64,000 nt of DNA from a virus (Duplodnaviria; Caudoviricetes), in IMG/VR virus record IMGVR_UViG_2751185783_000001, positions 1 to 64,000 of that record; one strand, written 5' to 3'. Both the position numbers and the translations under genes were made by a program. The notes below the pieces were generated by a model that saw nothing but the letters and a program-made list of their open reading frames with translations, was not told where the DNA came from and made no database searches. Every line of letters starts with the position of its first letter. The stretch's first letter is position 1. Positions 1-64,000 of this stretch are shown here, one piece after another.

Positions 1-2477
1 TCACGGACGGACCTCGCCGAGGACGGTGAGGGTGTCCATGCGCGTGCTGGCGAGCGCTTCCAGCTTCGTCCAGGACAGGCGGTGCACGAGCACGTCCTCG
101 CCGAGTCCGGCCTGGTACCAGCGTTCGGTGGAGTCTTTCGCCTGGGCGTCGTCGCGGGCCCAGAGTTCGAGGTGCCACGGGTCGTTGTCAACGAGGTTGC
201 CGATCAGGACGAGGTGCTTATCGTCGGGCTCTTGCATCGCGGGTCTCCTGTCGTGGTCTGGTCGTCTGCCGCGGCGCTCGCACCTGTCGAGCACCACAGC
301 CGGCGGTCAGAGCCAGGCCGGGCCTTGGACCTCACTGCTGAGGGGTGTGCCGGTGTCGGCGTGGTCGCGGTAGTCGTCGAGGATCCCGTCGATCGCATGC
401 CACGCCCCGGTCACCGTGCCGTCCGGCTCGCGGTACGCCTCGCGGTGCCGCTTGAGCCATGCTTCGACGTCGCTTCCCCGCATGGCCTCGTGAACGGCCG
501 GGCGTCCGTCGAGGGCTGCCTGGATGTTCTCGCCGAGGGCGATGATGTAGGCGACCTCGGGCGTCCACACACCGGTCTTGTCCGCCTTGTCGAGGCGGTC
601 GGCCAGGAGGTTGAGTGCTTGGATGGCAGCTTCGTGGCTGGTGGGGCGGGTCACGCCAGCACCTCGGCAATGTCGATGCGCACCTGGTTGCGGTGCGACA
701 CCTCGAGGCGGCCGGCCTCGAACTCGGCGAGCATCTCCGCGCATTCGGCCGTGCTGTAGGTGCCGTCACCCCACGCCTGCCCGGACAGGTTGCAGGGTCC
801 GCGGACGCCGTTGCGCCAGTCGAGGACGGTGTAGAGCCGCTGAATAGTGTCGGTCCGGCTGGCCAGGTCGAGGGTCAGGACGGCGAAGTATTCGCTGACC
901 GCGCGGACAGTCCATGGGTGCGGGTCACCACCGAGCCGGAGTTGCTGGCCTACGGTGAGGTCGAGCGGGGTGATCGCGGTCATGGTGGTCTCCTTCGTCA
1001 GTTCTCGTCATGCCAGGCGGGTTGTTCGCCCTCGGCGTGCGGGGCGTGCCGCAGTATGGAGCCGCAGCGGGCGGAGTAGCGGAAGCCGTCACACCACGGC
1101 CGGGCGGCGAACTCGGCGTCGTCGCGGGCGTTGGCCTGGTTGAGGACCGCCGTGCGTGCGTCGGGGTTCAGGTCGTCGAGGAACCGGGCGTCGCCGAAGT
1201 GGGCGGACTTAACGCGGAGGGCGGCTTCTTCACTGTTGGTGCCGAGGTCGATCCAGGTGGCGTTGCACCAGATGCCGTCGGCGCGGAAGGTGTGGAGGCT
1301 GCCGTGGGAGAAGCACCAGGCGTAGGTGGGCTGGACGGTCATGATCCGATCTCTGTCCATGCCGGGTCGTACTTCTGGAGCCGGTTGTCCCGGATGTGGG
1401 CTTCGATCGCCGTCCGGGCCGCGGCGATCTGCTTCTCGGCAGTCTCGTACGCGGTGACGAGCGGGTCGGGGAGCAGGTAGTAGCTGTTGTTGTCGTCGGT
1501 GTCGGTGAGGCGTTCAACGTGGGTGGCGAGGGAGTCACCTTCGTAGACCCAGGCTCGGACGTCGGTCATGCGGGTGTCTCCTTCTCGTAGCGGTCGGCGA
1601 GGGCGTCCAGGTCGGCGGCCAATCTGGTCATCTGGGTTCGGCGGAACTGTTCCTCGAACTTCGTGCTGGAGATGCCGTCCACCTCGGCCCGGATGACGAT
1701 GACAGCTTCACGGACGGTCTGGGTGGTGGTGTCGCCTTGGGTGGGCCAGACCGCATCGAACTGGCGCATCACGGCGTCGAGTTCGGCGCGGGGGATCGTG
1801 ACGGTCACGCGGGCACCTCGTCGGCCGGGATGAGCTGGTCGGTGGTGACCCGGCACCAGTCGTCGGAGGGGAAGTCGACGATGCTGTCTTTGCGGCACCA
1901 GTCCGGCTTGACGTAGATGCCGACCTCGCGGCGCTGGCGGTGGTAGACGCGGTCGCCTTCGGTGAACTGGTGGTCGGTCATTCGGTCGGCCCCTCTTCCT
2001 CGTCGGCGCCCCACGCCTCTTCGACGGCGACGCCGGCTGCTTTGGCGATGGCGCGGGCGGTCTTCTCGACGGCGTCCATGCCGGACCAGCCGTGTTCGTC
2101 GTGGTTGGCGGATGAGACGGTGCGGCCGTTGACCTCGATGGTGAGGTGTTCGTCGTCGGGGTGGCGGATGGTGATGGTGAAGGCGTCCATCAGGCGTTCG
2201 CCTCGATCTGGCGCAGGTAGGCGTTCCAGGCGTCGACCATGTCGTTCCATTCGTCGACGCCTTCGGTGGTGACGTGTTTCGCGGCGGCGGTGACGAATTT
2301 GGCGCGGGCGTCGGTGGTGCCGGGGTACCACTCGAGGTTCCCGCCGAGGGCGGTGACGCGGCGTTCGAGTTCGCGGACGTAGGCGACGACGAGGTGCGCG
2401 GGCGCGTAGTCGCTGTCCCAGCTTTCGGGCATGCCGCTCATGAGGTCGTCGATCAGCTTCTGGGTTTCCGGCTGCAT
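1..2477 (-). other. Operon of about 9 small hypothetical phage genes (1-237, 307-654, 651-983, 998-1342, 1339-1569, 1566-1808, 1805-1981, 1978-2190, 2190-2477)
   Basis: Consecutive ORFs with ATGA/GTGA overlaps and GGAG RBSs; starts refined from the ORF track. Confidence 0.75.
651..983 (-). CDS. Hypothetical protein, paralog of 20680-21093
   Basis: Shares YTVLDWRNGxRGPCNL..GDGTYS..C..MLA.FEAG.LE.S.RN with 20680-21093; RBS present. Confidence 0.85.
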   Translation of the reverse strand: MTAITPLDLTVGQQLRLGGDPHPWTVRAVSEYFAVLTLDLASRTDTIQRLYTVLDWRNGVRGPCNLSGQAWGDGTYSTAECAEMLAEFEAGRLEVSHRNQVRIDIAEVLA

Positions 2478-2496
2478 ACGTTTCCCCTGATCAGAA

Positions 2497-2585
2497 TTGG
2501 TGGTCAGATTAAGTCTCCAGTTTACCGACCGGCCTCCACGATCACGACCCCGTGCGAGTGCACCTGCGGGGGATTTTGGTGGTCA
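2497..2585. promoter_or_regulatory. Divergent promoter region with repeated TTGGTGGTCA (2497-2506, 2576-2585)
   Basis: Exact 10-bp direct repeat between divergent genes. Confidence 0.5.
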
Positions 2586-2603
2586 CAATGAGACACTGGC
2601 CCC

Positions 2604-2852
2604 GTGACCGAGGACCGCAACGACCCGCGCGTAGACGTCCGCGCCCCACGAGCCGAACTCGACGCGGCGAGACGGGTACTGGAAGGGTCGGGCTGGTCGA
2701 TGCAGCAGCTGGTTCAGGCGTGTCTGCGGGCACTGGTCGCCGACCAGGACGGGCTTCTTGCCCAGCTGCGGCCGTACTACCGGGAGAAGCGTCAGCCGGG
2801 ACGTCCGCGTAAGAACCCGGACCCGCAAAAGCCCGCCACCCCAGGGGAGTGA
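2604..2852 (+). CDS. Ribbon-helix-helix-like regulator with C-terminal AT-hook
   Basis: N-terminal beta strand (RVDVRAP) plus two helices, then KRQPGRPRK; divergent from the upstream operon. Confidence 0.65.
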   Translation: MTEDRNDPRVDVRAPRAELDAARRVLEGSGWSMQQLVQACLRALVADQDGLLAQLRPYYREKRQPGRPRKNPDPQKPATPGE

Positions 2853-4531
2853 CGGGCCCTCGGCCTCAGGTCAGTTCTCTCCGCGTAGCTTGGCCGCAGC
2901 CGCTTCCGCCAGCTTCCCGGCGAGTTCCTGTTGCTCGTCCTCGGACAGGTTCCAGAACCAGTTCGTTCCGCGACCGGCAGGGTTGGGTATCACCTGAAGC
3001 ACTCGTTCCCGGCGCCAGGCTGCGCTCTCTTCGTCATCGTTGAGGCGTGGCTCGACAGGTTGGTCGGGCCTGGGGCCGGTGCCGACGTGAGCGGGAGAGG
3101 CGATTTCTTTCACGATGACGTCGGCAAGATGATCGAGGTCTGGCGTTCGTGGGACTGTCGGCGCGTGCGCCTCAAGGATGACGAGAACAGCGATGTTCGC
3201 GGCCTTGATGAGTTCCGGGTTGATGGTCACGGTTTCCTCCTGGTTGCTGGTGATCACCAGGTTCACCGCCGCGGGTTGCCACACCCCGGGAACGCGCTCA
3301 GCTTGCCCGGCCAGCGGTGTGGTCCGCCTGTTCGGCTGGGCACGCCTGCCGTCTCGCCCACCAGCCGGGCACGGTCAGGCGTGCGGGCGACCACCACTGG
3401 GTGCGGGCCAGGAAGTCGTAAGGCATGGTTTTGCGGCGTACTCGCAGCCGGACCATGCGCCGGCGCTCGTCCATTTCCACGATCTCGCCCTCGAAGAGGC
3501 ACGGAAAGTCGTGGGCGAGGACCGGGCCGCCGATGTGCGCGATCGCCTCGTCGAGGGTCACGGGTAGCGGACCTTCCCGAACAGGCCGATCTGCACGATC
3601 GCAGCGGACAACCGCAGCTCGTAGTCGTTGACGTGCCCAGTGCGTAGCATCTCGTCGGCCAGGTCGATGAACGCGGCGTCGACGCCGAGGTCGTCCAGGG
3701 TCGCCGGGCCTTGGAGGTACCGGATCGCGCGGCTGACCGTGTCTCCGTTGACGGCTTCCGGGCTCTGGGTGGCTCCGTCGTAAGGGTTGGGGACGATCAC
3801 CCATCCGGCCGGGTCGCCGGGGATCCTCCGGTCGACGCGCGCCCACTGGTCGATGCCGCCGGGGTCGAGGGCACGGCGGAGCAGGTTCTGCCGGACGATC
3901 CGCTGGATCACCTCTTCGGAGGACTCCCTCACGGCTTGACCAGCCACGACAGCCACACCGGGTGCGGGAAGGTGTCCAGGTCGACGACCGGCCATCCCAC
4001 GAAGCGGCCTTCCGTCTCGACGTACGCCTCGGACAGCGTGGCGACAGGCGGCTCGGTGGCGCCCTCGACGAACGACACGACCGTGCCGGTCGGCACCGCC
4101 GCGTTCCACTCGGCGACCAGGCGTTCGGCGTCCCGGCGCTCGACGTGGCACGGGCACCCGCACTGACCCTCATGTCCTCGGTCGGAGCATTCCTCGTGCC
4201 AGTTGATCGAACACTGCCGGTTCCGGCCGTGGTCGTAGGGTCGGCGGCTGGTCTGGTCGGCGCCGGTGAGCCGGTTCGTGTAGGCGTCGTCGTCCTCGCC
4301 GTCAAGGGCAGGCGCCGTGATCGGATACCAGCGGCCCTTCACAATTTCAGTGGTCACGGCTGGCCTCCGTCTCCGACCCGGAGCACCTGGGCACCCTTGT
4401 CGAGGTACTCCTGAACCCAGTCGTCGTACTCGAACTCGTTGCTGCCGGACCCGTGCCAGGTGCCGGACGGCTCGACGTCGACCTTGACCCAGGCCCGTCG
4501 TTTGCCTGCTACGACGCTGCCGACCGGCAGA

Positions 4532-5059
4532 TCAGCGGCTCTCATCGTTGGTCTCCTTGGTGTCGGTCCAGCCGAAGTGCCGGCCGGTGTTGATGAGGAT
4601 TTGGGCGAGCTGGTCGGTGATGTCGAACCGCTGCTGGTTGAGGCGGACGCTGCGTTCGAGGCTGCCGGTGCCGCCGGGCCGTTCGCCGGACGCTTTCCAG
4701 TCGGCGACGAGTTCGAGAAGGTCGACGAGGGTCATGCCGTTGACGCCGTCGGGGAAGTGCTGGGGGTGGTGGCGGGAGACGGCGTAGTGGTGGTCGAGGG
4801 CGGGTTTCAGGTCGGTGAGGGCTTCGGTGTAGGCGGGGCTGCCGTACGGGGCTTCTTTCAGCCGCGGGGTCATCCGGTCGAACAGGTCGACTTCGGGCGG
4901 GGCCGTCTTGGACAGGTCGTGTTCGACGGCGCGGCGCATCCCTTCCTGGAGCATGTCGACCATCAGGGCACCGACGCGCCGGGAGTGGAGCAGGGTGTCG
5001 GGGCGGGAGTCGTACGGCGCTTTCGCGTCGTGCCCGGTGTGCTCGTTGTTGCCGGTCAT
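4532..5059 (-). CDS. DUF5662-like HD-type metal-binding protein
   Basis: H...HDLSK...HHY..SRHHP.HF..G...M.LVDLLE.VADW pattern. Confidence 0.75.
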   Translation of the reverse strand: MTGNNEHTGHDAKAPYDSRPDTLLHSRRVGALMVDMLQEGMRRAVEHDLSKTAPPEVDLFDRMTPRLKEAPYGSPAYTEALTDLKPALDHHYAVSRHHPQHFPDGVNGMTLVDLLELVADWKASGERPGGTGSLERSVRLNQQRFDITDQLAQILINTGRHFGWTDTKETNDESR

Positions 5060-5424
5060 GATTCGTCTCCCAGGATTGCGCGGGCCACGTCGACCAGATC
5101 GGCAGGCGGGTTGTCGGTGTGCGCCCGGAACGCGGTCGCGAGTGCCCGGCCGACGAGCGGGTTCGCCATGGCGGTGATGAGCTGCCCGTCCGCGTGGCCC
5201 GGCCAGTACGGCTCGAACCGGTCACCGGTCTTCGGGGCTTTGAGGATCTGCGTGTTGACGATCTGGTCGGGCATGCCCGGTAGCGGGCCGGGGAGGTAGC
5301 CGTGGACGCCATGGAGTTGCCAGTACTGGTCGGATTCGTCGGACCACCACGGGCCGTCGGTCGCGTCGGCAAGGAGGGCGTCGAGTTTGTCGGCGGCCCG
5401 GGCGAGCAACTGGGCGCCGGTCAC
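5056..5424 (-). CDS. Ead/Ea22-like phage protein
   Basis: ATDGPW ... DGQLITAMANP pattern. Confidence 0.5.
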   Translation of the reverse strand: MTGAQLLARAADKLDALLADATDGPWWSDESDQYWQLHGVHGYLPGPLPGMPDQIVNTQILKAPKTGDRFEPYWPGHADGQLITAMANPLVGRALATAFRAHTDNPPADLVDVARAILGDES

Positions 5425-6415
5425 GACCGGCCCGGCCTCTCAACGGCGGCCAGCGTGTACACGCCGTAGACCACGGCGTCGTCGCTGTCGTCCGCAGCTT
5501 CCTGCAACTCGCCGGCCATCTTCCACGCGAACGCCGGGTCGCTGTACGCCTCGTCGTGATCACCGCCGGGGCCGTGGCCGTAGTCGGCGAGGACCAGGTA
5601 GAGGCCGGGAATCGGGGTGTTGGTCACGGCTGCCGTCCTGCGGTGGCGACGTCCTGCTTGTGCTGGCGGTGCGCGTCCCGTCGGGACGTGTCGGAGAACA
5701 GGTCGGCGGACGTCCAGCCGCACGAGCAGACGGCGGGCCCTTGGTTGGTGCGGTAGCCGTTGACGGTGATCCGGCCCTCGTTCGGGAGGGTGTGGCCGGC
5801 GAGGCGGGTGACGTTCATCGGACGGATTCGAATTCGTCGACCAGGCCCCGGTGGACGCCCTCCACCGCTGCCGCGACCAGAAGAGCGCTGCCCGGGTCGG
5901 CGACGGGCAGCTTCACCGTGGAGGTCGGCCCGAGGATGTTCTCGCTCAGTTCGAGTGCGGAGTTCAGCACCCAGCACCGGTCGCGTTCGGACCAGACGAG
6001 GGTGTAGCTGGCGTCGCTGTCCTCGACCCGAAAGGTGATCGCTTCGTCGCTTTCGTTGCTGCCGCTGTAGCGGTCGTAGGGGATGCGGGCCAGGCCAAGG
6101 TGCCGGCTGATCTCGCGGATGCTGGCGTGGGTCATGCCGTGTCCTTTTGGGGCAGGAAGTAGTGGTCGGCGCGGTCGGCCCGGAGCGAGGCTCCGAACAC
6201 GTCGGCCCAGCGCAGTAGCTCGCCCGTGTCGGCCCGCCGCTCCAACTCGACCTTCACGTGTCGGCGCACCCGGTCCGGGTCCTGCCGGGTTTGTGCGGCG
6301 ATCAGGTCGGTGAGGTGGTCGACGGTGACGGCTAGGTCTTGCGGATCACCGGAGGTGGCATGGATGGTGCGCTGGTAGACGAACTGCTTGTCCAGCCTGT
6401 AGGCCAGGGAGGACA

Positions 6416-6766
6416 TCAGTCGATGTTCCGGATCTCGATAAGCGCGCTCCGCTTGTCCGGGTAGAGCTTGTTTGCGTGCGACTCTGACTGGATCTGAAAG
6501 TCGATGGGCAGGCCGGTCATCTGCTTGCCGAGGGCAGCGAACGCAAGGGTGATGGCGGCGAGTTTTGGGTCGGTTTCGCTGCTGCGGTGGATGTCACCGA
6601 ACTGGACCGCGTACTCGTTGTCGGGCAGGATCAGCCGGACGTCGACGTCGCGCCAATCCTTGCGGTCGAGGGACGAGCCGACCTGGTAGGGGATGTGGCC
6701 GAAGTAGTCGGTGATGATGGTGCCGAACTTGGTCAGCCAGATCCCGGCGGGCATTCCGGTGCTCAC
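6416..6766 (-). CDS. Minimal Pol-beta-like nucleotidyltransferase
   Basis: VGSS...WRDVDVRL (GS..DxD) plus a distal D in PIDFQ; GTG start overlapping the upstream stop. Confidence 0.65.
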   Translation of the reverse strand: MSTGMPAGIWLTKFGTIITDYFGHIPYQVGSSLDRKDWRDVDVRLILPDNEYAVQFGDIHRSSETDPKLAAITLAFAALGKQMTGLPIDFQIQSESHANKLYPDKRSALIEIRNID

Positions 6767-8937
6767 GGGGCCTCCTCGGCGTCCAGCCCGGCGAGGGCTT
6801 CGTTCAGGTAGCGGTCGACGGCCCGTTCCCACAGCTGCTTCTCCAGATGCGGCGGGAGGAGAGCTGCGGCTTCCTGGTTGCTGATGCCCGGCTGGGCGGC
6901 CCGCAGCGGGGCGAGGGCGGCTTCGAGTTCGGCGTACTGGTCGGTGTCGGTCATCGTGCCGCCTTTGCGGACCGCGCAGCGGACAGGGCCTCCCAGGCTC
7001 GCTGGTGGCCTGGCTGTGAGCGGATGGTCATGTCGGCGAAGACGGTGCGGTAGCGGCGCAGGTAGCGTTCCCAGCGGCGCAGCTTGCGATCGGCACGGCG
7101 GATGCTGGTCATCGGGTTCCTCCGGTCAGGGCGAGCATGTTCCGGTAGTGGTCTTCGAGCCACGTCCACAGCCGGTCCGGGCTGATGTTGTGCGCGGCGT
7201 GGGCCTCGTCGGCGTACCCGGATGCGACCGCCCCGGGCGGCAGGTCACCGTCGGCGGACAGGTGCCACGTGTCGGGGTCGCAGTGGAGGGTTCCGGCCGG
7301 GCCGACGATGCTGAAGCCGGGCTCGTGGTCGTCGCAGCCGGTACAGCGGGTCAGGGCGCTCACGCCGCCGTCTCCTGCCGTGCAAGGAGCCCGGCGAGTG
7401 CCCGGTTCGTCGCCTCCACCGCCACGTCCCGGTCCGGTGTCCGGTCCTCCTCGTAGCAGGTCACCCGCCAGCTCAGGTTACGGTCGGTACGGCGCATGCC
7501 GGTGGTGCGCCAGAACTTGCCGCCGAACCCGAGCGAACCCTGGAAGCGGTACTCGGCCGGGCCGTTGCCGGTCTGGGCGGTGACGAAGTTGCTGCGGCCG
7601 TCTTCGTGGGCGCCGGCATGCTGGGTGAGGATGTCGTAAATGGCGTTGGCCTGGTCGGCGGTGAGGGTGTTGGTCACCGGAATTCGACCTCTCCATCGTC
7701 GCCCCAGAACGCGCCCGTCCCGTCGGTGTGCTGCTCTTGGTGCGGGTCGTGTTCGTGGTGCAGGGCGCATTGGGTCTCGTAGAAGTCGGTGCCGTGCGGC
7801 ATTTCGATGATCGCGGTGGATTCGCAGCGCTCGTCCGGGTAGACACCCAGGTCGGTTTGCAGGTGGCCGCTGATCGGCTGGTCGTTCATCGGATCTCACT
7901 TTCGATGGTCTGCGGCGGTGTCGCCCCGCCCCACTGGTCCAGCCGGTAGCCGGCGTCGTCATGCCGCGGACCGCCGGACGTGTCGTAGTCGGGATTCTCG
8001 GACCAGCCGCACGGGCAGCCGTACGGGCCGACCAGGATGCCGACACCGTTGTCCACCTCGTCCCTGCCAGCAGGACGGTCGCAGCGGGGGCAGTTCATGG
8101 TGCGCGCCAGCTCGGCGTAGTAGGCGGCGGAGAACAGGGTCACGGCGGGTCCTTTCAGGTCAGTGAACGAAGATGGTCCAGTACCAGCCGGTCACCCGGT
8201 CGCCGTTGTCGTCGCGTTCCGGCTGCTCCAGACGTCGCGACTCGACGGTTCGGACACCCATTCGCAGGTTCAGGCGGTCGCCCACCTCCGGTACCGGAAT
8301 GCCCTGTTTGGCGAGGTGGTCATCCAGGGATTCGCCCCAGGCGGGTGCGTCGCCGTTGAACTGCTCCCGGTTCTTCTGGTTGTCGGAGATGGTCAGGTCG
8401 TAGGCGATCCACATCAGCGGCTTGTCGGTCATGGCGGTTCCTTTCGCGGTCGGGCGGGTCAGCTTGCGGTGGGTCAGTCGCCGAACAGGACGGGCCCGTG
8501 TTCGGAGTGGACGGCCAGGATGAGGACGGCGATGTCGGCGAGGTTCCCGGCGACGTGGTCGGTTTGGGCGTCCAGCTCGATGCCGGGCGTGCCGTGGAGC
8601 CGTTCGACGAGCAGGTTGAGGAACTGGTCCTCGGTGATGTACTCACCCATCAGCTGTGTCCGGCCATGACGGTGCGGACCTCGTCGGTCGTCAGGCCCGG
8701 GAAGTCGCGGCGCAGTTCGGCCAGGGTGGCGACCCAGTCGAGGTTCGGGTAGGAGGTGTTGAAGGCGCGGATGGCGGTGGCCTTGTCGGCGCCGACGGGT
8801 ACGACGGTGAGGGGCGGATCGTCGACCCTCACCAGTCGTAGAGGGCTGTGGCGTTCGTCGTCGTCGTGAACCATGGCGGTTCTCCTTCGGATGGCTGGTC
8901 AGTCACTGAGCCCCGCAGGCGGGCTGCTCGGCCAAAA

Positions 8938-9009
8938 AGTGGAGTCCACTTATTCTATCGGTTGAGGCCAAGGTCATGCCTGCTCACAAGGGGGATAAAT
9001 GGAGTCCAC
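8938..9009. promoter_or_regulatory. Operator pair TGGAGTCCAC (8940-8949, 9000-9009) in a divergent promoter
   Basis: Near-palindrome AAGTGGAGTCCACTT and a second copy just upstream of the RHH gene. Confidence 0.6.
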
Positions 9010-9025
9010 ATGCCATGCTGGCCAG

Positions 9026-9256
9026 GTGCCAGACCGCCACCGCGACCCCACCGTCAGCGTCCGGCCCACCGCCGACGACAAACAGGCCGCCGCGGAGGCG
9101 CTAGGGGAGTGGGGCTGGACGATCGGCGACGCCCTGCACGCCGCCCTGCTGTGGCTCCTCGACGACCCGCGCAGGCTGGCCGAACTCGAACGGTTCCGGC
9201 CCCCCGCCAAGACGAAGGGCCGACCACCTAACAACGCCAGACCTCGGGGTCAGTGA
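9026..9256 (+). CDS. RHH-like regulator with AT-hook-like tail, paralog of 2604-2852
   Basis: PTVSVRP..D..AA..AL...GW.....L.A.L..L..D...KTKGRPP; probable leaderless GTG start. Confidence 0.65.
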   Translation: MPDRHRDPTVSVRPTADDKQAAAEALGEWGWTIGDALHAALLWLLDDPRRLAELERFRPPAKTKGRPPNNARPRGQ

Positions 9257-9519
9257 CCAGCTGCGTGAGGCGGCGTGGCCTGCTCCTGGGCGATGTACGC
9301 GGCAGCAGCCTCGTGCGAGTGGAAGAACCGGCGCGTGAACGCTGCCTCCCCCGGGTTCTCAGCTCCGGCAAGACCAATGGTGACCGGCTCCCCGACGCCG
9401 CCCTCGTGGTAGTGGTGCCAAGCAACGACGGCGAAGACGCTGGGAAACACGCGGCAGTCGTTCCCGTTCGCGCCCAGATAGACGACGAACAGCGGGTAGG
9501 TCTGCGGGATGACCGTCAT
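9250..9519 (-). CDS. Hypothetical protein
   Basis: ORF with AAAGGAG RBS. Confidence 0.7.
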   Translation of the reverse strand: MTVIPQTYPLFVVYLGANGNDCRVFPSVFAVVAWHHYHEGGVGEPVTIGLAGAENPGEAAFTRRFFHSHEAAAAYIAQEQATPPHAAGH

Positions 9520-9591
9520 GGTGCTCCTTTGGTGTGAGGTTCCCGTGCGCCGTGATCATGAGACTGGCTTAACATCCGTGGGCGGCGTTGG

Positions 9592-10434
9592 TCACCCACG
9601 GCTGATTGCTGGAGCCAAGAGATCCAGACGTTCCTTTGCGACCAAGTAGGCAACGAGGCGTTCGCGGGCTTCGGGAGTGTCGTTGTGCCGGTGATTGAAC
9701 AAAGGCCTCTCCTGCAGGATGAAGTTACGTTCCATGGTCTCGACACTCTGTCGATCAGGGAACCTCTCAACGGAACAACGTGCAGCGAACGCCGACCACG
9801 AGGACTTTTTGGCGTGGGAGTACTGCCTGGATGCAACGTCATTGGTGATACCGATGTAGAGCAGGCGGTTATCAAGGTCGTACCAGCGGTAAAGCGCTTC
9901 CGGCCAAACCTCCTGACCCAGCCGGCGGCGAGACTTCGCAAAGTCATTGGCCAGGGCGGCCCACTGGGTGGAGCCGTAGGGGGCGGGGTCAATCTTCCAG
10001 AGCTTCTCGGCGAGACCAGAGCTGGCTAGCTCGCGTTCGCCGTAGACTTCGAAGGCGTTGATAATGGCATTCGGAGTCAACGCGGTGATCCTCTGCATAT
10101 CGATGCATTCGGCAACGGCGTTGAACAGGTGACGTGTGGGCCCGGACATGTGGACCGGGATAGTCATATCGGGCATCTCGGCGAAGACGGCCTTAAATTC
10201 GGAGACGTCCCAGGCGAAGGTGGCCAGCATTCGCCACTCGGCGTGGATCTGCGCCTCCTTAAGGCGCTCCAGGGTTCGACCCTTGCCCTCCCTGGAAGTA
10301 GGAGTGATGGAAGGGTCCGGCTCGCGAAAGGGCGCCAGGCGCAGTCGTGCAGCGTTGAGATCGTCAGGAAGTGGCATGACTGCTCCAAGGGGGTCCAAAT
10401 ATTGAAGTTCATAACGGCGGGCGTGGCGAATCAA
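9592..10434 (-). CDS. GIY-YIG nuclease domain protein (C-terminal domain)
   Basis: ALYRWY...LLYIGIT...R...H...E...I..E.PLFN; lower GC; start uncertain. Confidence 0.8.
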   Translation of the reverse strand: MIRHARRYELQYLDPLGAVMPLPDDLNAARLRLAPFREPDPSITPTSREGKGRTLERLKEAQIHAEWRMLATFAWDVSEFKAVFAEMPDMTIPVHMSGPTRHLFNAVAECIDMQRITALTPNAIINAFEVYGERELASSGLAEKLWKIDPAPYGSTQWAALANDFAKSRRRLGQEVWPEALYRWYDLDNRLLYIGITNDVASRQYSHAKKSSWSAFAARCSVERFPDRQSVETMERNFILQERPLFNHRHNDTPEARERLVAYLVAKERLDLLAPAISRG

Positions 10435-10445
10435 GGCATACGCCC

Positions 10446-10658
10446 CCTCCTCTAAAGAGGAGGAGGGGAGCGTGATTGCCTACCGCGTGATTGCCGTGAT
10501 TGCTGCCGTGATTGCCTGACCTGCACAAACACCTGTCAGCGTGATTGCCGTGAGTGGTCCGTGATTGCTCGCCCGTGTAAACCAGGCCGTGATTGCCTGA
10601 CCTGCGGAAACGCAAGATCGCGTGATTGGTGCGTGATTGCTCCCCACGCCCAATCACG
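10446..10658. repeat. Iteron-like array of CGTGATTG(C) (9 direct copies, 1 inverted) plus hairpin CCTCCTCT-AA-AGAGGAGG; putative origin
   Basis: Copies at 10471, 10486, 10495, 10507, 10540, 10560, 10588, 10621, 10632 and inverted at 10651; immediately downstream of the helicase gene. Confidence 0.8.
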
Positions 10659-12132
10659 CAGCCCCGGAGATCGACCGACGTACCACGAAGTACAGCTTCT
10701 GCGGGCGCCCACCGTTGACGTTCGGCTCCCCGTCGACGCTCACCAGCTCGCCGGTCCGGACATGGTTCTCCAGCTTCCGGCGCGCCCGTTCGATGTCGTT
10801 GCGTTCGGTCCGGCCGTACAGCTGCTTCGCGGCCTGATGCGGGCTCAGGCCGTTCGGGCAACGCGACGCCATGAGGACCACGTCGGTGGACGCGTCACCC
10901 CGGTCGACTTCCGATCGTCCGGCCAGGTGGTCGTGGATGATGGCGAGCGGACCGACATCGTTACGGGCCTGCTTGACGTGGAGGAGGTCCACGACCGGGT
11001 CACCGGCCTCGCCCCACAGAACGATGACCGATCCGGCGCCGGACGGAATCCAGGTGGAGCCGTACACGTCTGACAGGGAATTCGGTTTCTTGCCCTGCTC
11101 GCCGCCGGACTTGCGCTGGTGATGCAGTTCCAGCACCTGCACACCGGAGCGGATCGCAAGCTGTCGTGCCCGGTTGTAGCCCGCGCCGACCTCGTCCTTG
11201 GAGAGACCAACAGCGGCATCCTTAATTGAGTCGACCATGATGGTGTCCGCCCCGGCAGCCCGGCACATCTCCACCATCAGCGACGGGTTCGCGGCGAAGT
11301 CGGCCGGCGGCGGACCCTGCCAGACGATGAGGCGCTCTTCGAGTACCTGCCGCCACTCCGGCCGGACGATCCGGGCCAGCGACCGGGCGGCCTGCTGTGG
11401 CCGGTCCATCGCCAGGTACAGCACCCGGCCCTCGCCGGGGGTGACCGGCCAGCCCAGCACTTCGGGGATGAGACCGAGCCGGGCCATCACGAGCTGCCCA
11501 CCGATGGTCGTTTTGCCGACGCCCTGCGGCCCGCAGATCATGAGGGCTTCGCCGGACACCCACAGCACGTCGTCGCCGGAGCCCCAGATCACCGGGACCT
11601 TGTCGGGCATGTCGAAGATGAACGACGCGCCGTTGCTGAGCTGGGATTTCCAGCCTGCGCCGCCTTCGTCGGGGCTCGCGGCGAGTTGCTGTTGCATCTG
11701 GTCGTAGGCGCGGGCGATCACGGCCCGGTCTCCGGTGCGGGCGGCTTCGGCGACCAGGGCGGCGCTCTGTTCGGTGCGGCGGGCGAACGCGCGTTCCTTG
11801 ACCTGCCGGGCGTACCACGTTGCGCTGGCTACGGTCGGTACCGCCGCTTGGCAGGTGTGGAGGTAGGGCACGCCGCCGACGCGCTGCAAGTCGCCGATCT
11901 TGTCGAGGGTGATGGCGACGGCGAGGGGATCGGTGGGTTCGTTGATCGCGGCGTTCGCGGCGATCGTGGAGTAGATGACCCCGTGTGCGACCTTGTAGAA
12001 GTCGGATGCCTGGAGGATCGGCAGTACTTCGGCCACGGCGTCCGGGCTGACCATGAGCGCGCCGATGACGACCTGCTCGATCCGTTCGGTGCTGACCTTC
12101 GAGTCCCCAGCGGGCACCAGTTCCAGGGTCAT
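10654..12132 (-). CDS. DnaB N-terminal domain fused to an AAA_25/RepA-like helicase
   Basis: EQVVIGALM...DFY..AH..IY (DnaB-N); Walker A GPQGVGKT; Walker B IMVDS; LHHQRK. Confidence 0.85.
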   Translation of the reverse strand: MTLELVPAGDSKVSTERIEQVVIGALMVSPDAVAEVLPILQASDFYKVAHGVIYSTIAANAAINEPTDPLAVAITLDKIGDLQRVGGVPYLHTCQAAVPTVASATWYARQVKERAFARRTEQSAALVAEAARTGDRAVIARAYDQMQQQLAASPDEGGAGWKSQLSNGASFIFDMPDKVPVIWGSGDDVLWVSGEALMICGPQGVGKTTIGGQLVMARLGLIPEVLGWPVTPGEGRVLYLAMDRPQQAARSLARIVRPEWRQVLEERLIVWQGPPPADFAANPSLMVEMCRAAGADTIMVDSIKDAAVGLSKDEVGAGYNRARQLAIRSGVQVLELHHQRKSGGEQGKKPNSLSDVYGSTWIPSGAGSVIVLWGEAGDPVVDLLHVKQARNDVGPLAIIHDHLAGRSEVDRGDASTDVVLMASRCPNGLSPHQAAKQLYGRTERNDIERARRKLENHVRTGELVSVDGEPNVNGGRPQKLYFVVRRSISGAA

Positions 12133-12288
12133 GGGCAGCCGCCAGAAGTGATCTTTCCGGCTGCGCACCTGATTGAGGACAGCACTGCATTACCGTGTTG
12201 CACGGGCGGAGGTACCTCTCCGTCAAGGGCCCGGGGCACAGGAACGCCAATTCCTGCCGGGCCCGCTCTATGTGGCTGGCCGGTCGGC

Positions 12289-12552
12289 TCAGCCTGCGGA
12301 CTTTCGTTTCGCGCGTCGGCGCTCTGCCTGGGCGGCCTTGAATGCCGCTAGCTCCTCGTCGGTCATCGCGTCCTGTCGGATGGATTCGCGGGTGCGGGAG
12401 AGTGCGTCGGCGATGGCGGTCTGGGCGACGCCGTCGGACAGTGCGGCCCGGACGGTTTCGCGGTAGCGCTCTTTGGCTTCGTTGAACGCCTGTTCGGCGG
12501 CGGTGCGGGCGGTCCAGGCGTCGATCACGTCATGCAAGTTGGTCACCTCCAC
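12289..12552 (-). CDS. Small HTH regulator
   Basis: VAQTAIADALSRTRESIRQ HTH; divergent from the + operon. Confidence 0.7.
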   Translation of the reverse strand: MEVTNLHDVIDAWTARTAAEQAFNEAKERYRETVRAALSDGVAQTAIADALSRTRESIRQDAMTDEELAAFKAAQAERRRAKRKSAG

Positions 12553-12600
12553 ATCATCGGCTAGTGGTCTTGGCCCATGCTATTGGGCTGATGCCAAGAA

Positions 12601-12659
12601 TGCTAGGCCAATGACGCTTGACAGGCAAGTCAAGTGGGCCTAATGTCATTGGCATAGCA
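12601..12659 (+). promoter_or_regulatory. Sigma70-type promoter TTGACA-N17-TAATGT inside an extended inverted repeat
   Basis: TTGACA 12618-23, TAATGT 12641-46; arms TGCTAGGCCAATGAC / GTCATTGGCATAGCA and CTTGAC / GTCAAG. Confidence 0.75.
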
Positions 12660-12716
12660 AGCCGGTCCGAACGGTGTTGGCGCACCGCACGGACCCCGAT
12701 CGGGAGGTACCCCGAC

Positions 12717-13610
12717 TTGAACAGCACCACGAGCACGCCCACCCCCGCCCAGCACCGCGCACTCACCGCCGCCGCGGACCTGGTCGCCACGTTCGGACGG
12801 AACGGCGGAACCGTCACCGCCCGCGCCGACGTGCTCCGCCGCATGACCGTCGCGGGCTGGGTGTCTGACCTGGGCGTCATCACCGACCACGGGCTGACCG
12901 CCGTCGGCCGCGCCAACCTCATCGCCCCGCCCGCTCCGGCCGCCGTGCCCGTGCAGCCCGAATACCGGGACGTGCACGCCCCCGACGGACGCCGGGTCCT
13001 GCACCTGCGCATCGACACCCACCACGACGGCATCACCGTCCTGGCCGTCGTCCCGTGGGACACCACCCTGGACCGGGACTTCCCCACCCGCGCCGAGGCC
13101 GACGCCTACCTCGCGTTCCTCACCGAGCAGGTCGAGGGTGGGGCACGGTTGTGGCTGATCGAGCAGCGGGCTGGCGCGTTCACCTCCGCAGCCGCGATCG
13201 TCGACCAGGCGGAGAAGCAGTTGGCCGCCGACATCAACGCCACCATGGACACGATCCCCGCCGAGTGGGCCGCGCAGACCGCCGCCGAGCAGGCCGCGAT
13301 TGCCGCCGACCGGCCCACCGAGACGTGGAACTCGTACCGGCAATCGTTGCGACCGGCCCGGCCCACCCGCACCAACGTGCACCGCAAGCCGCCCACTCCG
13401 GCGATGCTCGACCGGATGCGCCAGCACCGCGGCGGGGTCGTCACCTGCGGCGACGGCCAGTCGTGGCTGCTCCTCGACGGGATCGTGCAGCGCGGCTGCG
13501 CCGACCGCAACTCCATCGTCTACCGGCCCGGCACCCGCATCATCGCCTCCGTCCAGCTCAACGGGCGCGGCTGGAACGCGATCGGCCACAGTACGGCGGT
13601 GGCGGCATGA
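12717..13610 (+). CDS. Hypothetical phage protein
   Basis: TTG start after a GGAGG RBS; high GC3. Confidence 0.75.
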   Translation: MNSTTSTPTPAQHRALTAAADLVATFGRNGGTVTARADVLRRMTVAGWVSDLGVITDHGLTAVGRANLIAPPAPAAVPVQPEYRDVHAPDGRRVLHLRIDTHHDGITVLAVVPWDTTLDRDFPTRAEADAYLAFLTEQVEGGARLWLIEQRAGAFTSAAAIVDQAEKQLAADINATMDTIPAEWAAQTAAEQAAIAADRPTETWNSYRQSLRPARPTRTNVHRKPPTPAMLDRMRQHRGGVVTCGDGQSWLLLDGIVQRGCADRNSIVYRPGTRIIASVQLNGRGWNAIGHSTAVAA

Positions 13611-15869
13611 CCACCCGCAAGACCACTGCCGACCAGGTCCGCACCGGCGACACCATCACCGTCCCCTGGGGCACCAAGCTCACCCTCACCGTCGACTACC
13701 CGAGCTGGGGAACCTTCACCTCATCGCAGGGCTGGACCGCACCCGTCATCCGGTTCACCGGCGTCGACAGCCTCGGCCGGCACGTCACCGAGGGCTGGGC
13801 GCAGAAACCCCACGGGCCCGTCTACGTGGTCCAGGAGGCCCCGCTCAAGCAGGACGTTCCCGGGTCGCAGGTTTTCGGGGCGCTCGCCGCCGACGACCTG
13901 GACGACGTGGCGTGGCTTGACGGAGGGGACCTGCTGTGACCGTCCTCGACCGGCTCGTGGTCGGCGCCGAATTGCACATCACCGAGCCCGCCTCGTTCGC
14001 CGACCGCGACCTCACCGACTGGCGAACACTCGCCTGGCTGCCCGCCCGGCCCCTGTGGCCCGCGATGACTGCCGAGCGCGGCGGCATCTGCATCGGCCTG
14101 GCCGGCGGCGGCCACGCCTGGCTCGACCTGACCGCACCCCACGACCGCATCCACATCCGGGAGCCCCGATGACCAACACCCTGACCGTCACCACCCCCCA
14201 CTACCGCATCACCATCCACCCCTCCCGCGGAGCAATGCCCGGCCCGGCGCCGCGCGTCTTCGTCGACCAGGACGTCGCCGAGGGCCGCGACCCCGAACTC
14301 GCCGACCTCGGCGCCCGCGAACGGGCACTCGGCAACAACCGGAACTTGCGACGCGGCCTCCTGCCCGCCATCGACGACCTGTACGACCAGTACAACGCGG
14401 CAATCGGACGCGTGAAGACCGCCATCGCGCAGGAGACCCTCGTGTTCCTCGCCTCGGACGTCACCGGGGACGTGGATGCCGCCGTTGAGGGCGCCGTGTT
14501 CGACCGGAACGCCGGATGCCAGGCCTGCCCGTGCACCCCCGGTGTGACCGCCGGTGCCCGCCTGTCGTGGCGGGGCGAGCCGTTCTACGTGGACGTCACC
14601 AGCCACTGACTTTCCTCCGGGCGGGCCGGCGCATCCCCCCGACGCGCGGCCCGCCCACCCCAACACCCGATCGGAGCACCATGAAACAGCCCATCACCAG
14701 CCTGCCGAAGGACGCCCGGTTCCTCGGTTTCGACAGCACCACCCGGTACCGGGTCACCACACCCGCCGCCGAGCACCCGCTCGGCTGGGTGTACGTGTGG
14801 AACGAGTCCATGACCGACACCGAAGTAGCCGACGCCACACGCCGCAGTCACCGCGCCCACGGCCACGACCCGCGTGGAGGGGTCTTCGTCCGCCCGGTGC
14901 TGGTGGAGGTTCTGCCGTGACCTCCACCAGCATCCTCGGCACCCACCAGGTAGGCGGCGCCACCGTCGTCGTCGACCGGATCCGCACCTCCGGCGAATAC
15001 CGGGTCACCGTTGACGGCGAACGGTACGACGTGTTCCGCGGCAACCCGACCGACCCCGGCACCGACCCGGCAAAGTGGTACACCGAGATCGGCAAGAAGG
15101 TTGAGGGCCCGTTCGACACCGCCGAGGCCCTGATCACCGTCGTGTTCCTCTGCGAGGACGGCTACTGATGGCCGCCTACCTCCTCGGCATCCTCGCCTGC
15201 GCGTTCGGCCTGGGCGTCATCTTCGGCTCCGAACTGACCGCGGTCGCCTGCGCCATCTCCGGAACCCTCACCGTCGCCGCCGCGATCGTCGCCTGCGGCA
15301 GCCGGCCGGAGGATGCGCCGTGACCGCCCCGGCCGTACGTCTCGAAGGGCGCTGCGCACGCTGCCCCGGACGGATCGAATACCTCGGCGGTGTGTCCTGG
15401 CGGCACATCGGCCGACCCGGCGGAACCCCGCACGCAGCCGACCCGAACCAGGCCACCCGTGACAAGCTGAAGGAGGTGGCGGCGTGACCGGGAAGATCCA
15501 GCTCGACGCCGGCGGACAGTGGAAGGTCTACGACCGGAACCGCCTGGCCACCGCCATGCTGGTCCACCTCGATACGGGCAGCCGGGTCGCCACCGCGCAC
15601 ATCCTGCGCACCGTGCACGGATTCGACACCGACGCCGTTACCTACGCGGTGGCGGCGGCCCGGGCGATCGAGATCGGGATCGAGCCGTGAACCGGTACAA
15701 GTATCCGGTGGTGCGTGTCGGCCCAGCCGACATGGACGTGGTCGCCGAGCACCTCACCTATGCCGAAGCCGTTGCGGATGCGGCCCTGCGTGATGCGCAG
15801 GGTGAGCCGGGGGTGTGGCATCGGGCGGATGAGCCGGGCTGCACACCTGACTATGCGCGGACACGCTGA
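13607..15869 (+). other. Coupled small hypothetical genes (13607-13939, 13936-14172, 14169-14609, 14681-14920, 14917-15168, 15168-15323 TM, 15320-15487, 15484-15690, 15687-15869)
   Basis: Overlapping stop/start codons. Confidence 0.7.
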
Positions 15870-15899
15870 CTTGGTGTTGTGCACCATGGAGTGAAAGTT

Positions 15900-15936
15900 G
15901 TGTAGCGCGCTAGACGTGGCGTGTAGCGCGCTACAC
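15900..15936. promoter_or_regulatory. Tandem palindromic operators GTGTAGCGCGCTA(G/C)AC
   Basis: 15900-15915 and perfect palindrome 15921-15936, directly upstream of the HTH gene. Confidence 0.75.
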
Positions 15937-15944
15937 ACTTAGCC

Positions 15945-16148
15945 ATGACGAACGACGAGATCCGCGCCGCCATCAAAGCCGCCGAACTCGAAGCCAACCA
16001 CCACGCCGACCTCCACGACCAAGCCGTCGCCCGCCGCGACCAGCTCATCCGTGAAGCACTCAGCCAAAACGTGGCCGCCGAAGACATCGCCCAAGACATC
16101 GGCCGCAACCGGTCACGCATCTACCAAATCCGCGACAACCGCCGCTAG
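15945..16148 (+). CDS. Small HTH DNA-binding protein
   Basis: AAEDIAQDIGRNRSRIYQIRDNRR. Confidence 0.8.
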   Translation: MTNDEIRAAIKAAELEANHHADLHDQAVARRDQLIREALSQNVAAEDIAQDIGRNRSRIYQIRDNRR

Positions 16149-16157
16149 GAGACCACG

Positions 16158-16457
16158 ATGCCCACCCAAGTTCACGACCAGGCCACCGGCACGTTCCTCC
16201 TCGTCCAGCCCGGACAGGTCGTCACGTTCGTCCCCGCCAACCGCAGCATCGGCATCCACTCCGCCTCCCCGCACGGAAACCTGCCCCCACACCCGCACAA
16301 CTGCGAGTACGTCGACGGCGACGCCTACTGCGACGGGTCCTTCAGCGCCGGCAACAAGCTGCGCGAACTGTGGGAAAACTCCGGACACAACGACCAGATC
16401 ATCTGGGACGAACTGGCCATCTGGTTCGGGGCCAACTTCCCCGCCGTGCACCGCTGA
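16158..16457 (+). CDS. Hypothetical protein
   Basis: AGGAG RBS; IGIHS..P...C.Y....YCDGS motif. Confidence 0.75.
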   Translation: MPTQVHDQATGTFLLVQPGQVVTFVPANRSIGIHSASPHGNLPPHPHNCEYVDGDAYCDGSFSAGNKLRELWENSGHNDQIIWDELAIWFGANFPAVHR

Positions 16458-16779
16458 CCGTCCTGGCCGGGTGGCGTGGCTGCCCGGCCCAACCCGAGGA
16501 GACACCATGACCTACACCTACATCGGCGCCGACCGCAACGACCAGGACGACAACCCGGACCGCTGCTGCGACCAGTACGGCATCGGCAACCACGACCCCG
16601 TCAACTGCGAAACCGGCCCGGCGCCCGCAGTCAAGCACGTCATCACCGTTGACCCCGAACGCGACTCGGAAGGCAACTACACCCAGCGCTGACACAGCTG
16701 CAACAGACTGTTGCAAAAGACTTTCAAGCTTGCGAAAGCCGCCGCAGAGCACACGCTCGCGGCGGCTTCATCCTGTGGG

Positions 16780-17292
16780 CTAACTCGGCTCGTGAACCCG
16801 AGACCGAAGAAGACTCTGGAGTACCTCAACAGCCTCACTCGCACGCTTTATCACGTCGCGTGGCATCGCCTCGAGCGAGTCAATATCCTTCGCTGCCTCA
16901 CGGACCGAGGCATAGGAGTTTGCGACTCGCCACCAGGCAGCCAGAACATCCTCATCGAGGTAGAGCCTGATCCGCGCCGAGAGTCTCGCCGGGTGCAGCA
17001 GGTCCGACATCTGATCAGGGAGGGCATCCCGTTCTTCACTATCGAGGTCGATGTCAAGAATGAGAGTGAGGTTTTGGGAGAATTCCATCAGGTCCAAATA
17101 GACCTGAGCGCGAACGTCAGCCAGTTTGTCCTGACGCTGACGCGCCCACTCGGCATTCTGTCGTTCTTTCTGCCGTTCCCACTGTTCCCGGTCACGCCGG
17201 GAGGTGAACAGGTGCGTCATCCAGCCGCCTGCGAGGCCGCCGGCTACACCGATGCCGCCAGAAAGGACAGGGATCCACCAATCGGTTGCCAC
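16780..17292 (-). CDS. Lower-GC membrane-anchored protein (moron-like)
   Basis: N-terminal TM then helical domain; atypical codon usage. Confidence 0.65.
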   Translation of the reverse strand: MATDWWIPVLSGGIGVAGGLAGGWMTHLFTSRRDREQWERQKERQNAEWARQRQDKLADVRAQVYLDLMEFSQNLTLILDIDLDSEERDALPDQMSDLLHPARLSARIRLYLDEDVLAAWWRVANSYASVREAAKDIDSLEAMPRDVIKRASEAVEVLQSLLRSRVHEPS

Positions 17293-17511
17293 GGCAACAT
17301 CATGTCACCGCGAGCGGGCTTCATGTCCAGAAACGATCGCCACCGGTACCGAGACTCAGCGCGCCCTTGCCAGGGCCGTCACTGTCAGCTGGGTCGCGAC
17401 ATAAGAAGGCCGCTTCGCGAGCTGACCGGCCAGCAACGACGGCCCGATCCGGGGGAGTAGCCATCCGGCCGGGGGATCGACGCACGTTACGGCTATGTCC
17501 AGAGTGGCTCG

Positions 17512-17934
17512 ATGGCCAGCAAACAAAAGAGCCCACCAGCCTGGATCGCCATCGCTGTCCTTGTGTTGTGCTGCGGCGGCATCACCAACACGGTCTTCGG
17601 CGACGACGACAAGACGCCCGCCCCGGCGACTACCCGCACCCAGACTGCGTGGGATGCCGAGCAGCAGCGGGCCGAAGCGTCGGCCTCGGCCGCCGCAGAA
17701 GCCGCCGCCAACCTTGAGGACAGCCCGGAACCCGAACCGGAAGAAACCACCAGCAAGCCAAAGAAGACCCGCAACACCGACGACGAGCCGGACGACGACG
17801 AACCCGACAGCGTCTACTACGAGAACTGTGCCGCAGTCCGGGCTGCGGGCGCCGCTCCAATCCGCCGCGGCGATCCGGGATACGCGCGTCACCTGGACCG
17901 CGACGGGGACGGAGAAGGCTGCGGAGGCGACTGA
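17512..17934 (+). CDS. Excalibur calcium-binding domain membrane/secreted protein
   Basis: N-terminal TM; YYENCAAVRAAGAAPIRRGDPGYARHLDRDGDGEGC. Confidence 0.9.
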   Translation: MASKQKSPPAWIAIAVLVLCCGGITNTVFGDDDKTPAPATTRTQTAWDAEQQRAEASASAAAEAAANLEDSPEPEPEETTSKPKKTRNTDDEPDDDEPDSVYYENCAAVRAAGAAPIRRGDPGYARHLDRDGDGEGCGGD

Positions 17935-17948
17935 GCCGGAACAGCAGG

Positions 17949-17983
17949 AAGCCCCGCCCGCCGTGGAAGGCAAGCGGGGCTCT
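17949..17983. terminator. Putative terminator hairpin between convergent genes
   Basis: AGCCCCGC...GCGGGGCT stem. Confidence 0.5.
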
Positions 17984-17988
17984 GCAGA

Positions 17989-18465
17989 TCAGGCGAGGTC
18001 GGCCGGTGGCGTCCAACCCGGCGACGGCTCGCTGTCTGGGGCGGTGGTGTCCTTCGACGCGCCCATCGCCGACCGCAGCAGAATCCGGGAGCCGTCCGCG
18101 GCGAGCATCGATATGCCGGCCGGTGCGACACCGCGGGCGTCGGTCGGGCCGAGGTCACCGAACGCGACCAGCCGCCATTCTCGCAGGGCGTCCGGCCGTG
18201 CCGCGTCCAGCAGCTGCGCGGCGAGGACCGCGACCCGCTGCGACCCGTACTTCGGCGTCGGTAGGACGGTGGGCACGTCGATCGGGATCTCGCCTTTGCG
18301 CTGCTCACCGAACAGGTACATGTGGGCGCCACGCTGGTCGGCCAGGTCGATGCCCGCGGGGGACTGCTCGGTGCCCTGGCCGTACCGCTTCACCGATGCG
18401 ATGTCGGGGTGCCCGGCGGCGTTGAGCAGCCGTTCGAGGAGGTCGAGGGCATCGGTGAGGTTCAC
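17989..18465 (-). CDS. Hypothetical protein, probably leaderless
   Basis: TAGGGT-N7-GTG start. Confidence 0.65.
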   Translation of the reverse strand: MNLTDALDLLERLLNAAGHPDIASVKRYGQGTEQSPAGIDLADQRGAHMYLFGEQRKGEIPIDVPTVLPTPKYGSQRVAVLAAQLLDAARPDALREWRLVAFGDLGPTDARGVAPAGISMLAADGSRILLRSAMGASKDTTAPDSEPSPGWTPPADLA

Positions 18466-18509
18466 GGCCTGCACCCTACCGGAACGATCATGGACGGGGT
18501 GGGGAACCA

Positions 18510-21500
18510 TTAGAACCCGGCCCGGAACTCGGCCCGCACCCGATCATGCACCGGTGTCGGCTCCGCAGACGGCTCATGCAACTTCCGGTGCTGCACCTCC
18601 GCGGCCCGCAGCATCTGACCCAGCGTGTACCGCAGGTGGGCGTCAGCCACATCCACCTCAACCTGACAATGCCGGTCGCACGGATAGTCGACGAAAAACG
18701 ACGGCTGCGGGACGGTCATGACTCCGCCTCGACGGCCCGGCACGACAGGCGCACGATCTCGCCACGACCCGCCTCGATGTCACCGGCGAACCCGTCCGGC
18801 GACTGCATCTCGAACATGCCCCGAGTGCCCTGCACCATCACCGGGGCCGTGCCGTCCGTCCGGAGCCAGCCGTAGTAAACGCCGTCCGCATCCTCGACCA
18901 GCTCCACGGCCACCGGTTCTATGCCGCAGAACCGGACCGTGCGTTCGTCGCCGAACCGGTGGAACGGGCGGCTCTCCATGCGGTTGCGGCCGGCGAACAT
19001 GCGCCACGAGCGGGTCATCGCACACCCACCCGGACCTCGGCCACCCCACACGCAACGAGCAAACCGACGGCCACGACAACCATCACCGCAACCAGGCCAG
19101 ACAAGGTCAGCGCAGGCACCAAAGCCCGGCCCAACAACCGCCACACCCTCACCACGGCGACCCGCCGTAGTGGGCCAGCAGCACACCCATCTCCACATCC
19201 ACCGGCACCGTCCTCGAGGACGACACCACCCGCACCGGCCGGTCCCCGTCACGCCACGGCATCGGGTACGCGTACACGGCCGGCGCGCCCATCATGCGGG
19301 CCACACGCATCTCCGCCATGACCGGGCCGCCCGGCACCGGGCCGCCGAACGTCCGCGGGTCGAACCAGATGCCAAGCTCCTTCATCGCCCGCCCCGCATC
19401 GCCCTTGCTCGCCGCGACAACCCACAGGCGGGTCTGCGGGGACGGCAAAGCGATCGGGGCGGGCAGGGAGGCGTTCCAGACCGTGTACAGATTCAGGCCG
19501 GTCACGGCCACCACCGTTCGCCATCCGTGCGGAAGCCGCCCGGATTTGCCTTGCCGAGCACCGTGTAGTCCTGGGTCGACTTCCAACCCGTCTCACCACG
19601 ATCGTCGGCGGTCCGCCCGCAGCACGGGGCACGCCACACCGAACAATCCGTGTACCGGCCGGTCACTTCTACCGTGCCGAGGTCGTAAATCCCGCCGCAG
19701 GTGCAACGGACCGGCTTGAACATGTCCGCGATCGCGAGCTGCTCGATGAGCTGTTCTTCTCGTCGGAGGTTGTCGCTCATGATGCGTTCTCCTTCTCAAG
19801 CTGGGCGAGCGCGTCGTTGCGGGCACAGACCATCGCCACCCACAGCTGGTCCTCGGCCTCGAGGTCACGCGGCGCCTCGGCCAACAGCAGCTCCGTGTGC
19901 TCGACCGCTGCCGCCACGAACACGGACCACGGGGAAGACGACACGGTCACAACCTCATCTCCGACCAGCCGGTCACCGACACCCACTGATTCCGCGGCAG
20001 ACGGTTCCGCTGCTGCTGCGATTCGGTGATCTGGTCCGACAGCTGAGAAACGTCGTTTATTGAGGTAGGCGGGCTCATGGTCCAATCAATGGCGCCGGCG
20101 CCCATAGCAGAACCGTCACGGCTGTCGATGACTGTGTACGACACCAAGAAGTAGCCCATCACGCCTCCAGCACGGTTGCCGTGAGCCGGGCGCCTGCCCG
20201 CAGCAGTTCGGCCCGCTGCGACATCAGCCGCGACCGCTCATCCTCAAGGAGCTGCCCCCAGCCTTGCGGGTCCGCCATGCGCTCCTCCACGGCAGCCAAG
20301 TCGGCGACGACCCGGGCCAGACGCTCCGACTCCGGGGTGGCCTCGCCGGCCGTGGTGGCGGGCAGGTCGGTGACAGTCATCGGTCAGTCCTCCATCAGGC
20401 CGTAAACGACCAGGGCCAGGGCGTCATAGGCGCCGGGAATCTCACAGGTCTGCCCCGTCCAGCCGCCCGCCGTACGGAACAGCGCCATCAGCTGGACGAC
20501 GTCCAGGCCGACGTGCAGTTCGGTGTCGCCACGATCCGACCGGACCACCAAGACGCGGCTGGTCTCGTCGACACCCACGGCCCGATTCAGCGCGGGCAGG
20601 AACGGGGCGTCGAGCACTGCGGTGATACCGCTGACCTCGTGGTCGTCGTCGAGGCTGATGGTGGAAATGCGGAACGGCTTCATCGGGTAGCCGCCTCGTC
20701 GGCGAACCGGATCCGCTGCCAGTTCCGATACGAGATCTCCAGGTCCCCGGCCTCGAAGTCGGCCAGCATGGATGCGCAGTCGGCCTCCGAGTAGGTGCCG
20801 TCGCCGTACCCCCAGCCGATCAGGTTGCACGGGCCGCGCAGCCCGTTACGCCAGTCGAGGACCGTGTAGAAGACGTCACCTTCCAGCTCGTCCGGGTGCT
20901 CGTCCTCCCACTGCTCATCGAGGTGGGCCTGACGGTCGGCGCCGGTGACCGGGCGGGTGAGGGCGGCGAAGTTCGGGGTGACCGCCTTGACCGTCCACGG
21001 GTTCGAGTCGGTATCGAGCGGGGTGGTGTCACCGACGGAGAAGGGGCGGGGCGGCATGGCCCAGCGGCCGTCGGTCGGGGGACGAAGGTTCATGGTCAGT
21101 TCTCCTCGGTCAGGGCGGTCAGGATTTCGTCGTAGAAGGCGGCACCGGGATCGCCGTCGTCCTGCTGCTCACGCCAGGTCTGCCACGCATTGAGCACGTC
21201 ACCGGCCCGGCTGCTCCGGCTGCGGTGCTTCTCCAACGCCCGCACTGCCGCGGCGTAGGCGTCGGCAGTGGGCGTGCACCGGTGCGGGCTGTACTCAGGG
21301 ATATGGAGGTCGCTCACCGGACGACCTCCGCGTCCAGGCCGAACTCGGCGACGATCAGCTCCGCCAGCACGCCGGCACCCAGCTGCTTGTCCGGGTTCGT
21401 ACGCACCACGAACTCGACCACGTCCGAAACGTTCAGCTCGGCGGCGCCGTAGAACACGACCAGCCGCTCCGCCAGCACCGCACCGAGACCAGTTGCCGTC

Positions 21501-23228
21501 ATCCGGTTGGCGCCGTCGACCTCACGGATCAGCCCGGCCACATCATTGATCACACTGCTCATCGGATCTCCTCCAACTTGTCGGTGAACATCGCGGCCAC
21601 CGCCGCAGCACGCAGCGGAACCGGGCACTCCCAGGAACACAGCCACCAGCCGTCCCGCAGCACCTCATAACCCGGCTCGCCGTCCTCAGGGCGGGGCAAC
21701 ACCAGGTCGACACGACCCCTGCCAACACGGGCCCGCACCACGATCAGCCCGCGCTCGTCGAACACCGCCGACGCCCGCCACTGCGGGTCGAGGACGGCGA
21801 GGATGTCGCAGGCATGCTGCCGCGGGTCGAAACCCGCCCACACGCCCGCATCCACGGTCACGCCGCCACCTCGCCGAACACCAGCTGATGCAGCTGCTCC
21901 AACTCGGCGAACACACCCGCGTCGGTCACGCCCGCCTCACGCAGCCGCGCCCACAACGGGAGAGCCAACGTGTCACCGAGGGCGTCCTCATCGCAGCTGT
22001 CACCGTGGACCGAACAACCCCAGCCGCTGCCCTGGCGGTGAATGCCCACCACGTTGAACACCCAGTGCCCGGACTCGGTCGTGCTGAGCCACTGGGCGAG
22101 GCGCCCGTTGTCAGCGGCGAGGGAGAAGAACCCCTCACTGCGGGAATGCAGCAGCGACACCGACGCCCCGCCGGTCTCGTCGCGGACCTCCCAGTAGTGG
22201 TAGGTGCCGTTGTCGGCGGGGGCCGTGGTGTGAATGTGTTCGGTCATCGGGTCTCCTCCAGGCGGGCGTTGCGGGCCTCAGCAACCCGCACCCACAGTTG
22301 CTGCTCACGCTCACCCGGTGTCAGGCCGAGCCGCTTCATCTCCCGCTGCTCACCAACGTCGGCGTCGGCGTGCAGGTGGGCCATGTAGGCGGCCAGGGCG
22401 ATGTGCAGATCAGCGGAAAGATCAGTCATGTCAGTTCTCCTCGGAAGAATCGGTCAACAGTCCGGCGCGAGACAGGGCGGCAGCTGTCACCTCGGCCGTC
22501 GTAAGGCTCATGCGGCAAGACAGGTCGTCCACGACCCGCTGCTCGACGTCCGGCAGGTCACGGCCGCCACGCAGGAACCCCGACCAGAACAGCGACTCGG
22601 CGATGTCCGCCGCCCGTTCCGCGGGTGTGCAGCGCGCCAGGCCGCCTACGATCGGGGCGATCACCCGGGCCGCCGCGTGACGAACCTCAGCACCCGGTGC
22701 CGGGCGGCTGAGGCTCACAGCGGGAACCCGGGCAGTCGGGCCCCGGCCGGAACGGTGCACAGCCCGGTGTCCGGGTGGGCGTTACGGTCGTCGCCGCACG
22801 TGAGGCACACGTCGTAGGCGACCCACCGGCCGGTAGCACGGTTCAGGTAGACCATGCCGAGCCGGTTGGCGTCGTCCAGGACCTGCTCGACCACGTCGTC
22901 CGGGAGGCCGGTCATGGCCGCGATCGAGGCGACAGCCAGGCCGCTGGCCTTGCCGAGGAGGGCGGCGTCGTGGACGTCGAGCAGGATGTCGCGGGCGGTC
23001 AGGGTGGCGGTCATCAGGACTCCTCAGATGTCCATGGCGCGTTCGTGCGCGCACTCGTCGTGCAGGTAAGTCAGGCGGTGGGTGTTGTTCACGTCCCCGT
23101 CGTACGGGTCGGGAACCAGTGGTGCGGGGCCGCCCGGGCAGTGGGGGTAGCCGGCCGATTCGCAGGGCCCGTATTCGTCGATCAGGTCGCCGTCGACAAC
23201 GTCCAGCGGTTCGAGATCTCGGGGCATG
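18510..23228 (-). other. Operon of small hypothetical genes (e.g. 19502-19780 Zn-ribbon, 19947-20162, 20159-20380, 20680-21093, 21096-21317, 21314-21563, 21559-21861, 21858-22247, 22244-22429, 22715-23014 wHTH+Zn, 23024-23228)
   Basis: Coupled ORFs with RBSs. Confidence 0.7.
20680..21093 (-). CDS. Hypothetical protein, paralog of 651-983
   Basis: YTVLDWRNGLRGPCNLIGWGYGDGTYSEADC. Confidence 0.85.
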   Translation of the reverse strand: MNLRPPTDGRWAMPPRPFSVGDTTPLDTDSNPWTVKAVTPNFAALTRPVTGADRQAHLDEQWEDEHPDELEGDVFYTVLDWRNGLRGPCNLIGWGYGDGTYSEADCASMLADFEAGDLEISYRNWQRIRFADEAATR

Positions 23229-23235
23229 CCCTGAG

Positions 23236-23302
23236 TGTAGTGGCCGGGCACTACAGGCTCAATACACCGAGCGAGCGACGCAAGAAACCCCGCCCACTAC
23301 AG
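23236..23302. promoter_or_regulatory. Divergent leaderless promoters with operator TGTAGTG-N6-CACTACA and an extra CACTACA half-site
   Basis: Palindrome 23236-23255; half-site 23295-23301; TACACT and TACAGT -10 boxes 6 nt before the starts. Confidence 0.6.
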
Positions 23303-23309
23303 TGAGATC

Positions 23310-23597
23310 GTGGACAACCCGGCAGCCGAACGAGACGCAGCACTTGCCAAACCCACCAAAGCCGAACAGGCCATAGCCCTCGGCGAGCTGCTCAACGCAA
23401 TGCCCGGGTTCGTCGCCCACCTAAAGACCCTTCGCCAAGGCGTCGTGAAGTCCATGCACGACGAAGACGGCATGAGCTGGGAAGAAGTCGGCCAAGCCAT
23501 CGGGCAGCACCGCAACCGCGCCCAACAGATCGCCAAAGGCGTGACCGGCGGCAAGAAGAAGGGCGCCCCGCCGGCGGAAACCGGCGAGACGCCCTGA
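23310..23597 (+). CDS. Small HTH regulator
   Basis: GMSWEEVGQAIGQHRNRAQQI. Confidence 0.8.
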   Translation: MDNPAAERDAALAKPTKAEQAIALGELLNAMPGFVAHLKTLRQGVVKSMHDEDGMSWEEVGQAIGQHRNRAQQIAKGVTGGKKKGAPPAETGETP

Positions 23598-23606
23598 AGG
23601 TCTGCA

Positions 23607-26600
23607 TCAGACGGCGGCCATGTTGATGACCCGCACGTCCAGCACATCATCGTGGATGATCTCCTCACCGTCCTGGTAGACGGTCACCCCGCCGCGCCAC
23701 GGGCAGTACGACACCTGCTCGTACGCGGTCCGCGTGTCGTCGTGGTGTACCACCAACAGCACATCCGCGTACAGGTGAGCCATCAGCGGGACCGCCTGTC
23801 GCGCTGCACCCGCGACGCCGCGAGCAACTGCGCCCACACCGACCGGGCCGCCGGGTCCAGGCGCTGTGCCGGCTGACGGCCGTACCGGTCACCCGCGCTC
23901 ATCGGCGTCCCTCCGGCCCTGCTCCTGCGCGCCCCGACGGTTCTCGGCCAGCGGATAGTTGGCTCGCGGGTCGTCGAGCGGCCACGATTCGCGTATCGCG
24001 TTGTCCCGCACCTGCCCCAGGTCGAGCGCGCGGTGGTTACCCTCGTCCATGTCGTTCTCCTTTCTCGGAAAGCATCGGATTGCGACACGGGCGGGCTCGG
24101 CTTCCTACGGCCACGAGCCCGCCCGGCTTTGTCTGTCAGTAACTCCGTGGACTGTCCGCGTACGGGTCCACGCCCTCATGCAGGTCCACGCGGGTGATCC
24201 GGCTGGCCGGGAAATCAGCGCGCAGCTCGGCCATCGCCCAGCGCACACACTCCCGGTGATCACACGCCAGCCGCGACAGGACCCCGCCTGCCCCGACCCG
24301 GTATTCGGCGTCCGCCGTCGCCACCTCCGGGCAGCCCGGGTTGCCGCACATTGCCATGCCGGCGGCCGTCATAGTGGTGCCTCCTCGTGCTCGCACGGCT
24401 CCTCGCCGGACATGTCGTCGCCGTTACGCCAGCCCGAACAGTCGCGACGCAACCCGGCCGGGTCGCCAATGAACCCGACCGTCGCGGCCAGCCGGGACGA
24501 TTCGATGCCGTACGCGATGTCGTCCACGCACGCGGCGATCTGCTCGCCAACACGGCGCCGCTCCGGGGAGTGGCACGGCAGGTCGTAGTAGGCGTCCTGC
24601 AACTCGCCCCACCGCTCGGCGGCCTGCCACACATCGCTGGTCGTCGCGAAATGGCGGCGCACCTCGGCAATCAAATCCCGGACGATCACGGCAGATACTC
24701 CCGCCCCATGCCGGGGGTGATCGCATCCGCAACCGCCGCCTGGCCGGCCGGCGAAAGCCCCGCCGTGAGGATCGTGTCCGAGGCAGGCGTGCCGTCCCGG
24801 CCGAACCGGGCGATCGCCTCGTCGTACACGCGCCGCTGCTCGGCGGTCAACTGGTCCGCGGCCCGCATCATTGCGGGTCCCCGATCATCGACCGAATCGC
24901 AGCATCGGCGGTCGGCCACACCATCTGCGGTGAACCGGCCGCACCGTCGAACCAAGCCTTGAACCCGGTGCCGGACGGGATGACCGCCCCGCTCACCGGG
25001 CTACCGCTATTGCTGTCGGCGCCGTCGATCTCCCACTGGTCACCGACGACAGCCACCCGCGGATCGTTTGCGTAGGCGCTCACTGCGGCTCTCCGATCAG
25101 CTCGCGGATCTTCTCGTCGGCGGTGAACGTGCCCCGACCCCTCAGGTGCTCGACCATGTACGACTGGTCATCGAAAGACGCGTTGTCACACGCAGGCCAC
25201 GGCCACGCATCCCACTGCTGGCCCGTCTCGGTGACCCACCACTTCCGGCCGACGAGAAAGCTCTGGTTGATCTTCTCCACCCGTAGATCACGGTTGTACG
25301 CGCTCACTCCGGCACCTCCTGCCGCCAGTGCGCCACCTCAGCGGCGTCGATGACCGGCTCCTCGTACTGCCGGTTGATCCGGTCCGCGATCTCCTGGTCC
25401 GTCGAGGACGGGTAACGGGCAGCCATCGCCTGCACGACCGTCTGCGCGACCGGATCACGGCCCACAACGCCGCCCGTGTAGTCGACGCTCACGACGCCTC
25501 CCGCACGTTCGAGATTCGGCGTGCACGGAACACACCGTTTGTGGGCGTTTTCGTGCTGCCATGAACCCGGGACATCAACACCAGCACCCCATCAACCGGG
25601 GCACGCTGCTCGGCACGGGCCTGCACATCAGCAACCGGATCCCACGTCTCGATCGTCTGAACCGGGCCGTCATCCGGGGCAAACTCGAACAGAGTCGTCA
25701 CGCCGCCACGCTCACAGTCCAGCCGTACGCGCGGTCCTGGCGGTCCTCGACGATCCACGACTCGCCACGGCCAATCTCCTCGATCTCCCGATCCGACAGG
25801 GCCAGACGGCGGTCTGTCTGCGGCATCACGAGCAGGGTCGTGAAGATGCGGAACACCGCCACTGTCCGGCCGTCGGAATCCGCCACTACGACCGCGTTGT
25901 CGGCGGCGACCTGACGGAACTGCTCGACGGTCAAAGTCAGGGTTCGCTTGCTCACAGTCCCCTCCAGTGGCCCTTACGGAACGTGCCCAGCAGTGTCCCG
26001 GTGGCGGTATGCACGGCGAATGACTGCCTCGGGGAGGCGTACACGGCGAGTTGCGCGGCCTGGCGTTCGGCGTCAACGTCATCGACCGCGATGATCGGTT
26101 CGCCCTGGCCCTGCGCCACGCCGTTCTCATACACGGTCACCGTGTAGCTGCGGGTGCCCGTCATCGGTCGCCCTCCAACCGGATCAGCACGTTGCCCCGC
26201 GCCGGGAAGTTGAATGCCAGCATCCCGCCGGGCTCGGCGATCTCCTTGACATGCTCCGGGGCCAGCGTCACCGTCTGGGCGCCGTCGTACACCTCACCCG
26301 GGTCGGCGCCGTCGGGCAGCAGCAGCCACTCCCGGCTCGTGTCGTCGTCCCACCACGTGTGCTGGCCGGCGAGCAGCCGCTCGTAGTGATCCCTGGGTAG
26401 CGTGATCGTGTGGTCGGTCACGACCCGTGCTCCGTCCGCAGCGCCCACTCCAGCGCACCCTCGGGCGTGCTGGAGAAGCTTCCCGCCAGGCCCGACACGG
26501 GCCGCGGGTCCTCGATGGTGGCGTGCCCGAAGTAGGCGGCCCAGCCGTCACCGGTGGGCATCACCATCAGGGTGGTGTCGTCGTCGCGTTCCACCCGGTA

Positions 26601-29600
26601 GCCGTCGCCGACCGGGTGCACACGCTGATCGTCCTTGACGTTCACTATTCTCCTTCGTCGGCGGTCAGACGGTCTGACCGGCCGTCACGGGCCTCAGCGG
26701 CAGGGGAGTAGCGCTGAGACCCAGAACGGGCGGTCACACACTGGCAAGCTCAAAAAGGGCGAAGTCGTCGGCGGCGACAAGGTCCGCCAACTCCAGGGCG
26801 ATCCGCTGACGCTGGCCGTCCAGGCGCATCGCCTCGATCGGCGACCCCCCATCGGAGGCGGCACGGACCGTCCGGTACGCGATGCGCAGCTGCTCGAGCT
26901 GCTCGGCCGCGGTCACCGGGCCACCACCGACGACTGAGGCGGAGGCGGGTAGCCGCAGCTGCGGCACACCATCCGGCCGTCCCGGACCGTCACCTCACGG
27001 TCGCCGCACGACGGGCACGCCTCGTTCTCGGCCAGGCCCGTCACGACAGCCCCTCCAGCAGCTTCGCCAGGCCGCCGAAATCCTCCAGCTCGGCCTGCGG
27101 GCCACCGTCATACGGCACCGACACACCGGTAGGCGGATCCTCGTCGTCCTCGTCGTCCAACCATTCGTCGTCATGGCCGAACCCGGCCATGAACTCCCCG
27201 AAATGCGTAGCCCCGGCCACGTCGGACGGCTCCGCGTGATAGCGGGACAGCCCGGCCTCGGCCAGCGACAGGGAACACGCCACGAACTCGAGGCGCCCGT
27301 GCATGCCAAACAGACCAGCCAGGCGGGCGATCTCCGCATCCCGGCCAACAACCGTCTCGAACGGACCAAGCAGGCGGATGTCGAAATAGTCGTCGTAGTC
27401 ACCCAGGTACGAGATGACCCGGATCGACGGCTGGCCAGAGCCCTCGTTGCCGTCATGCGGGTCGGTCATCTCCCGGTAGCGGGCGCGCATCATCGGATCG
27501 TTAGGCCGTGTCACGACGCCACCTCCGCCACGATCGCCGCAGCGTCGACGGCCGCGGTCAGGCAGTCGTCGCATTCCAGGCGCCCGGTGGCCGCGTTGAA
27601 CGACATCGGCACGGGGGAGCCGCACGGACAGAACGCATGCTCGTCGTCCGGCCACCCGGACCGGAACGTCAGCTCGGGAACGGCGTCCATCACTGCACCT
27701 GCCAGCGCGTGCCGAGCCGGTAGCCGACCACACCGGCCGGGATGTCGCCCTGCCACACCTCACGGCCGGTGTCGATACGCCCGGCCTCGAACGGGTCCCG
27801 GCGCCGGCGGGCCGCACGACGCTCACGGGCTGCGGTCGCCGTCACGACGCCACCGCCGACAGCGCGCGGCCCCGGTTCCGGCGCAGCGTGTGCTCGAGCA
27901 CGTAATCCGGGTCCCGGTCGATGTCCGCGCCCGCCCACACCCTGACGGTCACCGGGTGCGGCATCGGCGGCCGGGTCACGTCGAGCCTGGCGCCGTACGC
28001 CTTCGCGAACTCTCGCGGCGTCGACTGCGGGGCGTCGTAGGTGGTGTCGCGGACCGTGTCCTGCCCGCGGGAAACCACCTCGTAGCTGTAGGTGAACGCG
28101 GCCATGGTCAGTCCCTCCGCTCGTGGGTGCGGTGCCGGGGCAGGTCCAGTGACAGCCGGATCGCCTCGTCCTTCACGACGCGACGCGACGGCCGGTTGCG
28201 GTGTGTCGGCTCAACGGGCGGCTCGTGCTCCCAGCGGTCGAAGTCGTCGCCGGAGTCGGTGGGGGTCAGAACAGCGATGGACATCAGAGTTCTCCTCGAA
28301 CTGAGAGGGGGCGGGCCGGGCGGCCCAAGGGGGGCAAAGAACCGCCCGGCCCTGCGGGGGAGAGGAAAGATCAGAGGGCGGCGTAGCCGGAGTCGGTGAT
28401 CCGCAGCTTCCAGATCGTCAAAGCCGGGTGCGGCACCTCGCCGATCAGGCCGGCGTCACGCAGCCGCCGCAGCTGGGCATCCAGGTCTGGGTCCACGTCG
28501 GCGGCGGTACGGGCTGCCACGAACGCACGCTCGACCGCATCCCAGCGGAACGCCGGGGAGACCGGGCCGAACGTGGCCAGCAGGACCCGATCGTCGGCGG
28601 TCACCGCCGCCGAAGCCAGGGCGGGGGCGGTCACCGCAGCACCACGCCGCGGTGCACCCCGGCCTCGATGACCAGGTCGGCGATCCGTGTCGCTGATGCG
28701 TGCATGGTTGCGGTGTTCCGCCGGATCTCGTCCTCGGACATGTGGTCGATGTCCGAGGAGTTCGGGTAGGCGACGGCCGCGTACTCGGCGACCAGCGTGT
28801 TCAGCTCGGCCAGCGTGCGCGTCACGACTGCGCCTGCCGGGCCGCCTGACGGGCCGCCCAGTGCGCGTCCGCCGCAGCGCACTCCGCACTGTTCGGCCGG
28901 TCGTCGTCCGGGTCGTCGGTCTCCGCCGCCCGCCGGAACCAGTCCCGCAGCACGTCCAAGTCGATCGGGTCACCGACTGCGGTGCGCTGCCACGGAGCGG
29001 ACGACTGAAGAACAGTGCGCAGGTCGGTGACGGTCATCCGCCCGTACCGTTCGGCGGCGTCACCAGCCGACCCGGCGTGCCCCTCCGTCAGCAGGGCGGT
29101 GTCGTACTCGTCCGTACCAGGCAGGTCGACGTGCACCCCGCCGGCCGTGCGCACGATCGCCTCGGCGAACAGGGGCTGACCGCACCGGGCCAGGTGGTGG
29201 CCCTGCGCGAAGAACAACACCGCGCAGAGGCGGACCTCGGGGCGCCCGGGACGGCGGTAGAAGGCGTGCGGGTGGTTACGCCGCATCACGTACAGGATCC
29301 CGGCGAGCGGGGCCGGTGCCAGGGCGACGGTCATGCGGTCACCAGCCCGCGGTCGTAGTCGGCCTGCGCCGCGCGCATCTGGGCGACGAGGACAGTCAGC
29401 TCCTCCAGGAGCCGGGCCGCGTTGGTGGTGTCGAAGTCGTAGTCACCGACGTTCAGGCGCGGGGCCATGTCGTCGTCGGCCTGGCTGATCTGCACGCCGA
29501 CGGTGGGCCGGGCGGCGCCGGGGAGGCGGGGGATCTCGACCTGCTCGGACTCGTGGATGACGGCCTCGCCGGGGGCCTCGTTGTGGGCGCGGCGGCAGTA

Positions 29601-29624
29601 GAAGATCGGGCAGTTGGTGGTCAC
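23607..29624 (-). other. Long operon of small hypothetical genes (e.g. 24369-24689, 24868-25083, 25080-25307, 25304-25492, 25698-25955, 25952-26164, 26418-26645, 27842-28105, 28108-28284, 28371-28634, 28631-28825, 29331-29624)
   Basis: Coupled ORFs; GC-rich intergenic hairpins near 24088-24125 and 28313-28352. Confidence 0.7.
28822..29334 (-). CDS. Orphan Panacea/DUF4065 (SocA-like) antitoxin-domain protein
   Basis: LFFAQGHHLA..GQPLFAEAI....GVHV...YG.....L.......PW; paralog of 35424-35876. Confidence 0.7.
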   Translation of the reverse strand: MTVALAPAPLAGILYVMRRNHPHAFYRRPGRPEVRLCAVLFFAQGHHLARCGQPLFAEAIVRTAGGVHVDLPGTDEYDTALLTEGHAGSAGDAAERYGRMTVTDLRTVLQSSAPWQRTAVGDPIDLDVLRDWFRRAAETDDPDDDRPNSAECAAADAHWAARQAARQAQS

Positions 29625-29732
29625 GGATGAACCTCCGGGAGGTCGTTCCGGCCGGGGCAGGGGAGTCTCTGTCACGCCGACCCCGGCCGGGAGACGGCGG
29701 CTGAATGCCTACCCCCACCCTGCACTCCTGTA

Positions 29733-29755
29733 TGTCAATCGTCAAGCGATTGACA
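29733..29755. promoter_or_regulatory. Palindromic operator TGTCAATCG-N5-CGATTGACA overlapping a leftward promoter (TTGACG-N17-CAGGGT)
   Basis: Perfect 9-bp arms; same core recurs at 40834-40854. Confidence 0.8.
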
Positions 29756-29987
29756 AATAATGTAGATTCAAGAGTGCCAGGTTTCGCCACACCACAGCCC
29801 CGGACCGATCAGTCGGCCGGGGCTGCCTTGCGTACAACGTTGACAATCCACTGGCATGTGACTACGCAAAACCGGTCCGAAGGTGGGATCATCGCGAACG
29901 ATCCCTAGAAATCCCGAAGGAGGACTCAGTGCTTCAACCGCGCCTGTGGCGAGACCTGGCAGTCCCCGCAGCGCGAGGAACCCGCCG

Positions 29988-30800
29988 ATGAACCTCACCC
30001 CACGACAGCAATTCGGCCGGCACCTCCGGCAGATCCGCGAAGCCGCCGGCATCACCCAGTCCAAACAACTCGCCGAAATCACCGGCATCGACCCCGGGCT
30101 CGCCAGCCGGTACGAACTCGGCCAGCGCTGGATGCAACCCGAACACGCCCGCGCCTGGGCCGCCGCGACGGGCCTCACCGAGGCCGAGACTGACGAGCTG
30201 TTGCAGGAACTCGCCGACACGCGCACCGAAGACAAACGGCTCCGTTCCGGCGCCCAGTACGGGCCGAAAGGCACCCAGACCGACCGCAGCCGACTGTTCC
30301 GGGCAGCCACCCGCATCCGCGCGTTTGCCATCGCCGAACTCCCGTACTTCCTGCAAACCGCCGACTACGCTCGCCAGGGCCTGGCAGGCGACCCGGACAC
30401 CGACGCCGTCATCGAAATGCGGCAGGCCGACGGGCTGACCGTCGGCGCGCCAGGCAAATACTTCGAGATCGTCATCGCCGAATCGGCGCTACGGTTCCTG
30501 CCCTGCGACCCGAACGCCATGCGGGCCCAACTGAGCCGGCTGCAAGGACTCGTCGGCCTACCCGGCGTCGAGTTCGCGGTCCTGCCCTTCGGCGTCAAAC
30601 TCGGCGCCCTGCCGAAGAACGCGTTCACCGTCTACGACGAGACCGTCATGGTCGACGCCACCACCGGAGAGCTCGCGCTCACCCCGAAGATGGCGCCGCA
30701 CTACACCGAGCTGATGGACTCGCTGCTCGTCGACACGGTTCGCGGCGAAGACGTCCACACGATCCTGCTGGCGGCCAGAAACGCGCTGAACGCGGCGTAG
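29988..30800 (+). CDS. XRE-family HTH plus DUF5753 (Scr1/WhiJ-like) regulator
   Basis: FGRHLRQIREAAG...LAE..GI....SRYELG; LQTADYAR; VIAESALR; QLSRL. Confidence 0.85.
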   Translation: MNLTPRQQFGRHLRQIREAAGITQSKQLAEITGIDPGLASRYELGQRWMQPEHARAWAAATGLTEAETDELLQELADTRTEDKRLRSGAQYGPKGTQTDRSRLFRAATRIRAFAIAELPYFLQTADYARQGLAGDPDTDAVIEMRQADGLTVGAPGKYFEIVIAESALRFLPCDPNAMRAQLSRLQGLVGLPGVEFAVLPFGVKLGALPKNAFTVYDETVMVDATTGELALTPKMAPHYTELMDSLLVDTVRGEDVHTILLAARNALNAA

Positions 30801-31173
30801 GCACACCACACGAAAAGGGCCAGCCTGCTACGGCTGGCCCTTTCCTGTGTGGCCAGTACGTACACCAGCGCCCCGGCGAAACCTTCAGCCTGCTGCGACC
30901 CGAGCGCCACGGCCGCAGTGATGTCGTCACCGGCATCAACAATCTGCACGTCCACGCGTGTCTGCCCAGGCCGCCCGGAATGATCGAACCGGGTCAGCCC
31001 CAGGCGCAGCCGCTCATCACCGGCACCCCACGAACGGCCGATGGTGTGCTGGTGGAAAGCCTCGCCCGGGCCAGGCTCGTAGTGGCTGCTGCACCAGGCT
31101 GGCCCGGGGGCAATACGTGCCGCCACAGATGCGCCCGGATCTGTCATCATCGCTAGAGCCGCAGTTGTCACGG
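30701..31173 (-). CDS. Possible DUF6907-like protein, 3' end uncertain
   Basis: PAWC..H......H pattern; reads through the terminator and overlaps the XRE gene. Confidence 0.35.
30813..30843. terminator. Intrinsic (possibly bidirectional) terminator
   Basis: AAAAGGGCCAGCC-tgctac-GGCTGGCCCTTT. Confidence 0.75.
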
Positions 31174-31351
31174 TGGAACCTTCCCGTGAGGTTGGCAGCG
31201 CATCGGTAAGCGGAGACTGCGCCGATGAAGTCACAATGCACCGACAGGCACCACCGGTTCTTCCCGCGCATGGCTATACCCATCGTGGGGATACAGGGGC
31301 CGCAGCTTCCGTCCTACCGTTTCAGAGTGCTCCGCGATCGGAGGATCGCCA

Positions 31352-32659
31352 GTGAACAGCACGAACAGCAGCGCCGCGATACCCGGCCACGTCCTCAAAC
31401 GTGGCGACATGCGTGACGCTCTGGCCCGCCACGACTTCGGCCAGGTCTTCGCCCTGGCCCGGCAGTGGGGCGGCATCAGCTACTCCCGGATCGCCGCCGC
31501 ATGCCAGATCAAACCCGAACGGGTCGGCAGCCTTGCCCGCGGCATCGGGACGATCGCCTCCTACGAGAAGATCGCCGCGATCGCTGACGGCCTCGCCATC
31601 CCCGGGCACATGCTGGGCCTGACCCCGCGGCTCTGGGAAACCAGAACCGCAGGCGGAACGCCGGACAACCCCAGGGACGGAGACGGAACCATGCTGCGAC
31701 GAGACATCTTCAAAACGGCGGCGATCAGCGCCGGACTGGCCATCGGCCTGCCCCTCGGCGGCAGCATCCGCAAGGTCGACACCACCCGGCTAGGCCTGCT
31801 TCGGCAGCGCACCGCCACCCTGCGGCAACTCGACAACATCCTCGGCGGCGGCGACACCTTCCCCATCTACCTACGGGAATACCAGGCAACCCGGCGCATC
31901 ATTCGCGACGCCATCTACACCGACAGCATCGGCACCGACCTCGTCTCCCTGCTCGCCGAACAAGCCCAGCAGGCAGGATGGGCGGCATTCGACGCCGGGG
32001 ACCAGGACGTCGCCCGCCGGCTGTATGAGGAGAGCCAGGACGCCGCCCGCCAAGCCGGTGACAAACTCCTCGAAGGCAACGCATACGCGTTCCTCGCCTA
32101 CCAGCAGCTCGGCACCGACCTGCCGACCGCGGTGAAGAACGCCGACGCGTCGTGTGAGGCGGCCGGGGACACTGCGGTCGGGTCGGCCGGGGCTCTGCTC
32201 AACGAGCGCCGGGCGTGGGCGCACGCCCTTGCCGGGAACGCCAAGGAGACCGCCGCGGCCCTCGACCGGGCGCGGGAGGTCATCACCCAGGGCAACGACC
32301 GGCCGAACCCGGACTGGTCGGCGTGGGTCGACGACACCGAACTTCAGATCATGACCGGGCGTTGCTGGACCGAACTGAAACGGCCCCTGCGCGCGGTACC
32401 AGTCCTCAAAACGGTCCTCGCCGGGTTCGATGACACCTACGCCCGGGACAAGGCCCTCTACTCGACGTGGCTGGCCGCCTCATACTTCGACGCCGGCGAG
32501 ATCGAGGAATGTGCGGCAACCGCGGACCGGATCCTGGATCTGACGGCAGGAGTGGCGTCGGTGCGCCCACGACAGCAACTCGCCCCCGTGCTGATGAAGT
32601 TGCAGGACCACAAGGACCTGCCGGAGGTCGCCGCGGTACTGGAGAAGGCCCGAGGCTAA
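31352..32659 (+). CDS. XRE-HTH plus TPR-like regulator (actinomycete NsdA-like type)
   Basis: ALARHDFGQVF...GISYSRIA; LRQLDNILGGG; QQAGWAAFDAG; helical repeats. Confidence 0.8.
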   Translation: MNSTNSSAAIPGHVLKRGDMRDALARHDFGQVFALARQWGGISYSRIAAACQIKPERVGSLARGIGTIASYEKIAAIADGLAIPGHMLGLTPRLWETRTAGGTPDNPRDGDGTMLRRDIFKTAAISAGLAIGLPLGGSIRKVDTTRLGLLRQRTATLRQLDNILGGGDTFPIYLREYQATRRIIRDAIYTDSIGTDLVSLLAEQAQQAGWAAFDAGDQDVARRLYEESQDAARQAGDKLLEGNAYAFLAYQQLGTDLPTAVKNADASCEAAGDTAVGSAGALLNERRAWAHALAGNAKETAAALDRAREVITQGNDRPNPDWSAWVDDTELQIMTGRCWTELKRPLRAVPVLKTVLAGFDDTYARDKALYSTWLAASYFDAGEIEECAATADRILDLTAGVASVRPRQQLAPVLMKLQDHKDLPEVAAVLEKARG

Positions 32660-33003
32660 TCCTCATGCTCGCTGTCCTGGACTGTGCGCCGTACCCAGTC
32701 CAGGTAGCCGCCTGACCCGGCTGCCACTCGCAGGCCCAGCACCTCCGGGTTGGTCCACGGGTGATGTTCGATCAGTAGCTTCTCGAGTTCGTCGTACCGG
32801 TCGGCGGTGGTCCGCAGGATTAGCTGCCACTCCACACCTTCGCCGGACTCGCCGGCATGCCAGAACACCGACTTCACCGGCCCTACCACCTGGGCGCCCG
32901 CAGCCAGGCGTGACTTCACCGCCAGCCGGGCCAGCTCGAGCGCTCCCTGTTCGGTGCCGGTGGCGGTGCTGACCTGGATGATGTCGGTGCTGTCGGATCC
33001 CAT
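32656..33003 (-). CDS. cutA: CutA divalent-cation tolerance family protein
   Basis: LAR..V..RLAA.AQ..GP..S.FW..G...EW.L..RT...HHPW.NPE.......G..YL.W. Confidence 0.85.
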   Translation of the reverse strand: MGSDSTDIIQVSTATGTEQGALELARLAVKSRLAAGAQVVGPVKSVFWHAGESGEGVEWQLILRTTADRYDELEKLLIEHHPWTNPEVLGLRVAAGSGGYLDWVRRTVQDSEHED

Positions 33004-33027
33004 GGTCTCGACCTTAGTGTCGAACGG

Positions 33028-33759
33028 GTGACGGCCTACATCACCGACGGATCCGGACCGCCCATCGTCCTCATCTCCCAGCTCGATTCCAGCGCCGACA
33101 TCTGGGCGCCGCTGCTCCCGCACCTCGACGGCTTGCGCACGGTCACCTACGACCGGCCCGGCACCGGCAGTGCGCCGCCACGGCCCGCACCCAACCCGCC
33201 GATCCCGCACAGCGGCTTCGCCCGGGAGCTCGCCGGGTTGCTGCGCTGGCACGACGTCCGCGAACCGGCGATCCTTGTCGGGCATTCGTTCGGCGCGCTC
33301 ATCGCCCGCGCCTACGCTGCCACCTGGCCGGACCGGGTCGCCGGCCTGGTCATCGTCGACGGGGCCATCCCGCAGTTCCACCTGATGCCCAGCGCCGAGA
33401 AGAAGATCGACGGCGGCACCGAGATCGATGTGGTCGCCGGGCAGGCCGAAATCCTCGCCGCGCCCACCCCCACCGTGCCCGCGGCAGTCGTCGTCCGCAC
33501 CCACGGGCGCTGGGACGGGCTCGTCCAGCCGCCGCACCCCGCCGTCGAGGACGTGTGGCTCACCAGCCAACGCCTGCTCGCCCGCGACTGGAACTGCCCG
33601 CTCATCATCGCCGACAACAGCGGCCACCAATTGCAGCGGGAAGCGCCCTCACTGGTCACCTACGCCATCCGTACCGTCCGGGACGCTGTCGTGTCGGGGG
33701 AACCGGTGAAAACGGATCCGCAGGCGGCTGAGGCTGCTGGCGGACATCTCGACAGCTGA
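33028..33759 (+). CDS. Alpha/beta hydrolase
   Basis: YDRPGTG; GHSFG nucleophile elbow; SGH catalytic His. Confidence 0.9.
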   Translation: MTAYITDGSGPPIVLISQLDSSADIWAPLLPHLDGLRTVTYDRPGTGSAPPRPAPNPPIPHSGFARELAGLLRWHDVREPAILVGHSFGALIARAYAATWPDRVAGLVIVDGAIPQFHLMPSAEKKIDGGTEIDVVAGQAEILAAPTPTVPAAVVVRTHGRWDGLVQPPHPAVEDVWLTSQRLLARDWNCPLIIADNSGHQLQREAPSLVTYAIRTVRDAVVSGEPVKTDPQAAEAAGGHLDS

Positions 33760-33767
33760 ACACGAGA

Positions 33768-33803
33768 CGGCCCGCACCCTGCGATGGGGTGCGGGCCTTT
33801 TTG
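33768..33803 (+). terminator. Intrinsic terminator
   Basis: GGCCCGCACCC-tgcgatg-GGGTGCGGGCC-TTTTT. Confidence 0.8.
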
Positions 33804-33900
33804 CGTCGTGGCTACTTCGTCGACCAGGATCCGACGGTGTCCGCGCCCGCTACCCGCACCCTGGTACCCATCCGAAGGTCGGCAGTGGGCAGAGTGTCTC

Positions 33901-34437
33901 CTAGGGGGCATGATTGCGCAGGTACTCGGCAGCCTTCAAGAGTCGTTCGTGATTCTCTGCGAACAATCCTAGGGCCGTATTGCAGTGACGACACAATAAA
34001 GCGCGGACCTTGCCGGTCTTGTGGCAATGATCAATATCGAGGTTCTCCCCGACGGGAGGGCGTAGGCAAATTGCGCAACGATTCCCTTGGGCCTCCACCA
34101 GGGCTCTTAACTGTTCGACAGTAAGGTCATACTTCTTCAGCCGATCCAGAGTTCTGTCTCTCTTGCGTACCCGCGGTCGCCGCTCAGCAGACCCAGGCTG
34201 GCAGCGCCATCCGCCCCTATCTGATGCAGGGCGTCGACGAATCTTCGTGCCAGGTCCGCATTCTGCGCAATCCGCCAAAAGCAGTTCTGGATCAACATTG
34301 GAGAGGCGATGCTTTTTGTGTCCTTGAGGCACGAATCCATCATTGCGCACCAGTAGGTGATTCTTGAAATCCAAGACGCCCGGCCGCACCGGGCCCAACC
34401 AGGTAGCGACACATCGAGGCGTGGGACGTTCGTCCAA
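33901..34437 (-). CDS. Endonuclease VII-like (His-Me) nuclease
   Basis: YDLT...Q.NRCAIC...DIDHCH.TGKVRALLC..CN.ALG; lower GC; start uncertain. Confidence 0.85.
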   Translation of the reverse strand: MDERPTPRCVATWLGPVRPGVLDFKNHLLVRNDGFVPQGHKKHRLSNVDPELLLADCAECGPGTKIRRRPASDRGGWRCQPGSAERRPRVRKRDRTLDRLKKYDLTVEQLRALVEAQGNRCAICLRPPVGENLDIDHCHKTGKVRALLCRHCNTALGLFAENHERLLKAAEYLRNHAP

Positions 34438-34454
34438 CTGGCGCCGTCGATCGG

Positions 34455-34856
34455 CTATTCGTCGATGACTTCCAGAGTGCGCCGGCCGCCGTCGACGTCC
34501 GCGTACCGGTCCGGGTGGCAGGTCATCACGTCCACATCCATGTGAATCGCCATCATCGCCGCCGACGCGCAGTCCGGGCGGCCCGTCAACTGCTGCAACG
34601 CCACCAGCGCATCCCAGTCGCCGCCGTCATCGACGATCAAAGCGGTCGCCGGGTGCGCCAACAGCAGGTCCAGGCGGTCCCGGTCCAGCATGCCCGTGGC
34701 GTGCCCGGCCTCGACCAGGCACCACAGCGGGATCAGGACCGCCCCGTGCTCGTCGTCGATCTCAGCGAGAGTCTCGCCGACCGCCAGCGAGCCGCGAAGC
34801 CACGACGTGATCGCGCTCGAGTCGAATACCAGCTGGACTGTCCGGGCGCCGGTCAC
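34455..34856 (-). CDS. PIN-domain (VapC-like) toxin
   Basis: LVFDSSAI ... CLVEA ... D.ASAA ... VMT..PDRY. Confidence 0.7.
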   Translation of the reverse strand: MTGARTVQLVFDSSAITSWLRGSLAVGETLAEIDDEHGAVLIPLWCLVEAGHATGMLDRDRLDLLLAHPATALIVDDGGDWDALVALQQLTGRPDCASAAMMAIHMDVDVMTCHPDRYADVDGGRRTLEVIDE

Positions 34857-35032
34857 GCCGGGCGGGCCCGCAACTGCTCGAGGAACGCCGCCCGGGCCGC
34901 AGGATCGTGACGTTCCCGGGCAGCGAGCCTGCGCTGACGGGCACGGGCCTTGCCTTCCTCGGTGACGATCAGCCCCATCCGGGCATGAACCTCATCCAGG
35001 CTAAGTTTCGGCGTGCCGGTGTCCTGTTCCAT
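34853..35032 (-). CDS. Putative 59-aa antitoxin (absent from the ORF track)
   Basis: MEQDTGTPKLSLDEVHARMGLIVTEEGKARARQRRLAARERHDPAARAAFLEQLRARPA; GTGA overlap with the PIN gene; TACCCT-N6-ATG. Confidence 0.65.
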   Translation of the reverse strand: MEQDTGTPKLSLDEVHARMGLIVTEEGKARARQRRLAARERHDPAARAAFLEQLRARPA

Positions 35033-35081
35033 GGCTCGAGGGTAGACCCGAGCGCCCGGCGGGCGGTATCAGCCGCGGGTG

Positions 35082-35402
35082 TCACAGCAGGCCGAAGTGC
35101 GAGAACACGATCCGGTGTTCATTCTCCTGGATCTCGTAGTAACAGACCACCGGGCGGCCCTCGACCAGCAGCGGGTGGCGTCGAAGCGTGAACACCCTGC
35201 ACCGCATCGGGAAGTGATCGCTGAACATGCCTTCCTGGTTCTCGAACGGCTCACAGTCGCTGCCACGGGGATTGTCCTGAAGGCTGTAGTGCCACTGTTC
35301 GACCTCGGCGAGAACCTCCGGAGAAGGCACCGGGCCGCCTGCCCATTCGCCCAGCGCCTCCTCGAAGTTCTCCAGCTTCCACTTGCCGGGCCAGTCGGAC
35401 AT
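35082..35402 (-). CDS. Putative RelE/ParE-like toxin
   Basis: 106 aa; helix-LQDNP then beta strands ending VVCYYEI....RIVF; downstream of the Panacea gene. Confidence 0.5.
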   Translation of the reverse strand: MSDWPGKWKLENFEEALGEWAGGPVPSPEVLAEVEQWHYSLQDNPRGSDCEPFENQEGMFSDHFPMRCRVFTLRRHPLLVEGRPVVCYYEIQENEHRIVFSHFGLL

Positions 35403-35423
35403 GGTGCTCCTTCGGGGATAGGG

Positions 35424-35876
35424 CTAGCCCCCCGTGCGCGCCTTACGCCGTGCAGCGAAGTCGGCCGCCTCAGCCTCGGTCGGTTTCGCCTGGCGTTCGA
35501 CGGGCCGGCGGAACCAGTCGTTGAGCCATGACCATTCGATGCGGGAATCGTCGGCGGCATTGCGGGCTAACTGCCAGGCGGTGGAGATCTGCACGAGGGA
35601 CAGCAGGTCGGCGTCACGCAGGTCCGCGTAACGGCTCAGGGCGTAGCCGATGTAGCCGAGTTGCCGGTTGTCGAGATCTTCGGGGGTCTCGTCCGGGCTG
35701 TCGTCGACGTGGACGCCGTCGGGGGTGGCGTACATCGGTTCGGCGAACAGGGGGCTTCCGGTGCCGGCCAGGTAGTGGCCTTGGGCGAAGAACAGCAGCA
35801 GGCGCAGGCGGGTGCCGGTCTGGTCGGGGCGGCGTTGCTCTATGGCGGTGATGACGGAGTTGACGCTCGTAGTCAT
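35424..35876 (-). CDS. Panacea/DUF4065 (SocA-like) antitoxin
   Basis: LRLLLFFAQGHYLAGTGSPLFAEPMYA..DGVHV...Y......L......TAW; TACGTT-N6-ATG. Confidence 0.75.
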   Translation of the reverse strand: MTTSVNSVITAIEQRRPDQTGTRLRLLLFFAQGHYLAGTGSPLFAEPMYATPDGVHVDDSPDETPEDLDNRQLGYIGYALSRYADLRDADLLSLVQISTAWQLARNAADDSRIEWSWLNDWFRRPVERQAKPTEAEAADFAARRKARTGG

Positions 35877-36129
35877 CGGCGCAACGTAGGACGGCCGGGA
35901 GATCAGTTGAAGACCCGGTTCCGGTGATGGATCTGGCACGCCCGGTAAGTCTGCGGCGGGCAGGGTGGTTGCCGTTGCCGGGGTCGCCGCTGAACTCGCC
36001 ACGTCACGAAACGTATCGATGCCGCTACTCAATGTGTGTCGGATCACGGACGCATCACGAAAGACCATCATCACTCCTTCTGCAAACTCGGTCGGAATAC
36101 CTCCACCAGAGAAACCGCCGTAAACCCGG

Positions 36130-37941
36130 TCACTTCGCATACACGTGACCCCAGTTGACGCCACGCCGCTCACCCAGGCCCGCCTCGATCTGCACCGGCA
36201 ACGAACCGCCTGCGGGCGCCCACGGGAAACTCAGCGCCGCCAACACGGTCTGCTCCACATCACCCGCGATACCAGCAGGAACGCTCAGGATCACCTCGTC
36301 ATGCACGACAGCCCGCAACATCGGCACCACCTCAACAGGCAGCCGCAGCAAGCCCTCCATCATGATGTCCCGCGCGCAGCCCTGACCCATCAGCGCCGGA
36401 GCCTGCGTCCACGCCCGGTCCGGGTCCACCCGCAGCGGCCGGCCGAACCCGTTGTCCAGCACCCGCCCCGCCTTGCCGTCCGCGCGGACCCGGTCCCGCC
36501 ACGCCACCAGCCCGGGGAACTGGGCACGCATCCCCGCGTCGAACTTGCGGGCCACCTGCTCCGACACCCCGGCGTTACGCACCAAACCGTTGATCGACAT
36601 GCCGTAGTTCCAGCCGTGCCCCAAAGCCTTCGCCTCATCACGGCGGCCCGGGTCACCCCAGACCCGGGTGGCCACCTCCCGGTGCAGGTCCAGGCCGGGC
36701 GCGAACATCGCCAGATACGCCGGGTCCTGCGACAGGGCCGCCAACGCCCGGGCGTCGACCTGCGACAGGTCCGCGGAGATCAGTACATGGCCGGGCTCCG
36801 ACAGGAACACCTCCCGCTCGGCGTACTTCCCGCCGCGTTTACCCATCACCGTCAGCCCGGGTTTCGTCGTCGACCAGCGCCCCGACGCCTGGAACATGCC
36901 GATCTCCGGATGCACCCGGTCACCGACGAGATACTGCTGCACCGTCTCGTAAACGGTCCGGACCCCGTTCAGCGACCCGACCAGGTCCACCAGGGCCATC
37001 ACGTCCGGACGGCCCGTGAACACGGCGGCCACCTCGGCGAGAGCGTCCTTACCGAACGACGGCTGCCCGTTCTCCGTGACCGGCAGCCGCACCCCCAGAT
37101 CGGCGAAGGCGCGCACGATCGCCGCCTTGCCTTCCGCGGTGGCGTGCGGTGACTTCGACACCCCGCCGCCCTTGCGCGCTGCGGGAAGCCCGTACCGGGC
37201 GGACAGGTCCGCGAGATGCCCGGCGCGGACGGCACGGTTCGCCGCCACCCGCCGCTCGAGTTCGGGCACATCGACCCGGAACCCGTTCATGCGGATCCGG
37301 GCGGCCACCGCGGCAACATGATGCTCCCGGCGAAGGTACGGCCCGGTCCGCAGTTGTCGTCCGAGCCGTGCGGTCAGGTCGACGTCACCGGCCAGGTAGC
37401 GCACGTACCGTTCGTCGTCCAGGGGGATCCGGTCGAAGCCGCCGTGCTGGCGGGCGAGGGCCTTCAGGTCGCCGGTCTTGGTGGCGCCGAGCAGGCGGTC
37501 GCCCATGCTGTCCAGGCTGTACTCGCGCAGGATCTGCGCCTGCTTCATGCCCGGCGCCGGCGGGTCGTTGAGGATCCCCGCCAACTTGGTGTCGAACACT
37601 CGGCCTGCGGCGGCCATGCCGAGCAGGTCGATGCTGTGGTGCAGGGCCATGGCGACCAGGTCGAAGGCGAGGACGTTGTGGCCGATGACCAGCCGTGCCC
37701 GACCGATGGCATCGGCAAGTTGGGCCGGGTCGTCGGTGATGGTGATCCGGTCGCCGGTCTGGTAGCCGCAGAGCCGGATGAACCCGGGCTGCCGGTGCCA
37801 CATCTGGTCTTCGCTGGCGGTCTCGATGTCGAGGGCGACCACACCGGGCGGCAGGGTGACGGCGCCGCGGGTGTTGAGGGTGCGGTGGTCGAGCCGGGGG
37901 TAGGGGACGTCGAACAGGGTGGGTTCTTCGACGGCTGTCAT
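36130..37941 (-). CDS. Family A DNA polymerase (3'-5' exonuclease plus polymerase, no 5'-3' exonuclease)
   Basis: ExoI LDIET, ExoII GHNVLAFD, ExoIII YLAGD; motif A ADLSQVDAR, motif B RDEAKALGHGWNYG, motif C VHDEV. Confidence 0.92.
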   Translation of the reverse strand: MTAVEEPTLFDVPYPRLDHRTLNTRGAVTLPPGVVALDIETASEDQMWHRQPGFIRLCGYQTGDRITITDDPAQLADAIGRARLVIGHNVLAFDLVAMALHHSIDLLGMAAAGRVFDTKLAGILNDPPAPGMKQAQILREYSLDSMGDRLLGATKTGDLKALARQHGGFDRIPLDDERYVRYLAGDVDLTARLGRQLRTGPYLRREHHVAAVAARIRMNGFRVDVPELERRVAANRAVRAGHLADLSARYGLPAARKGGGVSKSPHATAEGKAAIVRAFADLGVRLPVTENGQPSFGKDALAEVAAVFTGRPDVMALVDLVGSLNGVRTVYETVQQYLVGDRVHPEIGMFQASGRWSTTKPGLTVMGKRGGKYAEREVFLSEPGHVLISADLSQVDARALAALSQDPAYLAMFAPGLDLHREVATRVWGDPGRRDEAKALGHGWNYGMSINGLVRNAGVSEQVARKFDAGMRAQFPGLVAWRDRVRADGKAGRVLDNGFGRPLRVDPDRAWTQAPALMGQGCARDIMMEGLLRLPVEVVPMLRAVVHDEVILSVPAGIAGDVEQTVLAALSFPWAPAGGSLPVQIEAGLGERRGVNWGHVYAK

Positions 37942-38471
37942 CTGGGGCCGTGTCCCGGGTATGTCTGGCGGCAGTCGGTGCAGAGTCCGACGTCGAACCA
38001 CAGTAGGCCGAGGATCACCGAGGCGGTGTAGATCCCATCGTCTGTTGCCGGACCGGCGCAGACGTGGCCGCAGCCGTCGCAGGTTGCGCTCGCGATGGAG
38101 TTGCGCGGCGGGTACAGAAGCCCAGTGCAGGCGGCGCAAACGATCAGGCCCGGTTTCCAGGCGACCGCAAACACTGGTTTCGGGCTGTACGGCGAGGGGC
38201 TGTGGCGGCAGGTGGTGGCGGTATCGAGGAGCCACCAGACCAGGGCGTCGATCAGGGAGAGGCGGATCCAATCGGGGAGATCCTGGGGAGCCAGTGGGGT
38301 GAGCGGTGCGCCTTGCAGGGTTGAGGCGGCTTCGCCGAGTCGGCGAATTTCGTCGCCGGCGGCCTGCTGCTGGTCGGTGAACCAGGTCGGCAGGGCGTTG
38401 CGGGCCTCGGCGGCGAAGGCGGCGAGACGCGGATCGTTGAGCAGTTCATCGAAGATGACCGTGTAGTTCAT
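37938..38471 (-). CDS. Cys-rich (Zn-binding) hypothetical protein
   Basis: CxH, CxxC, CxxC, CxxC. Confidence 0.7.
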   Translation of the reverse strand: MNYTVIFDELLNDPRLAAFAAEARNALPTWFTDQQQAAGDEIRRLGEAASTLQGAPLTPLAPQDLPDWIRLSLIDALVWWLLDTATTCRHSPSPYSPKPVFAVAWKPGLIVCAACTGLLYPPRNSIASATCDGCGHVCAGPATDDGIYTASVILGLLWFDVGLCTDCRQTYPGHGPR

Positions 38472-38524
38472 GAGGACTCCTGCCGTCGTTTGGTACCTTT
38501 GCGGATTTTTTGATCAGTGGATCT

Positions 38525-38625
38525 CCCTGGACAGTTGGACAGTTGAAGTGCGTTTTGGAGGTCGGTCTATCGCACAGGTAAGAAGCTAGGGTCAAAAACG
38601 CTTTCAACTGTCCAACTGTCCAGGG
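38525..38625. repeat. Perfect 23-bp inverted repeat with internal GGACAGTT tandem units; putative origin
   Basis: CCCTGGACAGTTGGACAGTTGAA (38525-47) / TTCAACTGTCCAACTGTCCAGGG (38603-25), just downstream of the D5 helicase gene. Confidence 0.8.
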
Positions 38626-38630
38626 CAAGA

Positions 38631-40091
38631 TCACGGCGAGAGCGGCAGGAACCGGGTCTTCACGCACACATCCGTGTACCGGACCGTCCCGCTCTTCTCC
38701 TTCAAAAACCCGAGACGTTGCAGCTCAGAACCCAACTTCGTCTGCGTCACCGGCCGACCCCGCTGCCGGGTCACGTCCCACCACTTCGTGTACGACTCGA
38801 ACATCAGAGCCGCCGACACAGTCTCCCCGTCGACCCGCTCCAGCGCGTCCCCAGCAAACTGAGCCGCCGGAGATGCCTCGGACATGCCCGCCGCCGTCTG
38901 CCGCCGGATGGCCTCCGGCGCCTCCAACGGGCCCTTGCCTGTCCAGTGCTGAATGATCGCGTTCAGGAACCCGGACGTCTCCGCCTTCAGCTCGTCCTTG
39001 AACGACTCCCGCAGCTGGGTACGGTCGATCTCGTAATCCCAGGAGATCTCCACATACCGACGTTCCATACCGCCGTCCGCCGACCATGACGGCCGGTTGT
39101 TCGTGTCCATCTGGAACAGGATCTTCGGGGAGAACGTCACCGCTTCCTTGCCCATCGCCCGACCCTGCAACTGCCCACCACCGGTGATCTTCTTGAGCAT
39201 GCCCAGGTTGTAGGCCGCGCCCTCCTCCGGCTCGTCACAGAACACCAGCCGGGCACCCCGCATCGCCGCCAGCTCCGACCGGTACACCTCCCGGGCGTTC
39301 TTCGTACCCTTCAGAATCACCTCCACCGGCAGCTCCGTCGCATAGTCACCGGCCACCGCCGTCAACAGGCCCGCCATCGTGCTCTTGCCGTTCCCGCCCG
39401 CCGCGCCCCGGTTCACCACGAACTTCTCCATGCCCATGCCGGACAAGCCGCGCGCCCACATTTGAAGCTGGAACCGGCGTACGTCCTCGTCCGGCTGGTA
39501 GTCCTTGAACGCCTTGGCGACCTTCGGGGCTTCCTCATCCGGGTCGTACGCGCAAGCGGTCTTGGTGTTCATGTCCGTTGGCCGGGTGGCTCGGATCGAC
39601 GTCGCACCGTCAGGATGCAGCTCGATCATCCAGCCGTTGGCGGTCGGCAACAGCCACGGCGCCCCGTCGAGCGGCGGAGCGTCGAACGCAGACACTGGCG
39701 TGGCGACGCCCGGAGAACCCCGGGCGATCTTCATCGCCTGGTTCTGTTGGCTGCCACCGGAGAAACCGGTGAGTTCGACGCACTGCTCACGGCTGAGGCC
39801 CTTGGCGCTGTCGTCGAGCAATGCCCGCGTGTAGTCCTTGATCGTGGCCACCAACTCGGCCAGCACCGCCGGTTCCGCATCCGGCACCCACTTCGCGCCG
39901 TTGTGGTGCAGCCATCCCAACTCCCTGCACCACCGGAAACGGCCCTGCAAGCGGGGGATCAGTAACTCGGCGAGCTTGACCGCACCGAACGTCTCCACCG
40001 GGCGGGTGCACGATTCGCAGCCGGCACCCTTACCTTCGGCGCCGAGCGGTTCACCATGTTTGCAGGTGTAGTCGGCGCCGTACGGGATCAC
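38631..40091 (-). CDS. D5/P4-type SF3 helicase without a recognisable primase domain
   Basis: D5_N-like GWLHHNGAKW; Walker A GAAGGNGKST; LVFCDE; LKKITGG; TNNRP; C-terminal wHTH; short N-terminal CxH..CxxC. Confidence 0.88.
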   Translation of the reverse strand: MIPYGADYTCKHGEPLGAEGKGAGCESCTRPVETFGAVKLAELLIPRLQGRFRWCRELGWLHHNGAKWVPDAEPAVLAELVATIKDYTRALLDDSAKGLSREQCVELTGFSGGSQQNQAMKIARGSPGVATPVSAFDAPPLDGAPWLLPTANGWMIELHPDGATSIRATRPTDMNTKTACAYDPDEEAPKVAKAFKDYQPDEDVRRFQLQMWARGLSGMGMEKFVVNRGAAGGNGKSTMAGLLTAVAGDYATELPVEVILKGTKNAREVYRSELAAMRGARLVFCDEPEEGAAYNLGMLKKITGGGQLQGRAMGKEAVTFSPKILFQMDTNNRPSWSADGGMERRYVEISWDYEIDRTQLRESFKDELKAETSGFLNAIIQHWTGKGPLEAPEAIRRQTAAGMSEASPAAQFAGDALERVDGETVSAALMFESYTKWWDVTRQRGRPVTQTKLGSELQRLGFLKEKSGTVRYTDVCVKTRFLPLSP

Positions 40092-40534
40092 GCCGCCCAC
40101 CACAGGTCATCTTGCGGATCCTCATCCCAGGGCACCGGGCCGCCGGTGTACGCGCCGATCCGTGGGATGCGTGAGGCGGCGTCTGCGGCTTGCCGGCGGT
40201 TGAGCTTTTTGACCCCGCGCATGGTTGCTTCGGCGCTGAACGACCCGGTGTAGGTGTACATGGCGGCGATGTTCGCCAGCGCGTGTTCGTCACGCTGGCC
40301 GTCCTCGTAGCCCAGGTCGTAGCCCCAGCCCATGAAGATGCGGGTGAGCCAAGCGACCTGGTCGCGGTTGAAGGTCTCCTGGGTGAGGAGTGCGGCGGCA
40401 ACCCGTTCAGCTTTTGCTGCGGGGGTGTCCCCAGGTGGGTCTGTGTCGGTTACCGTCAAGGGAGTCTCCTGCGTAGTCGCGTACGTGGGCGTGACGAATC
40501 GGCCGGGGTGCTCGAACACCTCGGCCGTTGTCAT
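40088..40534 (-). CDS. Hypothetical protein
   Basis: Coupled between the XRE and helicase genes. Confidence 0.7.
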   Translation of the reverse strand: MTTAEVFEHPGRFVTPTYATTQETPLTVTDTDPPGDTPAAKAERVAAALLTQETFNRDQVAWLTRIFMGWGYDLGYEDGQRDEHALANIAAMYTYTGSFSAEATMRGVKKLNRRQAADAASRIPRIGAYTGGPVPWDEDPQDDLWWAA

Positions 40535-40809
40535 GTCTGGGTGTCGACGGGGATGTTGAACCCGACGGCCGAAGCGAGCCGCTCGAGCTGCTCGCGGTAG
40601 CGAATGGCGATCTCTGTACCGGGCTGCCCGCCACGTTCGTAGTAGGCGATTGATCCGTGGCTGACCCGAATCTCGCGGGCAAGGCGGCGAAGGCTGACGT
40701 TCGCGGCGTCCCTGATTGCGCGGCGGATATGGGGTGCGGGGAGCCGGGTGAGGGTGACTTCCTCGGCGAGGGTGAGCGCCCTGATGGGCGGAGTGATGGT
40801 GTCGGTCAT
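40531..40809 (-). CDS. XRE/Cro-like HTH regulator
   Basis: RRAIRDAANVSLRRLAREIRVSHGSIAYYERG; TACGAT-N7-ATG. Confidence 0.85.
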   Translation of the reverse strand: MTDTITPPIRALTLAEEVTLTRLPAPHIRRAIRDAANVSLRRLAREIRVSHGSIAYYERGGQPGTEIAIRYREQLERLASAVGFNIPVDTQT

Positions 40810-40816
40810 AGGGCCG

Positions 40817-40872
40817 ATCGTATAAGACGCGGCGTCAATCGCCTAGCGATTGACAAAGAGTCGTGCTAGCTT
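40817..40872. promoter_or_regulatory. Divergent leaderless promoters with central operator GTCAATCG-N5-CGATTGAC (40834-40854)
   Basis: -10 boxes TACGAT (minus) and TGcTAGCTT (plus), each 7 nt from an ATG. Confidence 0.75.
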
Positions 40873-40879
40873 CATTCCC

Positions 40880-42421
40880 ATGCCCCTGACAGTGACCGCC
40901 TACCAGGCACCCGACACCGGCCCCACCACACAGCCCGTGCCGGCCACCGTGGAGACCAGCTGGTTCGAGCGCGCCCTGAACGCGTTCACCGACGGCCCCG
41001 CAACCACCCTCACCGCCGCCCTGCTCTCCGCACTCATCGCCGGACTCGGCGTCTACTTCTTCACCCGCCGCCCCGGCAAAAACGACTTCAGCAAGCAGCT
41101 CATGTACATCCCGCTGCTCCTCGTCAACGGCGCCGCCGTCTACGGACAGGTCGCCTTCTTCTACGAGACCGTCGCCCCCACCGCCTGGGCCGTCCCCGGC
41201 AAAATCCTCCTCGCCGTCGTCATCGCCCTCGCCATCGAATCCATCTCGATCTACGTCGGCTGGCACGCCCACGACGCGCTCATCAACAAACTCGGCCACA
41301 CCGCCGCCCGCCTGCGCCGCGCCTCCTACGGCATCGCCGGACTCGTCGCCGCCATCAACTACGCCCACTTCGCCGACTTCTCCGACCGCACCGGTAACCG
41401 CCTCGGCCTCAACGCCGCATCCGTCGCGTTCGGCCTGCTCTCCCTGATCAGCCCCTGGCTGTGGGGACTGCACTCCCGTCGGCTCAAGAACCTGCAACTC
41501 GCCAAGGAAGGCGTCATCGACGCCACCGGCGCCGTGTTCTCCGGCGAACGCGTTCGCTCCTTCCCGCTGCGCTCCTACCTCGCCCGGCGCTGGTCCATCG
41601 ACCGGTACATCACCGACCCGCGGCAGGCGTGGCGCGGCTACAACCACGAACTGCGGATGCGGTGGGCCGCCGACGTCGACCAGCCCGGCTGGTGGCTGCG
41701 CATCAACCCGGCCGCCAGGGTCAAGCAGCTCGCCGAAACCCTCACCGGGCAGAAGCAGCTGTCGTGGGCGATCGCCCTGCACGCCGAAACCCTCACCGGT
41801 GAACTCACCTCCACCCGCGCCGCGGTCGGTGCCGCCGAACGAAACGCCGCCGCGCAGACCGCCCGGGTTACCGCCCTCACCGAGGAACGGGACACCCTCA
41901 CCGGTGAGCTTGAGACGGCCCGCGCCGACATCGAAGACCTCACCGACCAGTTGACCCAGGCGACCTCCGACATCCAGTCCGCGCGCCACGAAATGGCCCT
42001 CACCGTTGAGGCCCGCGACGACCGGATCCGGGAGTTGGAGAAGACCCTTACCGACACCGTCGACAGGCTTACCGGTGAGAACGCTGACGCTCTCCGTAAG
42101 GCGCAGGCGGAGTACACCTCGAAGCTGGCGATCGCCCGCGCCGAGGCTCGGGTGCCGCGCCTCGACGACCGTCGCGGTAAGGCGTCCCCGGTGACCTCGC
42201 CGGCCTCCACCGGTAGGGCCTCACTGACCGATGAAGACGCTGTTCAGAAGATGCTTACCGAGCAGTCCGACCCGAGTTTCGAGTGGTCGAAGAACGCCGT
42301 CCGGGAGCTTCTCGGTGTGGGGTTCGGTAGGGCCGAGAAGCTCATCCCGATGTGGCTTACCGCCGCCCGTGAGAACGCCTCCGGTAAGCCGTCCGGTGGG
42401 GTTGTGGCGGTGAACCAGTGA
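40880..42421 (+). CDS. DUF2637/SpdA-like membrane protein with coiled coil and C-terminal FtsK-gamma-like wHTH
   Basis: Multiple TMs; AAINYAH; heptad region; WSKNAVRELLGVGFGRAEKL. Confidence 0.7.
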   Translation: MPLTVTAYQAPDTGPTTQPVPATVETSWFERALNAFTDGPATTLTAALLSALIAGLGVYFFTRRPGKNDFSKQLMYIPLLLVNGAAVYGQVAFFYETVAPTAWAVPGKILLAVVIALAIESISIYVGWHAHDALINKLGHTAARLRRASYGIAGLVAAINYAHFADFSDRTGNRLGLNAASVAFGLLSLISPWLWGLHSRRLKNLQLAKEGVIDATGAVFSGERVRSFPLRSYLARRWSIDRYITDPRQAWRGYNHELRMRWAADVDQPGWWLRINPAARVKQLAETLTGQKQLSWAIALHAETLTGELTSTRAAVGAAERNAAAQTARVTALTEERDTLTGELETARADIEDLTDQLTQATSDIQSARHEMALTVEARDDRIRELEKTLTDTVDRLTGENADALRKAQAEYTSKLAIARAEARVPRLDDRRGKASPVTSPASTGRASLTDEDAVQKMLTEQSDPSFEWSKNAVRELLGVGFGRAEKLIPMWLTAARENASGKPSGGVVAVNQ

Positions 42422-42683
42422 CCCGTCTCCGGGCCGCTCACCGGTTGCTTGCGGTGGGGGCTATCGGTGCGGGGCTCGTCGTCTTGCGCGATGGGTTCAC
42501 CGGTGACCTCACCGCCCACCCGGCCGCCGTCTTGATCTGGGCGGTGTCGACCGTCGGCGTGGGGCTTACCGCCCGCGCGATGCGCCGGACTGCTTACCGC
42601 AACACCCACCACCAGACCCCCAAGGAGAACTGACATGACCGAACCGATCGACACCACCGCCACCGCCGAGGTGACCCTCACCG
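41741..42683. repeat. Dispersed CT(C/T)ACCG motif array embedded in coding sequence
   Basis: 15 forward and at least 2 further reverse copies counted by eye, including palindromic CTCACCGGTGAG. Confidence 0.7.
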
Positions 42684-43555
42684 TCAACGGCCTCACCAAG
42701 ACGTTCACCGCCACCGTCGCCACCAACGGAGACCCCGCCACCGCCGCCCGGTCCGCCCTCGAAGCCGTCGACAACGACGCCACCCAGTGGACGTACAAGG
42801 AGCTGCGGTACGAGCTTGCGGATGCCGTCCGGCAGGAACTCGCGGAGAACCTGCGATGACCACCGTGTCCCGTGAGGTAGTCCGTAAGGTGCCTGCAACC
42901 GTTGTGACCAGGCGAAACACGAGCCTGAACGTGATCGACGGGCAGGCGCGGCCCACCCGCAAAGTCGCCGCCGAGGCGACCAAGTTCCTGGCCCTGCTGA
43001 TCCTCGCCCTGCTGTTCGCCGGCGGTTTTGCCGCGAGCCTCGGCTACCTCTGACCACCCCTCGAAAAGCCGTGCCGAGCACGCACAGAAAGGACCTCAGG
43101 CCATGACCAGCCCCCACCCCATGCCCGATGTGCGTGCATGCACGCACAAAGACAACACGCCTCCTGCCGGGCGTCCCACCAGGGAAAACGCGCCTGGCAG
43201 GCCCTCTCTGAGGGTCGTACCGGCTCCCACGCACATCGCGGAGACCCCGGAAACGGATCAGGACCCTACGGCCTTCTCCGAGCTGCGTACGTCCATCCGA
43301 TCCCACCGCGCCGCCGCCGAACACCCGCCCACCATCGCCGAAGCCGCAGCCACCTGGTGGCCCGACCGCGACCACACCCGCCACGGGATCGCCGGCCAAC
43401 TCGCCAGCGCCGCCGCCGGGCTCGTCCAGCTGATCGGCCTCGCCGCGACGTGGGCCACCGCCCACGTCTTCTTCGGCACCAAAACCCGGGCTGCGATCTT
43501 CGGCCTGCTGATGCTGCTGTCCCTGACCACCTGCACCGCGCTCGACCACCTCTAA
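42418..43555 (+). other. Small Spd-like genes (42418-42633 TM, 42635-42859, 42856-43053 TM, 43103-43555 TM)
   Basis: Coupled ORFs, mostly with hydrophobic segments, inside the transfer operon. Confidence 0.6.
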
Positions 43556-43574
43556 CCCCAGGAAGGGGAGCCCC

Positions 43575-44468
43575 ATGACCGAGTGGCTCAACGCCCACTA
43601 CCTGCAACTCGCCGCCATTGCCGTCGGGTTCCTGCTCCGCTGGGGAGCAGGGCAGTTCCTCGCCAACGCCACCAAGACCGGCAAAGGCGGGGCCCCTCGC
43701 AACGGCCAGGACGGCGGCGGAAAGAAGTCCCGCTGGGACAAGACCCGCATCACCAAGTTCGTTGCCCTCGCCTTCTACTTCGCGTCGGGCTGCCTGTTCG
43801 CGTTCGGCGCCTACCCGGCCGCACAGTGGGTCGTGTCCTGGGGTGGCGGGCTCGGCTCCTGGGTGTCCGTCATCTTCGGTGTTCTCACCCTCGCGGCGGG
43901 CTGGCACTCCCTGCACGGACTCGTCGGCCTCGTCCACGACATGACCGACGGCACCCCCGACGACGAAGCGTTCAAAGCCGCGTTCCTCGTCCCGACGACC
44001 ATCCCGCTCGGCTGGGCCGCCCTAGTCGGCCTGTTCACCAACCCGCGGGGTGCCGCAACCGGCGTGGCAGTGCTGGCCGTATCGGTGGTGACCGCCCTCT
44101 ACGCCCACAAGATCCTGAAGAAGACCCACGCCGCGCAGGGCCACTACAAGCTGTGGATGTGGTTCTCCACGATCATCTGCTGGTTCGTCGGGTTCGCCCA
44201 CATCCCCGCCCTCATCTACCTCAACGACTTCGCCGGCGCGCACCTGCCCGAAGGCGTCGCCTGGCTGTTGCGGATCGTCGTCGTCGCGTCCGGGGTGCTG
44301 TTCGCGATGGTCGGCCTCGGTGACGTGCTCCGTGACTGGACCCCGGAGAAGTGGTCGCAGTGGGCGGCCATGTACAGCACCCCGATCTTCTCGGTCCTCA
44401 GTGTCGCCGTGGCCATGGCCACGGCCAGCGCCGAAACCGGCCTGACCACGATCTTCGCGGCGTTCTGA
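43575..44468 (+). CDS. Polytopic membrane protein (Spd/Tra accessory)
   Basis: About 8 hydrophobic segments; internal duplication (HDMTDGTPD / GDVLRDWTPE). Confidence 0.75.
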   Translation: MTEWLNAHYLQLAAIAVGFLLRWGAGQFLANATKTGKGGAPRNGQDGGGKKSRWDKTRITKFVALAFYFASGCLFAFGAYPAAQWVVSWGGGLGSWVSVIFGVLTLAAGWHSLHGLVGLVHDMTDGTPDDEAFKAAFLVPTTIPLGWAALVGLFTNPRGAATGVAVLAVSVVTALYAHKILKKTHAAQGHYKLWMWFSTIICWFVGFAHIPALIYLNDFAGAHLPEGVAWLLRIVVVASGVLFAMVGLGDVLRDWTPEKWSQWAAMYSTPIFSVLSVAVAMATASAETGLTTIFAAF

Positions 44469-44577
44469 TGCACACCTACATGATCTCGTGGCTGTCGATC
44501 ACCGGAGACGGCCAGTTCAACCACGGCAACACCGACCGCCCGGTCGTCATGAGCTTTTCCCGTTCCGAGGAGGACCA

Positions 44578-45348
44578 ATGACCCCCACCCCGCCCGGCAA
44601 CACTGGGCGAACCACCGACGACACCAAAGCCGCCGCGTTCTTTACCGGCGCCCTCACCCTCGCCGCCGGCGGCGCAGGCCTGCTCGTCGCCGGGCTCGTC
44701 CTCGGCTTCGACTGGATGCTGCGCGGCGAACCCGCCGACCGGGAACACCTCGCCTCCCGCCGCCGCGCCGACGCCCGCGACCGCTACAACGACTCGTTCG
44801 CCTGGCTGGAAAACGACCGCGCCGAACAGGCCGCCTACCGGCGGGCCCGCCGGGACTGGTTCAACGCCGACCCGGAAACCCGCGGCAACAGCCCCACCAG
44901 CAGCGAAACGTTCGGGCACGTCATGGCCCGGCTGTGGCACCGGTCGGTCGTCGGCGCGAACCGGTTCCGGAAGGGCTGGGCGCACGGCCGGGAGTCCGCC
45001 GAACTGCGGCGCGCGGACGGCGACCCGAACTGGTGGAAACCCAACCTCAACCCGCACCGCATCCCGAACGACCCGTACCCCACCGGCTCGATGCCCGACG
45101 ACCCCGAACCGCAGCCCACCCCCACACCGGCACCCGATCCGAGCGCCGTCATCGACGCCGAGATCGTGCCCGACGTGCCACAGCCCGGCCCCCGCGACGT
45201 GGTGGTAGTCGGCGCCGACACCGACCCGCAGGCCCATTCCGGCGACGCCGCCCGCAACCAGGCCCTCGACAACCTGGCCGCCGAGGTCAACGGCAGCCGC
45301 CCCACTGGCCCCGCCGACCCGTCACCGCCACTGACCGTCATCCGCTGA
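44578..45348 (+). CDS. Membrane-anchored protein with Pro-rich tail
   Basis: N-terminal TM; RBS. Confidence 0.7.
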   Translation: MTPTPPGNTGRTTDDTKAAAFFTGALTLAAGGAGLLVAGLVLGFDWMLRGEPADREHLASRRRADARDRYNDSFAWLENDRAEQAAYRRARRDWFNADPETRGNSPTSSETFGHVMARLWHRSVVGANRFRKGWAHGRESAELRRADGDPNWWKPNLNPHRIPNDPYPTGSMPDDPEPQPTPTPAPDPSAVIDAEIVPDVPQPGPRDVVVVGADTDPQAHSGDAARNQALDNLAAEVNGSRPTGPADPSPPLTVIR

Positions 45349-45364
45349 CCCCCGGGAGAACACC

Positions 45365-45817
45365 ATGAGCACAGCAGTCAGCCCCACAACTGGCGGCAGC
45401 ATCACCCCCAACACCGCCGGACCCGGAACCGCCCTGGCCGCCCCCGGCGGCACCGGAGCAGCCGGCGCCGCCACCATGTCCATGGTCCGCATGACCGCCC
45501 TACTCGAGCAGGCACGCAAGGCCCTGCTGATCCTTCAGGACGTCGGCGTCGACCTGCTCCGCGAGTCCGCCGCCACCAAGGACACCGCCGACTACCTGAC
45601 CGCCTCGTTCGGCGAACGCATCTCCCTCGAGGAGATCGTCACGATCGCAACGATGCTCGGGCAGATCGCCGACGCCAGCCTGAACGTGGTCGCGCAGGGC
45701 CACGACTCGGTCCGGGCGGCGCTGGCCGCGAACTTCCAGGTCCTCGTTGTCCAGGAGCAGCTGCACGCTCTCGGCGCGGACGGCGGCTACGTCGACTCGC
45801 AGCGCCGCGCCGGATAA
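45365..45817 (+). CDS. Helical Tra-accessory protein
   Basis: Amphipathic helices; directly upstream of the translocase. Confidence 0.65.
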   Translation: MSTAVSPTTGGSITPNTAGPGTALAAPGGTGAAGAATMSMVRMTALLEQARKALLILQDVGVDLLRESAATKDTADYLTASFGERISLEEIVTIATMLGQIADASLNVVAQGHDSVRAALAANFQVLVVQEQLHALGADGGYVDSQRRAG

Positions 45818-45917
45818 ACCCGCCCCGCGCACTGCGGTGCCGCCCACGACCCTCACGGTCTGGGCGGTGCCGGATTACACGGGACACCCTACCGCCTGAT
45901 CTTTGGAGACGACCGCC

Positions 45918-48827
45918 ATGACCATGCCTGTAGCCCCGACCCGACCGCCCGCCCCGAAGGGTGCCCTGCCCGCCGGTATCGTGCTGTCCCGCTACTGGAG
46001 GGAATCACCCGGCGGGCCGTTGACCAAACACGACCACGACCGGCCGGTCGACGAGGACACCGACGAGCCGGTCGGACTGTGGTGGATGTGCCCCGCCGCC
46101 GCCACCTGCAAGACCGGCGAGTGGGTGTTCCGCACCGCCGAAGACAAGCCGGGCCGGCCGAAGAAGAAGTTCTGCGCCGAACACGGCACGGAACTGATGC
46201 CGGGCCGCGCCGAACCGGACGACGACAACCCGAAGCAGGCCGCCCGGAACTGGCTACAGCAGCGCCTGACCGAGAAGGCCACCGCCGCGAAGCAGGCCAC
46301 CCGTGACGCCGCCCAGCAGCGCATCGGCGCGCTCCGGGCGGCCGGACGAGACGAAGCGGACCGGCTGCGCCGGGACCTGCGCGAACACGTTCCGTCCGCC
46401 GCGGTGTCGTTCGGCGCGCTGGTTGCCGACTGGGCGCTGCTGTACGAACTCGACGCGCTGCCCACCTACGCCACCGGTGCGGGCCTGGCAGTCGGCGGGA
46501 CGCTGCTCGCCTACTGGGCGGTGTACGTCGGTGAGCTGGTGTGGGCCCGCCGGATGGGCTACACGATCCGGGAGTTGCCGGCGTCGGTGCGGTCCCGCGC
46601 GCGTTCCCGGGCGCGGTGGATCGCCGCGGGGGTTCTGTCGACGGGGGTGTGGCTGCTGATCGCGGAGACGATCGGCGCCGACCTGGGCAACGCGTGGGGT
46701 GTGGTGGCGAACATGATGGCCGCCGTGATGATCGGCGTCGTCAACTACAACCCGTGGCAGGCGATGGTCGAACGCCGCAAGGCCGAAGCCCGTGCCCGGG
46801 TGGAGGCCGCGGAGGAAGCGGCCCGGGCGGAGGAGGAACGCCTCACGGCCGAGGCTGCCGAACGAGACCGGCGCCGCATGGCCGCCGAAGAAGCCGCCCG
46901 TGTTGCGGAGGAAGCCGCCCAGACGGAGGCCCGCAAGATTGTGACCGTCACCGACGACACGGTCACCGCGGGCCGTAAGTTCGCCGAACGCTGGGAGAAG
47001 GTCGCCGCCGACGCGAAGGCCCGCAACATGGGCCCCGGCTTCGAGATCTGGCGCACCGCCGTGGTGCCGGAGCAGACCCGCAAGCTCACCGCCGTTGTCG
47101 GCGGCGAGACCGTGGTGATCGGCCACGAGTTCCTGATCCGTGCCGAACCCGGCGTGCTGGCCCCGCGAAACGGGATGAACGTGTCGCCGTTCTTGCAGAT
47201 GAAGACGTGGCTGTCGTCGATGCTCGAACTCGACGACGGCATGCTTGACCTTGCCTACCAGCCGAAGCGCCTCGACGACGGCAAGACCGACACCGAAGTG
47301 CTGATCAACCACGGGCTGGTGACCCTGTTCGACACCCACCCGCTCGGTGAGGCCGTCAAACACCCCGGCCCGTCGGGCGTGTACACCGACGCGAAGGGCG
47401 CCCGGTGGGGGTTCGCCGGCCGGGACCTGCGCGGCAACCCGGTCTACCGGAGCCGGTGGACGCCCGGGCAGGCCGGTGGTGGTGTGCGGGTGGGTGTGAC
47501 CGGCATGGGCAAGTCGGTGGTGACGCAGGTCGGCGCCTACAACGATCTGCTCCTCGGCATCCTGCCGATCATCCACGATGCGGGTAAGAACGCCATGGAC
47601 TTCGTGGACTTCTACGGCATCATCCCGGTGGGTCACACCATCGAACACCGGGAGATCATCCGGGAGTCGTTGTGGCACGAGATGAAACGACGCCAGGCGT
47701 GGATCAACACGCAGACCGCCGTCGGTCTGGGTGGCATGGAAGTCACCGCCGACCCCACCTGGGATCCGGTCCGTGGCGGCCCGCCGATCCGGTGCACGTG
47801 GGAGGAGTTCCACATGCACATGTCCGACCCGAAGTTCATTCAGTACCTCGGTGCGCAGGTCCGCCTTCAGCGGGCCACCGCCATCATGGCCGAAGGCGCC
47901 TCCCAGGGGTCGGGCCTGGCGGACTGGGGTGACCAGCAGATGAAAGAGCAGATGACCGAAATCTCGCTGGAGATGATGCGGGTCTCCGACCACACCGCGA
48001 GGCTCGCCGGCTACCAGGGCGGGCTGATGCCGTCCACGCTGCCGTCGCTGCCCGGCATGATGGTCAGCCAGGTACTGAAGGGAGATCCGGTCGCCTACCG
48101 GTCGGCGTTCATGCCCCGCGACCCGAGTAACCCCGAGTCGCTGATCTACCGGCTGAAGCGGCCCAACGGCACCCCCGAAGGCGAACAGATCGTGTTCGCC
48201 CCGCAGCTGCCGCCGGAGACCATCGCCGTGTTCAAGGAGCATGGACTGATGGACCTGTGGGAGAAAGGCAAGACCAAGTCTGGTCGAGAGCAGCTTCAGT
48301 CCGAAGCCGACCCGGTCGAGTCGACGGTCATGCCCGACATGCTCGAGGCGATCCTCGGCGGGCAGCCCACCCCGAAGCCGCGGCTGCGCGCCGATGAGGT
48401 CGTCTTGGGCCTGCTGAAGAACGAGGACGACAACGGGCGCGGCGGACTCACCCAGCAGCAGATGCTCGCGTCGCCGTGGTGGGCGCAGATCGAGGGGGAG
48501 TGGACGAAGAACGCCGGCATCCCCTCACACACCACGATCGGCCGGGCCTGCAAGAACCTGTCCGGGCTGGAATCCCCGCTGATCGGCTCCGACGAGGGGA
48601 CCCCCGCCCGCTGGTCGCTGCTGCCCGCAGGGTCGGCACGCGGGGAGCAGGCGTTGACGCTGCTGCGGTCAGCCGGCGTACTCGGCAAGCAGGCCCAATC
48701 CCAGACGCGGGCGTCTGGGATGGACATCGCAGGCCTGGAACGGCAGGCGATGCTCGAGGCCGAACAGGCAGCCCTGATTCAGGAACTGGTGCGGGAAGCT
48801 GCCGGGCTGACAGGACCGGGGCAGTGA
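45918..48827 (+). CDS. FtsK/SpoIIIE-family conjugative DNA translocase (TraB-like)
   Basis: N-terminal Cys/His cluster, TMs, coiled coil, Walker A GVTGMGKS, Walker B CTWEEFH, C-terminal wHTH. Confidence 0.8.
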   Translation: MTMPVAPTRPPAPKGALPAGIVLSRYWRESPGGPLTKHDHDRPVDEDTDEPVGLWWMCPAAATCKTGEWVFRTAEDKPGRPKKKFCAEHGTELMPGRAEPDDDNPKQAARNWLQQRLTEKATAAKQATRDAAQQRIGALRAAGRDEADRLRRDLREHVPSAAVSFGALVADWALLYELDALPTYATGAGLAVGGTLLAYWAVYVGELVWARRMGYTIRELPASVRSRARSRARWIAAGVLSTGVWLLIAETIGADLGNAWGVVANMMAAVMIGVVNYNPWQAMVERRKAEARARVEAAEEAARAEEERLTAEAAERDRRRMAAEEAARVAEEAAQTEARKIVTVTDDTVTAGRKFAERWEKVAADAKARNMGPGFEIWRTAVVPEQTRKLTAVVGGETVVIGHEFLIRAEPGVLAPRNGMNVSPFLQMKTWLSSMLELDDGMLDLAYQPKRLDDGKTDTEVLINHGLVTLFDTHPLGEAVKHPGPSGVYTDAKGARWGFAGRDLRGNPVYRSRWTPGQAGGGVRVGVTGMGKSVVTQVGAYNDLLLGILPIIHDAGKNAMDFVDFYGIIPVGHTIEHREIIRESLWHEMKRRQAWINTQTAVGLGGMEVTADPTWDPVRGGPPIRCTWEEFHMHMSDPKFIQYLGAQVRLQRATAIMAEGASQGSGLADWGDQQMKEQMTEISLEMMRVSDHTARLAGYQGGLMPSTLPSLPGMMVSQVLKGDPVAYRSAFMPRDPSNPESLIYRLKRPNGTPEGEQIVFAPQLPPETIAVFKEHGLMDLWEKGKTKSGREQLQSEADPVESTVMPDMLEAILGGQPTPKPRLRADEVVLGLLKNEDDNGRGGLTQQQMLASPWWAQIEGEWTKNAGIPSHTTIGRACKNLSGLESPLIGSDEGTPARWSLLPAGSARGEQALTLLRSAGVLGKQAQSQTRASGMDIAGLERQAMLEAEQAALIQELVREAAGLTGPGQ

Positions 48828-48832
48828 CCGTT

Positions 48833-49069
48833 TCAGGAACCGTGGCGCTGTACCCAGATTTCGAGGTAGGCGCTTTCGGGCTGGAAGTCGCTGTAGACCC
48901 AGCGCCGCTTGCGGACAGTGCCCGCAAGGTAGGCCTTCTTGAGGTCGTGATGGTCGTGCGACCTCAAGAAGATCTCATCGCCGGTGGCCGGCACGCCGAA
49001 GGTCGTGTCGAGGGTGTACTTGCCACCGACCGGTTTGCCGTCGGCGTTGTCGATGAGGAATACCTGCAT
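48833..49069 (-). CDS. Hypothetical protein
   Basis: TACCCT-N6-ATG leaderless start. Confidence 0.6.
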   Translation of the reverse strand: MQVFLIDNADGKPVGGKYTLDTTFGVPATGDEIFLRSHDHHDLKKAYLAGTVRKRRWVYSDFQPESAYLEIWVQRHGS

Positions 49070-49123
49070 GAGCTGAGGGTAGCGGCCGGATCGCTGTATG
49101 ACGATCTGGCCGCTACCGGAGAA

Positions 49124-49615
49124 TCAGCGGGAGAACCGGGCCCCAACGTCGAGGCGCAGCGCCGTGAACCCGCGGTTGATGTGCGCCACGACTTCGGCGA
49201 GCGCCTCCACCCGTACCGGTTCGGTCAGCCCGTCCACAACCCGCCGGGCATGTTCCTGCCCGCCGTCGTTCAGCGCGGCGAACACTGTCCCGGCGCCGGA
49301 ATGGGCGAACGCCAGCTGGGTGATGACGTCCCGGCTGTTCGGACTGTGGGCGACCGCGGCGACCGCAATGGTGTGCGCGGTGAGGATCGGATCGGCGGCG
49401 ACCTCGGCGAGGTGCTGGCCGTAGCAGTCCTGATTCCACAGGTTCGCGGCCACGGCGCGCCAGATCGGGGTGGTGTCGCGGTCCCACATGCCGTTACCGG
49501 GCAGCCGCCGGTCGTCTCCGTATTCCATGGAGTCGGCCCAGTCGGCGCCGGTGGGTGCCGGGAATGGGTGGGTAGGGTCGCAGGGCAGGCCGGTGATGGG
49601 TTCAAAGTCGGTCAC
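49124..49615 (-). CDS. Hypothetical protein
   Basis: TAGCGT-N6-GTG leaderless start. Confidence 0.6.
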   Translation of the reverse strand: MTDFEPITGLPCDPTHPFPAPTGADWADSMEYGDDRRLPGNGMWDRDTTPIWRAVAANLWNQDCYGQHLAEVAADPILTAHTIAVAAVAHSPNSRDVITQLAFAHSGAGTVFAALNDGGQEHARRVVDGLTEPVRVEALAEVVAHINRGFTALRLDVGARFSR

Positions 49616-49656
49616 GGATCGACGCTACTGGCTGCCTTCTTCGGGTGGGGTGTCCG

Positions 49657-50358
49657 ATGACTGCCACGATCCCGCCGCATGCGGATGTGCGGGACTGCCG
49701 CCTGTACCGGTTCCGCGTCTACCACCCCGACGACATGGGCCTGCCCGCCGGGCAGCGGCGGATCGTGCTGGGCTACATCGGCGAGACCGTGCGCATGCCC
49801 ATCGCGAGGCTGATCGAGCACCTGTATGACCAGCCGTGGGCGGACACGATCGTGGGCTGGGATGTCGACCCGCGGGTCTTCGCCGGCAAGGACGCGGTGC
49901 TGGCGGCTGAGCGAGTGGCGATCGAGACGGAGCAGCCGCTCTACAACGTTGAGCACAACCGGGGTAACCCGTACCGGATTCCGCCGCCGCTGGCGATCCG
50001 GCAGCGGCGGCAGCGGGACGCCACCGACCAGGCCCGGCCGCGGTGGGTGCATCCGGACGACCGTGGTGGTGCGACCCGGGCACCGGCCCGGCCGCGCGCG
50101 GCGCAGCCTCCGGTAGTCAAGCCGTGGTCGTCGCGGCGCAAGCACCTGACGGGGCTCGGCGCGGGCTGGGCGGTGTTGTCGGCCGCGTCGTGGATCGTCC
50201 TGGCGACGCAGGGGCTGCTCAACCTGGAGACGTTCGGGGTGGTCACGGTCGTGGCGCTGGTAATGACGGTGTGGCTGTGGGCGGGCGTGCCGGTCAGCCG
50301 GAAGGGCCGGCGGAAGGCGAAGTCGCGGATCCGGCGCCGGTTGCGGGCCCGGCGGTGA
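49657..50358 (+). CDS. GIY-YIG nuclease with two C-terminal TM helices
   Basis: RLYRF...GYIGET...R..EH...E..AI..E.PLYN; two hydrophobic helices; basic tail. Confidence 0.75.
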   Translation: MTATIPPHADVRDCRLYRFRVYHPDDMGLPAGQRRIVLGYIGETVRMPIARLIEHLYDQPWADTIVGWDVDPRVFAGKDAVLAAERVAIETEQPLYNVEHNRGNPYRIPPPLAIRQRRQRDATDQARPRWVHPDDRGGATRAPARPRAAQPPVVKPWSSRRKHLTGLGAGWAVLSAASWIVLATQGLLNLETFGVVTVVALVMTVWLWAGVPVSRKGRRKAKSRIRRRLRARR

Positions 50359-50621
50359 CCCACCCGGGCTGGTGTGAGCAGTGCGAGTCCGGGCCGGGCA
50401 TGTTGCGGCACCGGTCGCGTCTGGTCCGGGTGGGTGCCCGCACGCAGTTGTCTGACCGCGGTGTGGTGTCTGTCCGGTTGTCGTCGACGGGGCATGGCCC
50501 GACATGGCTGGAGGTGCGGGTGGCGCACCGGATCGTGGCGACCGCTGAACTCGGCCTCGAGGACGCGGCGGTGCTGCGGGACGGGCTGACCTTCTTGTTG
50601 CACGCGGCGGGCCCGTCGTAG
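50355..50621 (+). CDS. DUF6907-like small protein
   Basis: HPGWC..C......H.S ... A..L...L. Confidence 0.45.
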   Translation: MTHPGWCEQCESGPGMLRHRSRLVRVGARTQLSDRGVVSVRLSSTGHGPTWLEVRVAHRIVATAELGLEDAAVLRDGLTFLLHAAGPS

Positions 50622-50717
50622 CCGCTTTGCCCGTACCTGTCGGGTGTGCGGATGGTGCTGGTCCGGGCGTCGTGGCGTAGGCCGGGGTACACATGCACCC
50701 CGGCCTATCGTCAGGAG

Positions 50718-50948
50718 ATGAACGATCACCGTCCCGCCCCAGGTCAGCCTCGTAGGAGCCCGAACGCAGGCCACGCTTGGGGCGACCCGGAAAGAGGCGG
50801 TGCGGTCACTGGAGGGTCGTCGCCTGACGGATACGTGTGGGTCAACGTGCAGCGGGCCACTGGCCTGACGGCGCGGCTCGCCCCCGACCAGGCTGAAGCG
50901 CTCGGTGATCAACTGTACGTGTGGGCGCGGCAGGCCCGCGGCCGGTAG
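50718..50948 (+). CDS. Hypothetical protein
   Basis: TATCGT/AGGAG upstream; followed by a hairpin. Confidence 0.55.
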   Translation: MNDHRPAPGQPRRSPNAGHAWGDPERGGAVTGGSSPDGYVWVNVQRATGLTARLAPDQAEALGDQLYVWARQARGR

Positions 50949-50964
50949 TCCGAGACGCAGAGAT

Positions 50965-51012
50965 GGCCCCGCCCCGGCCCGAGAGCGAATCTCAGGCAGG
51001 GGCGGGGCTTTC
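50965..51012 (+). terminator. Intrinsic terminator
   Basis: GCCCCGCCCC ... GGGGCGGGGC TTT. Confidence 0.6.
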
Positions 51013-51084
51013 TGCTGTTCACGGGGCACCGGAGTCGTAGCCGGGCAACTATGATCGCCGATCAACCTGATCAGGGGAGGCGGC

Positions 51085-51435
51085 ATGCGCACCACCGTCA
51101 AGGAGAACGTGCTTCGCCGGATCCCGGCGTTCGCCCGTGGCCGGCACCCGGACGACATCGGCTGGGCGCAGATCCTGGCCGCAACCGTGGCCGAGATGCT
51201 GTTCGTGGCCGCGCTCAAAGCGGTCGGCCTGGTGGTGCTCGTGTGGATCGTGCACACCCACTGGTGGCCTGCGGTGCCCGAGCTTGAGTATCCGGTTGCG
51301 GTGGCGGTCATGGTGCTGGTCCGGGCGCTCACGTTGCCTGCCTCGTGGCACAGCGAAACGCCCCCGCCCGCACCTGGCTCCCTGGCGGGGGAGCGCAGAC
51401 GCGAGCGGGGACACACGGTGCCGGGCGGGGTGTGA
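51085..51435 (+). CDS. Small membrane protein
   Basis: 2-3 hydrophobic segments. Confidence 0.6.
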   Translation: MRTTVKENVLRRIPAFARGRHPDDIGWAQILAATVAEMLFVAALKAVGLVVLVWIVHTHWWPAVPELEYPVAVAVMVLVRALTLPASWHSETPPPAPGSLAGERRRERGHTVPGGV

Positions 51436-51481
51436 CTCGCAGAAACCGCGGACCCGCCCGGCGCGATCAGGGGGACGGCCG

Positions 51482-51829
51482 TTACTCGTACGGATCCGGC
51501 GTGGGGCCGGTTGGTCCGGCCGGGGTGACCTGGGCGCGGGTGAGGAGCATCAGCACCGCCAGCACGAGTCCGTTGACCGCGCCGACGGTTTCCTGCGAGA
51601 CGTGCAGGCCGTAGCCGGCGAACAGCGCCGCCGCCGCGGTGACCGCGTACGTGAATGCGGCGGGCGCGATCGGCCGGACGTGGATGGCGTTGATGACGCC
51701 GAGCCCGGCGTTGAACGCGGCGACGATCAGCGCGGCCTGCTCGGCGCTCAGCCAATCGAAACCAAACGTGACGATGAGGCCGAGGGCGGCGCTGAGCACG
51801 CCGAGGATCAGGGTGGGTTCACGGCGCAT
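51482..51829 (-). CDS. Holin-like 4-TM protein
   Basis: MRREPTLILG...LSAEQAALI...RAQVTP actinophage holin-like pattern. Confidence 0.7.
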   Translation of the reverse strand: MRREPTLILGVLSAALGLIVTFGFDWLSAEQAALIVAAFNAGLGVINAIHVRPIAPAAFTYAVTAAAALFAGYGLHVSQETVGAVNGLVLAVLMLLTRAQVTPAGPTGPTPDPYE

Positions 51830-51901
51830 GCGATCTCCAAGGGGTCTGTGTGGGTGGCTGTGTGGCAGGCGGGTCCGGCACAGGGCGAGTAGGGTCCGCA
51901 T

Positions 51902-52763
51902 GTGGCGGAAGATCAAGACGTGGACCCGGTGTGGGAATGGGTCAAAGCCGAAGCCGACGCCCATCACGGCGGGGACCGGAAAGCCGCGGTCCGGGCGATC
52001 CTGACCGCCGCGTACGAGTCCGAACGGCGGCCCGGGGACCCGTGGGCGTACCTCGAAGCCCGGCAGCGCGGGCGGCCCGGCTCGGCCCGATTCTCACCGG
52101 CCGGTGCTGACCCGGTCGAGGGTGAGCCCTACTGATCGTGGCGGCCGGACAGTGCCAGCACCCGTCACAGTTCGTCCAGGTCGATGGCGAGGAACAGGCG
52201 CAGCCGCATCCCGCCTCCCGTTCCGGTTACACCCGGCCGGCACTCAATCCGCACCCGCCCGGCACCGATCAGGTGGAGGACCGGTCGGTTCGAGTGCGGG
52301 AGTTGTCATGCCGAAAGAACTGCTGGCGGGCCTGTTCGTGTACGGGACGCTCGGCGCTCTCGCGCTGTGGGCGCAGTACCTGTTCATCGCCGCAGCGGTA
52401 CGCCGGGGGATTCTGACCGCTCAGAAGGTCCTGGATCGGGAGGCGCAGCGACGCCCGGTACCGCCGAAGACGGCTCCGACCGTACCTGGGGCGCCCGGTC
52501 AGGCGTGGCTGCCTCAGCATCAGGGTTGACCGGTGCTGCCGGTTGCGGAAGCCGCCGCGAAAGGGCCGGGCGTGGCGGGGCTGCTGCTGTGCGGCGTGTT
52601 CACGATCCTCGGGGCGCTGCTGTTCTACTGGCTGATCGCGGCGTCCGTATGCCGGGGGATCGAGCTGGCGCAGCAGCGGGCGAAGATGCGCGCCCGGAAA
52701 CGGGCGGGTGTGTCTTTGCGGAAACAGTTCGCGGAGGACTGGGAGGAGAGGCGGAAGCGTTGA
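51902..52763 (+). other. Small moron-like genes (51902-52135, 52308-52529 TM, 52533-52763 TM)
   Basis: TAGGGT-N6-GTG; hydrophobic segments. Confidence 0.55.
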
Positions 52764-52803
52764 GCCCCAGGCTTCTGCGCCCCATGTCACCCTCTCGGAG
52801 GTG

Positions 52804-52844
52804 TCTCTAGTCAGCTATAGACATAATCTCTAGCTCGCTATAGA
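52804..52844. promoter_or_regulatory. Tandem operators TCTCTAG-NNN-GCTATAGA
   Basis: 52804-52821 and 52827-52844 upstream of the HTH gene. Confidence 0.7.
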
Positions 52845-52882
52845 TTTGGTGCATCAGGTTCCCGCCGACCACGGAGGACACG

Positions 52883-53284
52883 ATGCCCACCTACACCGTC
52901 GTGATCGAAGCCAGCAACAACGACGGCACCATCTGGCAAGCGCTCGCACCCAGCGAAACCGTCGAAGACGACGCCACCGCCGAAGACATCGCCCAGTGGA
53001 CCGCCAGCAACCAGAACATCGCCGAAGGCAACAACTGGCGCGTCCGCGTCTGGAACGGAGCCGACGCCGACATCCACACCACCCCGAACGCCGAATACGT
53101 GGCCGGCGAAGATGACCTGATCGCCGAACTCCGGATGGCCCGGCTTCGGATTGCCGAATTGACCGACCAGCGTGACAACCTCATCCAGCAGCTGATGGAC
53201 ACCGGCGTTCCGCGCGCCAGGATCGCGAACGCGGCCGGGCTGAGGGAAGCCCGTCTCTACCAGATCCGCGACGGCCGCCGGTGA
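52883..53284 (+). CDS. Two-domain protein with C-terminal HTH (paralogous to 15945-16148)
   Basis: RARIANAAGLREARLYQIRDGRR. Confidence 0.8.
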   Translation: MPTYTVVIEASNNDGTIWQALAPSETVEDDATAEDIAQWTASNQNIAEGNNWRVRVWNGADADIHTTPNAEYVAGEDDLIAELRMARLRIAELTDQRDNLIQQLMDTGVPRARIANAAGLREARLYQIRDGRR

Positions 53285-53333
53285 GTTCCTGGACCGCAGG
53301 CCCCAATCCTCATCTTTCCGGAAGGGCTCTCAA

Positions 53334-53699
53334 ATGATCACGCACATCGTCTACATCGGCACCGCGCCGGAAGTCCTGTCCGGCAACTGCTACGACCTCA
53401 CCATCCACCCGGTCACCCCGGTGGTCGTCGGTGTCGACGACGACAACAACGACATCATCCAGTACGAGCCCGGCGCGGACGTCGTGCTGAACACCGAACT
53501 GCCCGTGGCCGTCGGCAACGAACCCGACGAGGAGACGGGTGAGGAGCCGGTGACCCGCGCGATCTACGAGGCGGAGCAGCTGGTGCAGAAGGCGGGCTAT
53601 TCGCTGATCGATTTCGGCGGTACGGAGAGCGTCAACGATGAGGGCATCTGGTATGCGGAGACGAACGCGTTTTCCGCGTATCTGAGGTTCAACGGGTAA
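53334..53699 (+). CDS. Acidic hypothetical protein
   Basis: ORF followed by hairpin 53717-53741. Confidence 0.7.
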   Translation: MITHIVYIGTAPEVLSGNCYDLTIHPVTPVVVGVDDDNNDIIQYEPGADVVLNTELPVAVGNEPDEETGEEPVTRAIYEAEQLVQKAGYSLIDFGGTESVNDEGIWYAETNAFSAYLRFNG

Positions 53700-53857
53700 A
53701 CGGTTCGTGGATTGCGCGGCCCCCGCTTGGGGGCCGTTTCCATGTGCGGGTTCGGTGGGGATTGCCGCAGCTCAGCCCGGGTGTTGGCGGCGGGGTGCGC
53801 CCACAAAGATCCACATAGGGCGTGGGAGAATCAGGAGGTCATAAATAGAGATCCCCG

Positions 53858-54646
53858 GTGAGTTCCCGCGAGGGAACCAACCGCAAGGTGGTGGAACACC
53901 AAGCGCACCGGGGCTGGACGCCTTACGAGGAGGCTTCCGATGGTTATTTTGTCATGCCCGCACTCTGTCCGCGTGCCTACGGGGGCAGCGGCGTGAAGCG
54001 GCTGTTCGACCTCGACAACGAAGAGATCCCGTTCATTCGGCGCTGGAACGCGCTCACCGCGGTTCTGCTGGTCGAGCCTTCCGTCAAGCTCGTCGCCCGC
54101 CTCGCCATGGACTTCGCCGACTTCGACGACGGCGCGTCGTGCTTCCCCAGCATCGAGATGATGACCCGCGAATCCGGGCTCAGTGACCGAACTGTCCGGA
54201 ATGGCTGGGCCGTTCTTCGGGGACTCGGCATGGCCGTCCGGGTGTCCCGGGGCGGCTCGTATCGCGGACATGCCGACGAGTACCAGTTGCAGATTCCCGA
54301 CAACTGGCGAACATTGCCCCTGCTCGGACCTCACCGCCGCAAGTTCACGTGCCCCGGCTGCGGGAACCTGTTCAACCCGGACGCCCACAGCATCCTCGCG
54401 GACAGGCTCAAGGGCAGCGCCAAGCCGGACGGCAGGCCGCGCGCGAAGGCGGGCGACGGCGTCGCGTGGATCATTGGGCGATTGGCGTTCTGCTCGTGGC
54501 CGAGCAGCACCGGCCGCAAGGGAAGCCGGGCCTGCACTGACGCGTGGGATGTGAAGCGCCGAGAGAAGGGCGAAAAGGTCTGGGATCAGACCGACGCCTC
54601 GGGGAAGTGGGCAGTGTTCTGGGAGGCGCAAGGTGATCCCTGGTAG
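53858..54646 (+). CDS. HTH_36-like (phage replication initiator-type) protein with CxxC
   Basis: A.FDDGASCFPSIEMMTRESGLSDRTVR.GW..L..LG; followed by iterons; start uncertain. Confidence 0.75.
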   Translation: MSSREGTNRKVVEHQAHRGWTPYEEASDGYFVMPALCPRAYGGSGVKRLFDLDNEEIPFIRRWNALTAVLLVEPSVKLVARLAMDFADFDDGASCFPSIEMMTRESGLSDRTVRNGWAVLRGLGMAVRVSRGGSYRGHADEYQLQIPDNWRTLPLLGPHRRKFTCPGCGNLFNPDAHSILADRLKGSAKPDGRPRAKAGDGVAWIIGRLAFCSWPSSTGRKGSRACTDAWDVKRREKGEKVWDQTDASGKWAVFWEAQGDPW

Positions 54647-54649
54647 GGC

Positions 54650-54749
54650 GGTAACGGTTACCGGATGGTGGTAACGGTTACCGGTAGAGGGTGGTAACGG
54701 TTACCGGACCCCCTGGCAACGGTTACCGCACCCGGTGGTAACCGTTGCC
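54650..54749. repeat. Five palindromic iterons GGTAAC-G-GTTACC at 20-23 bp spacing; putative origin
   Basis: 54650, 54670, 54693, 54715 (variant), 54737 (inverted variant); followed by an A/C-rich tract with ACTCATA..ACCA repeats. Confidence 0.85.
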
Positions 54750-55084
54750 GACCACCTACTCATAGACCAACTCATAAGACCAAATCATCAAACCGTGTCC
54801 CGCGCTGCGCTTCGCTTCGACGCGGGCGCGCACGACCGAAGGAGCGATGGGGGAACTGTCCGGGACAGTCCCGGACAGACTCAGGACAGGTGAGGCATCC
54901 AACCCAAACCCGCACCGGGAGTGAGCGATCCGACCGGCCCGTCGACTGCTTGCTCCCGGTGCGCCTTTGACCTTCAACCACGCACCGACGGAAGGTCAGC
55001 GTCCGGCTCGGCTGCCCGTCTACCTCCCGGCGGGCGGTGCGCAGTCTGCGAAGCCCGTGCGATGTCGGGTGCGAAGCTCGCCCG

Positions 55085-55378
55085 TCAGGTAATCAGCCCC
55101 TCCGGCCATGCCGGGGGAGGCGGTGGCTGCCCGTCGGCGATGTGCCGGCGCAGCGCACCGATGTAGTCGCCCTGGATGCGCTGGGTTCGCCGCAGGTCGG
55201 CGACCTCGCCCCGCAGGGCGGCGATCTCTTCTTGATGCTGGTCGATCATCTGCTGCCCGGCGTCCGACCGCAGCTTCCGGTTCGACCCGCGATAGGTGAA
55301 GTAGGCGGCGGCGACCACACCCAGCAGCGTCAGCGCAGGGCCGAGGAGGCTCAGGAGCGGGTCCACGACGGCTTCCAT
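55085..55378 (-). CDS. TM plus coiled-coil lysis-cassette protein
   Basis: N-terminal TM, heptads, PPPPP tail. Confidence 0.7.
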   Translation of the reverse strand: MEAVVDPLLSLLGPALTLLGVVAAAYFTYRGSNRKLRSDAGQQMIDQHQEEIAALRGEVADLRRTQRIQGDYIGALRRHIADGQPPPPPAWPEGLIT

Positions 55379-55779
55379 CCTCCCGGAATGGGGCGGCGGG
55401 CCGCCGGTGGGATCCCTCCCGCCACCAGGTAGACGAACGCGGCGAACGCCAGCCAGATCACCGCCGACACGTAGCCGCGGTCAACCTGCCCGGCGATCCA
55501 CCCGAACAGGGCCAGCAGGCCCCAGGCGACTTTCAAGGCGACGGCGGCCATGAACGCAACCGTGTCGTAGGTGCGGAACGCGTAGATCAGGCACACCGTC
55601 CCGACCGCACCCCACACGGCGGCCCACGCCACCAGGGGCAGGACGGAACCCATGTACTCGTAGAACGCGACCATGGGCCGGGTGGCGGTGAGGAGCCCGT
55701 AGCAGTAGACGGCGTCGAGGACGAAGAAGAAGATCAGGGCTGCGCCGCGCCGGCCGATCCGTTCGGACAGGCCGCTCAC
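55351..55779 (-). CDS. 4-TM lysis-cassette membrane protein (holin-like)
   Basis: Hydrophobic; directly after the endolysin. Confidence 0.7.
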   Translation of the reverse strand: MSGLSERIGRRGAALIFFFVLDAVYCYGLLTATRPMVAFYEYMGSVLPLVAWAAVWGAVGTVCLIYAFRTYDTVAFMAAVALKVAWGLLALFGWIAGQVDRGYVSAVIWLAFAAFVYLVAGGIPPAARRPIPGGWKPSWTRS

Positions 55780-56612
55780 CGGGACGGGGCCGCAAGTTCA
55801 CGCAGCGCCCCGACGAACGCAGCCTGAAGCTGGGCGGGGGTGACGTTGATGCCGGGCAGCAGCGGAGTGAGCGCCCGGGCCAGTGCGGTCTCGTCGATCA
55901 GGTCTTTCGCGGCGAGTGCCGCCACCCCGGTTTTGGCCTGTCCGGCGCTGTCGCGGCCGGCGACCGCCGCGTTGAGGATGTTCAGCAGGAACGAGTTGAC
56001 CGTCCAGTGCGTGTTGGGGGTGCCGTCCGCGTTCTTCGACCCGGCCGGTGCGGGCACCACACCGTCGGTGCCGAGGACCGCGGTGGCGAGGGCGGCCCGC
56101 ACATCCTGGTCCTTCAGCAGCGCCAGGAATTCGGCTTTGGTCATGGTGTCCTCCTCGGCGAGGCCCCACGGCCTGACGTCGTTTTCTTGGGCGGTGGTGT
56201 AGCGGGCGGAGAAGTGCGCGTGTTCGGTGTGCGGGGACGCGCCGCTGTACGCGCGCCACGTCCAGCCCCACGACCGGGAGGCGATCCGCCGGTCGTAGAT
56301 GATGTTCTGCAACCGGTCGTCGGCCCCGGCGCGATGCCGGTCGGCGATGGTCTGCACGATCCGGCCCATCGACCAGCCGGCAGGCCACGGCCCGCTGGAG
56401 TCGACGTCGATCGCATGGACCTCGTCCACCGAGTCCGCATCCTTGCCGCGCAGCTTCGGCGACGACTCGTCCGGCAGATGATCGGAGGTGCCCGCCGCCT
56501 GGTGTGCCAGGTCGCCGATTGCCCCGTCTGACCGTTTGTCCCGGCCCGGCGCCAGGCGGTCGATCTCAGCGCGCAGGCACACCAGGCACGGCACGAGCAC
56601 CCAGCCCGCCAT
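55776..56612 (-). CDS. Endolysin (M15-like Zn peptidase)
   Basis: SDGAIGD.AH...SDH...VHAIDVD...HTEHAHFS. Confidence 0.8.
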   Translation of the reverse strand: MAGWVLVPCLVCLRAEIDRLAPGRDKRSDGAIGDLAHQAAGTSDHLPDESSPKLRGKDADSVDEVHAIDVDSSGPWPAGWSMGRIVQTIADRHRAGADDRLQNIIYDRRIASRSWGWTWRAYSGASPHTEHAHFSARYTTAQENDVRPWGLAEEDTMTKAEFLALLKDQDVRAALATAVLGTDGVVPAPAGSKNADGTPNTHWTVNSFLLNILNAAVAGRDSAGQAKTGVAALAAKDLIDETALARALTPLLPGINVTPAQLQAAFVGALRELAAPSR

Positions 56613-57322
56613 CAGCCCACAGCCCTGTTCGCCTCGATCTGCCGCACCCGCCGCGCCGTCTCGATCGACTCTTCGGCGACACTGTGATGCCAGTCGTCGT
56701 GGAAGACACGGCCTTTCTCCGGGACCGCCACACCGCACACCATGCACGGGTAGAGCAGTGTTCCGGCGGGCAGCGGGATCGGCCCGATACAAATCAGACT
56801 CACGGCGCCTCCTCCGCGTCCTCGAAGCCGTCGCACGGGTCGCCGGCATGCGCCTCAGGGGAGTCGCCCAACGACACGACCGGCATCGGATCCGCGTCGA
56901 GGGGCAGCCGGTCCCAGTCGATGCGCCGTTCGCCCGTGGTCGGCCCGTGCGGGTAGATCAGGCTGTTGTCGTGGGACGTGTCGAGCAGCCACGTTCTATC
57001 GGGGCCGGGCAGATAACGCCAGGCCAGGCCGTTCAGCTTGTCGACGGCGAGGAACCCGTCCGGGTGGTCCACCGTCACGAGCTCGCCGCCGAGTGGGCCG
57101 CCCACGCAGCGGCGGTCAGGGGATGGAGAGGTCGACACGTGTCTCCTCCGGATTCCCGAACGCACGGTACGGCGCCTGCTGTGGGAGTGGTGCGGCGCGG
57201 GCGGTCAGCCGCTGGATCTCTTCTTCCTGCCGGGCCACCAGCAGCCTGAGTCTCGCGATCTCAAATTCGATCGGGTAGTCCGTCTGGATCTGCTTCAGCA
57301 GGTCGTCGGCGTCGAGATGCAC
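56612..57322 (-). other. Small late genes (about 56612-56803, 56800-57138, 57116-57322)
   Basis: Coupled ORFs between tail and lysis genes. Confidence 0.55.
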
Positions 57323-57394
57323 CGCGGCTCCTCTCGTTGCGGAATCGACTAACGTCGTTGGGTGATGTGCCCCCGCGCCCCGGGAGGACCGGCG

Positions 57395-57853
57395 ATGCCC
57401 GACGACACCGACCAGATCACCGTGGACGTCATCCACCACACCGGCACCGGACCCGACAAACGCACGCAGCAAAAGATCACCCAGAAGCCCGGTGAGCAGG
57501 TCACCGGTGACCTGCGCTGCCAGGAATGCGGCCCGGTGCGGACGGTCATCCGGTCCAGCCGCGACCATCGCGCCCGCATCTACGCGTACCGCACGCTCGG
57601 ATACGCGGCTGCCGGATGCGCGGTCCTGGCCGTAGCCGCACCGATCGTGAACCCGCACATGCCGACGGCCCTGCTGGTCACCTGCCTCGTGCTGGCCGCG
57701 GTGTTCGCGGTCTCCGCGATCTGGTGCACGAAAGCCGCCGCGACTGTGCCGCTGTGGGTAGGGCCCCTGCCGGGGCCACACGACATCAGGCCCGGCCGGG
57801 CACCTCAGCAGTGGGGGCCGCGCTTCGAACGCCGGAAACGACCGGGCCGCTGA
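57395..57853 (+). CDS. Antisense moron: CxxC plus 2-TM membrane protein
   Basis: GGAGG RBS; opposite strand inside the late operon. Confidence 0.6.
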   Translation: MPDDTDQITVDVIHHTGTGPDKRTQQKITQKPGEQVTGDLRCQECGPVRTVIRSSRDHRARIYAYRTLGYAAAGCAVLAVAAPIVNPHMPTALLVTCLVLAAVFAVSAIWCTKAAATVPLWVGPLPGPHDIRPGRAPQQWGPRFERRKRPGR

Positions 57854-57979
57854 CACCGGCAGGTCACCGGTGGCCGGCGGGGATCCGGTCGCAGTGCCGG
57901 CAGAAGAACAGCAGCCAACCCGTCGGGGCCTGCCGGGCGTACATGGCGAGCGGGCACCATGCGCACCTGCGCAGGCGGG

Positions 57980-58414
57980 TCACAGCGGTTTGGCGAGGAA
58001 CGCGAGCAGGCCGGGCGTGCGGGCCTGGTATTCGGTGATGCTGGCGTCGTAGAACTTCTTCAGCCCGGTCCGCAGGTCCGCCCCGGGCACGCCCAGCTTC
58101 AGCAGGTACAGGCCCTGGTCGTAGAACACCTGCCGGGCGTCGAGGTTGACCCAGCCGCCCGGGCCGGGGATAGCGTTGACCGCGGCAACGTTCGGATCCA
58201 CCTGCGGCTGGACCAGCCACTCCAGGCCGGACGATCCCTGCCGCACGTAGCCCCACAGGGTCACACCCGACACGGTGATCGAGTCGATCGACGTGGGCAG
58301 CGGCGTACCAGCCGGAATGGCGATCATCCGCCCGGCGTACTGCTGCTGCCCGGACGGGGTGTTTCCGTCGACGGCGATCGTCAGCCAGGTCGGATTGCCC
58401 AGATTCACAGGCAT
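57980..58414 (-). CDS. Putative tail-associated protein
   Basis: Follows the tail fiber gene. Confidence 0.6.
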   Translation of the reverse strand: MPVNLGNPTWLTIAVDGNTPSGQQQYAGRMIAIPAGTPLPTSIDSITVSGVTLWGYVRQGSSGLEWLVQPQVDPNVAAVNAIPGPGGWVNLDARQVFYDQGLYLLKLGVPGADLRTGLKKFYDASITEYQARTPGLLAFLAKPL

Positions 58415-58427
58415 GACGGGGGTCCTT

Positions 58428-61034
58428 TCAGCTCATCCACGGGCCGATGCCGGTGGTGCCATTCCCGCCGAGGGTGATCCACCGATACTCGTAGTCGACG
58501 CCGGACGCCGGCCCCCAGTCGGCGTGGACGGCTGCGGGTGGGGCGCCGGACAGGATCCGCACGCCCGGGTCGGTGTTGGCTTCGCGGAGGTCCACGTCGT
58601 CGACGTAGAACGCATCGCCCACCGCGGGTGTGCCGGTCAGGCCGATGACCGCCGCGGCCCGTGCCGCCCCGACCACAGACGATGGGTCGCCGGTGTATTC
58701 GACGTACATCCACGCGCCCGCGATGGCATTACTGACGGTGGCGCCTTCCTGCGCGAGGTAGGTGCCGCCAGCGTCGAGCCAGTTGACCTGCACCCGGATC
58801 GCCTTGTTGGACGTGTCCGGGCGGATCCACCCGGACACGGTGATACTGCGTCCGCGGGCGATGGTGTCGGTGATGAGCGGCTGCACCGAGTTGATGACCT
58901 GCGAATCCGCCGCGGCGCCAGTGGGTACGAGCCGTGCGGATCCGGCGCCGGAACGGGCCTGGGCGGTGGAGTAGGACAAGGTGCCGCCCTGGCCGAACCA
59001 GCCGGTCACGTTGCCAGCGAAGCCCGGGTTGGTGAGCAGATTCGCTGTGGTTTTCGGCCGCCGGTAGAGGTCCTGGGTGACGATCGCCGCTTGTGCCCCC
59101 ACCGCGGCTAGCGAGCTCGAGGTGACGGTGATGGTGCCCGCGGCGGTTGACGGTGTGAACGCGGAGATCACCGCTGGTGGTGCGTTGTATTGGACGGTGA
59201 ATGACCTGGTCGTGTCCGCGCTGGGCAGCTGTTCCAGGTTGTACGTGTTGAGGGTGGCCGTCCAGCCGGTGACGTTGCCCAGCCGGTACGGGATCGTGTA
59301 TTCGGTGGCGTCGAAGCCCATCATCGGCCCGGAGTCCCACACGACCAGGCCGCCCGGATTGGTGGCCAGGCGGATCCGGACCCCGGTCTGTTCGGCAACC
59401 GTCCACTGCACGGTGACGGTGTCCGCGGTCAGGACAGCCGCGGCGGCGGGGGAGGTGATGGTCGGGTTGACCTGCACGCTCGGCACGAGGACCAGGGCGG
59501 TGGAGTAGCCGGCCGACGCGGTGCCCGCCGAGTCCCACACTTTGACCCGGTAGGTGTGGTTGGCGTCCGAGCCGGAACCCCACGCGGTGGCGAGGGTGAC
59601 GTTCGGGTTGACGGACGCGTTCTGCACCTCGGACGCCTGCCAGGTGCTGTCGGAGGCCCGCCAGTAGGCGATGGTGCCGGCGCCGATCTGCCGGGACAGG
59701 GCGTATGAGCCCTGCGTCTGACCAGGGTCGGCATCAACGAATGACCACACCAGGGGCAGGGCTGCGTTGACGTTGGCCGGGCCGCCGCTGGTGTACGCCT
59801 GCCCGCCGGTCTGGAACTGGGCGATCGACGGCGGGGTCGCATTACTTTGCGCCGTGTGGGTGATCGTGTACGGGCTTGAGCTGCCGGACACGGTGAACAG
59901 ATCGAAGCGGGCGTTTCCGCCATTGCCGCCTCTGCGCACACCCCATTCGGTGGCGGACGTGACCGCGGTGGCGACGGCGATCGACCAGGATCCCCACGTG
60001 CCGGTGGCCCGCACGTAGTCGACCTGGTAGAGGACGGCGGTGGAGGTGCCGACCGCGTAGATCCGGATGTCTTTGGTGGCCTGGTCGTAGGTGACCGCGC
60101 AGTTACGGATCACGCCGGTCGGATGTACCGGCGAATCGAAGGTGGTGGTGACCGTGTTGGCCTTGTTGCGCTGGTACACGCGCACCACAGTGGTGTCGTC
60201 GGGGGAGGGGACCGCCATCAGCCACTGCTGCCCGTCCCACCGCCCGGCCGTGAAGTCCTGCGACGACGGCAGGGTGGAGCGGATGACTACCGGGTTCGCC
60301 GGGCCTTGCCAGCCGGCGGTGCCGCTCATCCACGCGACTTTGACCATGCGGATTTCGGGGCGGCCCCACGTGACCCACACGTTGGGGGTGCTGGTGGTGT
60401 AGCCGTCGCCGTTGTGTTCGACCTCGATGGAGATCCCGCTGCGGCCTGGGTTGCCTGCGGACGTCCACATGCGGGTGCCGGTGATCAGCCCGTTGTTGAG
60501 GTAGATCTCCCCGGCGTTCTTGCGGATGCTGACGCCGTGTAGGTAGACGCCGTGGGTGGACGCGGTTGTGTCGGTGTACGCGGCGCCGACGATGATGGCG
60601 TACGCGCCGTCGGGATGCCGGTAGACGGCGAGGTCGACGCCTTGGAATCGGGCGCCGGGAATGCCGCCGTTCGCCGGGCTGCCGGACACCTGCAACGGGC
60701 TCGACCAGGACGCGTTGGACAAATTCAAACGCCGATACCAGAGGGTGTCGACCCCGCCGCCGCCGGTCGTGCCGACCCGGTAGGCGAGGTGCAGATATCC
60801 GGCCGTCTCGAAGATCGGCGACGACCACTCCTGCAACCCGGTCACCGTGATCGACGCGTACGACGCCCACGAGCCGCCCTTGTCGACGCTGCGGTAGACG
60901 GTCAGGACCGTCGCCGCGGTACGGACCAGCGTGAAGTAGTGGTCCGTGGTGGCGTTGACGTACCGGCGGGTCATCGTCGGCACCCCGGGCGGGGCCAGAC
61001 AGTCCGCGACGGTCGACGTGCCCACAGCAGCCAC
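58428..61034 (-). CDS. Minor tail/receptor-binding protein (Asp-box beta-rich N-terminus, Ig/FN3-like repeats, CBM-like domain)
   Basis: YRSVDKGGSW; YRVKVWD; NLLTNPGF..GW...YVDDV. Confidence 0.8.
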   Translation of the reverse strand: MAAVGTSTVADCLAPPGVPTMTRRYVNATTDHYFTLVRTAATVLTVYRSVDKGGSWASYASITVTGLQEWSSPIFETAGYLHLAYRVGTTGGGGVDTLWYRRLNLSNASWSSPLQVSGSPANGGIPGARFQGVDLAVYRHPDGAYAIIVGAAYTDTTASTHGVYLHGVSIRKNAGEIYLNNGLITGTRMWTSAGNPGRSGISIEVEHNGDGYTTSTPNVWVTWGRPEIRMVKVAWMSGTAGWQGPANPVVIRSTLPSSQDFTAGRWDGQQWLMAVPSPDDTTVVRVYQRNKANTVTTTFDSPVHPTGVIRNCAVTYDQATKDIRIYAVGTSTAVLYQVDYVRATGTWGSWSIAVATAVTSATEWGVRRGGNGGNARFDLFTVSGSSSPYTITHTAQSNATPPSIAQFQTGGQAYTSGGPANVNAALPLVWSFVDADPGQTQGSYALSRQIGAGTIAYWRASDSTWQASEVQNASVNPNVTLATAWGSGSDANHTYRVKVWDSAGTASAGYSTALVLVPSVQVNPTITSPAAAAVLTADTVTVQWTVAEQTGVRIRLATNPGGLVVWDSGPMMGFDATEYTIPYRLGNVTGWTATLNTYNLEQLPSADTTRSFTVQYNAPPAVISAFTPSTAAGTITVTSSSLAAVGAQAAIVTQDLYRRPKTTANLLTNPGFAGNVTGWFGQGGTLSYSTAQARSGAGSARLVPTGAAADSQVINSVQPLITDTIARGRSITVSGWIRPDTSNKAIRVQVNWLDAGGTYLAQEGATVSNAIAGAWMYVEYTGDPSSVVGAARAAAVIGLTGTPAVGDAFYVDDVDLREANTDPGVRILSGAPPAAVHADWGPASGVDYEYRWITLGGNGTTGIGPWMS

Positions 61035-61047
61035 AGCGCGCCTCCTT

Positions 61048-61746
61048 CTACAGGACGGGTTGGTTGGCGCGCACGCCCTCGTCGATCTCCACCTGGAACC
61101 AGGCGTTGTGGTCGGCGGTGATCGACCCGGTGCCGGAGATGCGCCGCCACCGCAGTGTCGCCGTGTACGTCCCCGCCGGGACGTTGATCAGCCGTCGGGC
61201 CCCAGAACCGGCCCCGTACACGCTGGCCTGCGAGAAGTAAATGAACCCGACCGGCACGTCCGTCGGCGTGTACCCGGCGCCGCCCGCTGTCGGGGTGAGC
61301 CGGACCGCCCACCCGGCGCGGGTGAACGTGCCCGAACTCATGGCCATGAACGTGGCCGACAGGCGCACATATGTGCCGTCGTACATTTTCGAGAAGGAGA
61401 AGGACCCGAACTCGGTGAGATCCACGAACGTTGCGGACGTCATGCCCGCGGTCGTCCCGCTGAGGCCCTCAACAACCCGGGACGCCTCGCCGAAACCGGG
61501 CCCGGCGAACGCCCCGGTGACCACCCAGTCTTTGCCGTATTTGTCGAGCGTGACCCGGTGGCCCTGCCGCGCGAACACGCTGCCGAGGATCTTCACCGGC
61601 ATTGCCGTGGCGGCCCCATCGAACAACACGGTCGCGCCCGGTCCGCTGGTGTCGACGTCCACGACGGTGCCGGTTGCCCGGGTGGTCTGGCCGGCGAGGC
61701 TGATGCGCTGATCGACGATGGTGATGAGGTCTTCGGAATACGCCAC
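61048..61746 (-). CDS. Minor tail protein
   Basis: N-terminal OB-like ATGTVV...V..GHRV.L...WVV.G, C-terminal beta-sandwich; position in the tail operon. Confidence 0.7.
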   Translation of the reverse strand: MAYSEDLITIVDQRISLAGQTTRATGTVVDVDTSGPGATVLFDGAATAMPVKILGSVFARQGHRVTLDKYGKDWVVTGAFAGPGFGEASRVVEGLSGTTAGMTSATFVDLTEFGSFSFSKMYDGTYVRLSATFMAMSSGTFTRAGWAVRLTPTAGGAGYTPTDVPVGFIYFSQASVYGAGSGARRLINVPAGTYTATLRWRRISGTGSITADHNAWFQVEIDEGVRANQPVL

Positions 61747-61759
61747 CAGCAGCCCCCTT

Positions 61760-62893
61760 CTACCGGGCGATGACCCGCCATTCCTGCGTCATCTCGCCCG
61801 CGTCCGGGGGGAGTGGCAACGTCCATGAAGTGACCTGCGCGTCGGCGAGCAGGTCGGCGGTGGCCACGTAGATGCGGTCGTAGTGCCAGTGCAGCGGGTT
61901 GGGGGCACTGGTGACGGTGACGACGGTGGGGATGTCCATGTCCGCTTGGATGATCTGCTGGGCTTGCACGATCAGGGACGCTTGGTCGGCGGTGTCGACC
62001 CCGACGACCTTAGGGATGACCAGGCCGCCGCGGGCGTCCACCGACGTTTCGCCCACACTCTGGTTGACCCAGGTCCACATGCCGTCGCCGTCGACCGGTG
62101 CCGCCGCGTCGATGTTGTTCGACCTGTACACGACCCACTTGTTGGGGGCGGCGAAGTAGTCGTGGACGACCTGCCTGTCCACGCCCAGCATCGTCGTGGC
62201 CTGGTCGTCGGTGTACGTCCACTCCGCGGCCCGTTCGGCGGGCAGCTGATACGGGTGGCAGCGCAGCCGGCCGTCCCAGTCGGCCCAGATCCCGGCGTAG
62301 CCGATGGACGCGAGCAGGTCGTTGACGATGGACAGCCAGGTGACGGTGTCTTCCATCGCCCACACCCGCGACGTCGGTGCGACCGTCGAGGCGGAGGTCG
62401 GGTCGATGATGTACTGGGTTAAGCCGTGCGCGAGGAGGATCTGCTCGACGACCTCGAGGTAGGAGGCGCCTGCGGCGATCGCGTAGGTGTCGCCGACGGG
62501 CTGTTGAAGCCGCAACAGCAGGTCGTAGCCTTCGATTTCAAACATGGGTGGGCTTTCCGCCGTGGAGTAGGCGGGCACCGACGTGTGGTAGACGCCCAGG
62601 TTGAACCGGGCGGTTACCGTCCCGTCCGCTAGGACGATGTAGGGGCGGACCAGTCCGGCACCCCAGTCCAGCTCCCGTGACACCTTCAGGCTGGCGGCGC
62701 CGTGCAGGTCGGCGTAGCTGTTGCGGCTGACCTGGCCGCCGGCCAGGTGGTCGGAGATGTCCTCGATCACGTTCAGGGCCAGGTCGATGATTTCGAGGCC
62801 GCCGGAGACGGTGAGCGCCTCCGACTCCTGGAGCAGCGTCCTGACCTGCGCGGTGGCCAGAGCGGCGCGGGGGCCGTCGGTGGGCGGCTGCAC
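61760..62893 (-). CDS. Minor tail/baseplate hub-like protein
   Basis: FNLGVY..., GYDLL..L, L.IVNDLL..IGY...WAD.DG. Confidence 0.75.
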   Translation of the reverse strand: MQPPTDGPRAALATAQVRTLLQESEALTVSGGLEIIDLALNVIEDISDHLAGGQVSRNSYADLHGAASLKVSRELDWGAGLVRPYIVLADGTVTARFNLGVYHTSVPAYSTAESPPMFEIEGYDLLLRLQQPVGDTYAIAAGASYLEVVEQILLAHGLTQYIIDPTSASTVAPTSRVWAMEDTVTWLSIVNDLLASIGYAGIWADWDGRLRCHPYQLPAERAAEWTYTDDQATTMLGVDRQVVHDYFAAPNKWVVYRSNNIDAAAPVDGDGMWTWVNQSVGETSVDARGGLVIPKVVGVDTADQASLIVQAQQIIQADMDIPTVVTVTSAPNPLHWHYDRIYVATADLLADAQVTSWTLPLPPDAGEMTQEWRVIAR

Positions 62894-62907
62894 AGGATCA
62901 CCCCCGT

Positions 62908-63282
62908 TCAGACGCCTTCGACGGTGGTCGTCACATGCAGGGTGACCTGCGCCGAGTACATGGTGGCCGGCATGTACTCGCCTACCGTCACGTCGAAGAA
63001 CACGCCAAACCACTTGTTACCGCGGTGGTCGCGGAGTTGGACGTGGGCGCCGAGCCACGATTTCAGCGTGTCTACCTGTGCCGCCGTCAGCATGACGAAC
63101 GTGCGGGCCACTTCCGCCTTGGTGCCGACGGTGGTGATGGCCCGCCGCCGCCCGGACGCGTAGGTGCGGACCTCACCGTCGATGCCGTAGCCGGTGGTGC
63201 GGTCCCGGGCCGACGGGCCGGAGATGGCTTCTCCGGTGTCGACCCGGTTCAACCACAAAGCGTTGAGCACGACGGACGCCAC
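62908..63282 (-). CDS. Distal tail (Dit-like) protein
   Basis: Directly after the tape measure; LRD.RG.K.FG. Confidence 0.65.
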   Translation of the reverse strand: MASVVLNALWLNRVDTGEAISGPSARDRTTGYGIDGEVRTYASGRRRAITTVGTKAEVARTFVMLTAAQVDTLKSWLGAHVQLRDHRGNKWFGVFFDVTVGEYMPATMYSAQVTLHVTTTVEGV

Positions 63283-63286
63283 CGCA

Positions 63287-64000
63287 TCACCCCCGCGCCA
63301 TCACCGGTGTCGACCGGGCCGACTGGACCGTGCGGCGGGTGCCCGACAGCATTGCCGCCGCCACGCCGGGCGCCACGTCTCCGATGGCGGAGATGAGCTT
63401 TTCGAGGCGGTCGATGACCTGTTCCATCGTCGGCGCCGGGGTGACGGTTTCGTTGCGGCCGGTCCCGTTGTAGATGGGCGGGGACCAGCCGGGTTGCAGC
63501 CAGCCGCCGGTGTCCATGACGGGGAACTGTGACTGGCCCTTGCCGAATTTCGGCAGGATCGCGCCGAGGCGGGCCGCCCAGTGGTCGTGGGCGTTGCCGC
63601 CCGAAAAATTGTGCTGGTTCCACACTGCCCCGGTGTAGGTGTGCTTCCTGCCGTTGTGCAGGTTGTACTGCTGATACGGGGTGATCAGCTCCTTGGTGAT
63701 GTTGCGGTAGTGGTCGTAGATGTACTTCGCCACGCTCTTGTCCGGCGGCACATCCACGGCCCGGTCTGTGCCGTGATACGACGGGTTGCCGGACAGGGTG
63801 CGGGCGCCCGGCCGGAACCCGGAGATCAGCCGCAGCCCGGGGAACTGCGCGCGCAAGGCCCGCATCATTCCCGCGCTGCCGCCGAACGGCGACGACCCGT
63901 TACCGGGGCCGGACGTGCCCGATGATCCCGGCGCGGCTACGAATCCGGTCACCTTGTCGACCGCGGCGTCCAGGAGCTTGCCCGGGACGGCGGTGACGAG
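63287..64000 (-). CDS. Tape measure protein, C-terminal part with an M15-like peptidase domain (5' end beyond the window)
   Basis: Frame open to the window edge; SYHGTDRAVD...HDH; MDTGGWLQPG...NGTGRNE.V. Confidence 0.8.
   Translation of the reverse strand, partial: LVTAVPGKLLDAAVDKVTGFVAAPGSSGTSGPGNGSSPFGGSAGMMRALRAQFPGLRLISGFRPGARTLSGNPSYHGTDRAVDVPPDKSVAKYIYDHYRNITKELITPYQQYNLHNGRKHTYTGAVWNQHNFSGGNAHDHWAARLGAILPKFGKGQSQFPVMDTGGWLQPGWSPPIYNGTGRNETVTPAPTMEQVIDRLEKLISAIGDVAPGVAAAMLSGTRRTVQSARSTPVMARG

Follow-up and report, generated by a model that had tools for sequence, protein, structure and literature searches.

How does a replicon begin DNA synthesis when it encodes a DNA polymerase and a helicase, but no recognisable primase? 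The question is raised by a module in a mobile element integrated in a large actinomycete genome (contig C269, 237 kb), which we analysed within a window, i.e. the whole stretch of DNA under study, of 64,000 nt. Primase is encoded by 98% of viruses that encode a DNA polymerase (PMC4889955), placing a polymerase and helicase without a recognisable primase among the rare 2% of polymerase-encoding elements (PMC4889955) and making the module a good test case for the borrowing of host priming. We consider it fairly probable that the module is a compact replication unit, combining a SaPI/P4-style Rep-ori unit with a phage-type proofreading family A polymerase.

Organisation of the replication module

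The replication genes form a minus-strand operon, with an HTH regulator as gene 1. The features considered here are:

40531..40809, minus strand: HTH regulator, 92 aa (Pfam HTH_3 and HTH_31)
40088..40534, minus strand: p148, a small protein whose gene is translationally coupled to that of the helicase
38631..40091, minus strand: P4/D5-type SF3 initiator-helicase, 486 aa, GTG start at 40091 (D5_N and DUF5906, TIGR01613)
38525..38625, no strand: putative replication origin, an inverted repeat with a repeat architecture common to seven loci
37938..38471, minus strand: Zn177, Cys/His-rich, with two predicted Zn sites (eight invariant Cys/His)
36130..37941, minus strand: PolA, family A DNA polymerase with a 3'-5' exonuclease domain, 603 aa
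35424..36173, minus strand: p249, downstream of PolA, in synteny with locus L110
45903..48827, plus strand: 974-aa membrane-anchored P-loop protein, TraB/FtsK-like by motifs only
10654..12168, minus strand: DnaB-type helicase (Pfam DnaB and AAA_25; phrog_6012, E 5e-114)

Neighbouring genes are closely packed: the regulator gene overlaps the p148 start by 4 nt, the p148 stop overlaps the GTG start of the helicase gene (GTGA), and the Zn177-gene stop overlaps the PolA start, an ATG at 37941 (ATGA). A longer PolA ORF with a TTG start, reaching up to 38271, was rejected as an artefact of ORF listing, the true gene being 36130-37941. The p148 protein gave no Pfam, PHROG or NCBIfam match; over its first 78 residues it is 55% identical to the 102-aa product encoded upstream of the helicase gene in L110, the D5-ori-PolA locus most closely related to ours. 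No Pfam match was obtained for p249, which is 66% identical over 178 aa to the ORF following PolA in L110 and looks, by eye, Panacea/DUF4065-like and no primase candidate. The 974-aa P-loop protein had no Pfam, PHROG, NCBIfam or PDB sequence match. The DnaB-type helicase, 24 kb away, is part of a second replication module, and dozens of ORFs in the element are without a family match.

The helicase belongs to the P4/D5 family, with D5_N at residues 45-197, DUF5906 at residues 233-349, a score of 115 against NCBIfam TIGR01613 ('P4 family primase C-terminal', cut-off 108.7), and Walker A (GGNGKST) and Walker B (VFCDE) motifs legible in the translation; the helicase part of ASFV C962R is a weak match. 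The first-pass annotation had seen no Prim-Pol or Toprim domain in it, and this holds: D5_N begins at residue 45, with no DnaG-type or AEP primase domain N-terminal to it, and PHROG 1156 ('DNA primase') is matched only at profile positions 372-811 of 855, indicating a helicase without the primase part. An equally short, primase-less form was found in 26 of 30 helicase relatives (at least 44% identity). The close relatives P0136 and P0137 (75-77% identity) retain a CHC2 Zn finger and match Toprim_3 faintly, and Prim-Pol is present in a further relative, P0149.

An inverted repeat with iterons that co-vary with the helicase

Just after the helicase gene, between it and the Zn177 and PolA genes, lies an inverted repeat with arms of 23 nt each (38525-38547 and 38603-38625) that are 100% complementary and separated by a 55-nt spacer (fold z-score -7.7; none of 200 shuffles folded as well). 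Each arm carries two tandem GGACAGTT iterons, an inner CGTTTT/AAAACG repeat follows, and the centre is AT-richer. The helicase stop codon is directly followed by the same architecture in L110, L113, L112, L114, L115 and L116; counting the present one, seven loci have two tandem iterons of 8-9 nt in each arm. From locus to locus the iterons change along with the helicase: GGACAGTT iterons accompany 75-100% helicase identity to the one described here, GTGTGGTGG iterons 54-62%, GGTGGTGA iterons 56%, and GATGAAGG iterons 44%.

In SaPIs the ori is found immediately behind rep and has an AT-rich region with two or more iterons on either side, the two sides being oppositely oriented (PMC9371898); all seven loci have a site directly downstream of the initiator-helicase gene, with at least two iterons per side, in opposite orientation, around an AT-richer centre. 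Because position and architecture are kept throughout and the iterons change with the helicase, the inverted repeat, already suspected to be an origin on first reading, is very probably a SaPI-like replication origin, and we infer that the helicase would bind its own iterons, a task of the C-terminal winged helix in SaPI-type replicons. Iterons co-varying with their initiator offer a comparative definition of origins in Actinobacteria, of use in building vectors for Streptomyces and in annotating the replication modules of prophages and integrative elements.

PolA combines an intact exonuclease with Asp and His at the sugar-selecting positions

PolA scores 97.6 bits against PF00476 (cut-off 34.3), which makes it a family A polymerase, and 22.4 against PF01612, just below the cut-off of 23.6. 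Alignment to Klenow (HMMER, E 1e-24) covers residues 18-554 and pairs 'adlsqvdar' with 'adysqielr' and 'akalghgwnygms' with 'akainfgliygms'. The Asp and His previously reported at the E710 and F762 positions are thereby confirmed as Asp396 and His442, in place of the Glu at E710 and the Phe, Tyr or Leu at 762 (B3) of a canonical pocket. Catalytic residues (D391, H547-D548-E549) and those of the O-helix (R434, K438, Y446) are present, and invariant within the PolA clade. The exonuclease motifs D38-x-E40, N89/D94 and Y182/D186 match those of Klenow, and in alignment A1 the exonuclease and O-helix residues are invariant or near-invariant; the motifs are complete, as the first reading also had them, and by residue criteria the enzyme should be proofreading-competent.

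Two other assignments were discarded. An orthologue of bacterial DNA polymerase I is contradicted by scores of 92 and 73 bits against PRK05755 and TIGR00593 (cut-offs 720 and 600) and by a 603-aa protein that begins at the exonuclease domain and has no 5'-nuclease. The divPolA1 type is defined by a truncated thumb, an inactivated exonuclease and its status as a second polymerase beside a regular one (Virol J 2024;21:200), and does not fit a protein with a Klenow alignment spanning residues 18-554 and intact exonuclease motifs.

The Asp/His pair marks a clade of actinobacterial polymerases

Asp and His occur together in 123 of 125 aligned PolA homologues. Among genomic loci, 38 have Asp with His and 39 Glu with Phe, with no instance of Asp with Phe or Glu with His, and the PolA tree requires a single D/H-E/F state change. 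The pair is also present in the cultured actinophages phiAsp2, Asis, Mischief19 and Satis and in a Mycobacterium abscessus prophage. Judged from alignment and tree, it is a coupled substitution marking a whole PolA clade of actinobacterial phages and mobile elements, which is large, monophyletic and apparently undescribed so far. In most members, a primase-helicase is fused to PolA or encoded directly upstream, either as a ~780-aa gene or as the N-terminal part of a 1450-1540-aa fusion, with DUF3854, Prim-Pol or zf-CHC2+Toprim_2 followed by D5_N+DUF5906; these primase-helicases are of Toprim or AEP type, cultured phages included, and the upstream gene is annotated 'DNA primase' in phage records.

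These neighbourhoods bear on the idea that the pair might be tied to self-priming or unusual primers, and might be conserved together with a primase-less D5 helicase. Conservation was found, but the proposed linkage was not: since the pair is clade-wide and most members have a primase-helicase, it is no signal of self-priming. As established for Klenow and Taq, E710 and F762 both touch the nucleotide sugar, so altered sugar selectivity of the D/H enzymes is possible. Most probably, however, Asp and His form an alternative, still dNTP-selective sugar pocket, in which a shorter acid and an imidazole would replace Glu and Phe, and the pair is probably no licence for ribonucleotide use or self-priming. 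The strict coupling of Glu710-to-Asp with Phe762-to-His provides a natural experiment on sugar selection by family A polymerases, and the clade may supply enzymes with different nucleotide-analogue handling. At position 762, the PolA classifications of PMC10201439 and PMC6302109 give no residue other than Phe, Tyr and Leu, the former across 19 PolA clusters (B3 position).

Source of primers

Six-frame HMM searches of the whole genome with eight primase families (PF09250, PF13155, PF12965, PF01807, PF13362, PF13662, PF08275 and PF01896) gave no primase match on the 237-kb contig C269 at E <= 1, which extends to the contig the initial observation of no primase in the window; the primase N-termini of the closest long-form helicases gave no tblastn match in the genome. 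Host DnaG was located on contig C157. In L116, a small prophage of which 13.4 kb were examined, a short-form helicase gene adjoins those for terminase, portal and capsid; no other replication gene was recognised there, and neither PolA nor primase was seen. This lone short-form helicase, together with the 26 of 30 relatives that are short, points to host DnaG as the likeliest source of primers.

We propose that the SF3 (D5/P4-family) initiator-helicase would load itself at the cognate origin immediately after its own gene, that its hexamers would load on both iteron arms and melt the AT-richer centre, and that PolA would extend primers not made by the element itself, most likely those of host DnaG; the first leading strand might be primed by an RNA-polymerase transcript.

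The element could alternatively encode a primase too divergent for current models (p148, Zn177 or another unannotated ORF) and be a conventional helicase-primase-polymerase replicon. The 98% figure for polymerase-encoding dsDNA viruses (PMC4889955) makes a missed primase a real possibility; in addition, most ORFs in the window lack a Pfam or PHROG match, several relatives have a small gene translationally coupled upstream of the helicase, and this slot is the Pri position in SaPIs (PMC9371898). We nevertheless regard such a primase as unlikely, given the silence of the eight HMM families over 237 kb, the lack of tblastn matches to long-form N-termini, and the small prophage with its short-form helicase and no further recognised replication gene in ~13 kb. 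AF2 models of 37938-38471 and 40088-40534, the two ORFs singled out for a fold check by the first-pass annotation, argue in the same direction: the model of Zn177 (177 aa; pLDDT 87.2) consists of a helical bundle and Zn ribbons and matches no solved PDB fold (Foldseek E > 1; VIA Z <= 2.8), and p148 is predicted, at low confidence (pLDDT 48.6), to be all-helical, whereas AEP and Toprim folds are alpha/beta.

Chains might also be started at the origin by the D/H polymerase itself, through relaxed sugar discrimination, alone or with Zn177 in a CCPol-MP-like manner. The contact of both changed residues with the nucleotide sugar, the absence of primase matches and the gene order (helicase, small protein, PolA) agree with this, and there is precedent for a family A-like polymerase that primes with a small partner beside an SF3 helicase (PMC7581432). 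Yet CCPol retains Glu and Phe (PMC7581432), so D/H is not the priming determinant there; the D/H pair is invariant in PolAs fused to primases; the PolA exonuclease domain is complete and intact, unlike that of CCPol; and MP is a five-stranded beta-barrel (PMC10201439), which the Zn177 model is not. Nor does Zn177, once suggested as a dedicated PolA accessory, keep to this role: its family (737 representative clusters, eight invariant Cys/His residues) is not consistently linked to PolA, being missing from L110 and present without PolA in L112 and L109. Self-priming of this kind is very improbable.

PolA may have no functional coupling to the helicase at all. In the closest PolA relatives (69-78% identity) it directly follows a TraB-like gene, the counterpart of the 974-aa protein here, and not a D5 helicase, which suggests that the pairing seen here is recent. 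PolA would then not be the fork polymerase of this Rep-ori unit but an accessory that travels between elements, serving to fill gaps, in repair or in becoming established once transferred; recombination would have brought it beside the helicase, and the host replisome would replicate the element. Its coupling to the TraB-like gene (4-nt overlap in L107), with no D5 helicase nearby, and the existence of Rep-ori units of this helicase family without PolA are consistent with this reading, which we consider rather improbable: across the D/H clade at large, PolA and the replicative primase-helicase are either fused or in tight linkage, and the D5-ori-PolA-p249 order recurs in L110 (84% and 72% identity), a sign that the unit is being maintained. 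It is also doubtful, to a slightly greater degree, that the Rep-ori-PolA lineage is truly primase-less and starts replication unconventionally with the Asp/His PolA taking part; PolA could, for example, use a transcript of RNA polymerase or an R-loop at the origin hairpin as its primer, or act de novo with a small partner. If so, the clade-wide Asp/His pair would amount to a naturally occurring alternative sugar gate, with a changed handling of ribo- or dideoxy-nucleotides.

Relationship to known systems

The nearest described polymerases are those of the Actinoplanes phage phiAsp2 (Pas55) and the Streptomyces phages Asis, Mischief19 (Woodruffvirus) and Satis. They share a clade with our PolA (33-41% identity), the DLxQVDxR / KxxxH(G/A)xNYG signature and an intact exonuclease. 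In those phages a Toprim-type primase and a D5/SF3 helicase are fused to PolA or directly precede it, the 1415-aa triple fusion Pas55 being on record (PMC4889955); here, in contrast, the helicase is primase-less, and the origin and Zn177 gene lie between helicase and PolA. Replicative PolAs from actinophages, about 600 aa long and with exonuclease activity, also make up D29-like PolA cluster 9 (Czernecki et al. 2023, PMC10201439), but the canonical Glu and Phe are present in D29 gp44 and Bxb1 gp41, which the single D/H-E/F split separates from our PolA.

In the CCPol-MP-Cch2 system of SCCmec (PMC7581432), a single operon likewise encodes an SF3 helicase, a small protein and a polymerase of the family A type, on a mobile element without a classical primase. 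We do not count the module as a member: most of the exonuclease domain is missing from CCPol, which retains Glu710 and Phe762, whereas our PolA has a full-length exonuclease with Asp and His, and the small beta-barrel MP, a partner that CCPol needs, has as its counterpart an unrelated Zn protein (helical bundle and Zn ribbons) that is not consistently present, being absent in L110. With the phage P4 gp-alpha/poxvirus D5 family the helicase has D5_N and the SF3 core in common, but not the N-terminal DnaG-type or AEP primase domain.

A close architectural parallel is with the Pri-Rep-ori units of Staphylococcus aureus SaPIs, which belong to another phylum and with which no close sequence relationship has been shown. 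SaPIs encode no DNA polymerase, and their Rep is fused to a primase or preceded by a primase gene; our module has a PolA and no primase found, p148 upstream of the helicase giving no primase match. Iterons measure 5-6 nt in SaPIs and 8-9 nt here. SaPI Rep is a self-loading SF3 helicase (PMC9371898), and both systems place an ori with opposed iterons around an AT-richer centre downstream of an SF3 initiator-helicase, with an iteron specificity that differs between relatives.

Polymerase signature and its distribution

The DNA polymerase gene of the replication operon was placed as follows, with its ATG at 37941 overlapping the stop codon of the Cys/His-rich protein gene as ATGA. A 713-aa ORF in the mechanically generated list was rejected, as its upstream part runs into the territory of another gene.

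36130-37941, minus strand, family A DNA polymerase (PolA), 603 aa

PolA matched the Pfam family DNA_pol_A (97.6 bits), with the exonuclease domain near threshold; a HMMER search of PDB placed residues 18-554 on the Klenow fragment (E 1e-24). Because DLSQVDAR was paired with DYSQIELR and KALGHGWNYG with KAINFGLIYG, Asp396 falls at the steric-gate position E710 and His442 at F762, as the first-pass annotation had stated. The same alignment bore out its claim of intact exonuclease motifs: PolA holds the full set of catalytic, O-helix and exonuclease residues. These sequence observations are correct, well above chance.

An alignment was made of 125 sequences, five of them phage proteins and the other 120 the top-ranking database homologues. 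Asp stood at the 710 column in 123 of these and His at the 762 column in 123; both exceptions, the outgroups D29 gp44 and Bxb1 gp41, carried Glu and Phe. The 80 PolA loci sampled from one-genome-per-species contigs comprised 38 with Asp+His, 39 with Glu+Phe, and one each with Asp+Leu, Glu+Tyr and Glu+Lys, the last probably an alignment slip. Neither Asp+Phe nor Glu+His occurred among these 80 loci, and above about 31% identity all matches were Asp+His. A FastTree of 95 polymerase domains required a single change between Asp+His and Glu+Phe; branch support on this tree is of the local kind only, and several of its branches are flagged as long. The pair, whose conservation had been raised earlier as a question, is the signature of a PolA clade. 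The single Asp+Leu exception, L055:1824-3755, comes from an Actinomyces MAG and sits on a long branch.

Prophages and elements of the Asp/His clade were found in Nocardioides, Arthrobacter, Gordonia, Microbacterium, Streptomyces, Corynebacterium and Amycolatopsis. Its cultured phages are Actinoplanes phiAsp2 and Streptomyces Asis, Mischief19 and Satis, and the M. abscessus prophage prophiBWHA-1 is also a member. The clade is further marked by Leu in place of Tyr at the second position of motif A and by Asn ahead of the invariant Tyr of motif B. A subclade of M. abscessus prophage type (L054, L056, L057, L062, L064, L065 and prophiBWHA-1 gp7, L005:8031-9815) has the motifs D(L/M/Y)SNADAR and KP(L/M)GHGW(S/G)YG, and its motif C is HDA instead of the otherwise invariant HDE. 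About 1,700 phage records match the PolA of the window. A family-level genome search for PolA returned distant relatives only, in 6 of 400 genomes, and was of no use for synteny; BFK20 and divPolA1, followed as leads, proved unrelated.

Two published PolA surveys list only Phe, Tyr or Leu at motif B position 762 (PMC10201439, PMC6302109), and a text search of the literature for His762, H762 or E710D in PolA gave no relevant match. The signature seems not to have been noted before; genes of the clade are routinely annotated as DNA polymerase I. This apparently undescribed but widespread clade remains of interest.

Self-priming and the source of primers

The first-pass annotation had suggested that the Asp/His pair may relax sugar selection and permit self-priming, and had asked whether it is linked to primase-less D5 helicases. 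The comparative data do not support self-priming through the pair, nor do they link it to the lack of a primase. Most Asp/His loci carry a primase-helicase gene of about 780 aa directly upstream of PolA, or fused to it. The primase domain differs among them, being DUF3854 (which we take to be Toprim-like), Prim-Pol, or zf-CHC2 with Toprim_2, and every type is followed by D5_N and DUF5906. Primase-helicase-PolA fusions form ORFs of 1445-1538 aa at L027, L028, L035, L043 and L051, and also in phiAsp2 Pas55, cited by Kazlauskas et al. as a helicase-primase-PolA triple fusion (PMC4889955). Since the pair is kept despite swaps of primase type and fusions to primases, an Asp/His PolA does not look, on sequence comparison, like an enzyme that primes itself. 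Among family A-type enzymes only CCPol is known to prime, and it retains the canonical Glu and Phe at the sugar-selecting positions (PMC7581432).

The helicase gene (38631-40091) encodes D5_N and DUF5906 and passes the NCBIfam model 'P4 family primase C-terminal', while PHROG 'DNA primase' profiles are matched only from position ~372 on; the protein is therefore the helicase half of a primase-helicase, in agreement with the earlier description of a D5 helicase lacking a primase domain. Among 30 relatives at least 44% identical to it, 26 are, like it, short forms (469-557 aa). The four longer relatives were as follows.

P0136 and P0137, 685 aa, 75-77% identical to the helicase, CHC2-type Zn finger at the N-terminus, seen on reading the sequence, and a faint Toprim_3 match
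P0149, 821 aa, long-form helicase with Prim-Pol
P0157, 845 aa, long-form helicase with an unassigned extension

Six-frame HMM searches of the whole genome for eight primase families (Prim-Pol, Toprim_2, DUF3854, zf-CHC2, Toprim_3, Toprim_4, DnaG core and AEP small subunit) picked up several elements elsewhere as well as the host DnaG (contig C157), but C269, the contig that holds the window, gave no match. The reported absence of a recognisable primase from the window was thereby upheld.

Primers would most economically come from the host DnaG; in a variant of host priming, an RNA-polymerase transcript would act as the first primer. Host priming is favoured by locus L116, where terminase, portal, protease and capsid genes adjoin a short-form helicase gene and the 13.4 kb examined held no other recognised replication gene. 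Rep-ori units of this helicase family can evidently lean on the host replisome. The main rival is a divergent, unrecognised primase encoded by the element, for which its many unknown ORFs leave room and which the 98% rule for primases (PMC4889955) supports. Nevertheless, all eight HMM families were silent on C269, and the primase parts of the long-form helicase relatives had no tblastn match in the genome. A polymerase-plus-helicase module without a recognisable primase is rare and remains of interest.

Small proteins of the operon

The Cys/His-rich protein encoded at 37938-38471 (Zn177) has eight invariant Cys/His residues, and its AF2 model (pLDDT 87) consists of four helices followed by strand-rich Zn ribbons. 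Despite this good model, no fold match emerged: Foldseek against PDB returned nothing within E <= 1, and the best of 48,161 chains compared by VIA-align had a Z of 2.8. A protein-atlas search returned only unnamed actinobacterial and phage clusters, and Pfam on ten longer family members gave a single weak STAND/AAA match. Zn177 was accordingly rejected as a primase or MP-like partner. The family, to which the relatives P0187-P0335 belong, comprises 737 representative clusters and is found close to actinophage replication genes. Homologues follow a D5-ori unit without PolA (L112) or precede a DnaC/DnaB module (L109), and there is none in L110, the closest D5-ori-PolA relative. The protein is probably replication-associated; it is not a PolA-specific partner, contrary to the accessory role suggested for it.

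Translational coupling links the 40088-40534 product to the helicase, and L110 conserves part of it; its atlas and AF2 models are both of low confidence, and the AF2 model is all-helical. The 35424-36173 product, encoded downstream of PolA and Panacea/DUF4065-like by eye with no Pfam match, was rejected as a hidden AEP.

Mobility of the polymerase and setting of the element

The closest PolA relatives (69-78% identity) lie on L107, L108 and the contigs of P0006 and P0008, in all of which PolA directly follows a 975-aa TraB-like gene. The window, too, has this gene and its four upstream neighbours conserved, on the strand opposite to PolA (43.0-48.8 kb). In L107, PolA and the block overlap by 4 nt.

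Conserved five-gene block (175, 297, 286, 150 and 974 aa)
Window 43028-48827, plus strand
L107:3448-9267
L108:2677-8338

The 974-aa membrane-anchored P-loop protein that ends the block may be a TraB/FtsK-like translocase, to judge by its transmembrane segments and Walker A motif. It had no Pfam, PHROG, NCBIfam or PDB match, and was dismissed as a primase or helicase candidate. The gene order 40088-40534-like gene, helicase, ori, PolA, 35424-36173-like gene is repeated only in L110. Taken with the TraB-block linkage in the closest relatives, this synteny indicates that PolA is a mobile module, which has travelled between the Rep-ori unit and a block of transfer type. Given this mobility, PolA may be either the fork polymerase or an accessory.

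The window corresponds to positions 105881-169880 of C269 (237,090 bp), in an actinomycete genome of 10.3 Mb and 68% GC. ORFs around the replication module are mostly small and without annotation, and the neighbourhood holds tail-like genes, regulators, a DnaB-type helicase 24 kb off and the TraB-like membrane ATPase. Given the tail-like, DnaB-type and TraB-like genes, the stretch belongs to an integrated mobile element of prophage and/or conjugative type. Only one tyrosine-integrase match was obtained on C269, at 47 kb from the window, beyond its end.

9592-10434, minus strand, GIY-YIG nuclease gene, adjoining the DnaB-type helicase gene
10654-12168, minus strand, DnaB-type helicase (phrog_6012, E 5e-114)
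31352-32659, plus strand, NsdA-family TPR-like regulator (NCBIfam NF053720, 236 bits against a cut-off of 75)

The first two form a second replication module, again without a recognisable primase; the regulator gene sits between the PolA-helicase module and the left-hand small-gene block. ARAGORN placed a tRNA-Arg(tcg), unusually long at 99 nt, at 2167-2265 (C269 108047-108145).

A putative origin downstream of the helicase gene

The inverted repeat at 38525-38625 has perfect 23-nt arms. As a 16-mer pair it occurs once in the window, and it outdoes shuffled sequences in folding by a wide margin (z -7.7). At all seven loci with DNA available, a common structure of inverted repeat and spacer directly follows the helicase stop codon: each arm has two tandem 8-9-nt units, and within the spacer (55-68 nt) are a further repeat, of CGTTT/AAACG type, and a centre richer in AT. 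Iteron sequence tracks helicase relatedness across these loci.

Iterons of the seven loci and helicase identity to the window protein
GGACAGTT: window, L110, L113 (100%, 84%, 75%)
GTGTGGTGG: L116, L112 (62%, 54%)
GGTGGTGA: L114 (56%)
GATGAAGG: L115 (44%)

The window contains six GGACAGTT units against 1.5 expected, four of them inside the origin; the extra exact units lie at 54190-54197 and 54854-54861.

In SaPI replicons, the ori comes directly after rep. Two or more iterons flank its AT-rich region on either side, in opposite orientations, and a self-loading SF3 helicase recognises them through its C-terminal winged helix (PMC9371898). The window origin family has the same ori position, paired opposed iterons and AT-richer centre. 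On this likeness and the seven-locus architecture, we read 38525-38625 as the putative origin, as first proposed, and the helicase as its likely initiator, and infer that it would bind the iterons. This SaPI-like origin family, neatly defined in Actinobacteria, remains of interest.

Follow-up and report, generated by a model that had tools for sequence, protein, structure and literature searches.

A CTYACCG array embedded in the gene of a membrane-anchored prophage protein with an FtsK-gamma-like C-terminal domain: candidate self-encoded DNA-docking sites

Results

A membrane-protein gene upstream of an FtsK-fold pump carries an array of one short word

We analyzed a window (the whole stretch of DNA under study, 64,000 nucleotides) from an element that belongs to a prophage lineage of ~100–115 kb. 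PHROG tail and virion matches, and the way IMG/VR classes relatives, identify the element as a phage; neither the PF05065 capsid family nor the PF04860 portal family was found in the genome. The cassette described here has the order g0 (divergent), g1, small transmembrane (TM) genes, and pump (Table 1), and g1 adjoins replication genes encoding a P4-type primase-helicase and PolA. The regulator gene g0 is kept upstream of g1 in the related loci L002, L035, L036, L060, L061, and L062. Between g0 and g1 lies a perfect palindrome, GTCAATCGC-CTA-GCGATTGAC, which contains no CTYACCG and is likely an operator, probably for g0. Homologues of g2 lie downstream of g1 in L035, L036, and L060, and a g3 homologue was found in L002. 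Searches of g2 to g8 and of the pump against Pfam, NCBIfam, and PHROGs returned no match.

Table 1. Features of the g1 cassette in the window
Feature	Position	Strand	Basis or remark
g0, divergent HTH regulator, 92 aa	40531..40809	-	phrog_8 (transcriptional regulator), E=8e-4
Perfect 21-bp palindrome, g0-g1 intergenic	40833..40853		read from sequence
g1, 513 aa	40880..42421	+	translation; 20-sequence alignment A1
CTYACCG array, 19 copies	41741..42683	+ (15 on +, 4 on -)	word search
C-terminal three-helix HTH-like domain, g1 aa 451-500	42230..42379	+	AlphaFold2 model
g2, small membrane protein, 71 aa	42418..42633	+	start overlaps g1 stop codon (GTGA)
g3, small protein, 74 aa	42635..42859	+	contains last array copy, 42677
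Pump, 974-aa FtsK/TraB-type membrane ATPase	45903..48827	+	3.5 kb downstream of g1; AlphaFold2, Foldseek

The array spans 943 bp and covers the part of g1 that encodes the coiled coil and the HTH-like domain, the whole of g2, and the start of g3. Copies on the forward strand begin at 41741, 41792, 41876, 41897, 41939, 41999, 42047, 42068, 42254, 42356, 42437, 42508, 42565, 42593, and 42677, and those on the reverse strand at 41902, 42073, 42175, and 42382, with the reverse copies at 41902 and 42073 forming the second halves of CTYACCGGTGAG palindromes. One lone copy lies apart from the array, at 41009. The original prediction had listed 17 copies, every one of which we recovered together with the two palindromic reverse copies; its count of eight CTT forms, of which we find six on the forward strand and two on the reverse, its extension of the array over three genes and both strands, and its palindrome formed by some of the copies all agree with our search.

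Thirteen of the 19 copies encode an in-frame Leu-Thr followed by a codon that starts with G. The other six lie outside in-frame Leu-Thr codon pairs: the forward copies at 42437 (read as Ala-His-Arg) and 42593 (Ala-Tyr-Arg) and all four reverse copies, and three of these six have the CTT form. The rare GGT codon is used at all three LTGE sites, giving ACCGGT cores. Four copies fall in g2, two of them out of frame. A check by eye for a 21-bp phase in the spacing of the copies gave short in-phase runs only.

The g1 protein ends in a three-helix domain that marginally resembles FtsK gamma

The g1 protein has the overall layout that was originally predicted, with several TM helices in an N-terminal domain (aa 1 to ~284), a coiled coil (~285–440), and an HTH-like C-terminal three-helix domain (~447–500) in the part of the protein that contains SKNAVRELLGVGFGRAEKL. 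In alignment A1, which consists of the window protein and 19 full-length homologues, conservation is high in the TM domain, low in the coiled coil, and evident again at the C terminus. The locus comparisons below covered C-terminal types C and E of this alignment through other loci only. Searches of g1 against Pfam, NCBIfam, and PHROGs gave generic coiled-coil matches only, and tblastn against plasmid and phage collections gave none. No P-loop or ATPase domain was found in g1, the motor of the cassette being encoded by the separate pump gene.

AlphaFold2 models the C-terminal domain as three helices (451–461, 471–478, and 482–500) with pLDDT >90 and with no beta wing, no strand being placed past helix 3. 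We are confident that the modeled domain is a three-helix bundle, which as a fold is generic: the maximum Z score in VIA-align was 4.6, the level of a generic HTH, and the final 77 aa of g1 matched no Pfam family even at E≤10. When the profile of alignment A2 was compared with all PDB sequences, FtsK gamma (2j5o, 2ve8) ranked first at a marginal E=0.067. Foldseek placed FtsK gamma (2ve8, 2ve9, 2j5o) in the top ten (probability ~0.7, E ~1), aligned over 45 columns with an rmsd of 2.6–2.8 and 29% identity, and hhalign against the C terminus of the host's own FtsK gave E=0.017 with a probability of 2.7%. The proposed likeness to the FtsK gamma winged HTH therefore stands in part: FtsK gamma is the best sequence-profile and fold match, at marginal scores, and the wing is unpredicted.

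The pump combines TM helices, a coiled coil, a Walker A motif (GVTGMGKS), and a C-terminal winged helix. By sequence it matched nothing in Pfam or PDB, and PF01580 (FtsK_SpoIIIE) had no match on contig C269 despite the pump's FtsK fold. In the AlphaFold2 model, however, the pump shows an FtsK motor fold: aa 400–930 have a pLDDT of 88, and Foldseek matched them to the FtsK motor domains 6t8b, 2ius, and 2iut and to EccC and TcpA at E ~1e-11. The pump family is small (41 cluster representatives in 1.8 billion proteins), with divergent counterparts at an equal relative position in L060, L061, L097, and L098. A BLAST-level search of G401–G403 gave no match to the pump; the notion that it is absent there was dropped, as divergent P-loop membrane proteins were found at the same relative position.

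The array keeps its place in relatives while its word switches with the C-terminal domain

Homologues of g1 keep an array at the equivalent place in the gene. An unbiased count gave CTCACCG as the top 7-mer in the same gene part in L002, L035, and L036. In eight full-length genes, 52 of 65 Leu-Thr pairs are encoded as CTY-ACC, compared with the 48% that Leu and Thr codon use elsewhere in these eight genes would predict. The Leu-Thr sites form conserved islands within an otherwise unalignable coiled coil, and the rare CTT codon is kept at three of them in the window, L093, and L095. These last two loci encode another N-terminal TM domain (DUF2637/SpdB2-like) joined to a type-A C terminus, and they carry CTYACCG, including CTT and CGGTAAG forms. 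In genes with a type-D C terminus (L037, L061, and L062) the word is CCTCCG, found in two of the forward frames and also on the reverse strand. Type-E genes (L103, L104, and L107) have 18–23 copies of CGGAGC per 1.1 kb, with every frame and either strand represented, and L105 has 22 copies of CGGAGA. Arrays are weak or absent in L060 and L106.

Comparison across the cassettes shows which component the word follows. The window and L097 share a word, and the winged helices of their pumps are unrelated; the pumps of L061 and L097 are 66% identical, winged helix included, and their words are CCTCCG and CTYACCG, respectively; the L062 pump is window-like (43% identity), yet its word is CCTCCG. The g0 protein of L061 is 65% identical to that of the window and the words differ, so g0 is unlikely to be the array reader and we rejected it. 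A host factor was rejected as well, since hosts of one genus carry different words. We conclude that, across these sequences, the word (CTYACCG, CCTCCG, CGGAGC, or CGGAGA) switches with the subtype of the g1 C-terminal domain and follows neither the N-terminal membrane domain nor g0 nor the pump. Two points weigh against naming the g1 domain as reader on this basis: the switches amount to only about three or four independent events, and the array and the C-terminal domain are contiguous and would hence be co-inherited whatever the reader. At the level of domain subtype, the co-variation among homologues that the original prediction had proposed to check is seen across swaps of both N-terminal domain and pump.

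The array is under DNA-level selection

The array is unique within the 10.3-Mb genome, of which it forms the densest 1-kb stretch (19 copies, with 7 in the runner-up); CTTACCG and its complement occur 378 times in the genome and eight of these lie within the array. Across the whole window we counted 58 copies of CTYACCG against 22.9 ± 4.9 in dinucleotide-preserving shuffles. With the g1 protein held fixed and its codons redrawn from window usage, 3.75 ± 1.7 copies were expected in g1 against 15 present, and none of 2000 resamples reached 15; permuting the gene's own synonymous codons left 9.3 copies (P=0.003). Out-of-frame and reverse-strand copies were enriched ~tenfold, the rare CTT form included. 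Synonymous sites were only modestly more conserved within the motifs than outside them (codon identity 74% versus 62%).

For the window gene, the maximum test on exact 7-mers missed significance (P=0.23) owing to the degeneracy of the word, whereas the degenerate test reached it. A look-elsewhere-corrected maximum-hexamer test against synonymous permutation gave P≤0.013 in 11 of 15 genes, and these array genes hold 10–22 copies of one hexamer per 900 nt compared with 6–11 in 13 control genes. The hexamer permutation test is somewhat inflated, with 3 of the 13 controls at P≤0.015; no hexamer exceeds 11 copies in any control, the coiled coil of the pump itself included.

These results bear on a reading in which the words have no DNA function and are a by-product of strong codon bias and low complexity acting on a coiled coil that needs Leu-Thr (or Ala-Glu, or Thr-Ser-Glu) at the protein level. 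Consistent with such a by-product, most copies are in-frame Leu-Thr codons before a G-starting codon, the Leu-Thr pair is itself enriched in the C-terminal part of g1 (13 versus 2.7 in residue shuffles), and a substantial number of copies is still expected after permutation of the gene's own codons. Some control genes also score in the hexamer test, and in distant relatives, alike only in the N-terminal domain and with low-complexity, Pro/Glu-rich linkers, k-mers also recur, perhaps as a result of repeated peptides (we did not count these as support for arrays). A protein-level origin does not, however, account for the enrichment off frame and on the reverse strand, nor for the continuation of the array into g2 and g3 and, in L002, L036, L097, and L098, beyond the stop codon. 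CGGAGC and CCTCCG likewise use either strand and two or three of the frames, orthologous sites repeatedly use the rare CTT and GGT codons, and CGGAG pentamers are followed by C in 95% of cases in type-E genes and by A in 86% in L105, while control genes stay at the low hexamer counts given above. We conclude that DNA-level selection on the array, as originally proposed, is supported by codon choice, by the rare CTT and GGT codons, and by the out-of-frame and reverse copies. The enrichment persists in codon-preserving resampling, and Leu-Thr frequency alone, which had been named as an outcome that would count against the proposal, is insufficient to explain the density of the array.

Discussion

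A candidate self-encoded membrane tether

We lean, with limited confidence, toward the explanation that the array consists of self-encoded docking sites that tether the DNA of the element to the membrane within a Tra/Spd-like cassette. Under this explanation, the 3′ half of g1 and ~260 bp downstream would be a cis-acting array of ~20 short, mostly co-oriented protein-binding sites lying in coding sequence, with the site consensus C-T-Y-A-C-C-G at times doubled into CTYACCGGTGAG. Judged from the co-variation of word and subtype, the most likely reader is the FtsK-gamma-like three-helix domain at the C terminus of g1 itself, which we infer to bind DNA with a preference for CTYACCG. This putative reader lies at the tip of a coiled coil whose anchor crosses the membrane several times, so that by binding it would fix this stretch of the prophage on the cytoplasmic side of the membrane. 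The surrounding cassette comprises g0, g1 itself, small membrane proteins, and the FtsK-fold pump. Such a tether could keep the DNA in position for segregation, for transfer, or for spread within the mycelium. The original prediction had offered two mechanisms, of which tethering through g1 fits the comparative data, whereas the loading of TraB is disfavored by the independence of word and pump.

Several known systems share parts of this arrangement. SpdA2 of pIJ101 binds the sps palindrome inside its own coding region, and synonymous removal of the sites lowers plasmid stability (Thoma et al. 2014, PMC4170104). The sites of g1, its putative binder, resemble sps in lying within the gene itself and in matching a recurring peptide motif (SRDD/E in SpdA2, Leu-Thr in g1). 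SpdA2, however, is small (135 aa) and soluble, binds DNA through its N-terminal region, and has two to three copies of a 12-bp palindrome (PMC4170104), whereas g1 is membrane-anchored, has its putative DNA-binding domain at the C terminus, and is associated with ~20 mostly nonpalindromic 7-mers.

The g1 domain is collinear with FtsK gamma over helices 1 to 3, including a (V/I)G(F/Y)x(R/K)Axx(L/M)(I/M) stretch, and its presumed target, like KOPS, is a short oriented word of 7–8 bp. It differs from FtsK gamma in lacking a predicted wing, in the marginal scores of the match, and in its attachment: FtsK gamma is a C-terminal appendage of an FtsK/SpoIIIE motor, and the g1 domain sits instead on a membrane anchor and coiled coil. 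Whereas KOPS are spread over the chromosome, the g1 sites cluster in one 1-kb patch.

Like SpdB2/DUF2637 proteins, g1 is a multi-pass membrane protein with a coiled coil, and its operon also encodes an FtsK-like pump and has a divergent regulator. SpdB2 of pSVH1 binds dsDNA and has homologues on actinophages (PMC4447253); its reported DNA binding is nonspecific and no site array has been described, in which it differs from g1. L093 and L095, which have the same coiled coil and C-terminal domain as g1, have an N-terminal domain that matches the DUF2637 proteins of pJV1 and pWTY27. PF10935 was not detected in the 20 full-length proteins of alignment A1 at E≤0.1, nor with the N-terminal 287 aa alone, and when A1 was compared by hhalign with A4, a set of DUF2637-type proteins, only the coiled coil and C terminus aligned. 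The g1 membrane domain may still be distantly related to DUF2637, since shorter homologues of this domain are named DUF2637 in UniRef and L107 matches PF10935 at 8e-8.

RacA-ram of Bacillus subtilis and p16.7 of phi29 use an HTH and a coiled coil and/or a membrane anchor to fix DNA to the envelope. Together with lambda O they resemble the proposed g1 system either as envelope tethers or in having their own sites in their own gene; none of the three is known to join a membrane anchor with a dense, word-switching array in its own coding sequence. Our search of the literature found partial precedents only (SpdA2-sps and TraB-clt) and no such arrays in spd-like genes.

Other functions for the array

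The array might instead be a clt-type locus, its 7-bp words being TraB recognition sequences that the winged helix of the pump would read, with the pump assembling there and translocating dsDNA of the element. The two share multiple short direct repeats in an actinomycete mobile element with an FtsK-like dsDNA pump, Spd-type membrane proteins, and a divergent regulator. Known clt loci consist of direct 7–9-bp repeats for the TraB winged helix and sometimes overlap coding sequence (PMC4447253, PMC3583192). Examples are the 8-bp repeats of pSVH1, the nine 9-bp repeats of pJV1, and TGACACC/CCCGCCC of pWTY27, where 16 bp of clt lie inside traA (PMC3583192, PMC4447253). In pWTY27 the genes also run in parallel to ours, with a divergent GntR regulator, a hypothetical protein, a DUF2637 protein, a second hypothetical, TraA, and TraB. 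Our array matches in having several 7-bp repeats, 15 of the 19 in one direction, beside a pump with a modeled FtsK fold and a C-terminal winged helix, and a pump-like ATPase occupies the same relative position in five of five examinable elements. Around the 3′ ends of the pump genes we saw no further array, which leaves the pumps without another obvious clt.

Against a clt, the word is independent of pump type: by comparison of the window with L097, of L061 with L097, and of L062 with the window, it follows the C-terminal domain of the membrane protein and not the pump winged helix. The array, moreover, is ~940 bp long with ~20 copies, lies wholly in the coding sequence of g1–g3 rather than in a pump gene, and ends 3.2 kb upstream of the pump start codon, whereas described clt loci are compact, ~50–175 bp, and adjoin tra genes at a 3′ end (PMC3583192). 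The elements differ as well, those with clt being small plasmids. A TraB-type clt is thus less likely than the self-encoded tether, and we regard it as unlikely.

Slightly less probable again is a different use of the sites, whether read by g1 or by another protein of the element: autoregulation or a transcription roadblock of the g1–g4 operon, a plasmid-type partition centromere, or an embedded replication origin. The ori of phage lambda lies inside gene O, a case of self-embedded sites, and g1 has the replication genes described above as neighbors. The self-embedded sites of SpdA2 have segregational stability as their phenotype (PMC4170104). A separate, tight intergenic 8-mer array after a DnaB-like helicase gene (positions 10471–10658 of the window, and also in related loci) resembles an origin or centromere more closely, however; twenty sites across 940 bp are unlike iteron origins, and a nonexhaustive look at the cassette revealed no ParA/ParB pair. 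We think it improbable that the words are a by-product of coiled-coil composition, given their off-frame and reverse-strand enrichment.

Implications

As a more speculative extension of the self-encoded tether, which we hold to be doubtful as a general statement, g1 and its relatives may give phages and integrative elements of actinomycetes a modular system of address tags, in which a gamma-like HTH detached from the motor travels on its own anchor and coiled coil together with its own sites. The pair of HTH and array would mark "self" DNA, either for segregation at the membrane or for an FtsK/TraB-like pump that is itself sequence-neutral. Joint change of HTH and word would create new specificities, as the four words might reflect, and several elements could coexist in one mycelium without cross-talk.

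If g1 reads its own gene, this would reveal a way for large temperate phages of mycelial bacteria to mark their DNA and position it at the membrane beside a conjugation-type pump, and it would bear on whether such phages spread between hyphal compartments without virions. It would also clearly exemplify a protein code overlaid by a dense DNA code that constrains the evolution of a coiled coil. The family would be open to a direct synonymous-recoding test, as for SpdA2-sps, and would offer a natural series of matched HTH–word pairs, with four words so far, for a gamma-like recognition code.

Results

The CTYACCG array

Every CTYACCG copy listed in the original prediction was recovered by pattern search, which added an isolated copy at 41009 and, at 41902 and 42073, two reverse copies that each form the second half of a CTYACCGGTGAG palindrome. 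The array, which lies in the gene for the membrane-anchored coiled-coil protein g1 and in the small downstream genes g2 and g3, holds 19 copies, eight of them in the CTT form as had been claimed (six on the plus strand and two on the minus strand). The whole window contains 58 copies, compared with 22.9 ± 4.9 in shuffles, and the array is the densest 1-kb stretch of the 10.3-Mb, 70.6% GC genome (runner-up, 7 copies), in which CTTACCG and its complement occur only 378 times.

Thirteen of the 19 copies are read in frame as CTY-ACC-G, and Leu-Thr pairs are enriched in the C-terminal part of g1 (13 versus 2.7 in residue shuffles). Leu-Thr frequency alone, which the original prediction had named as a finding that would refute it, nevertheless does not account for the density. 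With the protein fixed, g1 has 15 copies against 3.75 predicted from window codon usage (P<0.0005) and 9.3 with its own codons permuted (P=0.003), and six copies do not encode Leu-Thr (42437, Ala-His-Arg; 42593, Ala-Tyr-Arg; four on the reverse strand). The rare CTT form occurs in three of these six, where genome-wide frequency predicts about 0.035 in the array span. Six CTT Leu codons fall in the C-terminal part of g1 and none in the N-terminal part, and the rare GGT codon is used at all three LTGE sites. We conclude that the array is very probably a real feature, unique in this genome, and that selection acts on it as DNA.

Positions of the features discussed
Feature	Position	Strand	Description
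Array CAATCACG	10471-10658		intergenic; 9/10 exact copies on the minus strand, plus one near copy
DnaB-like helicase gene	10654-12189	minus	phrog_6012, E=5e-114
g0	40531-40809		small HTH regulator, transcribed divergently
Perfect 21-bp palindrome	40833-40853		GTCAATCGC-CTA-GCGATTGAC; g0-g1 spacer
g1	40880-42421		513 aa; several hydrophobic helices in residues 1-200, coiled-coil region, conserved C-terminus
CTYACCG array	41741-42683		19 copies
g2	42418-42633		downstream of g1
g3	42635-42859		downstream of g2
Pump	45903-48827		974 aa

Repeated words in relatives

Protein searching turned up about 20 full-length g1 homologues (43-58% identity) and many proteins sharing the membrane domain only. 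The membrane domain and last 60 residues of g1 are conserved and the coiled coil is almost unalignable, its conserved islands being the Leu-Thr sites. We compared the DNA of seven full-length relatives. By unbiased 7-mer count, CTCACCG is the top word in the same gene part of L002, L035, and L036, and across eight genes Leu-Thr is written CTY-ACC in 52 of 65 cases versus 48% expected from their other Leu and Thr codons. Three relatives with a different C-terminal subtype (L037, L061, and L062) are without CTYACCG; at the corresponding place their word is CCTCCG, which occurs in two frames of the forward strand as well as on the reverse strand. In two prophage-like loci from the same genus (L093/L097 and L095/L098), the protein is shorter, with a different N-terminal membrane domain and a window-like coiled coil and C-terminal domain; their genes contain 10 and 14 CTYACCG copies, plus one just past each stop codon, all within ~500 bp and with CTTACCG and CGGTAAG among them. 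The rare CTT codon is kept at three orthologous sites in the window, L093, and L095.

More distant g1-like genes (L103-L107) were gathered with a profile of the C-terminal domain. CGGAGC occurs 18-23 times per 1.1 kb in L103, L104, and L107, with copies on both strands and in every frame; L105 has 22 copies of CGGAGA, and k-mer examination of the L106 gene gave no clear repeated word. The base following CGGAG is C in 95% of pentamers in genes of C-terminal subtype E and A in 86% in L105. When the same 900 nt were permuted synonymously for comparison, 11 of the 15 genes reached P≤0.013 for the maximum-hexamer statistic (10-22 copies of one hexamer each), although the test is somewhat liberal, since 3 of 13 window control genes reached P≤0.015; maximum hexamers in these controls and the pump's own coiled coil numbered 6-11 copies. 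Codon identity at conserved residues was modestly higher within motifs (74% versus 62%).

Proteins that have only the membrane domain in common with g1 have a different C-terminal HTH, preceded by a Pro/Glu-rich linker. The linker-coding part likewise contains strongly repeated 7-mers, which may be DNA sites or peptide-repeat by-products: CCGGCTC/CGGCTCA ×10-11 (L006, L011, L013, L069), GCGGGCA ×13 (L015, L067), CGACTCA ×12 (L065), and CCCGACA ×10 (L019).

The C-terminal domain of g1

An AlphaFold2 model from a 10-sequence alignment predicts three helices (residues 451-461, 471-478, and 482-500; pLDDT above 90) and no wing. Foldseek returned no significant match for the domain, its top ten being homeodomains and FtsK gamma domains (gamma: 45 columns, rmsd 2.6-2.8, 29% identity), and VIA-align reached a maximum Z of 4.6, to assorted HTH folds. 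When all PDB sequences were searched with a profile, FtsK gamma ranked first (E=0.067), with helix 2-turn-helix 3 aligned, and the hhalign alignment to the C-terminus of the host FtsK was collinear over 41 columns (E=0.017). The resemblance to FtsK gamma proposed originally is real, though marginal, and "gamma-like and wingless" describes the domain best.

The cassette and its phage setting

Stop and start codons of g2, g3, and a fourth small gene after g1 overlap or abut. The spacer palindrome, unrelated to CTYACCG, is likely an operator. A P4-type primase-helicase and PolA are encoded upstream of the cassette and tail and virion proteins further along the window; these, together with the 103-113-kb size of IMG/VR records with full-length g1 relatives (one rated complete, with direct terminal repeats), place the cassette in a lineage of large temperate phages whose hosts are Actinoplanes-like.

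The pump, an FtsK-fold membrane ATPase, has no sequence match in Pfam or PDB, and no Pfam, NCBIfam, or PHROG model recognises it. It contains TM helices, a coiled coil, and a Walker A motif, and its family is small (41 cluster representatives among 1.8 billion proteins). The model of residues 400-930 (pLDDT 88) has a winged helix at its end, and its structural matches, at E about 1e-11, are to the motor domains of FtsK and to EccC and TcpA. BLAST did not find the pump in three related records. At its relative position, L060, L061, L097, and L098 encode divergent P-loop membrane proteins connected by weak similarities. The cassette, with its regulator, g1, the small membrane proteins, and the pump, is therefore conserved.

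Directly upstream of the pump, relatives encode a conserved 415-651-aa protein (L097 11495-13450, L098 12359-13879, L060 11441-12688, L061 11124-12509) with weak Pfam zinc-ribbon matches in L097 and L098 and no BLAST counterpart among window genes g5-g8. L098 also has a second small array (AGGCCTGC/GCAGGCC, 6-7 copies, about 11100-11700) in the small genes that separate its g1-like gene from its pump.

Elsewhere in the window, the tight CAATCACG array begins directly past the stop codon of the helicase gene. Related loci have element-specific 7-8-mers at the same position (L060 about 5401, CGCACAC ×10; L002 about 2801, CCGCACA ×10; L097 about 6701, AGACCCCT ×7; L098 about 6101, ACCTGTCC ×6-8). 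These arrays are candidate origin iterons or centromeres.

Covariation of the word with neighbouring proteins

L097 has the same word as the window, with the CTT variant, and the same C-terminal subtype, whereas the two pumps have unrelated C-termini. From end to end, and in the winged helix as well, the pumps of L061 and L097 share 66% identity; L061 has CCTCCG and a type-D domain. L062 has a window-like pump, yet the CCTCCG word. The L061 and window copies of g0 share 65% identity, and different words occur in genomes of one genus. Thus, among the features examined, the word follows the g1 C-terminal domain only.

Discussion

In Streptomyces, helix 3 of the TraB winged helix mediates binding to the direct 7-9-bp repeats of clt (PMC4447253, PMC3583192). 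SpdB2, which interacts with TraB, crosses the membrane several times, has a coiled coil, binds DNA non-specifically, and has actinophage homologues (PMC4447253). In pIJ101, SpdA2 recognises a 12-bp palindrome within its own gene, synonymous removal of which lowers plasmid stability (PMC4170104), and pZL12 is cited as a plasmid-phage with transfer genes (PMC4487206, PMC3583192). None of these systems has a dense array with a switching word within the gene for a membrane-anchored HTH protein. Because g1 does not match PF10935, we did not assign it to DUF2637/SpdB2. The pWTY27 gene order (divergent GntR regulator, hypothetical gene, DUF2637 protein, hypothetical gene, TraA, TraB) parallels the window cassette.

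A TraB-type clt is an unlikely identity for the array: we saw no other clt-like array beside the pumps examined, which leaves them without an alternative clt candidate, but the word changes independently of the pump. Another cis function is a shade less likely again. A protein-level by-product, which Leu-Thr enrichment favors and the codon-fixed excess opposes, we regard as improbable.

We lean toward g1 itself as the reader, although array and C-terminal domain are adjacent in the DNA and independent word switches are few. On balance, the array is most likely a docking site for g1's own gamma-like domain, which would make it part of a membrane tether within a Tra/Spd-like cassette.
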